From the NCBI GenBank assembly GCA_013239625.1, contig MU055574.1, forward strand, positions 20,568,115 to 20,632,114: DNA of 64,000 nucleotides, written 5' to 3'. A model generated the notes under the pieces. The model saw only the letters and a program-made list of their open reading frames with translations. It did not search any database and was not told the DNA's origin. The stretch comes from Lama guanicoe. Lineage: Eukaryota. The translations under genes and the position numbers were made by a program. Below are positions 1 to 64,000 of this stretch, piece by piece. Positions within the stretch are counted from its first letter, which is position 1. Every line of letters starts with the position of its first letter.

Positions 1-1165
1 TGGTCTGGCGGGCCCGGGCGGGCGCGGCCGGGAGGGCCCGGCCTGGAGAGCGCTGTCTGGAGGGCCCAGCGCGTGGTCTGGCGGACCCGGCGCGGTCTGG
101 TGGACCCGGCCTGGAGACCGCCGTCGGGCGGACTCGCCACGGCCTGGCGGGCTCGGCAAGTGCGGTTTGGTCTGGCGGGCCCAGGCGAGCGCGGCCTGGT
201 CTGGCGGGCCCGGCCTGGAGACCTCGGTCTGGCGGGTCTGGCGGGCCCGGCGCGCGCGGCCTGGTCTGCAGGACCCGGCCTGGAGAGCGCGGCCTGGAGG
301 ACCCGGCGTGGTCTAGTCTGGTGGGGCCTCGCCAATGTGGTCTGGTCTGGTGGGCCCGGACGAGCTCGGCCTGGTCTGGCGGACCCGGCCTGGAGAGCGC
401 GGTCTGGAGGACCCGGCGCGGTCTGGCGGGCCCTGGTGAGCGTGGCCTGGCGGGCCCGGTGCGCAGGGTCTGAAGGACCCGGCGCGGCCTGGCCTGGAGA
501 ACGCGGCCTGGTCTGGCGGACCCGGCCTGGAGAGCGCCGTCTGGTGGGCCTGGCGCGCGTGGCCTGGTTTGGAGCACCCGGCCTGGAGACCGTGGTCTGG
601 AGGACCTGACGCGCGCGGCTTGGCGCGGTCCGGAGGACCCGGCGCGATCTGGCGGGCCCGGCGAGCGCGGACTGGTCTGGCGGGCCCAGCGAGCGCGGCC
701 TGGTCTGGCGGACCCGGCCTGGAGAGCGTGGTCTGGAGGACCTGGCGCGCGCGGTCTGGCGGGCCTGGCGCGGTCCGGTGGGCCCAGCGCGCGGTCTGGA
801 GGACCCAGCGCGCGGTCTGGTGGGCCCAGCGCGCGGTCTTGCGGACCCAGCGCGGTCTGGCGGACCCGACCTGGAGAGCGCGGTCTGGAGGACCCGGCGC
901 GGCCTGGCGGGCCTGGGCGAGCGCGGCCTGGTCTGGCGGGCTCGGCTTGGAGACCGCGGTCTGGCGGGCCTGGCGCGCGCAGCCTGGTCTGGAGGACCCG
1001 GCCTGGAGAGCGCGGCCTGGAGGACCCGGCGCGGTCTGGTCTGGTGGGGCCCCGCCAGTGCGATCTGGTCTGGCGGACCCGGCCTGGAGAGCGTGGTCTG
1101 GCGGGCCCGGCGCGCGGTCTGGAGGACCCGGCGCGGTCTGGCGGGCCCGGCGAGCGCGGCCCAGC
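1..1165. repeat. Degenerate GC-rich tandem repeat array (GGTCTGG-based modules), truncated by window start
   Basis: About 30 copies of GGTCTGG by eye, in modules such as GGTCTGGAGGACCCGGCGC and GGTCTGGCGGACCCGGCCTGGAGAGCGC. Confidence 0.9.
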
Positions 1166-1271
1166 CCATTTGGCGCCGTCCTCGGGAGCTGGCCGTGGGC
1201 CTGGCGTGCTGGCCGCCGCCCCGCAGTCCTCGCCCGGCTCTCGTCCGGGGAGGACGGCCAGGCTGGCCGGT

Positions 1272-1303
1272 TGCCGCGGTTGTCTGCCGCGGTTCACTGC
1301 CGC
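1272..1303 (+). promoter_or_regulatory. Three ZFP57-type TGCCGC motifs, 13-bp period
   Basis: TGCCGC starts at 1272, 1285 and 1298. Confidence 0.75.
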
Positions 1304-2379
1304 GGTGCACTGCGGCCTGTCCCCGAGTGCCGGGGTCGGCAGCCGGTCCCGGCCACCAGGTGGAGCGGGCAGAGGAAGAAGGCGAAGTGGACAGGCAGGC
1401 GCGATGCCGATGGGGCCTGACGCTGAGGGATGCCGGTGCCTCGCGCCGCAGCAGCAGAGATCGGCCGGAACCCTCCGGCCCGAGGCCAAGGCCTTCCTCG
1501 TTTGCTTTTCAGGGCAGGCCCAGCAGTTTTGAGGAGCCCCCAGGAGCTCTGGGCACAGGGCCGGATGGGGCTGCCGTGTGGGGGGACAGGAGGCGTGGGG
1601 GAGGGTCTTTTAAGGTGGGGGGAGGGCGCTGCCCGGGAGCGCCCCCTTCTGGCCGCAGCGCGCGCCGTTTCCCGCTGGCCTAGCCCGCCCTCCGTGTCTC
1701 CTGGAGCGCAGCGCTGCAGGGGCTCGCCAAAAGCCCCGCCTTGTCTCCCGGCGCCAGACACGCCCACGGTGGGCGGGGCTATGGGCGCTGTCCACGGGGC
1801 GCTGTCCTTGGTCCCGAAGCTTCGGCGGGGCTTCTGCGCCTATTTGGTCGAAATAAGATTTTCAGACAGACGTGGGGAGTTTCAGGCAGAGAAGGACGAT
1901 TCTGGCAAACCTTTGCCACGTAGACAGACAGAATAAAGAACCGCCATACTGTTAGTTTGGTGCTGTGGGCCTGAGGCCTGTTATCCCCTCTCCATTGTCA
2001 TTTTAATTTTCACCTGTCTCCTCCTTTCCTTTTTCTCTTTTTTAAGATCTCAGGTGTATGCATCGTATATGTACTCACCATTAATCTGTGAAGTAAACTT
2101 TTTTTTTTGTTTTTTAATTAGTTGTTTTGGATAACGCAGTGAACCTCTTCTCTAACAAAATCTAGAATCTTGACAAGTAACCACTTTATGTGTGTTGTTT
2201 TATCCCCCGTCCCCCTTCACTAGAAGTAATCATTAGGCCACATCTTGTATTTAAAGTTTTTTTCTTTCTTTCCTCTCTTTCTCTCTCAGTCAGTCTGTCT
2301 GTCTGTCTTAAGAGTCTGGGTGTATTTGATGTTTTTAAGTTTCTATAGAAAATATATATCATGCTTTGTGGTTTTTTTT

Positions 2380-3660
2380 TTGGACCTAAGTGATAATAAC
2401 AGTGTTATTTTGCTAAAAATCAGCTACATTATTATCTTTCACTGTGGTTTAGTCTTCTAATTCTTATGTAATATTGTGTAGCTCTACCAAAGTTAATTTG
2501 TCCACTCTTCTGTTGATGAGAATTTGAGTTGTTTCCAGGTTGTTGCTGGTGTGAAGAACATGAGATATTCTTTCAAATGTTTCTTGTTATATGTATATAT
2601 GGTCATGGTTTTCTCTTCTGTATTTACCTCAGAGCTTAATAGCTGGGTCATAGGCACGTGAATGTTCAATTACAGGACATAATACTGTGCTCATTTATGT
2701 AGTGGTTGTACCAGTTTGCACTTTACGTTTCCACCAACAACACAGGAGAGCTCTGGACCATTGCTCCTCCAACATTTTGGCATTTAATTTTTGTTGGTAG
2801 AATGGCTGAAATTGGTATATTGTGTGGTCTTGAACAAAGATGTTGAACATCTTTTCATAAATTTATGAAGATGTATTTCTTCTGTCTATCATGTCTTACC
2901 TGTTTTATGTTGAGTTATCTATTGCATGTAACTTAGTTTTTTCCTCTAGAAGCTTTAGAATTTTCTCTGCCTTTAAAATTAAAATCACTGTACTGTGACT
3001 AGGTATGGGTTTTCCCCTCCTCTTAGCATGCTTTCTCAGTCAGAGGTCATTTGTTTTCTTTTATTTCCTAGAATTAAAAAAAAAAACCTTTTGTTCTAAC
3101 TCATTTGTGTGTTGAGTGTACATATATGTGTATATATGTGTGTATATTCCTGATGTTAGCTGTTTACCAGCTCTGTGTGTCTCCCAGTTTACAATTTGTT
3201 TCTGCTTTCCTTCAGCTGTTTTTTGATGAATATAAACTTTTAAATTTAGTAAGCCAAATTTATTGGTTTTTCTTTTTTTTGGGTAGTTAATTCTTTTGAG
3301 TCTTAAATATTTTCCTGCAGTAAGATCTAAAAGATTAACTGTATCTTCTACTAAGAGTTTTAAAGCTTGGTTTTGATGTTTTTGTCTTTAATCCATTTGG
3401 AGTTGATTTTTTTGTATACAGTGGTAAGTAGGGATCTTATTTTATCTTTTTTCCCGTATGGATTGCCATTTTGTTTCCAGTTCCATTTAATCAACAGTCT
3501 TCTTGCTCAGTGACCTGATGTATTACTTCTGTTGTATATCAAAGTTTGACTCAAAAATATGTTTGTGTGCTCTCTGTTCTAGTCTCTTGATCTTTATTCC
3601 AGTCTGTTTATCAGTTTATCTGTTTTTATGCCAAATGCTATCATACTGAAATTATACAGA
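2380..3660 (-). mobile_element. Old L1 fragments
   Basis: T-rich sequence with L1 3'-region-like motifs (e.g. agtggttgtaccagtttgcact, gatgttgaacatcttttcata); boundaries approximate. Confidence 0.55.
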
Positions 3661-3699
3661 CTTTTTACCACAATAATATACCAGGCAAACTGAGAAGTG

Positions 3700-4090
3700 A
3701 TCACCCTACTTGTGGACCATTCTAAAGAATTTTGGTTTTATAGTGTTTATGATGGGAAGTTATTGACGAACTTGAGCTATATATTCTAACTTGTGTTTTG
3801 AAGATCACACTGGTGCAAGATGGATGGGGAAGGGAGGACCATCCAAGAGGTGGAGGCACAGGGATCAGTTAGGAGGCTATTGTCAGAGTTCAGCTGAGAG
3901 GTGTTATGGGTTCGGTAGTGCAGTGATGGCGAGACGTGGATGTATTTGAGGTGAAGGTTGAACCAGTAGAACTTTCTATTGTGATAAGTGAGAGAAAGCT
4001 AGGACTCAGTGCAGTGTGTTTGGGGTTTCTACAGCTGGGTGGATGGGAATGTCATTCCTGAGATGGAGAATTCTGGGAAAGGGGCAGTTG
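3700..4090. mobile_element. L2 fragment
   Basis: L2-like text (gaagatcacactgg...cagttaggaggctattg); approximate. Confidence 0.5.
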
Positions 4091-4208
4091 GTAAGATTAT
4101 AAGCTTTCAGAGGAATTATAGTGCCATTTTTAATTTGCTTGTGCTTGGAAATAGCTTTATGGTTACGAATGTTTTATAGCTCACTCATGCTCTTTTCCCT
4201 CCAAATAG

Positions 4209-4333
4209 GTGACTCTCTTCTGAAAAGCGCAACCAGATCTCTTCTGGAATTCAACACAACAGTGAGCTGTGAACAGCAGAGTACAGGTCACAGAATCCAG
4301 AGTAGCATCACCTTCTTGTGTGGGAAAACCTTG
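4209..4333 (+). CDS. IGF2R: IGF2R exon 3 (125 bp)
   Basis: tag|GT...TTG|gtgagt; [20 protein letters not shown]...FLCGKTL. Confidence 0.95.
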
Positions 4334-7300
4334 GTGAGTGAATCCACACAGAGTCACTTTACAGTCTTTCTTTTAAAAATGTTTGTCCCTGGGGTGTTCT
4401 TGCTGTAATGGTATTCTAGGACAAGTGGGTAAAATTAAAAACACAAGCAAACAAATAAACAGAAACCCCAACCAAATTACCATCACCATTAAGAACCAGT
4501 AAGTAAACAAATCCTAAGCCTACAGTTATAACTTTCAAGTGAAACTTGAGCCACATCCTGTGTAAAATGACAATTTAAAGATTAGTGTGTTAAACTCAAA
4601 GCACTGTTTAATGTTTATGTTGCAGGCCTTTTTTTTTTTTTTTTTCCCTTTGAAAGCTTCTTCTCCCAGCATTTTATTTTGATAGTTTTTAGGGCAATGT
4701 GTTTGTTTTTAAAAACGTTTTTCCTCATTTACATTAAATTGGATAGACTGACATCTGTCTAGAAGAAGCCTTGGCCAGTAGGTAATAGGGCTCCCAACCT
4801 TTTGGGGGTATTACTAGTGTTGAAATGGAACATAATTGTTTAAATCACAATGCTTGTTCTCATTCTCTGCATATGCTATGTGATTTCTTTAATTTTAATC
4901 GTTAGCATTTAGAAAGGGATTCTCAGTAAATGATCGCTACCTTTTAGGAAAAGCAATCTGTTTACAAATCCTATGAATGTTCTCTAATCAGAGTAAGAAT
5001 CTACGTGTTTAGAAAAATCAGGGTGAGTGAAGCTCATGTGGCTACCAGATTGCCTTAAAGTATCATTTTTAGAATTTGATGCTGTGGCTGTTGCATTTTC
5101 AGGCCATACTGTCTCATCTGAAGAACTTTAAAAATAGAACTTGTACTGTTAATTTTGGACCAGTCTATCAGTTTTACTATTGTCCCTGTTGAAACCTTGG
5201 GGGAAAAAATTTCGTTGGCAGTGCTCTGAAATCTGGAAGTCTGAGTTATAGAATAAGCTAGCTGCTGTTTTAATTTTAACTCATTTCCTTCAAGAATTCT
5301 GTGTTCACCGTACAAGAACCAGAATTCACAGAACTGGTTAAATCTGCACATGGGCGCATGGAGGTGAGTTTGCGCCGGGCGATAGCAGCCAGCAGCGCCG
5401 TGCCTAACCGGTTTGGAGTAGTTACCGGGGTCACGGTCTGTCAAGTGCGGGGGCGTCTGACCGAGGCTGGTGCCTGAGCTCGGTCAGGTCCAGATGGGCC
5501 TCCTCCCTCGGTTTCCAGGAAGCATGAGGTCACATTTTCTGGCTTTGGCTTTGTTGGCGTTTGATTCAGAGAACATTTGGAGCTTGAGAGTAGAACGGCT
5601 GTGAGGATTACTTCCCATGAGTTTACTGTACTTGCATAGTTGGGGCAGTAGAACAGTTTTGGATCAGTTATAGCCAGATTCCAACGTGATTTTATGAAGC
5701 TTTTGTCTCCAAAGTTTTGGGTCTGGGAGCCTTTTCTTGATGTCCCCGTTTAGCTTAAACAGTTGTGTGTCATGCCCCACCCCCTCTGTTGCTAGTTTAA
5801 AAATTTTCTTTCATCTTTACTGTTTCTGACTTTAAAAAAGAACACGTTGTGATATGCAGTATGTAAAATTATTTTTACTTTTTTTTTAAAAATAGGGAAC
5901 TCCTGAATTTGTAACTGCAACAGACTGTGTGCATTACTTCGAGTGGAGGACGACCGCAGCCTGCAAGAAAGACACATTTAAAGCAAATAAAGAGGTAACA
6001 AGGGCACTTCAAGGTCACGGGCTCGTGAAGTACATTCTGGGACCCTGAAGGTTTGAAGTACTGACACAAATGTTCTGGAATAGAAATCTTTTTTGGTTTT
6101 CAGACTCCACTTGAGCAGAGAGAACCATGTGATTTAATTGTTAAATTGTGCTGGCTGGTTCTTAGCTTTAGGACAGGGCATTTTAAACATCACAGGATGC
6201 ACTGGAAATAGAATGGCTCACTCACGTAGAGCAGGTTCTTGGTTTCTGATGCTTTGCAGCTCAAGAACTCGGTAACAAGTTGAAGTTGGGTTTAGATTAT
6301 TATCTCTGCCTGTGGACACCATCTCCTTAGCCTTGGGGTGGCTTCTGCATGCCTTGTGGATCCCAGCCAGGTGTGCTGAGCCCTCCAGTTCTGGTCGTTG
6401 CCGAAGCACCCTCTTCCCTGAAGCCTCTGATGTTGGCTCTGCTGTGTGACTGTCCCTGGCCTGGGGGGTGCTGAAGGCATTCTGCCTGCCACTCCTCCTC
6501 TCCCACCATTTACAAAAATTTTTTTTTTACCTTTTTTTTGGTGTCTGGGGTTAATCAGGTTTCTTTATTTTTTAAATGGTTGTACAGGGAATTGAACCCA
6601 GGACCTTGTGCATGCTAGGCTTTTGTTCTACCCTTGAGTTATACCCTCCCCTTAGCTCTTCTGTTCTGAAGGGTTGAGTCCAAAGACTCTCTTAGAAACT
6701 AGGAACTGACAAATGGGAGTATTCAGTCCTTTCCACTGATGGCCTAATGCAGTGTCATTTAAGAAGGGCAAAAAGAGATGTTTGTTTTTAAAAAAATAAA
6801 AGCAAATTAAGCTACTAAGCTATTACTGATTCTTCGAATGTGGCAGTCTATAAAAGAAAAAAGACAGTCAAAATGCTGCCTCTCTGAAGACTGCAAGGAT
6901 TGCTCAATGGGAAAAAAGTTCAAAGTGTGGAAAGAAAGAAGACCTAGTGAAATGACACCGATACTGTAGGAGATGATGTCGAATTTAGCTTTGCATTTTA
7001 GACCTTAGGTTAAATTGTTTGCCAGTTTACAGCAGGAAAGTAACTGTTTGCAATATAATGGCAGGAAAAGCATCTTGGAATCACAGTGTGCTCTCCTCAG
7101 AGACCCCAGGCCTTCCGGGCCCTTTGGAGGTTCCCTTGGGCTCTGATTCTCTGAGAATTACACCCATTTTTCCTGTTTTAACTGGGTGTCCTCTTACCTT
7201 GCTTTGCTGAGCTAACTGACCGTTGTCTCCCACCACTGAGGGAATGATGGCTTCCCAAAGGAAAGAAAGAAATGGTGAATTGTTTTCGATTTTTCTCTGT

Positions 7301-10300
7301 GTTGTCGGTCAGAAGTCACAAACTACATCCTGTGTTTGTGCAGCCTCACGACTAAGAATGGTTCTTTACATTTTTATAGGATTGTAAAAAAGCAAAGAAG
7401 AATACATAGCAGAGACCTGCGTCACTCATGGAGCCTAAAATGTTTGCAGAACAAGTGTGCTGACCCTTGGTCTGAGTCGTTTTGAGTGCTGGGGAGGAGA
7501 TGCAGTCCGTGTTTTTCTCAAAAGTGACGGCATTTAACTTGTCTTAGAAGCTGATCTAAAGATGCAGGAGGAATGTTGGTTTGTTCCCAGTCGTCATTTC
7601 TTTAAGCCTGTTTGGCAGCTGGGCTGTATTCATGCAGTTTTCATTTATTGAGGGCCTGTTGCAGGCTAAGTTGTAGGAATTTCATTACATTTTGAAGGAG
7701 TTGTTGCATTCAGGGAGCCCACAGACAGAAGTGTGGAGGGCATGTCTCTGCCTTAGGTGTAGACAGATGACACAGGGGACAGCATGATGGCTGTTTAAAA
7801 AAAACCCCCAAAACACAGTGTTCTCACCGCTAGCAAATCGTAACAAATTCCCCTTTCTGTCTTCAGCGAGATTTGATTACACCTTACAGGCTGTGATATA
7901 ACTTCAAAAATTATGTTAAATGTACATCTGTGAAACACTCATCAGTGCTTTAAAAATATAAAAAATTCAGATTTGGTTTAGTGTCAGTGTGGTCTTGATT
8001 TCCACACCTCACTGACATCCCCTCATTTCTCTGGTTAGTTTTGATTTGTCAGATGGAGAATGATTTGATGGGCAGAGGTCATGTTGGTTCTTAAAAGTGC
8101 CTTCTAAACCCATCAGTATAGCACTTGTTCAGTGGATTGTTTGAGATCATAATTTCTGGAAAACATCGTGGACGTATGTCTCCTACCATTCTGCTCTCAG
8201 GAACACAGAGAATTCAGAACTGGCACGCTAGCGGTCTTAGGAGAGTTACATAAGTACGATTAATGTACATACAACGCGAACAAGGGTGACTCAGTGTGCG
8301 GTGCGTGGAGCTGGCAACGGGCTCCTTCCCCGGCTGCTACTTTCCTGCTCTCATGAATGTCTCCATTGCTCTGCTCAGTGGAGCAGGAAGTGGGAGGACT
8401 TCCCCCAGGAGCCTTGACTGTTTTTCCGACGCACGCGCCAGTTCTGTGGGGCGCTGTGCTGGGCGCATCTTCTGTTCCTTCCTGGAGGAGACAGGCAGCC
8501 AGAAGTTGCTCACGGCCTTGAGCCCGGGGTTGCAAGCTTGGCCAGTTGGAATCCCCCAAGCCTTCTGGTACAGTTGCGCTCCTTTCAGGATTGTGAGTCC
8601 TTTCAGACATGGCCCCTGTTGTCCCCCCTGCCGTGCGCCATCCCTCTCTCTGTTCTTTAATTTTGTAGCTAGAGTGTTGTTTCTTGTCTCTGTTCTCCCA
8701 TTTAGCCGAATTGCTCCCCCCTCGAGTTAGTGTTTCTGCATCATCTTGCTGGGGGGATGACAGGCCTTAGACTCACGTTGCAGACACCAGTTACTTTCAC
8801 CGGCGCCTCCCTGCGGTCCGCAGGAGTCCCTTTCTTGTATTCTGAGTGCCTTTCTGCAGGATGTAGTGCTTGGTGTGGGGCCTGGCCTTCTGAATTCACC
8901 TGGTCTGTGCCGGTGCCCGCCCTCCTCAGTCGGCAGCGGGCTCTCCGGTCAGCGTAGCAGGTGATGGGAGACTTTGCTTTAAGGGTCTGGTTGAAATGAG
9001 TTTAGGTGCCCCACGTCGCCCCTGGCTACCAGGGGATGCAAGTTCTTTGATTTAATCCATTAGTTCTCCTCTGCAAACTGGGCAGGGAAAGGGGTTAGTG
9101 GATCAGAGCAGTCCTGCAGGCTTGATAGCATCTTTTAAAAAACGTTTAAAAGCTAAACATTAACATTAAGCAATTAACTTTTGTAAATAGACCTGCCTGT
9201 GAATAGTTTCAGTCTAAAATAGTTTCAGTCTACATAATTTAGAAAAATTATCCATAGAAAGTGATGAGGCAAACTACTTTGAAAGGATGGCGGAGAACAT
9301 GAGTTTTCAGAATATTCTTTGGCTGAGGTGATTAAAATGATGCAGTGCATTATTTTGGAGGCTAGACTTGGGAGGTGTTGCAGATAAAGACAGAGCAGCA
9401 GATGGTGTTGACTAGGGGACCCAGGTCTTGACTGAGGGTCCATCTCTTGCCTTGAATGCTTTTCCTTCAGTATTTGGTGAGACTTTCAAAGCATAGGGTC
9501 TTGCCGGCTGTAATGGGTTCTTTGACGTCCCCTCCCTGCTTTTTTCCTCTAGCTTTATTGAGGTATAACTGACAAATAAAATTGCATATATTTAAAGTGT
9601 ACAATGTAATGATTTAATATACTCGTTGACTCTTTAAAAATAAGAGGCCATTAATTAGTTCATAGAGATGAGAGAGTCGTCATAAATTAGCCTCCAGTAA
9701 GAGTGGGTTAGATGCCCAGGGGAGGAACTTGTCCTCACGTGTCAGCACAGAGGTGTTTAACAGGCCCCTGTTGGTTTCTGGGCGCTGTCCCCAGCCTTGC
9801 TTGGGGCTACATCTGTGACAGAGGCCCTTCCTCTCTTCTAGGTGCCGTGCTACACATTTGATAGAGAGCTCAAGAAGCATGATTTAAACCCACTGATCAA
9901 GATCAGCGGTGCCTACTTGGTGGATGACTCTGACCCGGACACCTCTCTGTTCATCAACGTTTGCAGAGACATAGGTCTGAATCTGTGGGCAGTGAGGAGG
10001 GTGGTGGCGAAGGATTTCTTCGAAGGCTTCAGTATATTTGCCCGTCCACATTCCTGTTTGGATGTCCGTGTCACTGATGGGGCTCTCTAAGAGAGCTTTT
10101 GTCCCCAGGGATGTTCTCTGTGCACAGCTCCTCCCTTTTGCAAATTTTGATTCCATCACAAAGTCCCCAAACCATCGGTCCATCCCAGCGTGTCCTCTGC
10201 CAGGTGCTTTGGGTTTCAGGATTCGCAAGCAGATCTTCCTACTAATGAGATGAGGGAGAATGGACTGATTTGGGGGAACTGGGGGCGCCGAGAGCTGCTG

Positions 10301-13300
10301 GGGCAGAGTAGGGGCAGAGAAGGCACGCTAACCCTCCCCTTCATCAGCGCTCAGACTTCACTTAAATAAAGCCCAAGCGAGGTGGTGGAACTGTTACTTC
10401 TGATCCTGTTACGTGGTGGGCGCTGACTTGGGCACTGACTTGGGCGCTGGGCTGTAGCACTCAGCACATGGGCGTTCTGCTCTCCTGGGGAAGGTGCATA
10501 GTAGGTAAGCCCCGTAATGTACAAGATATCAGATGAAGATAAAAGTCATCGTGTAAAGAGAAACACAGCTGTAGTAATCATGGCCACTGCTGCCGGCAGT
10601 CTGTACAGTCTGGCTATTACTCTAGGCACGTTTAGTTTCTTTTCTTTGCTCCTCCCCAAGCCTGTGAGGTAGCGCACAAGCCATTGGGTCCATCGGTAAT
10701 TTGACCAAAGTCATAGAGACAGTAAGTGGTGGAGCTAAAATTTGAACCCAGAGCTGTGTGTGGGTTCTTTCCATGAATCTACTCATCTTCCCACTAGTCC
10801 AGTCCATGGAGTGCCTAGTCTAGCTTGAAAGTGGGCAATACTGGGGTTCCTGTAACTCTAGGAGAAGGGGGTACATCATCCCTTCACTTACCTCTTATGC
10901 ACCAGGCACAGGGCGAGCATCTTCCATTGCTTGGTGACTTCCCGGCTGCCCTGCAGGGTGGGAGTGCTGATCTCATCCTGAGTGGTCATTGACTTGTGCA
11001 GGGTCTCAAACTGGGATGTGATCCTACTCTGTTTTGTTTCCAGACTTCTACTACCTTATGTTACTTATGGAGACTTGAAAAAAATTGATCATGTTTTAAA
11101 GGAACCTTGGACCTAAGGGTAAGCTTGGTTACTACGCCGGATGCGTGGTCTGATTCAATGTCACATGTCACCTTTTGCAGACGCCCTACGGGACTCCAGT
11201 CCGCAGTTGCGTGCCTGTCCCCCCGGCACTGCCGCCTGCCTGGTGCAAGGGGGCCAGGGCTTCGACGTCGGCCGGCCCAAGGAGGGACTGCAGCTCCTGA
11301 GCAACGACAGGTCGGTGTGCTGCTGGCGTGCCATCTCTGGCAGGAACTGGCTTTTCAGGGAGTTGGGAGAATGTCCCTTTACAACAGGGCTTGAGAGAGT
11401 ACGTGCAAAATTACTGCTTCCCATATGCTCATAAAGTTCTTTGTTAGTCATGACTTGAGTCACATGTGCTGGCTTGTTGACCTTCTAATCACTTGTCTCT
11501 TAGAGCTGGAAAATGTGTGTCACGAGCCAGCTCGTGCCTACACGTGCATCCACTTCGTGAAATAACACCTCCCTTAAGGCGTGTTCTGACGGTTTCCCTG
11601 CTTCGCCATCCGTGACATTGGTTTTATGTCCAAGGTTATCTGTTATTTAAAAACATGGTCCTGGGCGGGCGAGCGGCAGGAGGGCCACTTTGCAGGCACC
11701 CTTCTGGATGCAGAGTTTGCCTCCCTAACTGAGATACGCCGGCCCCCAGTTCCCAGTGACCGTGGTTCCTTTCTCCTAAAAAGCGGTGCCGGTTGCACGT
11801 GCGCCTCTCCTGTTCGTGTGTCTGACTCGGCAGAGATGTCCTTCTCCAGTGTGTCACACGTGACCACGTCCTGAACTTGGGTCAGGGATTTTGATTTTCT
11901 CCCCGTTCCTGGGGCATTTGGCAAGTAGCTGCTGTAGTCCGGAGCTGGTGGCACTTCCCTGTGTGCAGTTATAGGTCGCACTTCTGTCCCCAGGAAACGC
12001 TGGAGCATAAGCGCAATTTAAAGGTGTTTGGGAGATGTCTGCACGTGGGTCTGTGTTCACTGCCGTGGCCGCCGAGCCAAGTACTGCAGACGGGTGGTTC
12101 AACACCGGAAACTTGTTTCCTCGGTGTTGGAGGCTAAGGTGTCAGCAGGGTGGGTTCTCCTGAGACCTTCGCCCTCGGCCTGCAGGCAGCCACCTTCTCC
12201 CCGGTCTTCTCACGGCCTCACCTCTGTGTCTGGGTCCTGCTCTCCTCTAGTAAGGACACCAGTCGTTCTGTTGAGGGCGCACTCCGATGACCGCATTTTA
12301 GCTTAATCACCTCTTCAGTGGCCCTGTTTCCAAGTACAACCATGCGTGGAGCTCCTGGGGGTGGTTAGGGCTTCAACATGCGAATTTTGTGGGCACACAG
12401 TTCGGTCTCTTGCATTGTCCTGTGTGATGAAAGGGTGATTCTTCATCCTGGGAGGGCTCGAGAGGAAGTGTGGACATCGAGCAAAGGCCTGAGCTTGTCT
12501 TCAGAGAAGAGGAAGGTCATCTGCTCTCTGTGGTTCTGTGGCCAGCACACCAGGAGCCGAGCCCATGCCCCACAGGGAGAGCAGGACCCCCCCCCCCCCC
12601 CCNNNNNNNNNNNNNNNNNNNNNNNNNNNNNNNNNNNNNNNNNNCCCCCCCCCCCCCCCGCGGCTCCAGGCTTTTCCCAGCTCCCCGCAGCCGAGGCCCT
12701 GCCACTGGGCTCGCTTCAGTTTCATTCCAAAAGAGGAGACCTTTGGCTTGCACTTAGGAGTTGTGTTCAGAGAGGAAGTGGTCGAGCAGCTTTGCGGCCG
12801 ACGTGCGCTCGGCCTGCTCGCTCGTTTGTTTTGTTTTGTTAGATCCTTCACGGTTGTGTGTGTTTGTTGTACTCAGACAGCTTTTCTTCGTATTCGGGTT
12901 TACTTATTTTTTTAAGAAAATAGCACTCACCGCGTTGACTTAAGAAAAAAATTTTCTGAATGACAATAAAGGCAAATTGCTCTGTCCCGTGGCTTCTTTT
13001 ACATTTCAATCTTTCTTCTGTTAACCCTCCTTCCCCAGAGAGTGTGCTGAGTGCTCAGGGCAACAGCTCACCCTGAACGTGATTTGCACTTTTATAACAG
13101 CCTTTCCTCCACGTGCCTCCCGCAGGCTTGTCCTGAGCTACGCGAAGGAAGAGGCAATCCAGCCAGACTTCTGTGACGGTCACCGCCCGGCGGTGACGAT
13201 TACGTTCGTCTGCCCGTCGGAGCGCAGAGAGGTGAGGGCCTGGTCTTGGGCGGCCTCCCCGCAGTGGAGGGGCGTCAGGGCTGGGGCTGCAGCCGGGCGG

Positions 13301-16300
13301 TGGGGCCGGGTGTGGGGGATGCCGGTGGAGCTGGATGACGTGCTTCCTGGGATGGGCCTGGGCCCCCCGTGAGGCTTGGGGTGGGTGGGGGGACAGCTTG
13401 CTGTTTGCTTTTCCTCAGCCACCCGGAGGGGCCCCACCCCTGCTGATAGGATGGTGTCTGCTCAGGTGGTGTGTGAGTGAGTGTAAGTGATTCATGGACA
13501 GAGTTAAAACCTTTTTATAGTTATGCTGATTTGAATGAGTTATTTGAGAATCCATCCGTAGAATCCTGAACCTGTGATTTCATGGCTCTGAATTGCTTAG
13601 GATGAGACAAGTTAAAAATAGCGCGCTGGTCTGTAGACACGTAGTATGAAACGGGTGGTACAGATGGTGTGTACACCGGGCAGAAATTGGGCAGGCCGGC
13701 GACAGAAGTGGGGTGGGTGCCGGTGTCAGGGATGACAGGGTTCCTGCATCTCACGGAGGAGGTCCCCTTCGCCTGCCTGCCCTCCCTCCCCACACTCCCG
13801 GGCAGACGAGTGCCCTGCCCCCTGGCTGTTCACTCAGTTCTCAGGCAGCTGTGCGCTCCTTGAGGGGAGGGCCCGAGTCTGGCGTGCCCCTGGGCCCCGT
13901 GCCCAGCTGTGGTGCACGCGCCGCTTCTGGGTAAGTGTCTCAGCAGGTGTGGGTGCTGTTCGAGGGGGACGTTCCCCAGGGAGGAAGGGTGGGCTTTCCT
14001 GCAATTTATTTCTGCCTTCTCCTAATAGAATGAAGTAGGAGGAACTGAATTCTTTTGCCAAAGAATGTCCTCCCTTCCCTGCCCCCCAGGCAAACATGGA
14101 ATTTGCTCTGGTTTCTGGCTACTGGCCTGTTTTATGTCTGGGGGTGGGGGTGGGGTGGGGGACAAAAGTACAGTGCAGGCCGGCTTTCGTTTTTATGTCC
14201 CTAGACTTCCAGGGCCACGTGGTGTCAGTGGAGCGAAGGCCCGATTGACCAGCAGTCGAATGTGAATCCGAGTCTTTTAAGCCTGATGAGATGGCTCTAA
14301 GCTGGCAGTGGTTCTAGTGTTTCCCTTTCTTATTTGTGCCACGGCCAGTGAGAATCATCTCACACAGTCACGGCGAGGAGGATTGGGAGCTTCCCTCATT
14401 TTCCGGGGGCTGCGAGGCGCTCACGGAGGTTAGAGGGGGAGGCCAGGGTGTTCTCGGTGGAGCTAGTGGTTCTGTTTTCAGCCTGACTGTTCCCGGGGCA
14501 GAACTTGGGTGCCGTGTGCTTGGATACCTTAATGCTTGAAGGTTTCACTGAAGCATTTCTGCTGGCTTATTGAATGCTTTTAGGAGCTGAAACTTTAGTT
14601 AACGTTCACCTTGTCATATAGATCTTTAAAAGTTTTATTGACATACTTTGAAAATTCAACTGTTTTAAGTACAACTTAGTGGTTATCAGTATATTAACAG
14701 AATTGCACAACCATTGCCACAGTCTGTGTTAGGACATTTCCATCAACCCGGAGAAACCTTGGGCCCAGTTGTGCTCGCTCCCCTTTCCCCTTGAGCCCTG
14801 GTGACCATGAGCTTCCTTTCTCTCTCTGCATCTGCCTTGCCTGACGTCTCCCTTAAGTGGAATCATACGCTATGTGGCCTTTGGTGTTCTGCCCCTCACC
14901 CAGCGCTTGGACCACATCCCTGTATGTATGTCAGACTGCCCTGAGATGAGGGGTTAAAGCATCAATTTGGAGTCACCAGTTGGAGCTGGACTTGTAACTC
15001 TGCAACTTAATAATCACGTGACCTGTTATTTGGTAAATCTGGCCCTTAGGACTGCCTGGCACGTTGCAGGTGCTCAGTCAACATTTGCAGAGTGAGGGTG
15101 CCTGGAAGTAGCACAGCTGTTCGTCCTGATACTAAGACCAGTAAAGCGTTTCTCCCAAGGAAGTTTAGAAAGATGACACTGTGCCCCAGTGAGCAGCAAC
15201 CTCATAGCATCCTTCCCAGAATCCGGGTTTGTGGTGGGTGACGCCCTGGCTTCACCTGGGGGCTGGAACAGGTGAGGTGTGCCCAAGACCCCTTTGACAG
15301 TCTTAGGAAAGGGGTTGAGGACTGTCTCCGCAGATGCACACGTGCGCAGTGATTGCCACTCACCTTGGGGCTGCGTGTGGCCCTGGCTCAGCAGCACCTC
15401 TGACGGGGTGAATGGAGCACGTGCCCGTCACAAGAGGGCATGGTGGTCACGTGACACTGGTTCCGGGCGGGCTCACAGGCTGAATTGCCTGTGACTCTGA
15501 AAGTGACCAGAGGAGCTGGGAGGAAATGGAGTGGTTGTAGGTCAAATAGTGGAAATCTGCTGAGAGCAGTGCTGATTCAGAAACAAGAACAGAAACACGT
15601 CGAAACCCAACAACATACTTTTGAGCTTTTCAGAAGCATAGGACATCGGCCTTTAAGCTGCATGAAAAAAATTACTTTTGCTTCTTTCAAACCGTCTTTA
15701 CTAGGGCACCCTTCCCAAGCTCACAGCGAAATCCAACTGCCGCTATGAAATCGAGTGGGTCACGGAGTACGCCTGCCACAGGGATTATCTGGAAAGTAGG
15801 AGCTGCTCTCTGAGCAGTGAGCAGCATGACATCGCCATCAACCTCCAGCCACTCGTCCAGGACGGGGGTGAGGCGGGGCCTGGGGGCCGAGAAGTGGGAG
15901 AGGGGCTGGGAGTCCCGGGGTGAGCTCCCCTGCCAGGGGCCGGGTGTTTCCGGTTTGAGTAAAGACGTGCTGGAACTTTGTCCCACCCGGGCTTGTAACG
16001 AGGCTTCCTCTGGTTTATTGCCTTTTCCTTAGCTTCAAGCTCCCCGCACTACACTTCAGATGGAGAAGAATATGTTTTTTATTTGAATATCTGTGGAGGA
16101 ACTGAAGCACAGGTCTGTAATAAGAAGGATGCTGCTGTTTGCCAAGTGAAAAAGTCAGATTCCACTCAAGCCAAAGTGGCAGGAAATCTCCAGAATCAAA
16201 CCCTCCGGTGGGTACCGCCTTCGCATCACTTTGAAGTGCCTTGTGTGTCTTCCTGTGAAACCTCCCCTTGTCTGCCTCTTCCTCGCGTTTTGCACAAAGT

Positions 16301-19300
16301 GCAGGACATCAGCTTAGCCCGCACTCCTTCCTGCTTGACTCGGGCATGTTGCCGTCTGCCCGTGAGCAGGTGGATGCTTTCCTGGGCTTCACCATCAGGG
16401 AGTTCTGTTCATACCATTTGCTTTATGTTGTTTGTAAGGATCCACACTGTAGGAAGATTATGTTGTCGCTTTATTTGGCTTTTGTAATCCTGAGATTTAT
16501 GTTTCTGAGGAGTTTTGATTTTTTGTTATTATTGTTTTTCCTTTGGCGGTTTGAGAATCTGAAACACCATTGGCATTCCCCAAAGTTTTTTTTTTTTTCC
16601 TTTTTTGGGGGAGGGAGGGTAATTAGGTTTATTTTTTTACTTACCTGTTTATTTTTAAGGGAGGTCCTGGGGATTGAACCCAGGACCTCGTGCATGCTAA
16701 GGGTAAGCACACACTCTGCCACTGAGCTACACCCTCCTCCTGCAACAAAAGTTTTAAACAACAGGGAAAACGTTCATCACATTCTTGCCACCCTTACCTT
16801 GGTTGTTACATTCACAGAAGCGTTGCAAAAGCGTAGTTCTCTGAAAAAATAAGCGTTGTTCAGGATCCCTCGGGTGAGACATCTTAGGGCAGTTGCTTGC
16901 AAAGCTGTGTCTTCTTGGGCATCACTTATTTTGTACAAAATCCAAAAATGAGAGCAGAGGGGTCTTTGTGCTCAGAGTACAACCTTCAGTGCTTTCTTCC
17001 AGCCAGTTCTTACTTTGAAATAAGGGGATGACAAGCCCCGCACATTTGGAACTCATTTCCTTGAGACAATTCTTTCCCAGCAGGCGGGAGAGCTTGCTAT
17101 TTTCTGTCAGTGCTGATTTGTGGACGGTGTGCAAAAGACTTAATATAGACATGTTTAAAAATTCAAGTTTCTTGGTTCTACCAAATGTTTGTGTGCGTGT
17201 TAAAAAATCCAGGTACTCCGACGGAGACCTCACCTTGATCTACTTTGGAGGTGACGAGTGCAGCTCAGGCTTCCAGCGCATGAGCGTCATCAACTTCGAG
17301 TGCAGTCAGACTGCAGGTGAGCGGGCCCTGGGCTTCACCACGTCTGCATGGATGAGCGCTGGGTGGAGAGGCCAAGTGTCCTCCTTCAGACTCGGCCACC
17401 TCCAGTTCCCAGCCTAGGTTCCTCTGTTGGAGCGGGCAGGAGAACCCCAGCTCCGCCCCACCCACGACACACACATCCTGTTTCCATTTTCCCCCGTGCT
17501 CTGTTTGTTTTGGGCATGGGCCCAGCACTGGCTTGCTGGGCAAGCGTTCTGTCCTGAGCCCTGGCTCTCCCTGGAGCGCGTGCAGAGCCGGCAGGCCGTA
17601 TTGAGTCACCAGCTCCAAGTGGGTTGTTGCTGAACAGCTCTTCTTTTAGGAGATGAGTTTCTAGGTGAGTCTTTTTGTAAATGGTGACTCCCCGTTAGAG
17701 CCTAGGCTTTGGGATCATGAGAGGTAACAGGGCAAGCTTAAACAAATGTTTGGTTTTCCTGAGCAGTGGGAGAAGTGGCCTTGAAGTTACGATGGCACTG
17801 GCATTGCAAAAAGCCAGGCTGCTGCCTGTGTCTCCAACGTTCTAGACTTGGGTCGCATCTGCAGGGATGCATGGGACCCCACTGTCATAAGAAAGGTGTC
17901 CCACCTGAGCACCTCCAAGTGGGGACCTCAGCTGCTCTGCAAGCTGGCCAAGCCTCCGCATGGGCTCGGTCCTGGAGCCGCCTGGGTCCAGCCCCGTCTG
18001 CACAGGCCTGCACGGCAGCCCCGCCCCTGAGGGTCTCCTGGCCCCTCATGCTGTTTGTTTGGTGTGTTTCTGTGGTAGAGCTTTTGACCATCTGGTCACA
18101 GGGCAGCCTCCTTCATGATTCACTGAGGGGCCTGGGAGGGGCCTCTGTGCTTCAGGAGTGTATCTGTGACAGTGACAGTGGTCAGGAGAGGTGGTGACGA
18201 GCGCCAGGCGCTGATAAGCAGCCTGGAGAGTAAGTGGAGCGTGGCCTGGGGGCGCAGATGGAGGACCTTATGTCAGGATGTCCCGGTGACTCCTGTCATT
18301 TCTGTCTGTAGCCACCCTTGTTCGCAGCTCTACTGTTGACCTGCCAGCCCTCCTTGCTCCCCGGCGTGCACTCCGGTCTGACGTTGGCTTCTGTTCGCTA
18401 AACTTCTTGTGTTCTCAGTCGATGCGTTCAACACGCGTTGTATTAGCACCTATCTGCGTAGACCCTCTGGGGCCTAAGGAGGCTGAGATGCTGGAGAGCC
18501 TCCGCGCGTTCACAGACCGGAAGCAGAGGGAGATCCGGAGAGCGATGGCCGCGGTGCAGGCTGACGCGGGCTGGACGGAGCGCCCGGGCAGCAAGCGCTG
18601 TCCCCGGGTCTTCGTCAGGAGGGGGACCCTGAGGTTGGTGGGTATCTGTGAGGGGCAGGCAGTTAGGAGAGAGGAGGTGCTGCTTGGGTGAGCCCTGCAG
18701 GACAAGTCGGGGGAAGCCAGGAGCAGAAGAGGGGGAGCTGTGGGCACTGGGCTTCCGGCAGAGGGAACAGCTCATGCAGAGGCGTGAACTGGGGAAGCTG
18801 TGAGCAGGTCAGAGCTGTGGGTCCAGAACGTGGCTAACGATGACCCTAGAAAGGGGAGTGGAGCCACGTGGTGAAAAGCTTGTAGGTTCTGCAGAGGAGC
18901 TGGGCTTGATGTAGAGATCCGTGCAAAGGAACTTTAACCAGGGGGTGGCCGGCGTCTGGTCTGGGTGTGGCCTTTGGTGCGTCTCCCTCTGGTTTGGGTG
19001 CCTCTGCCCTCCCCAGATTCTCCTTCCTTCCATCACCCTCACCTCTTCTAGGCTTGTAGGAGACCCTTTCTGAAGTCCACCTCTTCTGCTCTGTGTCCAA
19101 GTCCCTGGGAAGTCCAGCCTCCTCCTCATTCCAACTCCCCAGACCCTCCGACCCTCGGGCTTCCCCTGCGGGCTGGGCTGCCCTGATGCGGCCAGTCTCC
19201 TCCCGCCCTGTCGTTAACCCTTTTGGCCCCGGTCTGTCTGCGATTTTTATAAATGACTTGGCCGAGATCTTTGGGAATGTGCTGGTCTCATTTGGGCATG

Positions 19301-22300
19301 CTGGGACGCTAGAATAATGATCCAGAGAGACCCCAGCAGACCCGAGGAGGGTACTGAGAAGACACGTGGTCAGGGACTCAGGGAAGAGGTATGGACGTCC
19401 AGGAGTGGTGCTGGAAAGCTAGAGCCCAGAAATGCTCGAGGCCATTTGTTTTTTCCTTTTTTGCTTTTTATTATGAAAGTTTTCAGATATATAAATAATG
19501 AACATTACAGTGAAAACTTACATGCCCACCACTCAGGCTTAACGGTTGTGAATGTTTTGCCAAATTTGCTCCATGTTTATCTCCTCCGTATATGTCGCTG
19601 ATGGGTGATAACACACCACCCTGACTCGAGAGAGGATGTACCTTTATGTGACCTCAGTGCCATCATCAGATATGACAGAATTAACAGAGAGGCCCTCATG
19701 CTGAAGACTCACATCTCTGTAGGCTCATTTCATTGTGATTGTGACTCGGAGACCAGACAGAGGTGGTAGGTATTTTGTGGGAGATTTCGAGCCTGCCCTC
19801 AGGCTGGAGTTGAACTGTGAAATATTTGACTCCCTCCAGCTCTGTGATTCAGAGCAAACTGTATGCTAGATGTGCTATGTTGCCTGTATACTATGAAGTC
19901 ATTTCATTATTAGTTTGTGCAAATTTAAATTTAGAGTTTTTAGAGAAAGCCCCTCGGTGGATTCTGTGTTCATTGGGTAAACGTAATAATGTAGTTTTGC
20001 ATGTTGAATGGGTGTTAATTGAGGCTGTAGTATTGTGAACTGTGGTTTATAGTTCAACTTGGACCTCCAGGAATTATTTATGCTTATCAATCAAGGGTTT
20101 CATGCCTTTCAAGATACAAAGGTGCATGCATTTTTTTCTATCCATGATATGTGTATTTTTTCATTTTAGTAATTTACATCTGGTTTGATATAAATTAAAC
20201 GTATTGGTGGTGGTGATCCAGTTAGATAAGAACATTAGACCATTTTGGAGGGAGGAATGGTAGGCCAGTGAACAACCATCCACAGATTTAAGTGGCTCCT
20301 TATTACATTTGATAATAAGTTATTTTCTTTAGTTCAGTGCAGGTCTTGAGGGGGCCCTGCTCCATGTTGTTGATGCAGGAAAAATGTGGGGTGAGAGGAT
20401 GGCCGTGTCCCAGGTCTTGGTTGAGTCCCTGGGACGTGCCCCGCCAAGTGTGGGGCCTTGGCTTCGCACAGGAAAGAATTCAAGAGCGAGCCACAGTTGA
20501 GTAAAGGTAGGTTTATTCAGAGAGATGCCTCCTCCATAGAGTGCAGGCTGTTTCAGAAGGCCAGAGAAAAGTCACGAGGCGTGGGGGTTGGGTGCTCAAT
20601 TTAAAGTAAGAGTAGATACACACGTCACAGACAGCGCGGGGTTACTGGTTTTTAGGGGCTCAGTAGCTTCATGTGCTAACGAGTGGGAGGATTATTCCAG
20701 CTACTTTGGGGAAGGGGCTGAGATTCCCAGGAATTGGGCCACTGCCAACTTTTTGACCTTTCACGGTCAGCCTTGGAACTGTCATGGCGCCTGTAGGAAG
20801 GCCATTTAGCATGTTAATATATTACAGTGAGTGCATAATGAAGTTCAAGGTCTGTTAGAAGTCAGATCTCCCACCATCTTGGGCCTCAAGGCCTACTAGG
20901 GGTTGAATGTTCCTCCACCTCAGTGCTAATTGCTGTGTCATTCTTTGAGTGGTTGTGCCCTGCCCCCTCCCCTCCAGTCTCACAGTCATTTGGGGACCTT
21001 TGCACTTTGCATCTTGTGTCTGTAGACTTGGCTTCCTAGGACTCTGCAGAATGGGAGCAGCAGTTTTTTATCGCCAGAAGTAAAAGGCACGTCCCAGCCT
21101 CAAAGGCAGGGAGGTGGGGAATGTAGTTTAGTTGTGCGCCTAGAGGAAAAATTTGATGCCGAGAGCTTTTTCCACAGGAAGAGCCCACTTGCCCTTCAGC
21201 CGGTCAGGGAATCCACATGCCCTGAGGCCAGGTGACATGCTGGGGAGTGAATGCTGGAGGCTGGGGGGCCAGGATGCGGAGACTGCAGAAAAGTAATACT
21301 AACCCTGCTGGTGGAAGGAAACTGTTGACCCGAGGAGAAGTGGTCCTGAAGGCAAGGCCATTGTGCTTAAAAACAAATAAACAATGTGCTTGGGTAGAGA
21401 GGAGTCTTAACTATTCTCCTGAAATTCTTTGAGGAATTAAATGAGAATGCCAGTGAGGTGCATGCCAATGGTTATTTAAAACGGACTCTCCCAGCAGATT
21501 GTTAGTTTCACATGCAAATCTAGCTCCCAAGTAGGGATGGACCCTAGAAGCATTCCTAGTGTCATTCAATCACTTGTAAATTTACCTGGTAGAAGAAAAG
21601 CACCGTGAATGTTTCAAGTTTTGAGGAAACAGGCCTTTTGTGACGAGTGAAATACCAATCCAATGGGAGGAAGCTGTATGTAAACCGTGGGGAGGAGGGA
21701 TGGGGGTGGAAAGACGCGTAGGAGCTTCCTGGCTCCTTCCGTGGAGGGGGCAGGGTCCCAGCCAAGGGAGGGTGGGTGGGCTCAGTGTTGTCAGAAAGGA
21801 GGCTGGGAATGCTGCCGCTTAAAGAGAACGGCTTTGAGTACTCACTTAAAAAAAAAAAAAAACCCCGAAAAACAGAAGAAAGAAACCCACAGTAGCGGAG
21901 GGAAGCATTGCCTTGTGGTTATGAGTCTGGCTCTGGGGCCAGACCGTCTGGGGTTGATTTCTGGCTCCCCAGCATTCTAGCTGTGAAACCATAGGCAAAT
22001 TATTTAGCCTGCCTAAATCTGCATAATGGGGCTAAACCTGTACCTGTGCCATCGGGTTTTTGGGATGAGATACACTGACATTTTATATTGAGTACTTCAC
22101 GCAGAGCCTGTTTGGGGCAGCCGGTCCCCACAGGGTGCTTAACGCTCAGCACAGCGCCCTTGCGCTCTGTGCAGATCAGCCACTGTCGCTGGTGTTATGA
22201 TTATGATATTTATGGTATTAAAGATTTCATAGGAATGGCAATTGAAATGTCATTTGCTCTTGGTCCAAAATATTATTTCCCTTTCCTTTAGAACATTGTG

Positions 22301-25300
22301 CACTTCAGGGCACGAAACCTCAAGAAAAGCAAATCATGTAGGAGGTCCAGAGGAGGATTATTAAACCATCAAGGGGTGGAAAATGGACCTTCATGCCAGC
22401 GGTCCACCAGCTTGGAAAGGCGAGGGGATAGTGTTTCTAGTCTGGGAAAAGTCAACAAAGTCTGCTGAATCCCAGGCTACGTGGAGCGGGGAAGTGGCCC
22501 ATGAAGCGCTGCCTTCAGAGCAGAGCTGAGCTGTGAGGGCTCCTTGTAGGGAGGCCTGTGGGGCTCCCCGAGCTGCTGGGCAGACAGCCTGCTGGTTTGA
22601 GCAGGGCGGTAGAGACCTGTGCCTGGTGCCGCTGCCCGGAGGACCGAGGGTGCTGGAGCCCGTGGGAGTGCGGTGCTGGGCCTCTGCACGCTTCAGTTGG
22701 GAGCGACTGCAGACACTGTCCCTCTCCAACTTTCATTGCAGGGTTGCATCCCGGGGAGCTTGTCCTGCTCACAAGCACATTGTTAAGTCCGTGGCACTCC
22801 CAGAACTAGAGCCCTGGCCTGTCAGTGAACCCTGGGTCTGACCTGGAGGGCGCTCACGGGCCTGCTGGAGGCGGACTGCAGCCTGCGAGCAGCAGAGCCC
22901 TCCTGGTGGCTCACATGTTCCTCGTGAACAGTCGTTTCAAGACCCCCTTGAGCGTGTTGTAGACGGCCTTATGGCCTATTGGGACCATCCTACCGAGTTG
23001 GGAGGGACATAGGCCTGCCCTGGAGGGTTGTGACTGTCGGACACTTTACAGAAGCCGCTCTGATCTCTGGGGGTTGGGGCTTGAGTCTGTGTGACTGCAC
23101 AGCTGGTGTTGGTGTCCTCTGTGCTGTTTCTGCCCTTGCTCCTCTGACGTTCCTATGTTTTGGTCACATCCTGGGTGCTTTTTCCCTTTACAAATTGCGC
23201 AGGTAACGGTGGGAAAGGGGCTCCTGTGTTCACCGGAGAGGTGGATTGCACCTACTTCTTCACGTGGGACACCAAGTACGCCTGCGTGGACGAGAAGGAG
23301 GCCCTCCTCTGTGGCGTCTCTGATGGGAGGCAGCGCTTCGACCTGTCGGTGCTGGCCCGGCACTCAGGTAGGCCTGCGGCCCGCGCGGGGCTCACTCGAA
23401 CCTTCCCCACCAGTACGTTTGCAGATGCGGTTACTGGTTTCTTTGTCAGCTAATCGCATCTAGGCCTTGCCCCTCTTCTTTGCTCATTGCAATAGCAGAA
23501 GTGACACTGAATTAGGAAGCAGGGTGTCTGACTCTGAGGTCGACGTTACTGCTTTCTGCTTGGAATACCTTGGGCTGACCTTGTCAGAGTTGGCTAAAAA
23601 CTGCCCAGTACTTTCTGTGTGCCAGGCCTTGTGCTTTGAGACTAGAAACTTATTATTATTTTTTAAATTTAAGCTCTCATTGCTAAGAAGGTAGATCTTA
23701 AAAGTTCTCACCACACATGTTGGTATGTGTATGGTGGTTACACACATGGTGTGGACGTTAAGTGGACTTGCGGGGTCTCCCTTTCCCAGTCTATGCACGG
23801 ATCAAGTCATTATGGTGGTATGCCTGCAATGAATGTGGTGGTGTGTGTCCGTTCTGTCTCAGTTAAAAGTTACTCAAATTCTTACAGCAGGCTTGGAGTA
23901 GGCAGTGTTCCCACTGAACACGTGGACTGTCAGGCCCGGAGGCTTGCCCTCCTGGGGTGAGGGCGGTGGGGCTGCGTGGGTCCAGCCTTCTGCCCTCTGC
24001 TCTCCCCTCGGTCTCACTGCCTCGCCCCATCTCTAAAGTGGGGTCCGCGTCCCCTGCCCAGCCCTTCATGAGGCTGAGAGGAGAATAGATGTGGGTGCCC
24101 TTGGGACATGGTGCTGTGTCCTCGTAGGGTGGGGCTTGTCACAGCAGCCTGGCTCCCAGCAGACACCCGCCGAGGTAAATTTATTTGTTCTCTGAAGCGG
24201 TGCTTGCTGAGTATTTGTTATGGGTCAGGGGCTTGACGTGGTGCCTGGGAGACCACAGCTACCGACCCCTGCCTCGTGGGCCTTAGAATTTGGCCGGAGG
24301 CAGAGCAGGGTGAAGAGTCAGAATGGGGACGTCCGACAGGGGTAACTTTTACCCTTTAGCAGCCCTGGAGTTGGGCCTTTGTAGAAGCGAGTTGCGTCTG
24401 TGAAGTGGGGATAATGTGTAAGACACACAGGGAAGAACCTGCCTGTGCCCCGAGGTGACCGCCTGTGACAGGGCAGTTACTGTGTGTCCCGAGTCTGCTC
24501 CCTCCACCCGGGTGGATGTTTTTCTGTGCGCAGAGGACTGGGTCACGAGCCGCCCCAGCTCAGGCACCACATATATCTTGTTTTCCTTCCGGTGGCCCCG
24601 AGTGCTAATCCCTGTGCTGGGCTGCTTGTGTGGAGAGGGCTGGGTCCCTTCTCTCACACGGGCCTTATCTGGGGTCCCAAGGCAGGTGCGTCATCGACAG
24701 CCCGCACCCTCCGAGTCCCAAGGCAGGGCTGGCGTCTGGATTTGCTTTTCAGCATCTGATTTCCAAGCATGGGGCTTGGGAGAATTTTATTGTTTAATCC
24801 TCTGGCCTCTCTGTTAAGCCTCTTCTGAGGAGCTGTTGTTGGATGGCTTGTTTCTGTCACATTCAGGACAAGCCTAAGATTCTCCTGTTTCTGTGCCTCC
24901 AGCCAGCTGGGTGCACAGCATGCGCGCCTGGCGCTTCGCGGCCACAGGCCTGGTGGGCTACAGGCCTTCACCTGCCTTCCGCCCAGTCACCGTTTGTGCT
25001 GTGACTCACAGAGAAATAGCACCGCCTTTGGCTTAGAGGAAGCTTTTCTGTTGTTACAGAACTGGAACAGAATTGGGAAGCCGTGGACGGCAGCCGGAGG
25101 GAACCAGAGAAGAAGCATTTCTTCATTAACATCTGCCACCGAGTGCTGCAGGAGGGCAAGGCGAGGGGCTGCCCTGAGGATGCGGCCGTGTGCGCCGTAG
25201 GTGAGTGGTCCCCGGGGTGAGGCTCTAGGTGACAGTTTTCCTGAAGGTGCATGGAGCCAGGCTGCATCTGTTTGGAGCGAACCAGAGAATCTTCCTGTGG

Positions 25301-28300
25301 TTTACTGAGCCTCCTTTCTTTAGATTCAGCATATAAAGGATGATAAAAGAGTTCAGTGACTCAGATGTAGGTAACTGCTTGGTTGCACTCTGGACATTGT
25401 CGCCCTCAGGTGTCTTGAAGTTGGCCGAAGCCGCCTTATGTGGTCTGACTGGGAACAGAGAACCATGTGGGAGAGTCCTGGGTGACCCTCTCACTTTGTA
25501 AGCCAAGGAATAGCGTTGCCAGTCCTTGTGTAAAACTGATTCTGAGTTTTTAACAACCTTCCTGCCTGCAGGTGTTTAAGCATTACGGCTTAAGGCGCCT
25601 GGAATCTCATATTGTAGCCTCATCTGAGAGCACCTTGCTTCTTAGGTCCCTTTTGCTGTAACTGTGTTGGTTGCAACCTTTCAATTTAATATTTATAGCA
25701 CATTAGCTGTTTGTCACTAAAGACTCACCTAGAAAACGATGCGCAGTGAGACTAGTTGGAATCTGTTACGACCGTTAGGTAAGGAATTGTGAACCCAGGC
25801 AGGATTTTAGGCATTATCCCAGGACTGGGAATTGGTGTCTTTCAGAGCAGGTCCAGGCATTTCCCTGCCTTTATTTGAGAAGGATTTGGGACAAAGTTTC
25901 AGTACTTTATAGTAAAAATCGACTGAACCAAGAGCTAAGCAATCACCTGCTTGGCTTACTGAGCAGACTTTAATTAGTGTCTGCTCTGGTCGAGGACAAA
26001 TTTCAGCCCCTTGGTTTCGAAAGACCTTGTGGCTAGAGGGAGCTGAGGCCTCCCTAAAGTGGAGGAACAGCGTTGTTTTCTGCGATGGCGTGACGTGGTC
26101 CTGCCTCCCTGCCTCCCTGCCTCCCTGCCCCTCATGTCCCTGTGGGATGTTGTTTATCATTCTCGCACTTTCCTACTAAGCCTGGAGGTGGCCTTGCCTT
26201 CCTCAGTGTGGCTGCCACTGTCAACCTTGCCACTAAAGGCAAACCCACTGACCGCCGGGGCCAGACTAGGCCGGCCGGGGAAGGGGCCGAGGCACCCCTG
26301 TTGGGCCTTGATTTTCAGTACTTCTTTGTGTCATTATCATTTTTATTAATCTTGTCTTCTGGGTTTGTTTGTGTGTTTTTTTGTTTGTTTGTTTTGCCTT
26401 TTCTCCAGATAAGGATGGAAGTAAAAATCTGGGCAAATTTGTTTCTTCTCCCACAAAAGAGAAAGGAAACATTCAGCTGTCTTATTCCGATGGTGATGAG
26501 TGTGGTCATGGCAAGAAAATACAGACTAACATAACACTTGTCTGCAAGCCAGGTAACAGTGAGAAAGATGAGGTGTAGGGTGGTTTCTGCTCGCAGCGCC
26601 CTGCACTCTGTGTCTCTGCTTCTCCCTGGCCACTGCCGAGATGCCGAGGCCGAGGGGTGTAGGGCTGACTGGTGAGGCCCCAGAAGGGGCGGTGGTGCTT
26701 TGGGTTCCATTCCCCGTCCCCGCGCACACCAGCCCAGAGACGGAGGGGCCGCGTGGCTGGGATTTTCCGGATGAGTTGCGCTCTCCCCACGGCTTCCTCT
26801 CCTTAGGCCTGGAGCAGGGCAACCATGTGGCCCGTTGGCTTCCTTTGAAGGGGGAGAATCTCAGGTGGTTAAGAGCATTGTCACTGATGCTCCCCCCCCA
26901 ACACTGTGCTCTGCTCACTTATCTTTATTTACAGGTTTACATTGTTATTCAGGGTTAGAATCTGTATACGCACACATTTTCATGTTTCTCAGCACATAAT
27001 ATTTTGTGAATACTCTTCTGTGTTTCACCGTTATAATCCTTAGGGACTTCCTTGTTGATGCCGGCTTGGTTTTAACTATTTTTAAACATTTTCACTATTG
27101 CTGGATTAATAGCATGTTTCCAGTGTTGCTAATTGTGCAGTTACATACTTCTCTCTGCCTCCCGTTGGAATATTTCCTTTGGATAAATTCCCAGCTGTGG
27201 GATAAAGTCAAGGACCAGGACGATTTTTTTTTCAATTGTAAAATATATAATATAAAATTTACCCATGTAAAGGAATTGTAGTAAAATGCATGTAATGTGA
27301 AATTCACCATTTTAATCTTTTTTTTCAGTGCCCAGTTCAGTGGCACTAAGTGCATGTGCTAAGTACATGTACCCCACCGTCCGTCTCCAGAACGTTTTCA
27401 TTTCCCAAACTGAAGTCCCCCCATCCTCGCCCCCTTGTCCACCCTTGTCCTTCTGTCCCGTCTCTGTAGGTTTGACCGCTTTAGGGACCTCAGATAAGTG
27501 GACTTCACAGTATTTGCAGGACTATTTTTAGAACAAGGGAAGGAAGTTTTCCGAGACAGGGTGAGTGATGGCTCTCTCTTCCCCATTGACAGGCGACTTA
27601 GAAAGTGCTCCGGTGCTGAGAACTTCCAGGGACGACGGTTGCTTCTATGAGTTTGAGTGGCACACGGCGGCTGCCTGCGTGCTGTCCAGGACTGAGGGGG
27701 ACAACTGCACGGTCTTCGACTCCCAAGCCGGTGTGTGTCTGAGCGCCTGGTGCAGAGGCACCTGCACCTGCTTAGCTGGCTTTTTGTTTTATTTATTTTT
27801 TTGACGTTTTCTAGGAGTGTTTTAGAGGTAACGCATTGTAGAATTCTATTAATACTGTTCGACCAAGACTCTGAAAATCAGTGTTTGAAGCTTGAGATAA
27901 TGAAAAATATCTCATGTTCATAGTTGAGGTCGTTTGCTAAGTGCAAAACCCAAGGAACACAGGAAATAGGTCACATTTGAACCGGCTTTTCGTGTGAGTT
28001 TCTGGCCAAGAAGCCCACCCTAGACTGTTTAGGGTCATTGTATTGTCATCTTCCCTCTTTGAACACGCTGGTGGTTTGTTCATCCGGGAGGTGCGGGCTG
28101 TGAGTGGGGCTGGGTCAGGGCAGGAGAAGGGGTTGGTGGTGGAAAATCTGTCTCCATGGGGAATGTGAGTGATGGCGGCTCCAGGAGCTCGTCTCCCTGC
28201 CATCACAGGGAAGCTTCTGGAAGCCGTGAGCTGGGATGGTGGCTCTTCACTGACCTGGACGGTTGTTGCTAGGGTTTTCTTTTGACTTGTCACCTCTCAC

Positions 28301-31300
28301 GAAGAATGACGGCTACAAAGTCGAGACGGAGAAGTACGAGTTTTACATTAACGTGTGCGGGGCGCTGTCTGCGGGCCCCTGTCCACCGGGCTCAGCAGCC
28401 TGCCAGGTGTCCAGGAGGCAAGTAGACTGTTTTCAGTTGTGGCTTTTCCCTGCAGTGTCATGTGCTCACTGATATTTATTCAGAAATACAGGCATTCTCT
28501 GCTGACGTCTTTGCTTTACGGGGAGTATTTAAACACTGAGAAGACTTGGCCCCCAAATGGGGGGAGGCTGCTGGGGGTCGAGCCTCCCAGAGAAGGAGCA
28601 GGACAGGAAGTGGGTTTACACAGCGCCTCCCTTCCCGGCAGCTGGCCCTTCTCAGTTGTTGGATAGATTGATGCACCTCTGTCTCCTCTCAGTGCAGCGT
28701 TAGTTCACGTGAAAGGAACTGTGCCTTAAAGCAGCCGTGCTGAGTGGATTTGGGTCCTGGTGTCAGGGTGGGGCCGCCCTCTCATCCCCTCTGGGCTTAG
28801 AAATCCTAGCCTGGCACCAGGGTGGGTCTGCATCCCTGGGTCCTGGGTGCTGCCACCCCCCACACTGCCCTCTGTCCTTCCTTGGCGTCACGGCACCATG
28901 GTGCTTCTGGTCTCGGTACCTTTTCTGAGAGATGTTTGTTTGTTTTAGTGATGATAAGTTTTGGAACTTGGGACGGAGTAACGCTAAGCTTTCCTACTAC
29001 GATGGGATGATCCAGCTGAACTACAGAGATGGCACACCCTACAACAACGAGAGGCGCACCCCGAGAGCCACCCTCATCACCTTTCTCTGTGACCGAGATG
29101 CTGGCGTGGGTCTCCCTGAATATCAGGTAGGGTTGGCACCGCGTGTGCCTCTGTGTGTGTGCACGTGTGTGTGTGTCTACGCAGTGACGGATGAGGAGGA
29201 GAGGATGTCAGTCTCGTAAAGCCAGGGGAAGAGAAAGAAGCAGCTTTGACAGGGCTTGTGGCTTTTCTAATGTAGGTGACGTGTGAGCTGGGAGGGTCCC
29301 CGGGGATAAACTGTCAGGTTGTCTGGCTCCCAAAGGCTTATATGGGAGCCCGTCGTGGGCCCTTTATTTAGAAGCAGAGCTATTTTTAGTCTGGTTTCCT
29401 GGCCAGATCGTCGTCTCCTGTGATTTTAATTAATCCTTTTAGGTTTGCCAGGAGACACGGGCAGTGTTTATTTTCTGAGCTGCTCCAGTGGGCCACGCAC
29501 CTCAGTGATGGCCCGCAACCCTGTTGGTGTTGGATACAAGACAGACAAAGGCATCAAAACCGTCCCTCATTCCCGTTTAACAGAGGCTAGATTTCCATCT
29601 TAATTTATTGCTGGGCGAGCTTCCTTTTAATAAAATAAGAGGAGGTGGGCAAAGTAAACTTTCTTTCCTACAGTTTCTGTCTACAAGAAGTGCCCCAGCA
29701 TTTTCGAAATGCTGGCTTTGTGTCGCGGCTCCCCTTCTCTTTGCCGTCCCTTGCACGTCTGCTCTTGTCCCGCGATTAGGAAGAAGATAACTCGACCTAC
29801 AACTTCCGGTGGTACACCAGCTACGCCTGCCCCGAGGAGCCACTGGAGTGCGTGGTGACCGACCCCGCCACGCTGGAGCAGTACGACCTCTCCAGGTGAG
29901 GCGGGTCAGCCTGCCGCGGGCCTGGCCCCGGCCTGGGTTGTGCTGGGGCCGCCAGGCCTGGCTGGTGAGCACAGAGCTCAGCGGATAGAGGGAGTCCAGT
30001 TAGTTCTGGGTGCGGGACCGAGACAGGGAGCTTCAAGCAGAATGAATTCTAGTGAGGATCTAGTAGCCTTAGTGAGATCAAGCAGTCTTTGCTGCAGGAA
30101 AGCCTCAGTCTTCGGCTGCATCATTTAAAACAATGCCTGTTGGTGCAGAGGTGAGGGGCGGTCCCCGTCTGTGGAGCACTGACGGCATTTAGGGAGGTGG
30201 AGAGCACTTGGGCACGTCCCGAGTCCCAACGGCGGCTTCTGCAGTTTGATGGGTGGGCTGTGTTTCCTCGGTGTTTCCCTCACTACTTAAAAATGAATCA
30301 TCAGACTCAGCTTGAAAAGCATCTGTCTCCCTTTGACGTTTCAGTCTAGCCAAATCTGAAGGTGGCCGCGGAGGGAACTGGTACGCCATGGACAACGCAG
30401 GGCCACGCAGCACGTGGAGGAAGTACTACATCAACGTGTGTCGGCCCCTGAGCCCCGTCCCCGGCTGCGATCGCTACGCGTCCGCGTGCCAGATGAAGTT
30501 CGACAGCTCCCAGGTAGGTCGGCCCGCCCGAGCGTGGGACTGGATGTGCAGGGGGTTATTCGGGGCTCCCAGATCTAAGTGGGCCTGACCGCTGCAGTGA
30601 AGCCCCCTGAGCGGGAGAGGGGCCTCCGTGTGAACTCATCTGCCTCCTACGGATGTGACTGTATTTGAGTCATCGTTCAGATTTAGGATTTTAAAAAGCC
30701 ATGGTGTTGGTGGCCTCTGCTCACGGTCCTCGGCAGAGGAAGTATCTTTGAGTGAGCAGCCGACATCTATAAAGAGTAGTTTTTGCTCTCAAAAGTGCTT
30801 GCTCCTGGACTAATCAGGGGCGACACCTGCTTGGCAGAGTCACTGTGGATGAGCTCAGTCCCGGCGTTAGCTCTCCCTGGGTGTAGGCTGCACTCCATCA
30901 TCCCGGTGGGATGCAGTTACTGCCAGAACTCTGGTATGTTTCCCTGTGCGCCTCGTACACGATGCGTCTTAAAATAAAGATGTATGTGTGCTTCTTTAAA
31001 AATAGCATGTCGAGAATGTACTTTTCCTGGCGCCTGTTACATGGCAGCTTGGAGGTGTTCTAGAGGCAGCTGGCGAGCGCACTCTGGTGGTTAAGGAAGG
31101 AGCGCCCTGTGGGGTGTGCATGTGCACTTAAGCGTGTGCGCTCGTGGTTGGAGCAATGGCCTTCCAGTACAGCCTGTCCTCTTTACTCATGAATTCGGTA
31201 TCTGCGAGTGTGACAATTATCTGTAACCCCACATCAGTCCTGGGTGCCCTCACAGTCTTTCACGGACGTGTGCAGAGTGGCCTGACATGGGTGTCATGCT

Positions 31301-34300
31301 CCACGCTCTTGTCCAGCTCTCCTACCCGGGTGGCCAGAGGATGGAGTCACGAGGGGGACAGGCAATGCAGCATCAGAAGCTCCTGGCTCCTGGCCAGGGG
31401 GACAGGGTTTGAGTCCCATCTCTGATGCCTGTTGTAAGGTGGCCTTGATAAGTCACTTAGCATATCTGAACCTTGTTTGCCCTTTCGTAAGACAGAATAG
31501 AGTCTACAATGATTTTGAGGATTTACGACCATTATCTTTGTGAGATAAGTGTACACGAGATACCTAGAGGTGTCCCTCAGTGTACTGGGGAGGGGAGAGG
31601 TGCAGGAGGGATTGGTTCCAGGACTCCAGCAGATACCAAAATCCAGGGATGCTCAAGTCCTTTACATGCAGTGTTACAGTGTTAATGTTACTTAAACACA
31701 TCCTTACTTCATTTCAGTTACTTGTAATACCTAATACAATGTAAATGCTATGTTGCAGTTGTAGATACAGTGTAAATGCTATGTTAATAGATGGCTGGAG
31801 GCAAATTCAAGTTTTGCTTTTTGGAACTTTGTGGAATTTTTTTCCTGGATATTTTTGATGCAAATTTGATAGAATCCATGGCTGTAGAACCCGCGGATAC
31901 AGAAGGCTGACAGTTTTTCCCCCTACGTGTAGGAAGGGTGGCTCCGTGTTTGCCAATTGAGTATTTGTGTCGCGTTTGTAGAACACAGCTCCCTACCGTG
32001 AATAACAAGACTCCACTATGTTAGTCATGATGAAATGAGTTGTTTTTCTTCAGAGGGAGATCTAACAGACATACATGTTTGCAGGGTTCATTTTCTGAAA
32101 TCGTCTCCATCAGCAACTTGGGGGTCGCCAAGACGGGCCCAGTGGTGGAGGCGAGTGGCAGCCTCCTGCTGGAGTACGTGAATGGCTCAGCCTGCACCAC
32201 CAGCGACGGGAAGCGGACCACCTACACCACCAGGATCCACCTCATCTGCTCCAGGGGCAGCCTGGTAAGGAAGGCCCTGCTGGGCGCCGATGGCCTTGGC
32301 TGCTTTGGGTTCAGAGGGGTGACGGTTGCTCTTCACTCCGCTTCAGGTCAGCATGTGATGTAAAGGCGGGGAGGCAAGGAGCACACAGTGGTGCTCTTGT
32401 GGCTGTACTTTCTCAAGTTGAAGCCTCATCTCTTACTGCTGGTTTGTGGCACATACTGCATGGTGTTCTGTAGATCTGAGTTTTCTCTGAGTGGTGTGGA
32501 CACCGTCCTGCCCTTAGTTCTTGTGAGTTGGTGATCCCAGGATCACCGCAGCAGAACAAGTCTTAGAGACGGTTTGGTCCAAACCCCAAAGTTCATAGAT
32601 GAGGAGACTGAGGCTGGGCACAGCTCAGGGCCAGGGATGAACGATGAGGGATGGATGTGTAATATGTCAGCAAAGCAGGAATAAAAAAATTAAGGTTGAG
32701 AAATGGAGACGGTGATAGAGATTGTATTTGGGCCTGAGTTCCTTAGTCAGGACAGAAGAGAAAACTGGAAATAAGAATGCTTTGGGGTCATTATGTACAG
32801 TCTCAATTGATTTTAAAAAACGTGGCAGAAAATACATAACATAAAATTTACCATTTTAGCCATTTTTACGTGTAAAGTTTAGTGGCATTAAGTACATTTA
32901 TGATAGGGGAGGGAAGTAACTCGGTAGAGTGCATGTGTTTAGCATGCGCTAGGTCCTGGGTTCAATCCCCAGCACCTCCACTAAAAAAATACATAATAAA
33001 ATACAAGTACATTTACAGCGTTGTGCACCTATCACCAGTAAGGATTTCCAGAACTTTGCTTTTTTCACCTGGAGTTTATACCTGGATCTTTTATACTTGG
33101 ATCATGTGTTTTTCGAATAATTGCCAAACCCTTAGATGAACACAGAGTGAGGAAAATAAAACTTGTTTATTATCAAACAGATTATTTCCTTAAGTCTGTG
33201 TTTCAGCCTCCTCTCGCCTGATGGGCGTGAGCTGGCTCCCCGTGTGGTCACTCCTCTCTGAGCAGGCCGGGGGCCTTGGTTCCTTACCTTCTAGTCGTCT
33301 TGCAGACGCCAAGTTTTCTCTGTCCTTTGCCAGCACACAATGTTTTCCCAAGAGATAATGTCTCTTGAGCCCCAGAAGGCCGCTCTGGCAGGGGAGCGAA
33401 GTACTTACTGGCCGAGCAGGGCCTGTGTGTGCGAGGAGGGCGGCTGCACTGAGATGTGAACGCGCAGTCTGCTAAGCCCAAGCTCGGTTTCCTGGTTTCC
33501 ACTCCTGGTCCCGGGAAGGACTCCTGGCTGCGCAGCCTGGCCCTCCTCTATGCCGCCCCCTCGGTGCACCTCTGTGTCCCCTCCTTGGGCCTGGCCCACC
33601 CCCCTTCCCTCCTCTGGTGTCTCGTTGCCATGGAGATCTTGGACACTTCAGGAGGATCTCTCAGACCCTTCTATTTTCAGCTTTCCTGTGACATCCTGTT
33701 TGGACAGAGTTTTTAAGTTTTCAGAGCTATTTTCCTTGTTACTGTATCTCTCCGCCTCGGCTCAGGGCCTGGCATGTTTCCAGGGCCCTGGAAATACCGA
33801 GTGAGTGAAGGTGATGTCCCAGAGGTTCTGCAAATCACGGAACTTTTCACAACCACGTCATGAGGCAGAAGGGATGGGTGTGCTCTTAGTTCACTGTTGG
33901 TGACGCTGCGGCTGAGAGGGTGGCTAGGGGGACTTCCAGATCAAAGGGTGCTTGGTGGGTGACAGACCACTGTCATGTCCTTCCCTGTGCATCTTGGCAG
34001 GCGCCTTCTCAGGCCTCAGTGTTCTCATCTGTACAGATGGCAGGTGAGGGTTGTTGTGAGGCTAGCTGAGATATGTTGTCGCATCCTTTGCGCAGTGTCT
34101 GGTGGCCATGGCCTCTGTCTGAGCGGCCATTGCCCATGGTGGAGGCGATGCCCTCTCAGAAGCTGCTGTGGCACATGTTGGGGGACTTTTTATTGAAAAC
34201 ACTCAGGAAAGTGCATGGGTTGTAAGTTACAGCTGGTGGACTTCTGCAGCTTGAATGCACCTGTGTAACCAGACCCACGTCTGCAAACAGGACACCAGCA

Positions 34301-37300
34301 GCGCCCAGGGGCCTCCTCCTGCCCCTTTCTGGTCACTTCTCCACCCGTCCTGACCTGTGACCCTGCAGGTCAGCTTTGCCTCTTCGTGGCTGTGATCGTG
34401 CGCCCCGTGGTCTTGGTGTCTGGCTCTTGTATTCTGCACTCTGGGTGTAGAACATTTTGAACACTTTTCAAAAGCATCGACTTGGGCTCAGACCTAGGTT
34501 TGGATTCCAGTTCTGCCATTTATTGCTGTCATGATCTCAGGTGAATTTACTGGCATCTGAGCATAAGAGATAATATCTCCTTAATGGGAATAATGAGGAT
34601 GTTAAATTAATAAGTTCTAATTAGTTAAGACACATTAAGCACCTAGCCTGTCACTGACATGATAATCGTTCTGTTGATTTTTGCTATTTTTTTTATCAGA
34701 CTAGTATTCTTTTGGTTAGATCGATTTCCATTTTCTTACATTGACTGTCATCCTGGTTTTGTCCTTTCAGAATACCCACCCCATATTTTCTCTCAACTGG
34801 GAGTGCGTGGTTAGTTTCCTGTGGAATACAGAGGCTGCCTGTCCTGTCCAAGTAATGACAGACACAGACCAGGTACGTGTGCTGTCCTGGGCCTCCCGCC
34901 GAGCTGCCCTGGACCTTCCTGTCCAGGTGTCCTGGCTCTGCACCCCTTCCCTGTGCTGCTTAATCCGTTACTGGCGCCTCTGTTTCCGCCGCGTTGACAG
35001 CAGGCGTCTGGAAGTCATCCTGCACTCCTCTCCCTCACCCCCGGCTCCCAGATGCTGGGAGAAGAACCAGGACCTTCCGTTTAACTCCCCGATTCCTGTA
35101 GATTCCTTCCTTTTCCTCCACGCCACGTCCTTCAGTGCTGCAGGGGCTCTGGGCTCTCCATCACTGCCAAGATGAGTGCTCGTGTGTCACTCAGCACCTG
35201 ACACATGTCAGAGCCCCGCCGTCTGTAGGATACACTTGTATGTTCCAGTGTCACGTGTTTATAGAATACAGCCTGTATGTCTTAATGTGAAATTATCTGT
35301 AGGGTACAGTCTGTCTGTTTCAACGCGATACTTGAGGGTTTAACGCTCTGGTCCCAGCCACCTTCCTCCCACGTCGTCCACTTTAGCCCTGTGCCCGCTG
35401 TAGTGCTACACTCATCCCACCCTTTAGCCTTGGGATGCGCTCCTGCCCTCGGGCGAGCCTGCACCTGCAGAACCGGGCAGCAGGCTGCTCTGAGACGTGC
35501 TCTCTGACCCCGCAAGGGTGCACCTTGTTTCCATGGCACTAGGTATTTTTCTTTACAATAGAGAATGTGTTTCCCTCCCTCCCTTTTCAAAGCTCTGCCA
35601 GCAGCAGCATCCGGACTGGTGAATGTTCCCAGGACAGGGTCCTGGCTGGAGGGTGCCCGGGGAGGGTGGGCATGGTGGCATGCCACCCGCACCCACCGTC
35701 AGTGCAGCCCAAGGCTGTGGCTGCCGCTCTGTTTCCTGCATATGGTGGGCAGGACAGAAAAAAGACACGTTGGGGTAGGGAGGTTCCTTCCACCTCCTAG
35801 AAGAGGAGAAGAGACAGTTAATGAATTGTGGGTCTCTTACGGTTCTCACGTTTCCCTGGGGATCAGCAGCCATCTTCTTGTCCAGGTAATGATTGCAGCC
35901 TTAAGAGCTCGAGCACCGTCAGCATCTCTGAGCCGGTGTCACACCTGGAGCACTTCAGTTGTCCTATCTGTCAGGGCCATGAGCGCACACGGGGCTGCTT
36001 CTCTGAGGGGGCTTTAAAGTCCAAGCGGTCCGTGCGGGCAGGTTTTGGAGGTGCTCTGGCTTTGCCGTGTTCTCGTGGAGTTGGTTTGAGTGATTCTCTC
36101 CCCCTTTGGTTCCTGCAGGCTTGCTCCATCAGGGACCCCAACAGTGGGTATGTGTTTGATCTGAACCCACTAAACAAGTCCCAAGGATACGTAGTCTCAA
36201 GCATCGGGAAGATCTTCTTGGTAAGGCTTATGTGATGAGTTCTGTTTTGCTTTGAAACGAGGGGAGGATTCCTGAGTCACCTGCAGCTGGTGATGGGGAA
36301 TAGGGGGGGCGGGCAGCATCCTCAGGGATTGCCCAGCTCACCGTGATGGTAGCTCTCACCCAGGGGACTCAGAAAATCCAGATTTAAGGGCAAGTGAGGT
36401 GAAACCATCACCCCATCCTGCATCAGTGCAGACGTGAGGGTGTCATTCTTCGGAAAATAAGCTATTCTTAATCTGTGACCGAGTGTCTGGAGCCATGGTC
36501 CTCCGTCCAGCAGCTTGGACATTGCCTGGGAACCTGTAGAGTCTTGGGGTGGGGCCCAGCGGTCTGTTTTAACAAGGCCCCCGGAGGTTCTGATGTGCAG
36601 TGAGCTTTGAGAGCCGCTAGTCCAGAGCAAACGGTGATTGTTTTCCCTGTAACAAGGGGACAGCCCGACGGCTGTGCTCTGGGATCTTCTGGCCTCACTC
36701 CCTCCATGGGCGGCCCTGACGCTGTGTCTCGAGCAGCGAGGAGGAAAACCTCCACTTAATGCCGTTTGGTTAGACACTGAGTGCTGTTGGAAAGGAAGGA
36801 AGCTTTTTAAAAATCTTATTTCAGTTAATTTCTAGCAAAATCCATGCTGGGAGAAGAGAATAACTTTTGGAAACAGGAAGTTGGGTTGGGACTGTCTTAT
36901 AAAAACCTGTTGCAGAGAAGCGCAGTGCGTGCCGGAGAGCGTACAGCGGGTTCCGGGGCTGGAAAACACCTGGCCAGGGCCCGTCCCCGCACCGACATCC
37001 TCTCAGAAACTGCTGCTCCAGTTTGGTTTATAATAGGTTCTAACTGGTGACAGCGTATCCGGATGTCAGTGTGAGTGCGCGAGGCAGACGAGCTCGTTGC
37101 GCCCTCTGAGGAGCATGCCAACAGGGGTGACCCCGCGGAGAACATGCCAGGGGCAGGCCTGACAGGCTCTGCCCGTGCAGTAGCAGGCGTAGCAGGTGTG
37201 CGTCACTCCTGTCAGTCGCAGGTGGCGGGGACAAACTGGGAGGTGTCCAGGCTCCTGGGAGACAGGCACGGTCAGCATGCTGCCGGAGAGGCTGAGGATA

Positions 37301-40300
37301 CCCCCGCCCTCCAGCTGACTGTTGGCATCGCACCCGTCTCACCCGGCCTGCCAGGCCCAGCGGCCCCATCCTGCTCCTGGGGGCCCCCGTGCAGCTGAAG
37401 CTGCCGAGTGAGACGCTGCTAAGGTGCCTGAGCACCCACGAATGGAGAGGCCAGTGGGTGGGGGCAGCCAGGGTGGCTGGTGCCCACCACCTGGCAGAGC
37501 CATCCTGGACTTCTCTCGGCTCTGTTGTGAACTTATGGGCAGGACCAGAAAGGGGAGAGGGGGCCCTGAATCTGCACCATCAGATTCCTGTAACCACGCA
37601 GCCCACATGGCTGCAGGGCACCTGTCTGGGGTGTAGTCTTGACCGGCCATTTCTTAAGCAGGAAGCTTTGGTCTAGGAACATCACTTTCTGTACGTAGAT
37701 CCTAATTTAGTGGATGTTGTTCGCGGACAGTTAACCAGTTACAGAGAAGTCTTTCCTTTCTGTGTGTTCAAAGCAAAGAACATATTCTCCTTCAGTGGAA
37801 TGGTATCAACATCTTTAAGAAATACAGGGGTATCACGTTTTATTTACTTTTAATTAACATGACTTCAACTATATATACTTTTTCTAATGTGATCAAAAAT
37901 ACTGTGAAATTCTGACTACTCGTGTTCCTTCCGTTATAGATGCTGCATTATCACGTGTAACATGTATCATGCATTTAGGGATGCGGGCTGTGCGCATAAA
38001 GCCTTAGGGGCAATTCTGGGCATTGCCATTTGGACATTCATTTTGGCCTTACGTGCTAGATTTAGGAAGCAACTGCCCAAACGTGGAAAGTTGGTAATTT
38101 TGATAATAAGTAACAACTGTTTAGCTTGGCAGGCTTTGAGTTGCTGGGGCTCGTGTTGCTGGTGAGTCACGTGCCCTGAGTTAGCGTGTGGTTCTCACTG
38201 TCCGACCTGCAGTTTAACGTGTGCGGCACGACGCCCCTCTGTGGGACCCTGGACGGAAAGCCGGCTTCCGGCTGTGAGGCAGAGGAGGAGGAGCTCAAGA
38301 ATCTGAAGCCAGGAAGGCTGGTTGGACTGGAGAAGAGCCTTCAGCTGTCCACCGAGGGCTTCATAACTCTGACCTATAAGGGGTCGCCTTCCCATTCTGG
38401 AGGTGAGCCCAGATCTGTGTTGTTTTTGCAGCTGACAAATGTCTGGTGGTTCTGAGTACGTGACCTGAGCGCCCGGAGACTCTGGGCCGCACGTGCACGG
38501 CCCCCTGTTGTGTTCCGCCAGGCCCCTGGGGGCCATCTTGCCGTGAGAGGGATCCTGGACCACGGGTGCCGGGGCTCTCTCCTTGTGTCTGCCCGCCTGG
38601 TGGAGAAGTGCTGGTTCCTGCACTTGTCGCTGTTGATGAAGACGAGGCTCAGGGACCCGTTGGCGGCAGACTGAGGGCTGACCTGCATGATGCCCAGGTG
38701 CCAGCTGTTGTCCTCTGACACCAGGCAGGACCGCACAGCGTTGCCTGGAAGAGCCGGCAAGGCCGTTGCAGGGTTACTGATGAGCTCGTGTGGCTGACAG
38801 CCGCCAGTGTTTATTCTGCGGGGTTTGAATCCAGGCTCCAGCAAGCCAGGGGCACAGCACGTGCATAACCGCTCATAACTGTGTTACCCCGGCCCAGCCT
38901 ATTCCTTAACCTCTCTGCTTCAGTTTCCTTATGTATTAAATGGGTACCTCTGGACCTGTTAATGTGTCAATGGCCACGAGGTTCTCCCCTGAATGCAGCC
39001 CCAGCCACTGTGGTCCCCTCGCTGTGGGAGCCTCCTCCCCACCCCCACTGCAGTAGCCTGTGTTCCGCTTGGCAGTCAGAGTGACATTTTGAATGTTAGG
39101 TCACGTCACTTCCAGCTCAGGCCCCCCAGGGCCCCACCTGCACCCAGAGTAGAAGCCAGCCCCGACCCAGTGGCTGTGGGACACCTGCTGCTTCTCTCTG
39201 ACGGGGTCACCTTTCACTCTCCTGGCTCAGTCCCGGTGGCCACGTGCTCCCGGAACTGTGAAGGCCTACTCGCCCACGTCCCCTCCTGAGCCTTGGTCCT
39301 TGCTGTTCCCTCTTCTCTCAGGATGGCCGGGTGGTTCATTTCCTCACTTCCGCAGGTATGGGCTCAGATGTCACCTCAGTGAGCCCGGCCGCCCCATTCA
39401 AAACCGCCACGCCTCATCCCCGCCACCCTTGTGATTCCTTAGGCCCCGTCCCTGCCACACTCCACTCCCTTTCCGCCTGGCACCTTAGGCCGAATGAGGA
39501 TGTCGGCTCCCAGGAGGTGGGGGCTTTCTTCTGTGTGTTTCACTCCTGTGCATAGTAGGACCTGAGAGTGATGTTTTTCTAACATTTGGGAGGATAAATG
39601 GATGTAACATTTGCATCCTTTCTGGAATGTAAGAATGCCAAGTTCATGGTGTAAACCCACCTGTATGTCAGTCACTGTCACAATGAATGTGGCCTCCCTG
39701 GACCTCGGATCAGGTCCCTGGAACAGACCCAGTGCTGCGGCACGAATTCCCGGGGGTGGCCTGGAGGCTGGTTCTCGGGGGCGCCGTCCTGGTGCCACAC
39801 ACGCGTGTGGGCAGCGGCACTGTGATTGCTGCTGCTCACAGCCTGGCTTCCTGTTCCAGGGAGAGCTGATGCTTTCATCATCCGCTTTGTTTGCAATGGT
39901 GACGTTTACCCAGGGAACCCCAGGTTCCTGCATCAAGACATCGACTCTGGCCTGGGGATCCGGGACACTTTCTTTGAGTTTGAAACGGCCTTGGCCTGTG
40001 TACCTTCTCCGGTGGATTGCCAAGTCACAGGTGAGGCTGGAGGACCAGGAATTAAGAGGCTGATCAAAAATGTGTGTGTGTGTGTGTGTGTGGTGTGTTA
40101 TTTTACAGGCAGCACGACATGTGTGCGTCGTGTTTTCTGTGGACAATGCCTAGAGTTAAAAAATTTCTCTTGAGGAGAGTGGATTTGTAATTCATGGTTT
40201 TAAGCAATATTTTGGAATCAGAAGCTGCTTAAGAACAGAAGAAAACTAAGGGGAAAGTCAGATACACTGTCAGAGCTCATCACCTGAGTGAGAGAAACAG

Positions 40301-43300
40301 AACCAGGATGAGGCCCCGTTAGACAGTCCCTGACACCCAGTGGGGCTTCCAGGACGCTTGTTCCTGGGGGACCGGCCCCACCTCCATGTCCACAGTGCTC
40401 TGTCGTGAGTCGCGGTGCTGAGGGCCAGGCAGAAGATGTTTCTGTTGGAAGCCCTCTCGGCTTGCTGTGGGTCCCCGCGTTTTTCTGAAATGATGCTCTG
40501 CTTGTGCATCCTTGGTCTTCGGGGTTGGAAGTGATGCCCAGCGCTCATGGGAAGGCAGGGGTCTCCAGCATTTGCCTTGTGTTTCAGACCCGGCTGGGAA
40601 CGAATATGATCTGAGCGGCTTAAGCAAAGCCAGGAAGCCTTGGACTGCAGTTGACACCTCGGCTGATGGGAAGAGGAGAACCTTCTACTTGAGTGTCTGC
40701 AACTCCCTCCCTTACATTCCCGGCTGCCATGGTGGGTGTCGCGCCTTGGACCCCAGTTGGTCCTGCCCCCCCACCCCCACCCCCACGTCCAACGGCCTTG
40801 CTGGCTCTTCCAGGCAGCGTTGTGGGGTCCTGCCTGGTGTCGGAGGACGGCAGCTTGAACCTGGGCGTCGTGCAGGTCAGCCCTCAAGCTGCCGCCAATG
40901 GGTCCCTGAGCCTCGTCTATGTCAACGGTGACAAGTGCGGGAACCAGCGCTTCTCCACCAGGATTATGCTCGAGTGCGCCCACACGACGGTGCGTGCCTG
41001 TCCCTGCCACCTCGGCTCTCTTGTCTGAGTTAGAGCTTGCCCGTGTTCTGGAGGGGGTCGGGCCATCAGCGGGGCCCGACCAGCATGTGCTGTGTCCCCG
41101 CAGCTCTGACATGTTTCCCAAGTGCCGTGTGCTGTTCTCGTGGTTGCAAGTCGGGTCAGCAAGTCAGCTCTGGCTGGCGTTTGACTGACTCTCTTTGCCA
41201 AATGAGAGCACAGTGAACTGTTGGTTTCCACCGCAGGGATCGCCGACCTTTCAGCTTCTGGATGACTGCGAGTACGTGTTTGTCTGGAGAACGGTGGAGG
41301 CCTGTCCTGTGGTCCGCGCCGAAGGTAAGGCGCCGCCCTGCGCCGCTCAGCGACGTGTAGATGTGTGAAGGGGGCGCAGCAGCCCCGCGTGTCAGCGGGC
41401 GGGTCGTTCTCACCCTTGAGTTTTGTTTGCTCCACTCCGTTGCTAACTTTACCTGTAGCGTTTTCCTCACGTTCCTGACTGGTGGGTGGTTGGTGAGAAC
41501 ATGAACGTGGGGCTTTGTTTTGCTTACGTGGATCTTCAGCCTGTGACCTGAAGCTTTTCTAGAAAGCTGTCTGCCAGGCAGTTTGTCTCATGCGCACAAA
41601 CCAGATGAAAACAGGTGGAAATGATATTTAATGCCTATTTTAAGACAGTTCTTAGCTGATGAAAAGTTGCAAAACGTTTGCCTGAAAGTATGAGTGCCTG
41701 TGTCGATGCCCTTCCCTCGCCGTGTTCTTGAAGGAGACAACTGTGAAGTGAAGGATCCGAGGCATGGCAACTTGTATGACCTGAAGCCTCTCGCCCTCAA
41801 CGACACGGTCGTGAGCGCCGGCGAGTACACGTACTACTTCCGCGTCTGCGGAAGGCTGTCCTCGGGCGTCTGCTCAGCCGGTGACAGGTCCAGGGTCGTC
41901 TCGTCATGTCAGGAAAAGCGGGGACCCGAGGGATTTCAGAAAGTGGCAGGTACTGTGGTTTTTCCTCCTTGTTTTTGCACAAGAATGGAATTACATATTT
42001 AAGACATCAGGCTACAGGTGACGTCTGTCTCGGGTGGGAAGGGTGGCTCCTGCGCTCGGGGGACAGCGTATTAGTGACGTCTCTGCTTTCGCTTGATTTT
42101 CGGAGCCGGGCCTCGGCTGATGAGCGTTGTTAGAGTTTATTTCATTCGTGCTTAGCCACGCCAGTTACTGATTCTAAGTTCATGTCTCTTTTTCCTGTTT
42201 TACCTTTGGGACCCACTGGACTGTTAATGAGGTCGTACTTTCTAGAATTGAGTCCAAGGGGACACATTTTGTGTAGGCTTGGGCTGTAAAACTTATGGGG
42301 CAGGCTGTGGTCATTGTGCTGTCTCAGCAGCCGGGCAAGTGATGCTAAGTTTAAGAACTTTAAAAAAAGGAAGTTGAAGTAGTTGATGGGGGGTGCATGG
42401 GAAGACCTTGGGGGCTGTGCAGACGAGGTGACATCCTCTTAGCTCAGCAGGCTGAGGCGTGTCTGCATGTCGGTGATCCCGTGGGTAGTCTGGAAGGTCA
42501 CAGCCTTGGCCAAGAGAAGGCCTGGTTTTATTCTTTCATGGTGTCATGTGATGGGGCCAGTGGTCCAGTGCTGGTAGGCCAGACACACTTGGTCCTGTGA
42601 GAGTTCGTTCAGGGTGTGTGGCGTAACGTGTCTGGGGACTAGCCTGGTGGCCTGGGGACTTCGTGAACCAGTCGTTGTCTGACTGGCTGCTTCTTGAACA
42701 GGTCTGCTTACTCAGAAGCTGACCTATGAGAATGGGGTGTTGAAGATGAACTACACTGGAGGGGACCCTTGCCACAAGGTGTACCAGCGCTCAACGACCA
42801 TCTTTTTCTATTGTGACCGCAGCACCCAGGCGGTGAGTGTGCTCAGTGCACATGGGGTGGGAGGGTCGGTCCGCCAGCTCAGGGGCCACTGTCTTATAAA
42901 AAAATCTGCTCTTAAGTCTTGAAGTCTCCTGGTTAGCTTAGTTTAAATATGTTCTGTACACAAAATGGGTTCAAGCCTTGATCAACGCATGTTGAGTAAA
43001 GATCAGGACCATCCCTTACTATTTGCATCCTTAAAACTGAAGTTTCCCAGTGGGGAGGGTATAGCTCAGTGGTAGAATGCATGCTTAGCACGCACGAGGT
43101 CCTGGGTTCAATCCCTAGTACCTCCAGTAAAAATATATTTAAAAAACTTTTTTTATTAAGAAAAAGGTCTTAACCCCCCCCCCCAACTGAAGTTTCCACT
43201 TCATGGGTATGTCTCTCAACTTTTGCAGCCGGTGTTCCTCCAGGAGACTTCGGACTGCTCCTACTTGTTCGAGTGGCGCACGCAGTATGCCTGCCCGCCT

Positions 43301-46300
43301 TTTGACCTGACCGAGTGTTCATTCAAGTAAGCGCGTGGGGATGTTGGCTCTCGGGCAGTCCGATTTACTTGATAATATTTTTGCTTTAATAGCTGCCTGA
43401 GGGACAGGGCATTAGATTAGTCAGGTGCTTTCTCGAAGCCTTAGTTCCTGAATATGAAGCTGGCAAGTTGGGTTAGGTTACCTGCGAGACCCTTCACAGC
43501 TCTGAGAGGCTTTGGTTACTTTGAGTTAAGGTGCAGGGAAGTGATTGCGGTTGAAACAGAAAACCGTGCACGATTCATGAGTCTGAGCGGATCGGAGTGA
43601 GCAGGGTGTGCCCTGGCCTCTGCTCCTCCCCAGCGGCTGCCTGTGTCTGGAGACACAACAGTGAAGAGAAAGGTGATGGCGGAGCTGCATGGGGGTGGGC
43701 TGGAGAGAGCACGAGGGGGTGACATCCAACCGGCAGGCTCTTGGTGGCCGCCTGGTTCTTTTGTTCTGTTACCTGTGGCTCAGGTGTGCCTCTGAGATCG
43801 GGTGATTGGCAGCTCTCGAGATAAGGTGACCTTCACTGTGTGTGAATTTCAGTTGTGCCTCTCAGAACTATGACAAAGTAGACCTCTTGGGTTCTGTCCC
43901 GGGAGAGTGTGGTTCCCTGGGTCTCCACGTCCTGAGTATTGAGGGACATGCTGACATTTCTGCTGTGTGAGGACCCCACCTGAAAAAAATCACTGAGCTA
44001 TAGCTTCCTGTCCTGGAAGAAATCTGGTCATTTCCATGTTTCCTTCCAGTCTTCTTGTTGTGTTACATCCTTTTATTGAGATAAAGGAATAATTTTTGAA
44101 GTATTAGTGACGTATGGAAATACATACAGTTGGTGATCTATACCAGTAAGTCCACTGTTGGCTCATCTCCTGACTCCGGCTCCTTACACCACTGCTGCCC
44201 AGGCCTGGGGTCCACATCGCACTGTACCACCGCGTGGTACTTCTGACAGAGTCTGTGGAGTTCAGTCTTGGTCTTCATTTGAAAAGTCTTGAGCTTATCC
44301 TCGCTGGCTTCATACAGAATTCTGGGTTAACAATTTGTGTGTGTGTATCAGCACTTTGAAGTTGTCCATCATCTTCCTGTGCTTAGCCCTGCGGGTAGAG
44401 AATCTGCCCCCTTTGGTCCTAGTGTCATGCCTTCCCTGCGTACTTCCCTGTGTGTATTCCGCAGTCTCGCCTGATTTGCTTGTACAGGGCTTTATTGTCT
44501 GGGTTGCTTGCAAGTCGGTACTCTCTGAAACTGAAGATGCGTGTCTGTTACTAGTTTCGGAATATTTGCAGTTACTGTAACTTTGAATGTTGCCTCTAAC
44601 CTTATCTGTCTCTTCTGGAACTTCTATTAATCATTTCTTAGACATTCCTATTCTATCTGCTTTTTAGTATCCTTTTCATCAGTTTCTGTACTGTATTCTG
44701 TTTCCTTAGACCCATTTCCAGTTTTATCAGCTGGTCTCTTAGCTGGTTTAATTCGCTGTTTTGACTGTTGCCTTTTTAATTTTCATGACTGTAATTTTCA
44801 TTCTAGGAGGTCTGTTTGGTACTCTTTCTAATCCACCCTTTCTTCCCTCCATTTTGCCCCCTTCTTTCACTATAGTTTCAGTTTCCTCTTTTGATCTTCA
44901 ACCATTTACAGTAAGCCTCTGAGCTGGTCCATTAGGTGAAGTTCTTGAGGACTTGCTTCTGCAAAAACTGATGTCTCCCACAGATTCCAGTATTAGTTAA
45001 TGCTGGCATCTTTTCTCTCTTATCCTATTTATGGTCCATCAACTTTCAGACAAGATTAGACGTGTTCTGGGTGGTGTGGCCGTTGACGGTCCATCAACTT
45101 TCAAAATACCTCGGACTCCCCATTCTGGAAGCAGTGCGCCACCCTGGTTTATGTGGCTTTATCTTGCACCTGCACCACTGCAGTCACCCGTCAGTCGGTC
45201 CCCTTGCTACACGTGGGACAGTCCGGCATGATGATTAGAATGAACCTGTTAAATTACAGGTCAGTGAGGGTGCTTTTGCTGAAACTCCTCAGTGCAGTGA
45301 AGCCCGTCTCAAGCTGGAGTCCTCACTACAGACTGGAACACCCCCTGTATCATGTCTCACCACAGCCCCTGCTTTTTCACTCCTCACGTCTAATCTGCTC
45401 CAACCACATGGGGCTCCTTGCCTTTGACCTCACCAGGCTCTCTGTGCCTCAGGCCCTTTGCTTGTGCTGCTCCCTCTGCCTATGTTGTGCTGTGCTGGGT
45501 CCCTGGATGCCTGGCTCTTCCATATCTTCCTGAGTTTATTCAGAGGTGGCTCCGTAGGAAGGTGGTCTCTGAGTGATGTCTGATCTCATCTCCTCTTCCC
45601 TCTCCCAGACTTTATCCCTGCCCACCCCACCACCCTGCCTTTTCTTCTCTTCACTGTGGTTGCCATCTGATATACATAAAAAAAAAGTTCTTGTCTGTGG
45701 TTTTTCTTCCGCTGGTGACTTCTGCAGGCTTCATGAGATGGGCGATTTTGATCTGTTTTCCTTCAATACAGCACCCCCAGTTGTGGGGCACGTGGTTTTT
45801 GAATGAATGAGTGATTCTCACTCAAGTGGTGTTCTTGTCTGTCTCTACCTGGACCTGGTGCCCCGCAGGTGGAGTATTTGTCTTTCTTACCTTTGACTCT
45901 GCACCTGGTGTGGGGCTGGTTCCCAGTAACTGTCCTTGTTTGGAATTTGTGTAGTGAGTAAACCTTTGAGCAGAAAGTCCGCCCCGGCCGGTTTTACGTC
46001 AGTGATTGCTGGCGGCCTCGGGCTCAGACAGCAGGTGGCCTTCCCGGGCTGCCTGAGGGGTGCCCGTGTGCTCCAGCCGGGCACCCTCGTCTGCTCACCG
46101 GCCTGAGCAGGACAGGCGCTTGCTGTTTGCTTTTTCAGGTTAATACATAATTGCATTGAACAAGGCTTGATGTTTCCTGAACTCAGGCTGTGTTGCTGCT
46201 GGTTGACCAGAGATGGGAGAGTCCAGCATAAAGTTCTGTCCCTGGAAGGACCTGATTCCCAGGGTGTCAGGACTAGGCTGTGCTCTAAGTGCCAGAGCCT

Positions 46301-49300
46301 TTCCAGATGGGGCACTGAGGACCCCGTTAGACAGAGCTGAACCTGACGGCCGTGCTTTCTTCCCTTCAGAGATGGGGCTGGGAACACCTACGATCTCTCA
46401 CCCCTGTCAAGATACAGTGACAACTGGGAGGCCATCACGAGGACGGGGGCCACCGAGCACTACCTCATCAACGTTTGCAAGTCTCTGGCTCCCCAGGCTG
46501 GCTCGGGTGAGGGGTCTCTGGGTGGGCTGGTGGCTTGTAAGGGGCTTTATGGGGAAGGAACGAGTAAGAGCGAGGCTCCTTGAAGGTGTGTTGCTTTCTG
46601 ACATGTGAGTGGTTTGGCCAAGAAGTAACAGGAAGAGTTATCTGAGGGTTAGTGACTGACCCTGGTGTGGCCCAGGACAAATCAGTGCTGAAGGTTCTGC
46701 TGGAAACGCTATAACCTTTTTTGAACTTGAGGAGACAGAGGTAGAAATAATCATCATTGCAGGTAATTCTCAGCAGGGCAGGAGATTGGAGGGTGTGAAA
46801 GGAGATCTGGGTGCCTGCCCCCCACATCTACTGAGAGGAATGTGGGTGAGGGCCTCTTACGATGCACCCAGACCCCTGGTGCCAGTGATGAGACTAGAAC
46901 TCAGCGGTCCACGTGGGGCCAGGGGCGATGCATAGAGACCATGGTGCCCCGTGTTGGGATCCTGAAGACGAGACGTGTCCCATTTTCATGGAGTTTCATG
47001 CAGCTTGCTCACGTCTTGTCTGGCTTCAACTCAAGGGGTGGGGGAGGTGATTCGGTTTATTTATTTATTTTCAGTGGGGGTGCTGGGGATTGAACCCAGT
47101 TCCTCGTGCACACTAAGCATGCACCCCACCACTGAGCTGTACCCACCCCTGTTATGTAACTATGATAAGTGTTTCCATCCTCTGCATGGTCTGAGGCCGT
47201 GGCCCACTTCCCGTTGCCTTGTGTGCTGGCCAGACTGGTGACACTGAGGTTCTTAACCTGTGAAGGGGCTCATTTGTCCGGGGCAGATGGCACAGGCATT
47301 TTGGGGACTGGGAAGATGGCTCAGCTCTTGGTGGCTTCTTAGATAAACACAGTCCATGAACGTAGGCCATTTAAAACGTCCTGTTGGCTTGATCGAGGTA
47401 TTTAGCGTCATCCTGCTTGGGGGTCGGGAGTAATTTAGGCTGTCGTGCCTTAGACTCTCCCCACACCCCAGCCCCCCGTCCACCTGTGGTAAAACAGCGT
47501 TTAATTGAGGGAGAACTCACGGGGTATCTTTGGCACGTGACGTATGTAAAAGAAATCACTGACACTTCGGAGTGGTTGTTAGAGTCAGTATGTCGCAGCT
47601 GGACACACGTGCCTTGTGAGCCCAAGGCTGGAGAACCGCTGATGTCGCTGTTCCTCGCACCCCTTGTGCCGCAGAGCCGTGCCCTCCAGAGGCGGCCGTG
47701 TGTCTGCTGAGTGGCTCCGAGCCCGTGAACCTCGGCAGGGTGAGAGATGGTCCCCAGTGGAGAGATGGCGTGACTCTGCTGGAGTATGTCGACGGTGACC
47801 TGTGTCCCGATCGGATTCGGAAGAAGTCTGCCACCATCCACTTCAGCTGCAGCGAGAGCCAAGTGGTAGGTGACACGGCGGCCTCGGCCCTGACGTGCAG
47901 CTCTGGGGACGGTACGTGTCCCAGCTCGGCGGGACTGGTGTCTTCCTTTCCCGGGAGGAGAGTCGAGGGGCTCGGGGTGCCCGGCCTGACAGCGGGTGAG
48001 AGCAGCCCGGCCTCGGCCCTGTGCTTCTGGAGTGCCTTCCTTCTCTGGCCCCCGGGCTGCCCTGAGGTTTTAGTTCTAGAATTAGTTGATTCTCTTTAAA
48101 GGTTGGCTTAGATTCCCCAAAGGCTGGAGTGGAAACTGGTATCTGGCAGCTTGCCCTCTGTCTTCCTCGAGGCCACTTGGGCAAAGCAGAAGGGCGGGCA
48201 GAACCAGTCCCAAGGTGGCTCGCCCACCCCTGACTGGGTGACCCCGTAACTTAACCACTGAACTGGTCGCCGATTCACGACCTGAGATCTACCTGTTTCA
48301 CCAAGTCGCCGTGAGGCTGAGAGGAGGTGCGAAGCGCCGGGCGTCACGCCTAGTGTGTGGTCAGTGCGCGGCAGCTGGGTTCCCGCCTCCGCGGTGATTC
48401 CTTTCCCTGATGGGTCCGTCTGTGCAGTTAAGCAGGTGTGGGCTGAATTAATGGTCTCTCTGGACTGCTGTTCACCACGGGAGCGTCTCTGCATGGGAGA
48501 TGAAGGCGAAGCCCGGGTGCTGTTCTGTGAGATTTGGGTTGTAGCTGATGTGAGTGAGGTCGGGCTGGGCCAGCGCACTCCACGTCAGGTCGAACTGCTA
48601 CCTGTCCGGCGGCGTTCGGCCGGCAGTGGGAGGGGCCCGGGACGCAGGCCACTCGGGAACCTGCGACCTGCCTGCCCTCCTGGCAGGGGTGGTGGCTGAG
48701 GGTTCCTCCCGGAAGATAGTGCAGAGGTGTGAGCCAGGCCCCTGGGCCACTGAGGTCTGGAAACCTCGGCTCGGGGCTCCTCACGAGGGTGCCAGGGCTG
48801 CAGGGCTGCGCAGGCCTGTGGTGGCCCAGGAGCCAAGCCGGCGTGGGGTTCACCGGGGAGGGCAGGTGCTGCTGGATGACTGTCACCCACTCTGTGTGGA
48901 CGGAACGTGTTGGAGACGTCGGGAGCCAGCCCTCACTGGTGCGGTGCGGAGACTAGTTAACCCACGCTGGTTCTTCCAGAGGGTCTTGTTTTGTCCATCG
49001 TAGCAGATTTCATTTCCTGGACAGAATCACTTCTTTCCTCACTCCTGACTCCCAGCAGCTCTTTGAGCTCCTTTGTCCACCCTGTCCTTGCCCCGTCTTC
49101 TGTCTTAGCTGTGGGAAAACCTTCCTGCCCCCCCGGGGATTTCAGCCTATGTCTCACCCTGTGTGTGTCAAGCCCCCTGTGGTATCTCAGGAGCAAATCC
49201 TGACCCTTTTATTTTCCTCAATCTGCCCTCGTCTCGCAAAGACGTTGAGATGTTCACGCCCTGTGGTGCTTGGCAGGGAAGCTCCTGCCTGAGTCAAGTC

Positions 49301-52300
49301 GGTGTCGTTGGGTCTGTCAGGCGTGTGCCCCGGCGGTGACGTCTGTCCTCTGCTCGCAGAACTCCAGGCCCATGTTAGTCAGCGCAGTGGAGGAATGCGA
49401 GTACACCTTCTCCTGGCCCACGGCAGCCGCGTGTCCCGTGAGGAGCAACGTGCACGGCGACTGCCAAGTCACCAACCCCGCCACAGGTGAGGGACCCCGC
49501 CGGACACACTGCGCACACACACAAGCTGGTCACACCACACACACACTGCCAGTCACACTGCACGCACAGCACACGGTGAGAGGCCGAGTGTGAGTCTGGG
49601 GAGCGCGGCACCCCGAGGCAGCAGCATCCTGTCCTGTCGGTGTGTGTGTTGGGTCTGCCCAGTGCTGTTGACTCGAGTTCTCCTTCAGTGGAGAAGAGAC
49701 TGATCCTCTGCCTGAAAGCCAGTCTCCCTGTAACTCCTGTTTCTGGGGTGCCGGTCACGAGCTCTAGGCCATCTCCTGTTACCTTTCAGAGTTAACGAGG
49801 GGCCACCAGGAGGCCTCCACCGAGTCTCTGTGCTGGGGACTGGAAAGGTGCAGGTTTATTGGCTGTGGGAGGAGTAGGGTCCTCCCGATCCCACCAGAGT
49901 CCTGGTGACCACTGTGGCCCTGCCCCAGGAGGAGGAGGAGGAGGATGCCGTGAGCCCCTGTCTCCTGGGGAAAGATGGGCCATTTCATAAATTTGGGAAC
50001 TGACGGCCTTGTGGTACTTCTTAGCTAGTAGGGAAGGGCTTTATGGCCGTGTCAGTGAAGGGGGCAGTGACTTGTGATGAGAAGTCAGGAGGCTGGATGG
50101 CTGGTGGAATCCATGGTGATGGGCCTCCAAGCATCCCCATCTGTCCCATCGCCCCCGCAGGACACCTGTTTGACCTGAGCTCTCTGAGCGGCAGAAGCGG
50201 ATACACCGCCGCTTACAGCGAGAAGGGGCTGGTCTACATCAGTGTGTGCGGGGAGAACGAGAACTGCGCCCCCGGCGTGGGTGAGTGCACCCACCCGCCT
50301 GCCTGTCGCGTGGCCCTCCTGTCCCCCGTCCCCAGGGTCGGCCTGCCCTCCGCACTCCTCTAGCGAAGAGAAGATGAGACGCCTTCACCTGCAGCAGGCG
50401 GCTAGTGGGGGGTATTTCGGGCCGTGTGATGAAATACGAGATGTGTAACATCTGCTAAAACCTCATAGGGTGCTCAAAATTACAAGCAACAGCTCTGAAT
50501 GTCAAAGTCTGGATTTGCAGAAAGTTCTCATCAGAGAATGAGACGTTCAGGACCCTCATCGTGTGTTTTTCCCTCCCCTTTTCGCGTCTGGGACAGGGGC
50601 CTGCTTTGGGCAGACCAGGATCAGTGTGGGCAAGGCCAGCAAGAGGCTGGCCTACGTGGACCAGGTCTTACAGCTGGTGTACGAGGACGGGTCCCCGTGT
50701 CCCTCCAAAACCGGCCTGAGCTACAAGAGCGTCATCAGCTTCGTGTGCCGCCCCGAGACTGGGCCCACCAACCGGCCGGTGCTCATCTCCCTGGACAAGC
50801 AAACGTGCACCCTCTTCTTCTCCTGGCACACGCCCCTGGCCTGCGAGCAGCCGGTGAGTCTGGGCCCGTGTGGCCTCTGACGAGTGCCCAGCTGTGCCAG
50901 TCTCCCTCTCCAGTTCTCCTTTGAGTTACATGCCCCCCCCCCCAAAGGTCCCTGTTGTTCATGTCACCAAGCAGTAGGGGGCACCGATCTGCTCTGTGTG
51001 CTTTTTTTGGTTTGGCTTAAATTCTCGGGGGTGACTTCATGGTGGCGAGGACATCCTGCTGTGGACGCCAGCGAGGTGCGTTTCCTCTCTGACAGACGGA
51101 GTGCTCTGTGAAGAACGGCAGCTCCATCATCGACCTGTCGCCCCTCATCCACCGCACTGGTGGGTACGAGGCCTATGACGAGAGTGAGGACGAGTACTCT
51201 GACGCCAGCCCTGATTTCTACATCAACATCTGCCAGCCGCTGAACCCCATGCACGGCGTGCCCTGCCCTGCCGGAGCCGCTGTGTGCAAAGTGCCTGTCG
51301 ACGGCGCCCCCATAGTGAGTGTGGGGGTCCCAGGGCGGAGGCGGTTCTGCAAGTGGAGGCTGACTTGGGAAGACGGAGTGGGGAACTGAGCTGGGGCTCC
51401 GTGTCTGGGTCCCGCGGGGGGAGGGTCAGTGTCAGGATTTGGCAGCAGAAGGCCTTTGAGTCATGGAAACACGTGTGAACACACACGTGTAGACACTCTT
51501 GTGTGTGGTGTTAGATGCCTCAGGGACATTGACGGGGCTTGGTTTCTTTGTTTAAATGCAGGTCTTGGGCCATTAAAACACTTGGAAAATGCAAGCATGT
51601 TCTTTGGCAAATGAGTCATAGTGCAGGGCACCAGCTGGTTCGCTGACAGCTGCGGACTCTGCCTTGACAATCTTGGTTTCATAAGCGCATTTCTCAGTGT
51701 AGATTGGGATCTTTAAAAATTGTCTTCATGAGTCACAGTCACGTTTTGTGAAACGCTCGGTGTGTTTTATTTGAAATGCATCTCAAAAGTGGGCTATTTC
51801 TGTCTGCATTCTTTAAACGGTGAGTCTTGTCACGAGGTACGTAGGTGTCCTTTAAAAGGCATTGTCTGTGGCGCTGGTGGGAGAAACGCTGGGAGTGGGT
51901 GGGGAGGCTGGTCATGATGGGACTTTGACAAAGGCTTAGCTACGTGACAAGCGCGGGGTCCAGAGAAGTGCCGTGGCGTCACCCCTGCTAACAGCGCAGG
52001 TGGGGGGCCTGCTGTGACTCACTTTCCGAGAGGTCCCGTCTGCTGTGTTTTCCTGCCTGGCTCCCTTTTTGCAGGTTAAAAAAAAAAGCAGTAAGTTCTC
52101 TAACTGAAGAGGATGTTGTGTCATTGTGGTCCGAACATGCCCCACAGCTGTGAACGAACCATGCCGTGTGGCTTCCCACACACACACACACACTCACACT
52201 CCTCACACACGCTGTTCCTGGCCAGTCAGCTTTCTTCCATTCATGTTTATTTGCTCTCAGGTGCTCCCTAAGCAGCCTGGGTGTGCAGGTGCTGTGCGAA

Positions 52301-53761
52301 GCCACAGAAGGTGGTGGGGGGTAAATGAGTGTGTGTGTCCTGAGGATGCACTGGGTCATTGGCCAGGGAAACAGCAGTCCCCATGCAGTGTTGGGCAGCG
52401 GGGAGACGGGACAGCATCAGGGCAGCTACGTGGGCTCCTGGAGGAGACGTCTCCTCCAGGAGACGGTGCAGCATTCCTGATGTGACCCGAGAGAGGGATC
52501 CCTGTTCCCTAGAATCTTCCAAAATCGGCCATGAGTAGAAACAGAACTGTTGTTACTAACATAGGCTCAAAACTGATAACCACGGGCAAACTGAAGTTTC
52601 TTTGTTGCACTGCACTGTCAGGATTTGTCAAAGGTGCTGCTCTTAACCCAGTTTCTTTAGATACTACCATTCTGCAAAACCAGTAACATAATTTTTACAA
52701 TTTTTTATTAGTCTTTATTCCCTTAACCTGGGGAACAACTAATTTCCTGAAATGTTTCCTTTCTTTCTTTGTTTAGGATATTGGCCGAGTCACAGGACCT
52801 CCAATACTCAACCCCATAGCTAATGAGGTTTACTTGAACTTTGAAAGCAGTACTCCTTGCTTGGTGGACAGGCATTTCAACTACACCTCTCTGATCACGT
52901 TTCACTGTAAGAGAGGCGTGAGCATGGTAAGTGAGCGCCTGTTCACTGTGGGAGCCGGGAACCCGAAACGCCTGATTCAGATCTAAGGATGCCCGTATTC
53001 AAAATACCAGTCTTGCATCATACGGTGTGTCAGTGGTGCATCGAGTAATTTAAAACCATTAACTTAACAATAAGTCAGTCCACGCTGGGTTACCAGGGCA
53101 GATTTTACACACAGAGGCTTGCTATAATTTAAAAATGTGAATGTTTATAAACAGTTGAGCACAGACGTGGCATTCACCTCTGCCTGCCAATACACAGAAG
53201 TGTCGGCTGTCTTTTCCCTTTTTTTGAATCACGACGTTACTGATGTTACTCTTAAACTGGGAAGTCAGACAGCTGTTTTGGCAGCTATGATCACTCAGGA
53301 CATAACCCAGAATTTAGAAATTAGCAGATGAAAGAAGACCTCTGGAATCAAAATAGCTACAACTAATCTGTACTTTCTACTTTTAAGGAGGCCATTGACA
53401 TCTTTACATGCATTTACCAAACAGCATTGGCTCCCATTAAAAAGGGTACTGTGTTGTTATAAATAGCTTTGTGTGAGTTCTCTTTTGACTTCCCATTAGA
53501 ATAGGAGATGAATTGGTAGAGTTTGCATTGACTCAGAAGGGCTGCCTAACGGCACACAGCCCTGCCTGCTGCTCAGGTGCAGAGCTCTGCCCCGGGCTGC
53601 CCTGCCCACAGCCCCTCCCTCTCCTGTGCTTCTGAAATCCTTAAAGCTCTGGACACCCAGTCTTTGATGTGGATGGACTGAGGCTACTTGGGCTCTGTGT
53701 CTCACTTAGTATGAATTTTCATACGTTTTGCTATAGAAATATTACCGTATTTGATTACAGG

Positions 53762-53820
<59 letters not shown>

Positions 53821-56800
53821 AATAAATATATCCTGAATTGCCTCTTAAAACCCTGCAGGTAATAAATTAATTCTAAGGCTCATCTGGCCCTAGGATGACA
53901 GGTAAAGGTCATGGTTCTGTAACCTGTCTCCTGATTTCAGTAAGGTGACTTTCTGATTCCTGTGGCAGGTTTGTGAGGGAAGGGGAGCTGTGGCTGCTGG
54001 AGAAGGGTCTGTGGACGGTGGCAGGAAGTGGCCCGGCAGCAGCCTAACAATGAGGGACAGGACAGTAATTGAGAGAAGTGGGCAAACACAGACCATTGCT
54101 GCCTGGGGCCTCTGCACGTAGAGCCCCACAGCACCCCGAAGCGGTGGACGTGTCCCTGCTCAGAGTGCTGGGCACGAGGATAACCCCGAGTGATCAAGAC
54201 AAGAGGAGCTGCTATCAGTCTCCCTTATCTCTCTGTGAGCCTGCATGTTGACATGGCCACGTCTGCACGCACGTCTCCAGGCGCCGTTGGACTTTCGCTG
54301 ATTCTCTGAGCAGCCTGCGGAGCGTGATCAGTCAGGGTTTATGAGGTGTTAGAGACAAGGCCACGTGTGCATTCAAGTTGGGAAAGATTTTAAAGAGATT
54401 TTCTTCCCCTGTGTTTTTTATCTTCAGTGGAAATACTTTCTCCACATAGGTTTATAGAAAAACAGACTCTCGACAACAACTAAAAATGAAAGTCCTCATC
54501 TGTTTTTGCGGCTGTTGCTGAACAAGGGAAGGGAGGGCGTAAATACGTTGACTTCTATTTATTTATAATACTTGGCCCGTGGAATGTTGGACCGTGTTGT
54601 GTCTCACACTTGTGAACATCCTCAGTTTCCGGGGAAGGTGGAGTGGAGACGCCCTCCGCGAGCACATCAGAGCCCTGGCCTCCCCACTTTGCGTCAGGAG
54701 TCCTCAGTTTCATATGCTTCTCTGTCATGACATTAAGGACCCCTCCCTTTCTTCCTTTGGGCTGGTAGCATCGAGCACTGAGACTCTGCCTCTAAGCGCA
54801 GGCCCACGGCTGGCAGTAGCAGGGCGTCGAGGTGGGAGGGCAGTGCTGCTTCCTTGCTGCTGGTGATGACAATCGCGCCCTCCTCTTGGAGAGAGGCCAC
54901 TGGGGGTCACCTGAGAACTGGGCGGTCTGGAGCAGCGCTGGAGCCCTCAGGCCCAGGCCGGTGTCTCTGGCCCTTGCCCAGGGAGGAGGGGCAGTGTGAG
55001 GATGCTGTGCTGAAATGTGGGTTTCCTTCCCATGCTCTTCCTTTAAACAGGGGACTCCGAAGCTGTTGAGGATGAGTGACTGTGACTTTGTGTTCGAGTG
55101 GGAGACCCCGCTGGTCTGTCCCGATGAGGTGAAAACGGAGGGCTGCTCCCTGACGGACGAGCAGCTGCACTACAACTTTAACCTGTCCAGCCTCTCCAAG
55201 AGCACCTTCAAGGTAACGCCGCTCGCCGGGGCCTGTGATCGGGGATGCAGTAAGGCCCACGTGGGTCCCTCCTTGTCTCCAGCCTGGCTTCTGCTGACCA
55301 AGGGGAGACGGTGGCAGGAGCTGCGAGGTTTCCTGACTTGAGACCCACTGGGGTGTGTGCTGGGGGGTGGCTGTTTCTCCCAGCCTCATGTCGTGGACTG
55401 TGTGCTATGTTGATGGGGCTGTGGACATCTCGGGTTGCCAGTGGTTGGGGAACCTCTAGGCCTGTGACATAGATGTTACTGAGTCGTACAGCTGTGGAGC
55501 CAGGCCACGAGATCTTAGTACTTTGCGGGGAGACTGGTGAGCGGTGAGCTCCAAATTGTGTGCCCGGGTTCCAGGGGCCTGGCCCCAGTAACGGATACTT
55601 TGCTGGGGCGCAGGCGCTCCCCACAGGTGTGCCGCAGGTGGAGCCTGCAGAGGGAGGGGGGCCGGGGAGGTACATGTGTAGTTAGGTTGTGGCCACTCTG
55701 CTTGGGCACTGAGTCTGCAGCACTCCCTGGTTAAAGGTGGGAGACCTGGGCTTCGAGAGTGGGGAGAGCAGCCTGAGATCTCACAGCTGGCTCCCTACCT
55801 CAGGCCTGCGGGAGCACAGCTGCTGTCTGGAGGCTGGGCCTGGGGGGAAGGTCAGGGCTGGGGAGAAGGAGGGTGAACTCCAAGGTGCCCACGCACAGCC
55901 CGTGGACACAGCCCCCCTCTCCTGCCCTAGCCACCCCTCTGCGGTGCCGGCCCTCTCCCCCAGAGACCCAGTCACAGCCATGCATGGTGATGTCTCTCCA
56001 GGTGACCCGAGACTCGCGCACCTACAGCGTTGGGGTGTGTACAGCGGCCACAGGCCTGGATCAAGGTGGCTGTAAGGATGGAGGCGTCTGTCTGCTTTCA
56101 GGGAGCAAGGGGACATCTTTTGGGCGGCTGGCGTCAATGAGACTGGATTACAGGCACCAGGACGAAGCCGTCATTTTAAGTTATGCCAATGGAGATAATT
56201 GCCCTCCAGGTAAATCTTTGCGGCGGGTGAATTTCAGTTTCCTAGTAAACACGAAATGAGACCTGGTGGCAGGAGTGAACTGAGGGGTGACACCCCAGAT
56301 GCTGTGAGCCCTGGGACTCTGGACTGGACCTCAGACTACTTGTACTAACAGCCCTGGGTGCCAGCACTCACGTGGTGACTGGGAGGCCTGGCTGTTCCCC
56401 TGCTGGTCCAGGGTGATTGTTTCCACGGGGTGGTCCTTGTCCTAGGGGATTGCACCTGGCCGGGCACAGCCAGTGTCATGATGGCAGTTGGGGTCATGCA
56501 GATTTCTTCTTCTTTCCAGAAACTGAAGACGGTGAGCCGTGTGTGTTCCCCTTCCTATTCAATGAGAAGAGCTACAATGAGTGTGTCCTGGAGGGCAGGG
56601 CCCGGCTCTGGTGCGCGACGACCGCCAACTATGACCGAGACCATGAGTGGGGGTTTTGCAGACACTGTGAGTGGAGCGCCCACATCCCAGAGGCCCGCCT
56701 TGTGCTCAGACCTCTGCGAGTGTCCAAATTCATGGCAGTGACTCTGCTGCACATAATCTTTTCTTGTCAGGGCTGTTTTCCATAAAGAAAGGCGGTTTTT

Positions 56801-59800
56801 TTGGGGGGGTAATTAGATTTATTTTTTAATGGAGGTACTGAGGAATGAACTCAGGACCTCGTGCATGGTAAGCACGTGCTTTACCCCTGAGCTATACCCT
56901 CCCTGCAAGAAAGGCTGTTTTTAAGCTCTCTGTGGGTTGTGCTGCGTTGCCTTGAACATAGACCTCGGCAGGACCAGGGGCCAAAGCAGGTGCGGGGTGG
57001 TCAGCGCGGCTCACTCCCCAGCTCGCAGGACTTTGGTCCACACCCGTTCTCAGCACTGGTGATTCACACTCACGCTGAGTGGAGCTACTGCTGTCACGGG
57101 TCTGTGGGGTGTCCAAGGAGTAATCAGGAGTGTGGTGACCGGCTGCACTGCTGGGGGCCTGGGCTGGGGGCTCACAGTGGCCCGGACGTAGCGCCCTTGC
57201 CGCTGCTGCGTGCGTGACACAGACCGATGTGAGTTTCCAGGAGGGTGGTGGGATGAATGCAGGAGAACGCGCTTAGTTCTTGTAAGTAACCGGGGAACGC
57301 AGTTAGCAGTAAGGACTGAGAAATGCTAACTTACAAGGGGCTGCTACAGTTCTGTCCTGAGGCTTTTCGTGGCAGGACCTTTCTCCTGGGCAGGTGGGTG
57401 ATGCTCCCAGGTTTAGGTAATTATAGGTATCTTATCATTACTGTTTGTTTTTTGCTGACATTCCTGTATTAATCACATACTGAACACCCGTCTACAAGGA
57501 GTTGTGCTGGTGTTGCAGAATTAAGAACTGGGGGAACCAGGTCTATTTAGGCTTAAGATACACGTGAAAGGAACAAAACGAGAGGTGGCCAGCGCAGCGT
57601 GGGGAGCGGCTGGGAATGGACAGAGCCCCTAGGTGCTAGCAGCAGAGAGGAGACAGGCTGAGGTCTGACACTTCTTCTGTGTCCCCAGCAAACAGCCACC
57701 GGACGTCGGCCATCATCTTCAAGTGTGACGAGGATGCTGATGTGGGGAGGCCACAAGTTTTCAGTGAAGTTCGAGGGTGTGAGGTGACGTTCGAGTGGAG
57801 AACAAAAGTTGTCTGCCCCCCGAAGAAGATGGAGTGCAAGTTCGTGCAGAAGCACAAAACCTATGACCTGCGGCTCCTGTCCTCCCTCACCGGGTCCTGG
57901 TTCTTCGTCCACGACGGGGCCTCGTGAGTCCCCGCCCCCGCCCCCCTCACCCCGCTCTCGGGCGGCAGGAGCCTACCGTTCCTGACAGGGCAGCTGCTTC
58001 CGCTCAGGCTCTGAAGGTGGGGCGGCAACGAGTCTCAGGCCCGGCGTCCAGCAGGCGGTTTGGAAGCAGAGGAAGCGGCTGATCGGCCGTCGGCCTGATG
58101 AATTAGTGTCGATTGGGTCTGCATCTGTGAGGGTGGCCGTCCAGGGCTGGGCGTGGGGAGGCGTGTTGACTTTCTCAGCGCTGCTGCACAAAGTCCTTTG
58201 GCCGCGCTGGCCCGAGGTTGGTCAGTTACGCTGATGGCTCTGTGTGCGTAGGGCCCTCGGCCGGGGGCTCTGAGGTCCTACATCCTCCCCGCAGAGGGCA
58301 GCGTGGCCCTGGAGGACCTCGGTAACCTCGAGTCAGGTAACGACTCGCCAGGGTTTGAGCTGCTGCCTGTCCTGACTCGAAAGCCCTCCTTCTAAAGCCA
58401 CCACACTCAGGGTCCCCCCCGTGTGCCTGGGGGGCACACATGCTCCCTTCTTCCGCAGTCAGCCCCTCTTGGGCCTTTGTTTCTCAGGAGATCTGTTCTG
58501 GTGCTGCGTCCAAAGGTGTGATGGAGTCTGTGGCTGTTGGAACGATGACTTCTCCCGGAGGGGTGGGAAGAGCTGCCCCGTGTGTGTCGGCATGGGCACT
58601 GACCATTGCTCCGTCTGTGTCCTTCCACAGCTACTACATCAACTTGTGTCAGAAGATCTATAAGGGGCCCCTCGACTGCGCCGACAGAGCCAGTGTTTGC
58701 AGAAAGAGCCCCTCGGGCGAGGTCCAGGTCTTGGGCCTTGTTCACACACAGAAGCTGGATGTCATAGGTAAGGCCTGGATCCTTGTCACGTGGTCACAGG
58801 TGCTGCTTCTGAGTTGGGAAGCTGAGGGTGTCCTCATGTGACCGGGAGGGTCAGCTCTGGCTTGGTTGAAACTTTTGGCGGCACTCTCAGTGACTCTTTC
58901 TCTGGCATTTGGCACCTCCCAGAACATTAAAGTAAGTTCTGCCCGAGATGCTTTGAGGCAGCAGATCACAGCCTGTGTGTCCAGAGGGCTCGGGGATCTC
59001 GGGAAGGTACCTGTGCCCAGGAGGAGGGTGGAATGTGCAGGGTCCCTCGGAATCTGCTCCAGCTGTGGGTTGTGTCTGAGTCTCCGTAGACACATGCGAG
59101 CATTTATTCTGGAAAGTCAAACGGTGACAGAACCTGGTAAAGACAATTCAGGAGGATGTTTTTGTAGGGTCTTAATTTGTAGATAAATAATGAAGCTTTT
59201 TTGAATAGTTTTAATAGAAAATTTATCTTGCAGTTGGTTGTTGAGTGAACAGTTCACTATGTAAAGGAAGGGTGGGGCTCTCCTGGTTTTGGAACAGTCG
59301 GGGTGTGTCAGAGGGCAGGAAAGGAGAAACGCTCACTTTGCTTGTTAGGCTAGCGTAGGGGTCCCTGAGTTGTCCTGATTAAACCACAGGGAGATTACAT
59401 CTGCTCAAGCTGTGGAAATGGAGGAAGGGGATTCTGAGGGAGCCACTGTCACCCTTAAGAAAAACCCTGCAAATTGGAACTGAAGGCGAGTTGCCCTGAG
59501 GGGGTGGGTGGCCAGACCTCCAGCCTGGCTCGCCCTCTGTCGGAGATGGTCCCACCTGCTCCTGGAGGGCGCATCATGGCCCGAGGGTGGCTCTGTCCCA
59601 GCCGTCTCATACTTATGTTTGGATATTTGACCTGACTCTCCCTCGGTTTCCCACAGCCAACTCGTAAAGCAACATTGAAGCCTCACCAGATTAGCTAGTA
59701 AAACCCCCTGTTTCCCGACACAGCGGGTGGGGTGTTACTCTGAGGTCCTTCCAGGGCAGCCGTCTAAGGACAGTCACCATGGCCGCCGCGTTCAGTTAGG

Positions 59801-62800
59801 GCATGTTGCCTCATGGGATGAAGAGATGGACTCTTGTCCCAGAACTAATAGTCCTGTATGACAGCCATGCTTTGTATGTTTGTGTGGGTGTATGTGTGTG
59901 ATCCTTAGCAGCGGTCCGGGTAGGTATTGAGTCCATTTCACAGGTGGAGTAACTGAGGCAGGGAAGGTTGAGTGTGTTGCCCGTCTGCTGTGGGGGGCAC
60001 TCTGCCATCAAGACCTGTGCTTGTTGGCTCCATATTCCAGCCATTTAAGAATTCCTCCTTAAAGCTGTGAAACTGTTTCTTCCAAAATTTCACACAGAGC
60101 CCAATAGGTAAAACAAATTCACCCAAAGTAGCTGGGCCTCACTTCTCACCCCCCTTTGAGTGGTTCCCTGGTCCCCTGCACCTTGGCCGTGCCCTGGAGG
60201 TCCCCTGGGCAGCTGGTACCTCGCCTGCCTCCGCATCCCCTGCCTTGAAGGACAGAGGTTGGATGTGTGAGAGTTGGGCTGGAGGGTGTGCTCCCTTCGA
60301 GGACCGCCCCATGCGGGCCCCCGGAGCCGCCATCTGTCCGCCGAGCTGCGTGGGCTCGGGCCCCCCGGGACAGCTCTCGGTGGCCACTGGGAGAAGCTGG
60401 CACCAGCAGCAGAGTTGGCTGGCTTGCCACGCTGGCCCCTGTGAGACGTGCAGCTGAAAGCGTGTCCCCACTTTTCTCTGACTCTGGAGGCTCGGGGCCT
60501 CAGCTGCTGCTTTTACCTTCTTCATCTTCGGGGGCAGAGAGAGCTCCGCGTGGAGCCAGGAGATCTGAGAAACCCAAAACTACCCCGTCTGGCTTTTCAC
60601 TTTGTCGGGCGGAGGTCTGGCACCTGCGCTGTTGTTACTGGGAGGCTCTGGTGTGAGGGTGGTGGGGAAGGCCCCCAAAAGTACACAGAAGTGGCACAGA
60701 GCTGGGGCAGTGATGGTAGCTGCGGGTACTGGGTCTGGCTCCACGCACGCGCTCTGAGGGCATACCCCTTCCAGCCCCGAAGCCGCTCACTTCAGGGGAG
60801 TCTTCCTGTCGCCCAAGTGAGGAGACCGCCCCGAAGTCAGCAGCCCAGTTGTGGAACTGGTGAGCGCAGGGAGCGGGGCTGGGACTTGAACCCGGGTCTC
60901 CTCTGGCCGTGCAGGTAGTGACGTGGGCCCAGCGCGGTCACCAGGCTTGGCGGTGCTGATAACCCAGGCAGTGAGTCTCCAGAGAGACAAATGTTTGTCC
61001 TTAATGTAGGTTTTGACTTTGACATCGAGGCTCCTGGGAGGCAGTGGAAATGACGTCAGTTCAATCCCCTGTGTTTCAGATGACAGAGTCATCGTGACTT
61101 ACTCAAAGGGCCATCAGTGCGGTGAAAACAAGACGGCGTCCACTGTCATCGAGCTGACCTGTGCCAAAACAGTGGGCCGGCCTTCGTTCACGCGGTGAGG
61201 GTGTAGGGGTCCCTGGGGGAGCTGTGCCCGGGGTGGGCCGGGACCCCGTCACAGTTTCTCCCTATGGCTTCCACTTGTAGGGTTGGGAGTGTGTGGGCAG
61301 CGGGGAGGGTGCTTGGGTTCCACAGTCGAGAGGGGGCCTGGCCGCTGAGACTTAGGGCCTGAGTGGGGCCAGGGCTGCCCTGCCCAAGGAGGAGTTTCTG
61401 CATGGAGGCTGGGACACATGTACTAGACTAAAACAGGCTTTAACTGGCTCCGTCTTTGAACGTCACTTTATAACCAAGAGGGCCCTGACTGGTGCCACCC
61501 AAGGCCAGCTGTTCAGGCAGCCTGTCTGGGACCCGCGGGCAGGTGGGGCAGCACCTGGGATGTTCTTGGATTAAACTGGGAATCTCTAGGCAGCTCCGAG
61601 TCTGGTGCGGGAGGAAGGCGTTCTGCCAACAGAGACAGCACATGAGCCGCTATTTGCGAGCAAACCGATTCCTCCCAGAAGCTGGGCTTGGAAGGGGGAG
61701 ACCCAGGTGCTGTCGGAGAGCAAATCAAGCTAAGAGTCTGAGGAGCTTGTAAAGTAAACATTCCAAAGTCTCCATGCACATTTTCCCAGCTTTTAGATGT
61801 TTATTTTAAAAATAGGTGACTTGCCTCCGTAGTCACGTCGTGGGTGTGCCGGAGGGTCGCCTTCCCGGTGCTGGTGCTGAGATGGGCCGGTAGAGCAGCC
61901 CTGCCCGCCGGGGCGGCCTGCCCCTCGCTGGGCAGAGGCATGGGCAGTGGGGGCCGTCGGGTCGATGGCTGTGACCAGGCCCATGTGTGCCCTGCAGGTT
62001 TGACATCAACAGCTGCACCTACTACTTGAGCTGGGAGTCACGGGCTGCCTGCGCTGTGAAGCCGCAGGAGGTGCAGATGGTTAACGGCACCATCACCAAC
62101 CCTGCCAACGGCCGGAGCTTCAGCCTCGGGGACATTTATTTCAAGTAAGTGGAAAGTTTCCCGTTCAAGTGCTGCCCCTCACTCAGGTCCCCCCCTGGCC
62201 GGCGGCTGTGAGGTAAACAGGCCCGTATGTTTCAGTCACCTTTCCAGGTAATTGTCAGCTTTTACTCAGACAGAAGGACAGCGTGACTCCACCACTGACA
62301 CTAATGATGGTGAATTGTCTTGAGTGTAAAAATAAAGCCACACCTTCTCCCTCACTTCATGATAAGCCCGGGGTTTGGAGCTGGAACCTTCCGGGCTCAC
62401 TGGCACGAGGAAGAAGACTTCGTTTCTCCACAGTGTCACTGGGGGGTGGTCTCGGGGTCCGGGGCCGTGCCGGGCAGCGTGTGAGGCTCCGAGCACAGAG
62501 GGTGGGGCAGTAAGATGGTGCCCTCGGCCCCTTCCCGGCTGGGAAAGGAGCTGGGGCCAGCGTCCCGCGGCCCTGTCCCGTCCCCGGGGCTCTGGGTCCA
62601 GGTGATAGAGGGCTTTCTCTAAGGACTGTGGAGTCACCACGGCCTTTTTCATGTATCCAGGCGATTCAGTGCCTCTGGGGACATGAGAACGAATGGGGAC
62701 AAGTACCTGTACGAGATCCAGCTGTCCTCCATCACGGGCTCCTCCAACCCGGCGTGCTCCGGGGCCAACATCTGTCAGGTGAAGCCCAACGACCGGCACT

Positions 62801-62848
62801 TCAGCCGGAAAGTCGGAACTTCCGACAGAACCAAGTACTACGTTCAAG
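4209..62848 (+). CDS. IGF2R: IGF2R, partial spliced CDS (exons 3-44; extracellular MRH domains 1-15 in part, including the FnII insert). Exons 1-2 and 45-48 lie outside the window
   Basis: 42 exons with AG/GT boundaries (one GC donor) join in frame into recognisable CI-MPR repeats (YINVC, FEW.T..AC motifs). Exon sizes match recalled human sizes except exon 9 (+9), exon 15 (-3) and exon 22 (-3). Confidence 0.98.
5896..5994 (+). CDS. IGF2R: IGF2R exon 4 (99 bp)
   Basis: tag|GGA...GAG|gtaaca; [25 protein letters not shown]. Confidence 0.95.
6532..6651 (-). mobile_element. tRNA-Ala-derived SINE (vic-1-like)
   Basis: Reverse complement of GGGGAGGGTATAACTCAAGGGTAGA...GGTCCTGGGTTCAATTCC plus A-rich tail. 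Confidence 0.8.
7305..7470. mobile_element. MER58-like hAT DNA transposon remnant
   Basis: ctaagaatggttctttacatttt...gcctaaaatgttt...tgctgaccctt motifs. Confidence 0.55.
9842..9974 (+). CDS. IGF2R: IGF2R exon 5 (133 bp)
   Basis: tag|GTG...ATAG|gtctga; [20 protein letters not shown]...FINVCRDI. Confidence 0.95.
10640..10790. mobile_element. MIR fragment
   Basis: gtaattttgaccaaagtcatag...agtaagtggtggagctaaaatttgaaccca. Confidence 0.55.
11181..11310 (+). CDS. IGF2R: IGF2R exon 6 (130 bp)
   Basis: cag|AC...CAG|gtcggt; [13 protein letters not shown]...[10 protein letters not shown]. Confidence 0.95.
12052..12414. mobile_element. MLT1A/B-like MaLR solo LTR
   Basis: gtaaggacaccagtc, ttaatcacctctt, ggttagggcttcaacat...gaatttt motifs typical of MLT1. 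Confidence 0.7.
12587..12659. other. Assembly gap (42 N, 12603-12644) inside a poly-C tract
   Basis: N run flanked by C16 and C15. Confidence 0.95.
13126..13231 (+). CDS. IGF2R: IGF2R exon 7 (106 bp)
   Basis: cag|G...GAG|gtgagg; LVLSY...[22 protein letters not shown]. Confidence 0.95.
14630..14925 (-). mobile_element. L1M 3'-end fragment
   Basis: ttttattgacata...ttgcacaaccattgccaca...aagtggaatcatac. Confidence 0.6.
15705..15867 (+). CDS. IGF2R: IGF2R exon 8 (163 bp)
   Basis: tag|GGC...GGG|gtgagg; [31 protein letters not shown]. Confidence 0.95.
16033..16207 (+). CDS. IGF2R: IGF2R exon 9 (175 bp)
   Basis: tag|CT...CCG|gtgggt; [17 protein letters not shown]...AAVCQVKK...NQTLR. Confidence 0.92.
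16585..16740 (-). mobile_element. tRNA-Ala-derived SINE (vic-1-like)
   Basis: ggggattgaacccaggacctcgtgcatgctaag...ccactgagctacaccctc, preceded by T-rich tail. Confidence 0.85.
17213..17316 (+). CDS. IGF2R: IGF2R exon 10 (104 bp)
   Basis: cag|G...CAG|gtgagc; [30 protein letters not shown]. Confidence 0.95.
19215..19375 (+). mobile_element. Ancient CR1/L3 reverse-transcriptase remnant
   Basis: Translates [24 protein letters not shown], resembling CR1 RT LGPVLFNIFINDLDEG...KFADD. Confidence 0.55.
19450..19720 (-). mobile_element. L1MC-like fragment
   Basis: ttttattatgaaagttttcagata...catgcccaccactcag...ttttgccaaatttgct. Confidence 0.55.
20265..21150. mobile_element. Old MLT1-type MaLR LTR interrupted by a younger LTR
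   Basis: Flanks rejoin as ccctgctccatg|cagtcatttggggacc, an MLT1-like phrase. Confidence 0.5.
20368..20982 (-). mobile_element. ERV1-like solo LTR, antisense to IGF2R
   Basis: ~615 bp, TG...CA ends, gaaagaattcaagagcgag motif, minus-strand AATAAA at 20512-20517; left end uncertain by a few bp. Confidence 0.7.
21895..22140. mobile_element. MIR
   Basis: ggctctggggccagaccgtctgggg...ctagctgtgaaaccataggcaaattatttagcct. Confidence 0.6.
23203..23367 (+). CDS. IGF2R: IGF2R exon 11 (165 bp)
   Basis: cag|GT...CAG|gtaggc; [23 protein letters not shown]. Confidence 0.95.
23665..23870 (+). mobile_element. L1 3'-end fragment
   Basis: ttgctaagaaggtagatcttaaaagttctcaccacac. Confidence 0.6.
25060..25200 (+). 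CDS. IGF2R: IGF2R exon 12 (141 bp)
   Basis: cag|AA...TAG|gtgagt; EQNWEAVDG...[30 protein letters not shown]. Confidence 0.95.
26409..26552 (+). CDS. IGF2R: IGF2R exon 13 (144 bp)
   Basis: cag|AT...CAG|gtaaca; [12 protein letters not shown]...TNITLVCKP. Confidence 0.95.
27225..27520 (-). mobile_element. L1MB-like 3'-end fragment
   Basis: attgtaaaatatataatataaaatttacc...aaattcaccattttaatc...ccagaacgttttcatt. Confidence 0.6.
27593..27730 (+). CDS. IGF2R: IGF2R exon 14 (138 bp)
   Basis: cag|GC...CCG|gtgtgt; [11 protein letters not shown]...[15 protein letters not shown]. Confidence 0.95.
28273..28417 (+). CDS. IGF2R: IGF2R exon 15 (145 bp), GC donor
   Basis: tag|GG...GAG|gcaagt; [10 protein letters not shown]...FYINVCG...ACQVSR; phase 2 matches exon 16. 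Confidence 0.9.
28949..29126 (+). CDS. IGF2R: IGF2R exon 16 (178 bp)
   Basis: tag|T...CAG|gtaggg; [21 protein letters not shown]...[14 protein letters not shown]. Confidence 0.95.
29780..29895 (+). CDS. IGF2R: IGF2R exon 17 (116 bp)
   Basis: tag|GAA...CAG|gtgagg; [26 protein letters not shown]. Confidence 0.95.
30345..30513 (+). CDS. IGF2R: IGF2R exon 18 (169 bp)
   Basis: cag|T...CAG|gtaggt; LAKSEGG...[12 protein letters not shown]. Confidence 0.95.
31395..31565. mobile_element. MIR
   Basis: gggtttgagtcccatctctg...gccttgataagtcacttagcatatctgaacct. Confidence 0.55.
31570..31912. mobile_element. MER2-like Tigger DNA transposon
   Basis: gattggttccaggac...gataccaaaatcc..ggatgctcaagtcc and gaacccgcggatacagaaggctgac termini. 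Confidence 0.75.
32085..32264 (+). CDS. IGF2R: IGF2R exon 19 (180 bp)
   Basis: cag|GGT...CTG|gtaagg; [12 protein letters not shown]...[11 protein letters not shown]. Confidence 0.95.
32815..33055 (-). mobile_element. L1MB-like fragment interrupted by a SINE
   Basis: acataacataaaatttaccattttagcc...agtggcattaagtacatt|...ttgtgcacctatcacc. Confidence 0.6.
32906..33004 (+). mobile_element. tRNA-Ala-derived SINE (vic-1-like) with 11-bp TSD
   Basis: ggtagagtgcatgtgtttagcatgc...ggtcctgggttcaatccccagcacctcca; AAGTACATTTA at 32890-32900 and 33005-33015. Confidence 0.85.
34771..34872 (+). CDS. IGF2R: IGF2R exon 20 (102 bp)
   Basis: cag|AAT...CAG|gtacgt; [25 protein letters not shown]. Confidence 0.95.
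36119..36220 (+). CDS. IGF2R: IGF2R exon 21 (102 bp)
   Basis: cag|GCT...TTG|gtaagg; [18 protein letters not shown]. Confidence 0.95.
36480..36620. mobile_element. MER5A-like hAT remnant
   Basis: ggggtggggcccagc..tctgttttaacaag...aggttctgatgtgca. Confidence 0.65.
38213..38402 (+). CDS. IGF2R: IGF2R exon 22 (190 bp)
   Basis: cag|TTT...GAG|gtgagc; FNVCG...[17 protein letters not shown]. Confidence 0.95.
38596..38768 (-). pseudogene. Inverted duplicate of the intron-24 3' end and most of exon 25 (pseudo-exon) within intron 22
   Basis: Reverse complement aligns without gaps to 40790-40962, 152/173 identical by hand; encodes [50 protein letters not shown]. Confidence 0.95.
38815..38950. mobile_element. 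MIR fragment
   Basis: gggtttgaatccaggctcc...cttaacctctctgcttcagtttcctt..gtattaaatggg. Confidence 0.6.
39040..39600. mobile_element. L2 fragment
   Basis: gcagtcagagtgacattt...tgctgttccctct...ctcagatgtcacctc...catagtagg; approximate. Confidence 0.5.
39860..40030 (+). CDS. IGF2R: IGF2R exon 23 (171 bp)
   Basis: cag|GG...CAG|gtgagg; [11 protein letters not shown]...[19 protein letters not shown]. Confidence 0.95.
40588..40731 (+). CDS. IGF2R: IGF2R exon 24 (144 bp)
   Basis: cag|AC...ATG|gtgggt; [11 protein letters not shown]...TFYLSVCN. Confidence 0.95.
40814..40989 (+). CDS. IGF2R: IGF2R exon 25 (176 bp)
   Basis: cag|GC...ACG|gtgcgt; SCLVSED...[24 protein letters not shown]. Confidence 0.95.
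41237..41324 (+). CDS. IGF2R: IGF2R exon 26 (88 bp)
   Basis: cag|GGA...AAG|gtaagg; [24 protein letters not shown]. Confidence 0.95.
41734..41949 (+). CDS. IGF2R: IGF2R exon 27 (216 bp)
   Basis: aag|GA...CAG|gtactg; [19 protein letters not shown]...SSCQEKR. Confidence 0.95.
42702..42832 (+). CDS. IGF2R: IGF2R exon 28 (131 bp)
   Basis: cag|GT...GCG|gtgagt; QKLTYENG...[17 protein letters not shown]. Confidence 0.95.
43052..43184 (+). mobile_element. tRNA-Ala-derived SINE (vic-1-like) with 13-bp TSD
   Basis: GGGGAGGGTATAGCTCAGTGGTAGA...GGTCCTGGGTTCAATCCC with Pol III A/B boxes; AACTGAAGTTTCC at 43035-43047 and 43185-43197. Confidence 0.9.
43229..43326 (+). CDS. IGF2R: IGF2R exon 29 (98 bp)
   Basis: cag|CCG...CAA|gtaagc; [24 protein letters not shown]. 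Confidence 0.95.
44270..44900 (-). mobile_element. Old L1 fragment
   Basis: agaattctgggtt...agcactttgaag...tctcttctggaacttctatt motifs; approximate. Confidence 0.5.
45047..45087 (-). pseudogene. 3'-truncated (tailless) 5S rRNA retropseudogene with 16-bp TSD
   Basis: Minus strand GTCAACGGCCACACCACCCAGAACACGTCTAATCTTGTCTG matches nt 1-41 of recalled mammalian 5S rRNA at 33/41; GGTCCATCAACTTTCA at 45033-45048 and 45088-45103. Confidence 0.85.
45200..45812. mobile_element. L2 fragment
   Basis: ctcaggccctttgcttgtgctgctccctctgcct...tttgaatgaatgagtga end. Confidence 0.55.
46370..46506 (+). CDS. IGF2R: IGF2R exon 30 (137 bp)
   Basis: cag|A...CGG|gtgagg; [22 protein letters not shown]...[10 protein letters not shown]. 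Confidence 0.95.
47035..47149 (-). mobile_element. tRNA-Ala-derived SINE (vic-1-like)
   Basis: gtgctggggattgaacccag...ctaagcatgc...ccactgagctgtaccc. Confidence 0.85.
47675..47865 (+). CDS. IGF2R: IGF2R exon 31 (191 bp)
   Basis: cag|AG...GTG|gtaggt; [16 protein letters not shown]...YVDGDLCPD. Confidence 0.95.
49360..49486 (+). CDS. IGF2R: IGF2R exon 32 (127 bp)
   Basis: cag|AAC...CAG|gtgagg; NSRPM...[14 protein letters not shown]...CQVTNPAT. Confidence 0.95.
50161..50280 (+). CDS. IGF2R: IGF2R exon 33 (120 bp; domain 11 AB loop)
   Basis: cag|GA...TGG|gtgagt; [11 protein letters not shown]...[10 protein letters not shown]. Confidence 0.95.
50597..50853 (+). CDS. IGF2R: IGF2R exon 34 (257 bp; domain 11 CD/FG/HI loops)
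   Basis: cag|GG...CCG|gtgagt; [12 protein letters not shown]...[11 protein letters not shown]...LDKQTC. Confidence 0.95.
51096..51314 (+). CDS. IGF2R: IGF2R exon 35 (219 bp)
   Basis: cag|ACG...ATA|gtgagt; [28 protein letters not shown]. Confidence 0.95.
52435..52462. repeat. Perfect 28-bp palindrome
   Basis: CTCCTGGAGGAGAC|GTCTCCTCCAGGAG. Confidence 0.95.
52777..52926 (+). CDS. IGF2R: IGF2R exon 36 (150 bp)
   Basis: tag|GAT...ATG|gtaagt; [28 protein letters not shown]. Confidence 0.95.
53766..53820. repeat. Compound microsatellite (TG)16(AG)11
   Basis: Read directly. Confidence 0.95.
55051..55212 (+). CDS. IGF2R: IGF2R exon 37 (162 bp)
   Basis: cag|GGG...AAG|gtaacg; [23 protein letters not shown]. 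Confidence 0.95.
56002..56209 (+). CDS. IGF2R: IGF2R exon 38 (208 bp)
   Basis: cag|GTG...CAG|gtaaat; [13 protein letters not shown]...[10 protein letters not shown]. Confidence 0.95.
56520..56666 (+). CDS. IGF2R: IGF2R exon 39 (147 bp; fibronectin type II insert)
   Basis: cag|AA...ACT|gtgagt; PCVFPF...[18 protein letters not shown]. Confidence 0.95.
56801..56903 (-). mobile_element. tRNA-Ala-derived SINE (vic-1-like) with ~16-bp TSD
   Basis: ggacctcgtgcatggtaagcac...ctgagctataccctccc; AAGAAAGGC(G/T)GTTTTT at 56785-56800 and 56907-56922. Confidence 0.85.
57689..57923 (+). CDS. IGF2R: IGF2R exon 40 (235 bp)
   Basis: cag|CA...CTC|gtgagt; [29 protein letters not shown]. Confidence 0.95.
58631..58767 (+). 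CDS. IGF2R: IGF2R exon 41 (137 bp)
   Basis: cag|C...TAG|gtaagg; [14 protein letters not shown]...[12 protein letters not shown]. Confidence 0.95.
61080..61194 (+). CDS. IGF2R: IGF2R exon 42 (115 bp)
   Basis: cag|AT...GCG|gtgagg; VTYSKG...[13 protein letters not shown]. Confidence 0.95.
61998..62144 (+). CDS. IGF2R: IGF2R exon 43 (147 bp)
   Basis: cag|G...CAA|gtaagt; [35 protein letters not shown]. Confidence 0.95.
62661..62848 (+). CDS. IGF2R: IGF2R exon 44 (188 bp)
   Basis: cag|G...AAG|gtaatt; [21 protein letters not shown]...ICQVKPND. Confidence 0.95.
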
Positions 62849-63298
62849 GTAATTCTCTCCACGAACGCCCCACATTTAACCTCCTGGAAGGAACTTCAGC
62901 ATCTTCATAAACGCCCCTGAGTTGAAACCTCAGGTCGATTTTCACACAGAAGCCCTGGTCTGACCCTGCGTCTGTCACGTGGGCCTCGTCAGACGGGCCG
63001 AGCGGCGCGTGTGGGACCCGAGCGTTTCACTGCGGGTCAGCTTCACCTCATAGACAAACCGGCCAAACCTGGGCCAAAGCAGAGGTGGGGCGGTGGGGCG
63101 GAGGTGGGGCACAGTGTGCACGTCCGGAATCGCCTTCCATTCGGTTTTAGTCAGGATGTGTCTTTATTTTGAAACTGCAGATGTTCTTACAGGAAGATAG
63201 GAGACTTCACGCTTGTAGGAAGGATGGGAAAGAGCTGACCTAGGGATTCGGGTGGGCGTGTAGGTAGCCATCACGCTGCACTAACGGGGCTGTGGTCC

Positions 63299-63920
63299 TT
63301 TTTTTTTTTAATTCCAGTTCTTTTTTTTTTTTTTATTTCCCGTTTTTTTTTTTTTTTTTAATTCCAGTTTTATTGAGATAGAAGTGACATTCAGCACTGT
63401 GTAAGTTTAGGGTGCCCAGCATAATTATTTGACTGACTTACATCATGAAATGACCACAACAAGCTTAGTGAACATCCATTGTCATAGATAGAAAATTAAA
63501 GAAATGGAAAAAAATTGTTCCTCTTGTGATGAGATCTCTTAGGATTTATGCTCAACAGCATACTGCAGTGTTAATACTGATGTTTAGCATGTGGCACATG
63601 ACATCCCTGGTGCTGATTTATCTTGTAACTTCACCCAGTTCCTCCTCCCCCCACCTCTGGGAACCATCAGTCTGATGTCTTTTTCTGTGAGTTAGTTGGT
63701 TTTTGAAGTGTAATTGCGCTACAGCACTGTGTTAGTTCCTGTTGGACAACACAATGATACGGTATTTCTCTGCATTTCTGAACGGTCACCACGGTAAGTC
63801 CAGCTGCCGCCTGTCACCGCACAGAGGTATCTCATGGGCATTGCCCGCATTCCCCACACTGTGCTCCATCCCGTGGCACACGTGTTTTGCAATTGCAAGT
63901 TTGTGTCTCTTTCATCTGCT
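63299..63920 (-). mobile_element. L1 3' end(s) with T-rich tail
   Basis: Poly-T runs then ttttattgagata...agcactgtgtaagtttagggtg; second ttttgaagtgtaattg...acagcactgtgttagttcc segment. Confidence 0.7.
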
Positions 63921-64000
63921 TCTTTCCTAATTCCTTTTTGACCTTGGAAGAATATTTCCAGGAGGCCACTTGTGTGTTTTTGGTTTAAACAAATTTGATT

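What the first reader, a model, noticed from the sequence alone, without database searches (positions are those of the whole stretch)
38596..40962. Intron 22 carries an inverted 173-bp copy of exon 25 and its splice acceptor: a candidate built-in antisense element
Seen: 38596-38768 is the reverse complement of 40790-40962 with no gaps (152/173 identical). It covers the last 24 nt of intron 24 (pyrimidine tract and AG) and 149 of the 176 nt of exon 25. It includes intron sequence and shows no poly-A or TSD, so it is not a processed retrocopy. The arms are 2021 nt apart and enclose exons 23 and 24 (315 nt, a multiple of 3). Inference: the pre-mRNA can fold into a long duplex made from unique coding sequence rather than SINEs. 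That could mask the exon-25 acceptor (skipping 176 nt shifts the frame, likely NMD), favour exon 23-24 skipping or back-splicing, or act as an ADAR editing-complementary sequence. This would be a post-transcriptional dosage control in a dosage-sensitive growth gene. I do not recall it being described.
Basis: partly seen in the sequence, partly recalled or inferred. Interest (0 to 1): 0.85.

Follow-up and report, generated by a model that had tools for sequence, protein, structure and literature searches.

The report
Inverted exon-25 copy in IGF2R intron
A camelid IGF2R gene carries, in intron 22, a real and old backwards copy of 173 bases from the start of exon 25; it is most likely the scar of a DNA copying accident, it could pair with the exon in the RNA, and nothing yet shows that it regulates the gene.

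Summary
Bases 38596-38768 are the ungapped reverse complement of 40790-40962 (152/173). That source is the last 24 nt of intron 24 plus the first 149 nt of IGF2R exon 25. It is the longest and best inverted repeat in the 64-kb window. Fourteen DNA runs under five organism labels hold 97-99% of the sampled words, so it is not an assembly artefact. It has no TSD, no poly-A and no extension beyond 173 nt, and it includes intron sequence. It is therefore a local templated inverted insertion, not a retrocopy. The copy evolves as non-coding DNA; non-CpG divergence of 0.073 suggests tens of millions of years.

The sense pre-mRNA could form a 167/173-paired duplex (-367 kcal/mol). That duplex would cover the exon-25 acceptor and loop out exons 23-24.

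The dosage-control reading is therefore untested.

One oddity remains. Arm differences are 15 G·U-type, 1 A·C-type and 5 transversions (null P about 0.001-0.002). Transversions sit at the neutral expectation, so selection for pairing fits poorly too.

The scan's unchecked notes list similar inverted local copies in NOTCH1, SNAPC4 and CGNL1 of this genome, which suggests a recurrent mutational process.

The parts
38596..38768 (-). Inverted copy (read on the minus strand) of the intron-24/exon-25 junction, inside intron 22, starting 194 nt downstream of the exon-22 donor
   Evidence: 152/173 identical to the reverse complement of 40790-40962, ungapped, E 3e-54. Its translation keeps 35/49 residues and still scores as CIMR (1.4e-8). 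Differences fall at codon positions 9:6:5, the pattern of non-coding decay.
40790..40962 (+). Source arm: last 24 nt of intron 24 (pyrimidine tract and AG) plus the first 149 nt of exon 25
   Evidence: Exon identity comes from 6um1 residues 1147-1203.
40790..40813 (+). 3' end of intron 24 (pyrimidine tract, AG at 40812-40813) that the duplex would cover
   Evidence: Sequence; 23/24 identical in the copy.
40814..40989 (+). IGF2R exon 25, 176 nt, CI-MPR domain 8
   Evidence: The 176-nt length means skipping it shifts the frame.
38213..38402 (+). IGF2R exon 22 (donor GT at 38403)
38403..39859 (+). Intron 22 (1457 nt), host of the copy
   Evidence: BLAST of the intron against the window finds only the exon-25 arm.
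39860..40030 (+). IGF2R exon 23 (171 nt), inside the loop
40588..40731 (+). IGF2R exon 24 (144 nt), inside the loop. Its donor lies 58 nt upstream of the source arm.
40732..40813 (+). Intron 24, only 82 nt

Best explanation
This is an old, fixed, local templated inverted insertion. During replication or break repair (template switching, MMBIR or a templated insertion), 173 bp spanning the intron-24/exon-25 junction were copied in reverse orientation into intron 22, 2 kb upstream.

Shown: the copy exists, is fixed in the sampled animals, includes intron sequence, and lacks a TSD and poly-A. It has since drifted as non-coding DNA.

Inferred: in the fraction of transcripts where intron 22 is still present when exon 25 emerges (about 1 kb later), the two arms can zip into a 173-bp duplex. 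That duplex would hide the exon-25 pyrimidine tract and AG, loop out exons 23-24, and be a good ADAR substrate. I expect these RNA effects to be a low-level, tolerated by-product and not a maintained dosage control.
For: The repeat is real and exact in register. It contains 24 nt of intron with no TSD, poly-A or flank extension. It is present at 0.97-0.99 word share in 14 DNA runs under 5 organism labels.

The 21 differences are 16 transitions and 5 transversions; 11 fall at the 30 CpG-involved sites. They are spread over codon positions 9:6:5, which is neutral decay of the copy. Non-CpG K is 0.073.

At some positions the copy keeps residues seen in human or bovine that the exon has changed (A at residue 2, N-S-W at 12-14). 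At most other positions the copy is the derived arm (one search compared). This is two diverging lineages with no recent conversion.

Transversions (5) match the neutral simulation (4.7) exactly. Template switching is documented to create reverse-complement copies and RNA hairpins in one step (PMC5453318, PMC8794818, PMC10710096; MMBIR in PMC2621351). Scan notes list similar inverted local copies in NOTCH1, SNAPC4, CGNL1 and others in this genome (unchecked leads). The literature searches found nothing on such an element in IGF2R.
Against: The transition differences are skewed 15:1 towards changes that keep G·U pairing in the sense RNA. A strand-symmetric null with CpG hypermutability and coding constraint gives P = 0.001-0.002. 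SINE controls in the same gene show no strand bias (28:27; C>T 10, G>A 11, A>G 12, T>C 12). Pure neutral decay does not predict this.

No empty site was available, so junction microhomology, the signature of template switching, could not be checked. No RNA data were available to show that the effect is small.
Confidence: 0.6

Rival explanations
1. This is a maintained long-range pre-mRNA structure. The copy arose as above, but selection has kept it as a built-in antisense element. Its pairing with the exon-25 acceptor tunes productive IGF2R mRNA through exon-25 skipping or intron-24 retention followed by NMD, or through ADAR editing of exon 25.
For: The G·U:A·C skew is 15:1. On the copy arm alone, polarised by human and bovine residues, there are 7-8 sense-strand C>T changes against 0 G>A. 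The sense duplex (-367 kcal/mol, 167/173 paired) is clearly better than the antisense one (-313). The duplex survives in the global MFE of 38300-41100 (167/173 pairs). Stable complementary pairs that loop out exons lower their inclusion, flank circRNAs and attract ADAR in human (PMC8052449).
Against: Transversions, which also break pairs, are not depleted (5 observed, 4.7 expected). Given 6 disruptive changes, 1 A·C and 5 transversions has P about 0.04 under equal selection. One mismatch is negligible against -367 kcal/mol, so selection per site should be ineffective. In human, strong structures over active splice sites are depleted, not favoured (PMC8052449). Similar copies in unrelated genes of the same genome point to mutation and not to design. 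There is no RNA evidence.
Confidence: 0.2
2. This is a circRNA driver. Pairing brings the exon-24 donor (58 nt upstream of the source arm) close to the exon-23 acceptor and promotes a 315-nt exon 23-24 circle.
For: The geometry fits: the arms bracket exons 23-24. Complementary pairs lie preferentially outside back-spliced exons (PMC8052449). Igf2r is a prolific circRNA locus in mouse (PMC6138396).
Against: The downstream arm is mostly exon 25, not intron. The known mouse circIgf2r forms use exons 2-12, not 23-24. No back-splice reads could be examined.
Confidence: 0.1
3. This is an assembly artefact (a chimeric or fold-back read built into the assembly).
For: Inverted local duplications are a known long-read artefact type (own knowledge).
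Against: The arms are 12% diverged with a CpG-decay spectrum. Word share of 0.97-0.99 in 14 DNA runs from at least 9 studies is incompatible with absence of the roughly 7% of words that cover the copy.
Confidence: 0.02
4. This is a processed retrocopy fragment, or a fragment carried in by a transposon.
For: The exon-sense G>A excess in the copy could recall APOBEC editing of a first-strand cDNA.
Against: The copy contains 24 nt of intron 24. It has no poly-A and no TSD. The G>A changes sit after C in 6 of 8 cases (CpG decay), and none is in the GA context (TC on the cDNA strand) and only 3 of 8 in the GG context (CC) that APOBEC3 enzymes prefer. The flanks match no repeat in the window.
Confidence: 0.02

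Closest known systems
Template-switch / MMBIR templated inverted insertions (PMC5453318, PMC8794818, PMC10710096, PMC2621351)
   Same: One event writes a reverse-complement copy of nearby sequence. There is no TSD or poly-A, and the copy can create an RNA stem at once.
   Different: Described short template switches are mostly tens of bases with adjacent arms. Here the copy is 173 bp placed 2 kb away, and junction microhomology could not be examined.
Pairs of conserved complementary regions and exon loop-outs in human pre-mRNAs (PMC8052449; ATE1, PMC7797038)
   Same: Long-range intramolecular complementarity that brackets exons and overlaps a splice site. Predicted effects are lower inclusion, circRNA formation and ADAR editing.
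   Different: Those are short (about 10-30 bp), intronic, and defined by cross-species conservation or compensatory change. This one is 173 bp, half exonic, apparently lineage-specific, and its conservation is untested.
ADAR editing-complementary sequence paired with an exon (e.g. GRIA2 Q/R site; own knowledge)
   Same: An intronic segment complementary to coding sequence of the same pre-mRNA.
   Different: A classical ECS lies in the adjacent downstream intron, is short and imperfect, directs site-specific editing, and is deeply conserved. Here the partner is two introns upstream, the duplex is long and near-perfect (which would give promiscuous editing), and editing has not been shown.
Reverse-complementary matches flanking circRNA exons; mouse circIgf2r (PMC6138396)
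   Same: Inverted complementary arms bracket internal exons of a gene known to make circles.
   Different: The arms are unique sequence, not SINEs. One arm is exonic. Known circIgf2r forms involve exons 2-12.
Inverted duplication of target-gene sequence giving MIRNA or hairpin-RNA loci (10.1101/682591; own knowledge for Drosophila hpRNA and mouse oocyte endo-siRNA)
   Same: An inverted copy of coding sequence gives dsRNA with extended identity to the target.
   Different: There the two arms form a separate hairpin locus that yields small RNAs. Here one arm is the functional exon itself, and no small RNAs are known.
Inverted PEST-exon copy in the NOTCH1 last intron of the same genome (scan note s1-858085; unchecked here)
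   Same: A backwards copy of about 150 nt of coding sequence sits in a neighbouring intron of the same gene. The follow-up read it as an old copying scar.
   Different: It is a different gene and window. I did not examine its sequence or its substitution skew.

Membership tests
Local templated inverted insertion (template switch / MMBIR) | Reverse-complement copy of a nearby (kb-scale) segment of the same locus | tested here: met
   173 nt, 88% identical, source 2021 nt downstream.
Local templated inverted insertion (template switch / MMBIR) | No target-site duplication and no poly-A; the copy can include non-exonic sequence | tested here: met
   (no TSD of 5 nt or more, no A-run); the copy includes 24 nt of intron 24.
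Local templated inverted insertion (template switch / MMBIR) | Microhomology at the switch points relative to the empty site | not testable with these tools
   No orthologous empty site could be fetched (closed; empty).
Processed retrocopy | Intron-less, with a poly-A tail and flanking TSD | tested here: not met
   Contains the intron 24 3' end; no poly-A or TSD.
Long-range pre-mRNA structure (PCCR / exon loop-out) | Two complementary regions in one pre-mRNA with a stable predicted duplex | tested here: met
   -367 kcal/mol; 167/173 pairs kept in the MFE of 38300-41100.
Long-range pre-mRNA structure (PCCR / exon loop-out) | Evolutionary conservation or compensatory substitutions | tested here: inconclusive
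   G·U skew of 15:1 (P about 0.001-0.002), but transversions are at the neutral level and no orthologues were available.
ADAR ECS-exon duplex | Intronic sequence base-paired with the edited exon | tested here: met
   In silico only.
ADAR ECS-exon duplex | A-to-I (A>G) changes in RNA at the paired exon | not testable with these tools
circRNA-promoting reverse-complementary match | Complementary arms in the introns flanking the circularised exons | tested here: inconclusive
   The upstream arm is intronic. The downstream arm is 24 nt intron plus 149 nt exon 25.
circRNA-promoting reverse-complementary match | Observed back-splice junction (exon 24 donor to exon 23 acceptor) | not testable with these tools
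The literature reports only exon 2-12 circles in mouse.
Hairpin-RNA / endo-siRNA source | Small RNAs of about 21-22 nt mapping to both arms | not tested
   No small-RNA data were reachable.

The most novel reading that the evidence does not exclude
The 173-bp intron-exon duplex is under selection in the sense pre-mRNA, as the 15:1 G·U-preserving skew would suggest. It would act as a built-in antisense clamp on the exon-25 acceptor, and as an ADAR substrate, that sets the fraction of productive IGF2R transcripts. With the similar copies noted in NOTCH1, SNAPC4 and CGNL1, it would be one of a camelid-lineage class of exon-derived cis-antisense elements born by template switching.
Probability: 0.12. 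Interest if true: 0.75.

Novelty: new member of a known kind. Interest (0 to 1): 0.35.

Why it matters
If it is only a scar, it is a clean and datable example of a kb-range templated inverted insertion that placed unique coding sequence in antisense inside the same transcription unit of an essential, imprinted, dosage-sensitive gene, and was tolerated for tens of millions of years. That bounds how much long exon-intron dsRNA a pre-mRNA can carry.

If the G·U skew reflects RNA-level constraint, it would be a rare mammalian case of a long, non-repeat, exon-derived regulatory duplex whose birth event is still visible.

Either way, the skew and the sister cases in the same genome give a concrete genome-wide test. 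Count G·U-type against A·C-type differences over all local inverted copies in transcribed regions, sense against antisense.

Tried and rejected
1. Read laying on 37900-42100 with one DNA and three RNA runs. There is no depth, junction, back-splice or A>G evidence.

2. The look-up of encoding contigs for the exon-23 ORFs of other mammals.

3. The search for homologous proteins with the 156-codon minus-strand frame through the copy. No hit, so no orthologous copy could be found that way.

4. Metagenome scan with a 30-nt pattern across the right junction of the copy. No match.

5. Exons were searched singly by reference.

6. TSD, poly-A and extension of the match: none found.

7. General transcription-associated strand bias as the cause of the skew. 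Rejected as sufficient: composition skew implies only about a 1.2-1.5-fold bias, and SINE controls are symmetric.

8. APOBEC editing of a cDNA or ssDNA intermediate. Rejected: the G>A changes follow C (CpG context) in 6 of 8 cases and show no enrichment of the GA or GG contexts that APOBEC3 enzymes prefer.

9. ADAR-related selection against A·C mismatches. It does not explain the missing class, which is intronic A opposite exonic C.

10. Rfam scan: only tRNA-SINE hits and nothing at the arms.

11. Literature searches: no description of this element or of camelid IGF2R splicing.
Full report
**Observation.** The inverted repeat is exactly as described. The repeat finder reports arms 38596-38768 and 40790-40962: 173 nt, 88% complementary, 2021 nt apart. 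A script confirms 152/173 identities without gaps, and blastn gives E = 3e-54. Local alignment with 300-nt flanks on each side does not extend the match by a single base. A self-BLAST of the whole 64-kb window shows it is the longest and most identical inverted repeat present. The only other dispersed repeats are six ~90-nt tRNA-derived SINE fragments and a tandem array at 1-1161.

**Gene and exon map.**
- The exon at 40814-40989 translates to a peptide matching bovine cation-independent mannose-6-phosphate receptor residues 1147-1203 (6um1, E 1e-44) and the human domain-8 constructs. It also matches Pfam CIMR.
- Exon boundaries read from the sequence are phase-consistent: exon 22 38213-38402, exon 23 39860-40030 (171 nt), exon 24 40588-40731 (144 nt), intron 24 82 nt, exon 25 40814-40989 (176 nt), exon 26 41237-41324.
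- The source arm is therefore 24 nt of intron 24 (pyrimidine tract and AG) plus 149 nt of exon 25.
- Exons 23+24 total 315 nt, so skipping both stays in frame. Skipping exon 25 shifts the frame.
- tblastn of a full-length vertebrate IGF2R (P0011) gives a collinear exon series. It makes these exons 22-25 if the first coding exon in the window is exon 3. That fits the GC-rich island at the window start, which other notes read as the intron-2 DMR.
- Exons were searched one by one by reference. I did not build or search a joined spliced model.

**Is it real DNA?** The arms differ at 12% of sites with a CpG-decay spectrum, which an assembly duplication would not show. In addition, 14 DNA runs under five coded organism labels and at least nine studies hold 0.97-0.99 of the sampled 31-mers of 38300-41100. 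Words overlapping the copy make up about 7% of that stretch. No 31-mer is shared with the exon arm, because the longest identical run is 19. Absence of the copy would therefore cap the share near 0.93. This is an inference from shares, not a laid alignment.

**What it is.**
- The copy carries intron sequence and has no poly-A, no TSD and no flank homology. It is not a processed retrocopy or a transposon passenger.
- It is a local templated inverted insertion. Replication template switching, MMBIR, or templated break repair is known to produce this kind of copy (PMC5453318, PMC8794818, PMC10710096, PMC2621351).
A protein search with the 156-codon minus-strand frame through the copy found nothing. 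A metagenome scan with a junction pattern found nothing.

**Evolution of the copy.**
- Of the 21 differences, 16 are transitions and 5 are transversions.
- Eleven fall at the 30 CpG-involved sites. Non-CpG divergence is 10/143, K = 0.073.
- In the coding part the differences fall at codon positions 9:6:5, and 14 of 49 residues differ. The copy is therefore not under coding constraint, although it still has no stop codon and still scores as CIMR.
- Comparing residues with the human and bovine chains, the copy is the derived arm at most sites (S>N, G>R, N>H, V>I, V>M, A>S, Y>F, V>I, G>S, G>R, R>H).
- The copy keeps states that the exon has since lost: A at residue 2, and N-S-W at residues 12-14 as in human. 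So both arms have diverged and there has been no recent gene conversion.
- With a generic mammalian neutral rate of 1-2.2e-9 per site per year (my own knowledge, rough), K of about 0.07 mostly on one branch gives roughly 25-55 million years.
- I therefore predict, and did not test, that the copy is shared by Old World and New World camelids.

**What it could do.**
- In the sense RNA the arms pair at 167 of 173 positions: 152 Watson-Crick pairs plus 15 G·U pairs. The longest uninterrupted run is 43 bp and the duplex energy is -367 kcal/mol.
- For comparison, each arm folded on its own gives about -70 kcal/mol, and the antisense-strand duplex gives -313 kcal/mol.
- Folding 38300-41100 as one molecule keeps 167 of the 173 pairs in the MFE structure.
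- The upstream arm starts 194 nt after the exon-22 donor. The downstream arm emerges about 1 kb after the intron-22 acceptor. It is kinetically plausible (inference) that some transcripts still hold intron 22 when exon 25 is made.
- Such a duplex would hide the exon-25 pyrimidine tract and AG, loop out exons 23-24, and bring the exon-24 donor near the exon-23 acceptor. It is also long enough for promiscuous ADAR editing.
- In human, stable complementary pairs that loop out exons go with lower inclusion. They lie outside back-spliced exons and are strongly enriched in A-to-I sites, and strong structures are depleted at active splice sites (PMC8052449).
- Known mouse circIgf2r forms involve exons 2-12, not 23-24 (PMC6138396).

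**No RNA evidence.** I have no depth, junction, back-splice or A>G data. Searches, made earlier, had included them, and later work on them was limited to local scripts. The only RNA hint is that six RNA runs hold 0.28-0.34 of the words of 38300-41100. About 0.17 would be expected from the exons alone, so some intron sequence is present in their contigs. Which part cannot be told.

**The G·U skew.** A companion first-reader note (s1-857465) states that the arm differences are skewed towards G·U pairs, and I tested this.
- Of the 16 transitions, 15 leave a G·U pair in the sense RNA and 1 leaves A·C.
- Controls in the same gene are symmetric. SINE inverted pairs give 28 G·U-type against 27 A·C-type. 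SINE copies against their consensus give, on the sense strand, C>T 10, G>A 11, A>G 12, T>C 12 and 24 transversions.
- The compositional skew of the gene (T/A 1.29, G/C 1.14, TG/CA 1.48) implies at most about a 1.2-1.5-fold rate asymmetry.
- A simulation with strand-symmetric mutation, 5-15-fold CpG hypermutability and coding constraint on the exon arm expects 9.3: 7.0: 4.7 (G·U-type: A·C-type: transversions). It gives P(at least 15 G·U-type and at most 1 A·C-type) = 0.001-0.002.
- Part of the skew is ordinary. On the exon arm, the C of codon-boundary CpGs can change silently while the G cannot.
- The copy arm alone still shows 7-8 sense-strand C>T changes (6 at CpG) against 0 G>A.

Selection for pairing is nevertheless a poor fit, for two reasons.
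- Transversions, which also break pairs, sit exactly at the neutral expectation (5 observed, 4.7 expected). Given six disruptive changes, a split of 1 A·C and 5 transversions has P of about 0.04.
- One mismatch is trivial against -367 kcal/mol.

An APOBEC signature is not seen: the G>A changes follow C (CpG context) and show no enrichment of the GA or GG contexts. I leave the skew as an unexplained anomaly that modestly raises the odds of RNA-level relevance.

**Context in this genome.** The scan's own notes are unchecked, so I treat them as leads only. They list several analogous local inverted copies in other genes of the same camelid genome: the NOTCH1 PEST exon in the last intron (already followed up and read as an old copying scar absent from a ruminant), SNAPC4, CGNL1 and another 275-bp case. 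Recurrence across unrelated genes favours a lineage-wide mutational process over a purpose-built IGF2R regulator.

**Verdict.** The structural inference (not a retrocopy; a long unique-sequence duplex is possible) is supported. The regulatory interpretation is untested and, on balance, less likely than a tolerated scar. I put about 0.6 on that reading, about 0.2 on a maintained regulatory duplex, about 0.1 on a circRNA role, and a few percent on artefact or retrocopy. The searchable literature holds no description of this element. In kind, it is a new member of known classes: templated inverted insertion, and long-range intron-exon complementarity. Interest is moderate, at 0.35.

Noticed in passing
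window 40072-40095: A (TG)n microsatellite lies about 40 nt downstream of the exon-23 donor. ORFs over exon 23 from other mammals (P0001-P0004, P0009) also run into 'CVCVCV' translations, so the repeat seems conserved in position across mammals.
   Followed up: no
window 40732-40813: Intron 24 is only 82 nt, so the duplicated 24 nt make up almost a third of it and may reach the branch-point region.
   Followed up: partly
window 38374-38844 (minus strand): A 156-codon open frame runs through the inverted copy. It has no homologues in the protein collection, and the Pfam CIMR match covers only the copied part. It is probably a chance open frame in GC-rich DNA.
   Followed up: yes
window 52407-52489: An 83-nt imperfect palindrome, 76% self-complementary, seen in the self-BLAST.
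   Followed up: no
window 6566-6651, 16650-16737, 32906-33001, 43053-43146, 47066-47149, 56813-56903: Six tRNA-derived SINE fragments of about 90 nt, three of which pass the Rfam tRNA threshold. Apart from these, the tandem array at 1-1161 and the IR itself, self-BLAST finds no other dispersed repeat.
   Followed up: partly
window 2000-64000: There is strong sense-strand composition skew: T/A 1.29, G/C 1.14 and TG/CA 1.48. This suggests marked transcription-associated asymmetry over the whole gene.
   Followed up: partly
window 1-1161 and 1-2000: A tandem-repeat array in a 74% GC island at the window start. Other first-reader notes call it the DMR2/AIRN-like island of intron 2.
   Followed up: no
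window 12603-12644: A run of 42 N (gap or masked); left as it is.
   Followed up: no
same genome, other windows (scan notes): Unchecked notes list further local inverted copies: the NOTCH1 PEST exon, SNAPC4 exon flanks, a 182-bp repeat around CGNL1 exon 8, and a 275-bp intron copy. Together they suggest a recurrent templated-insertion process in this lineage.
   Followed up: no
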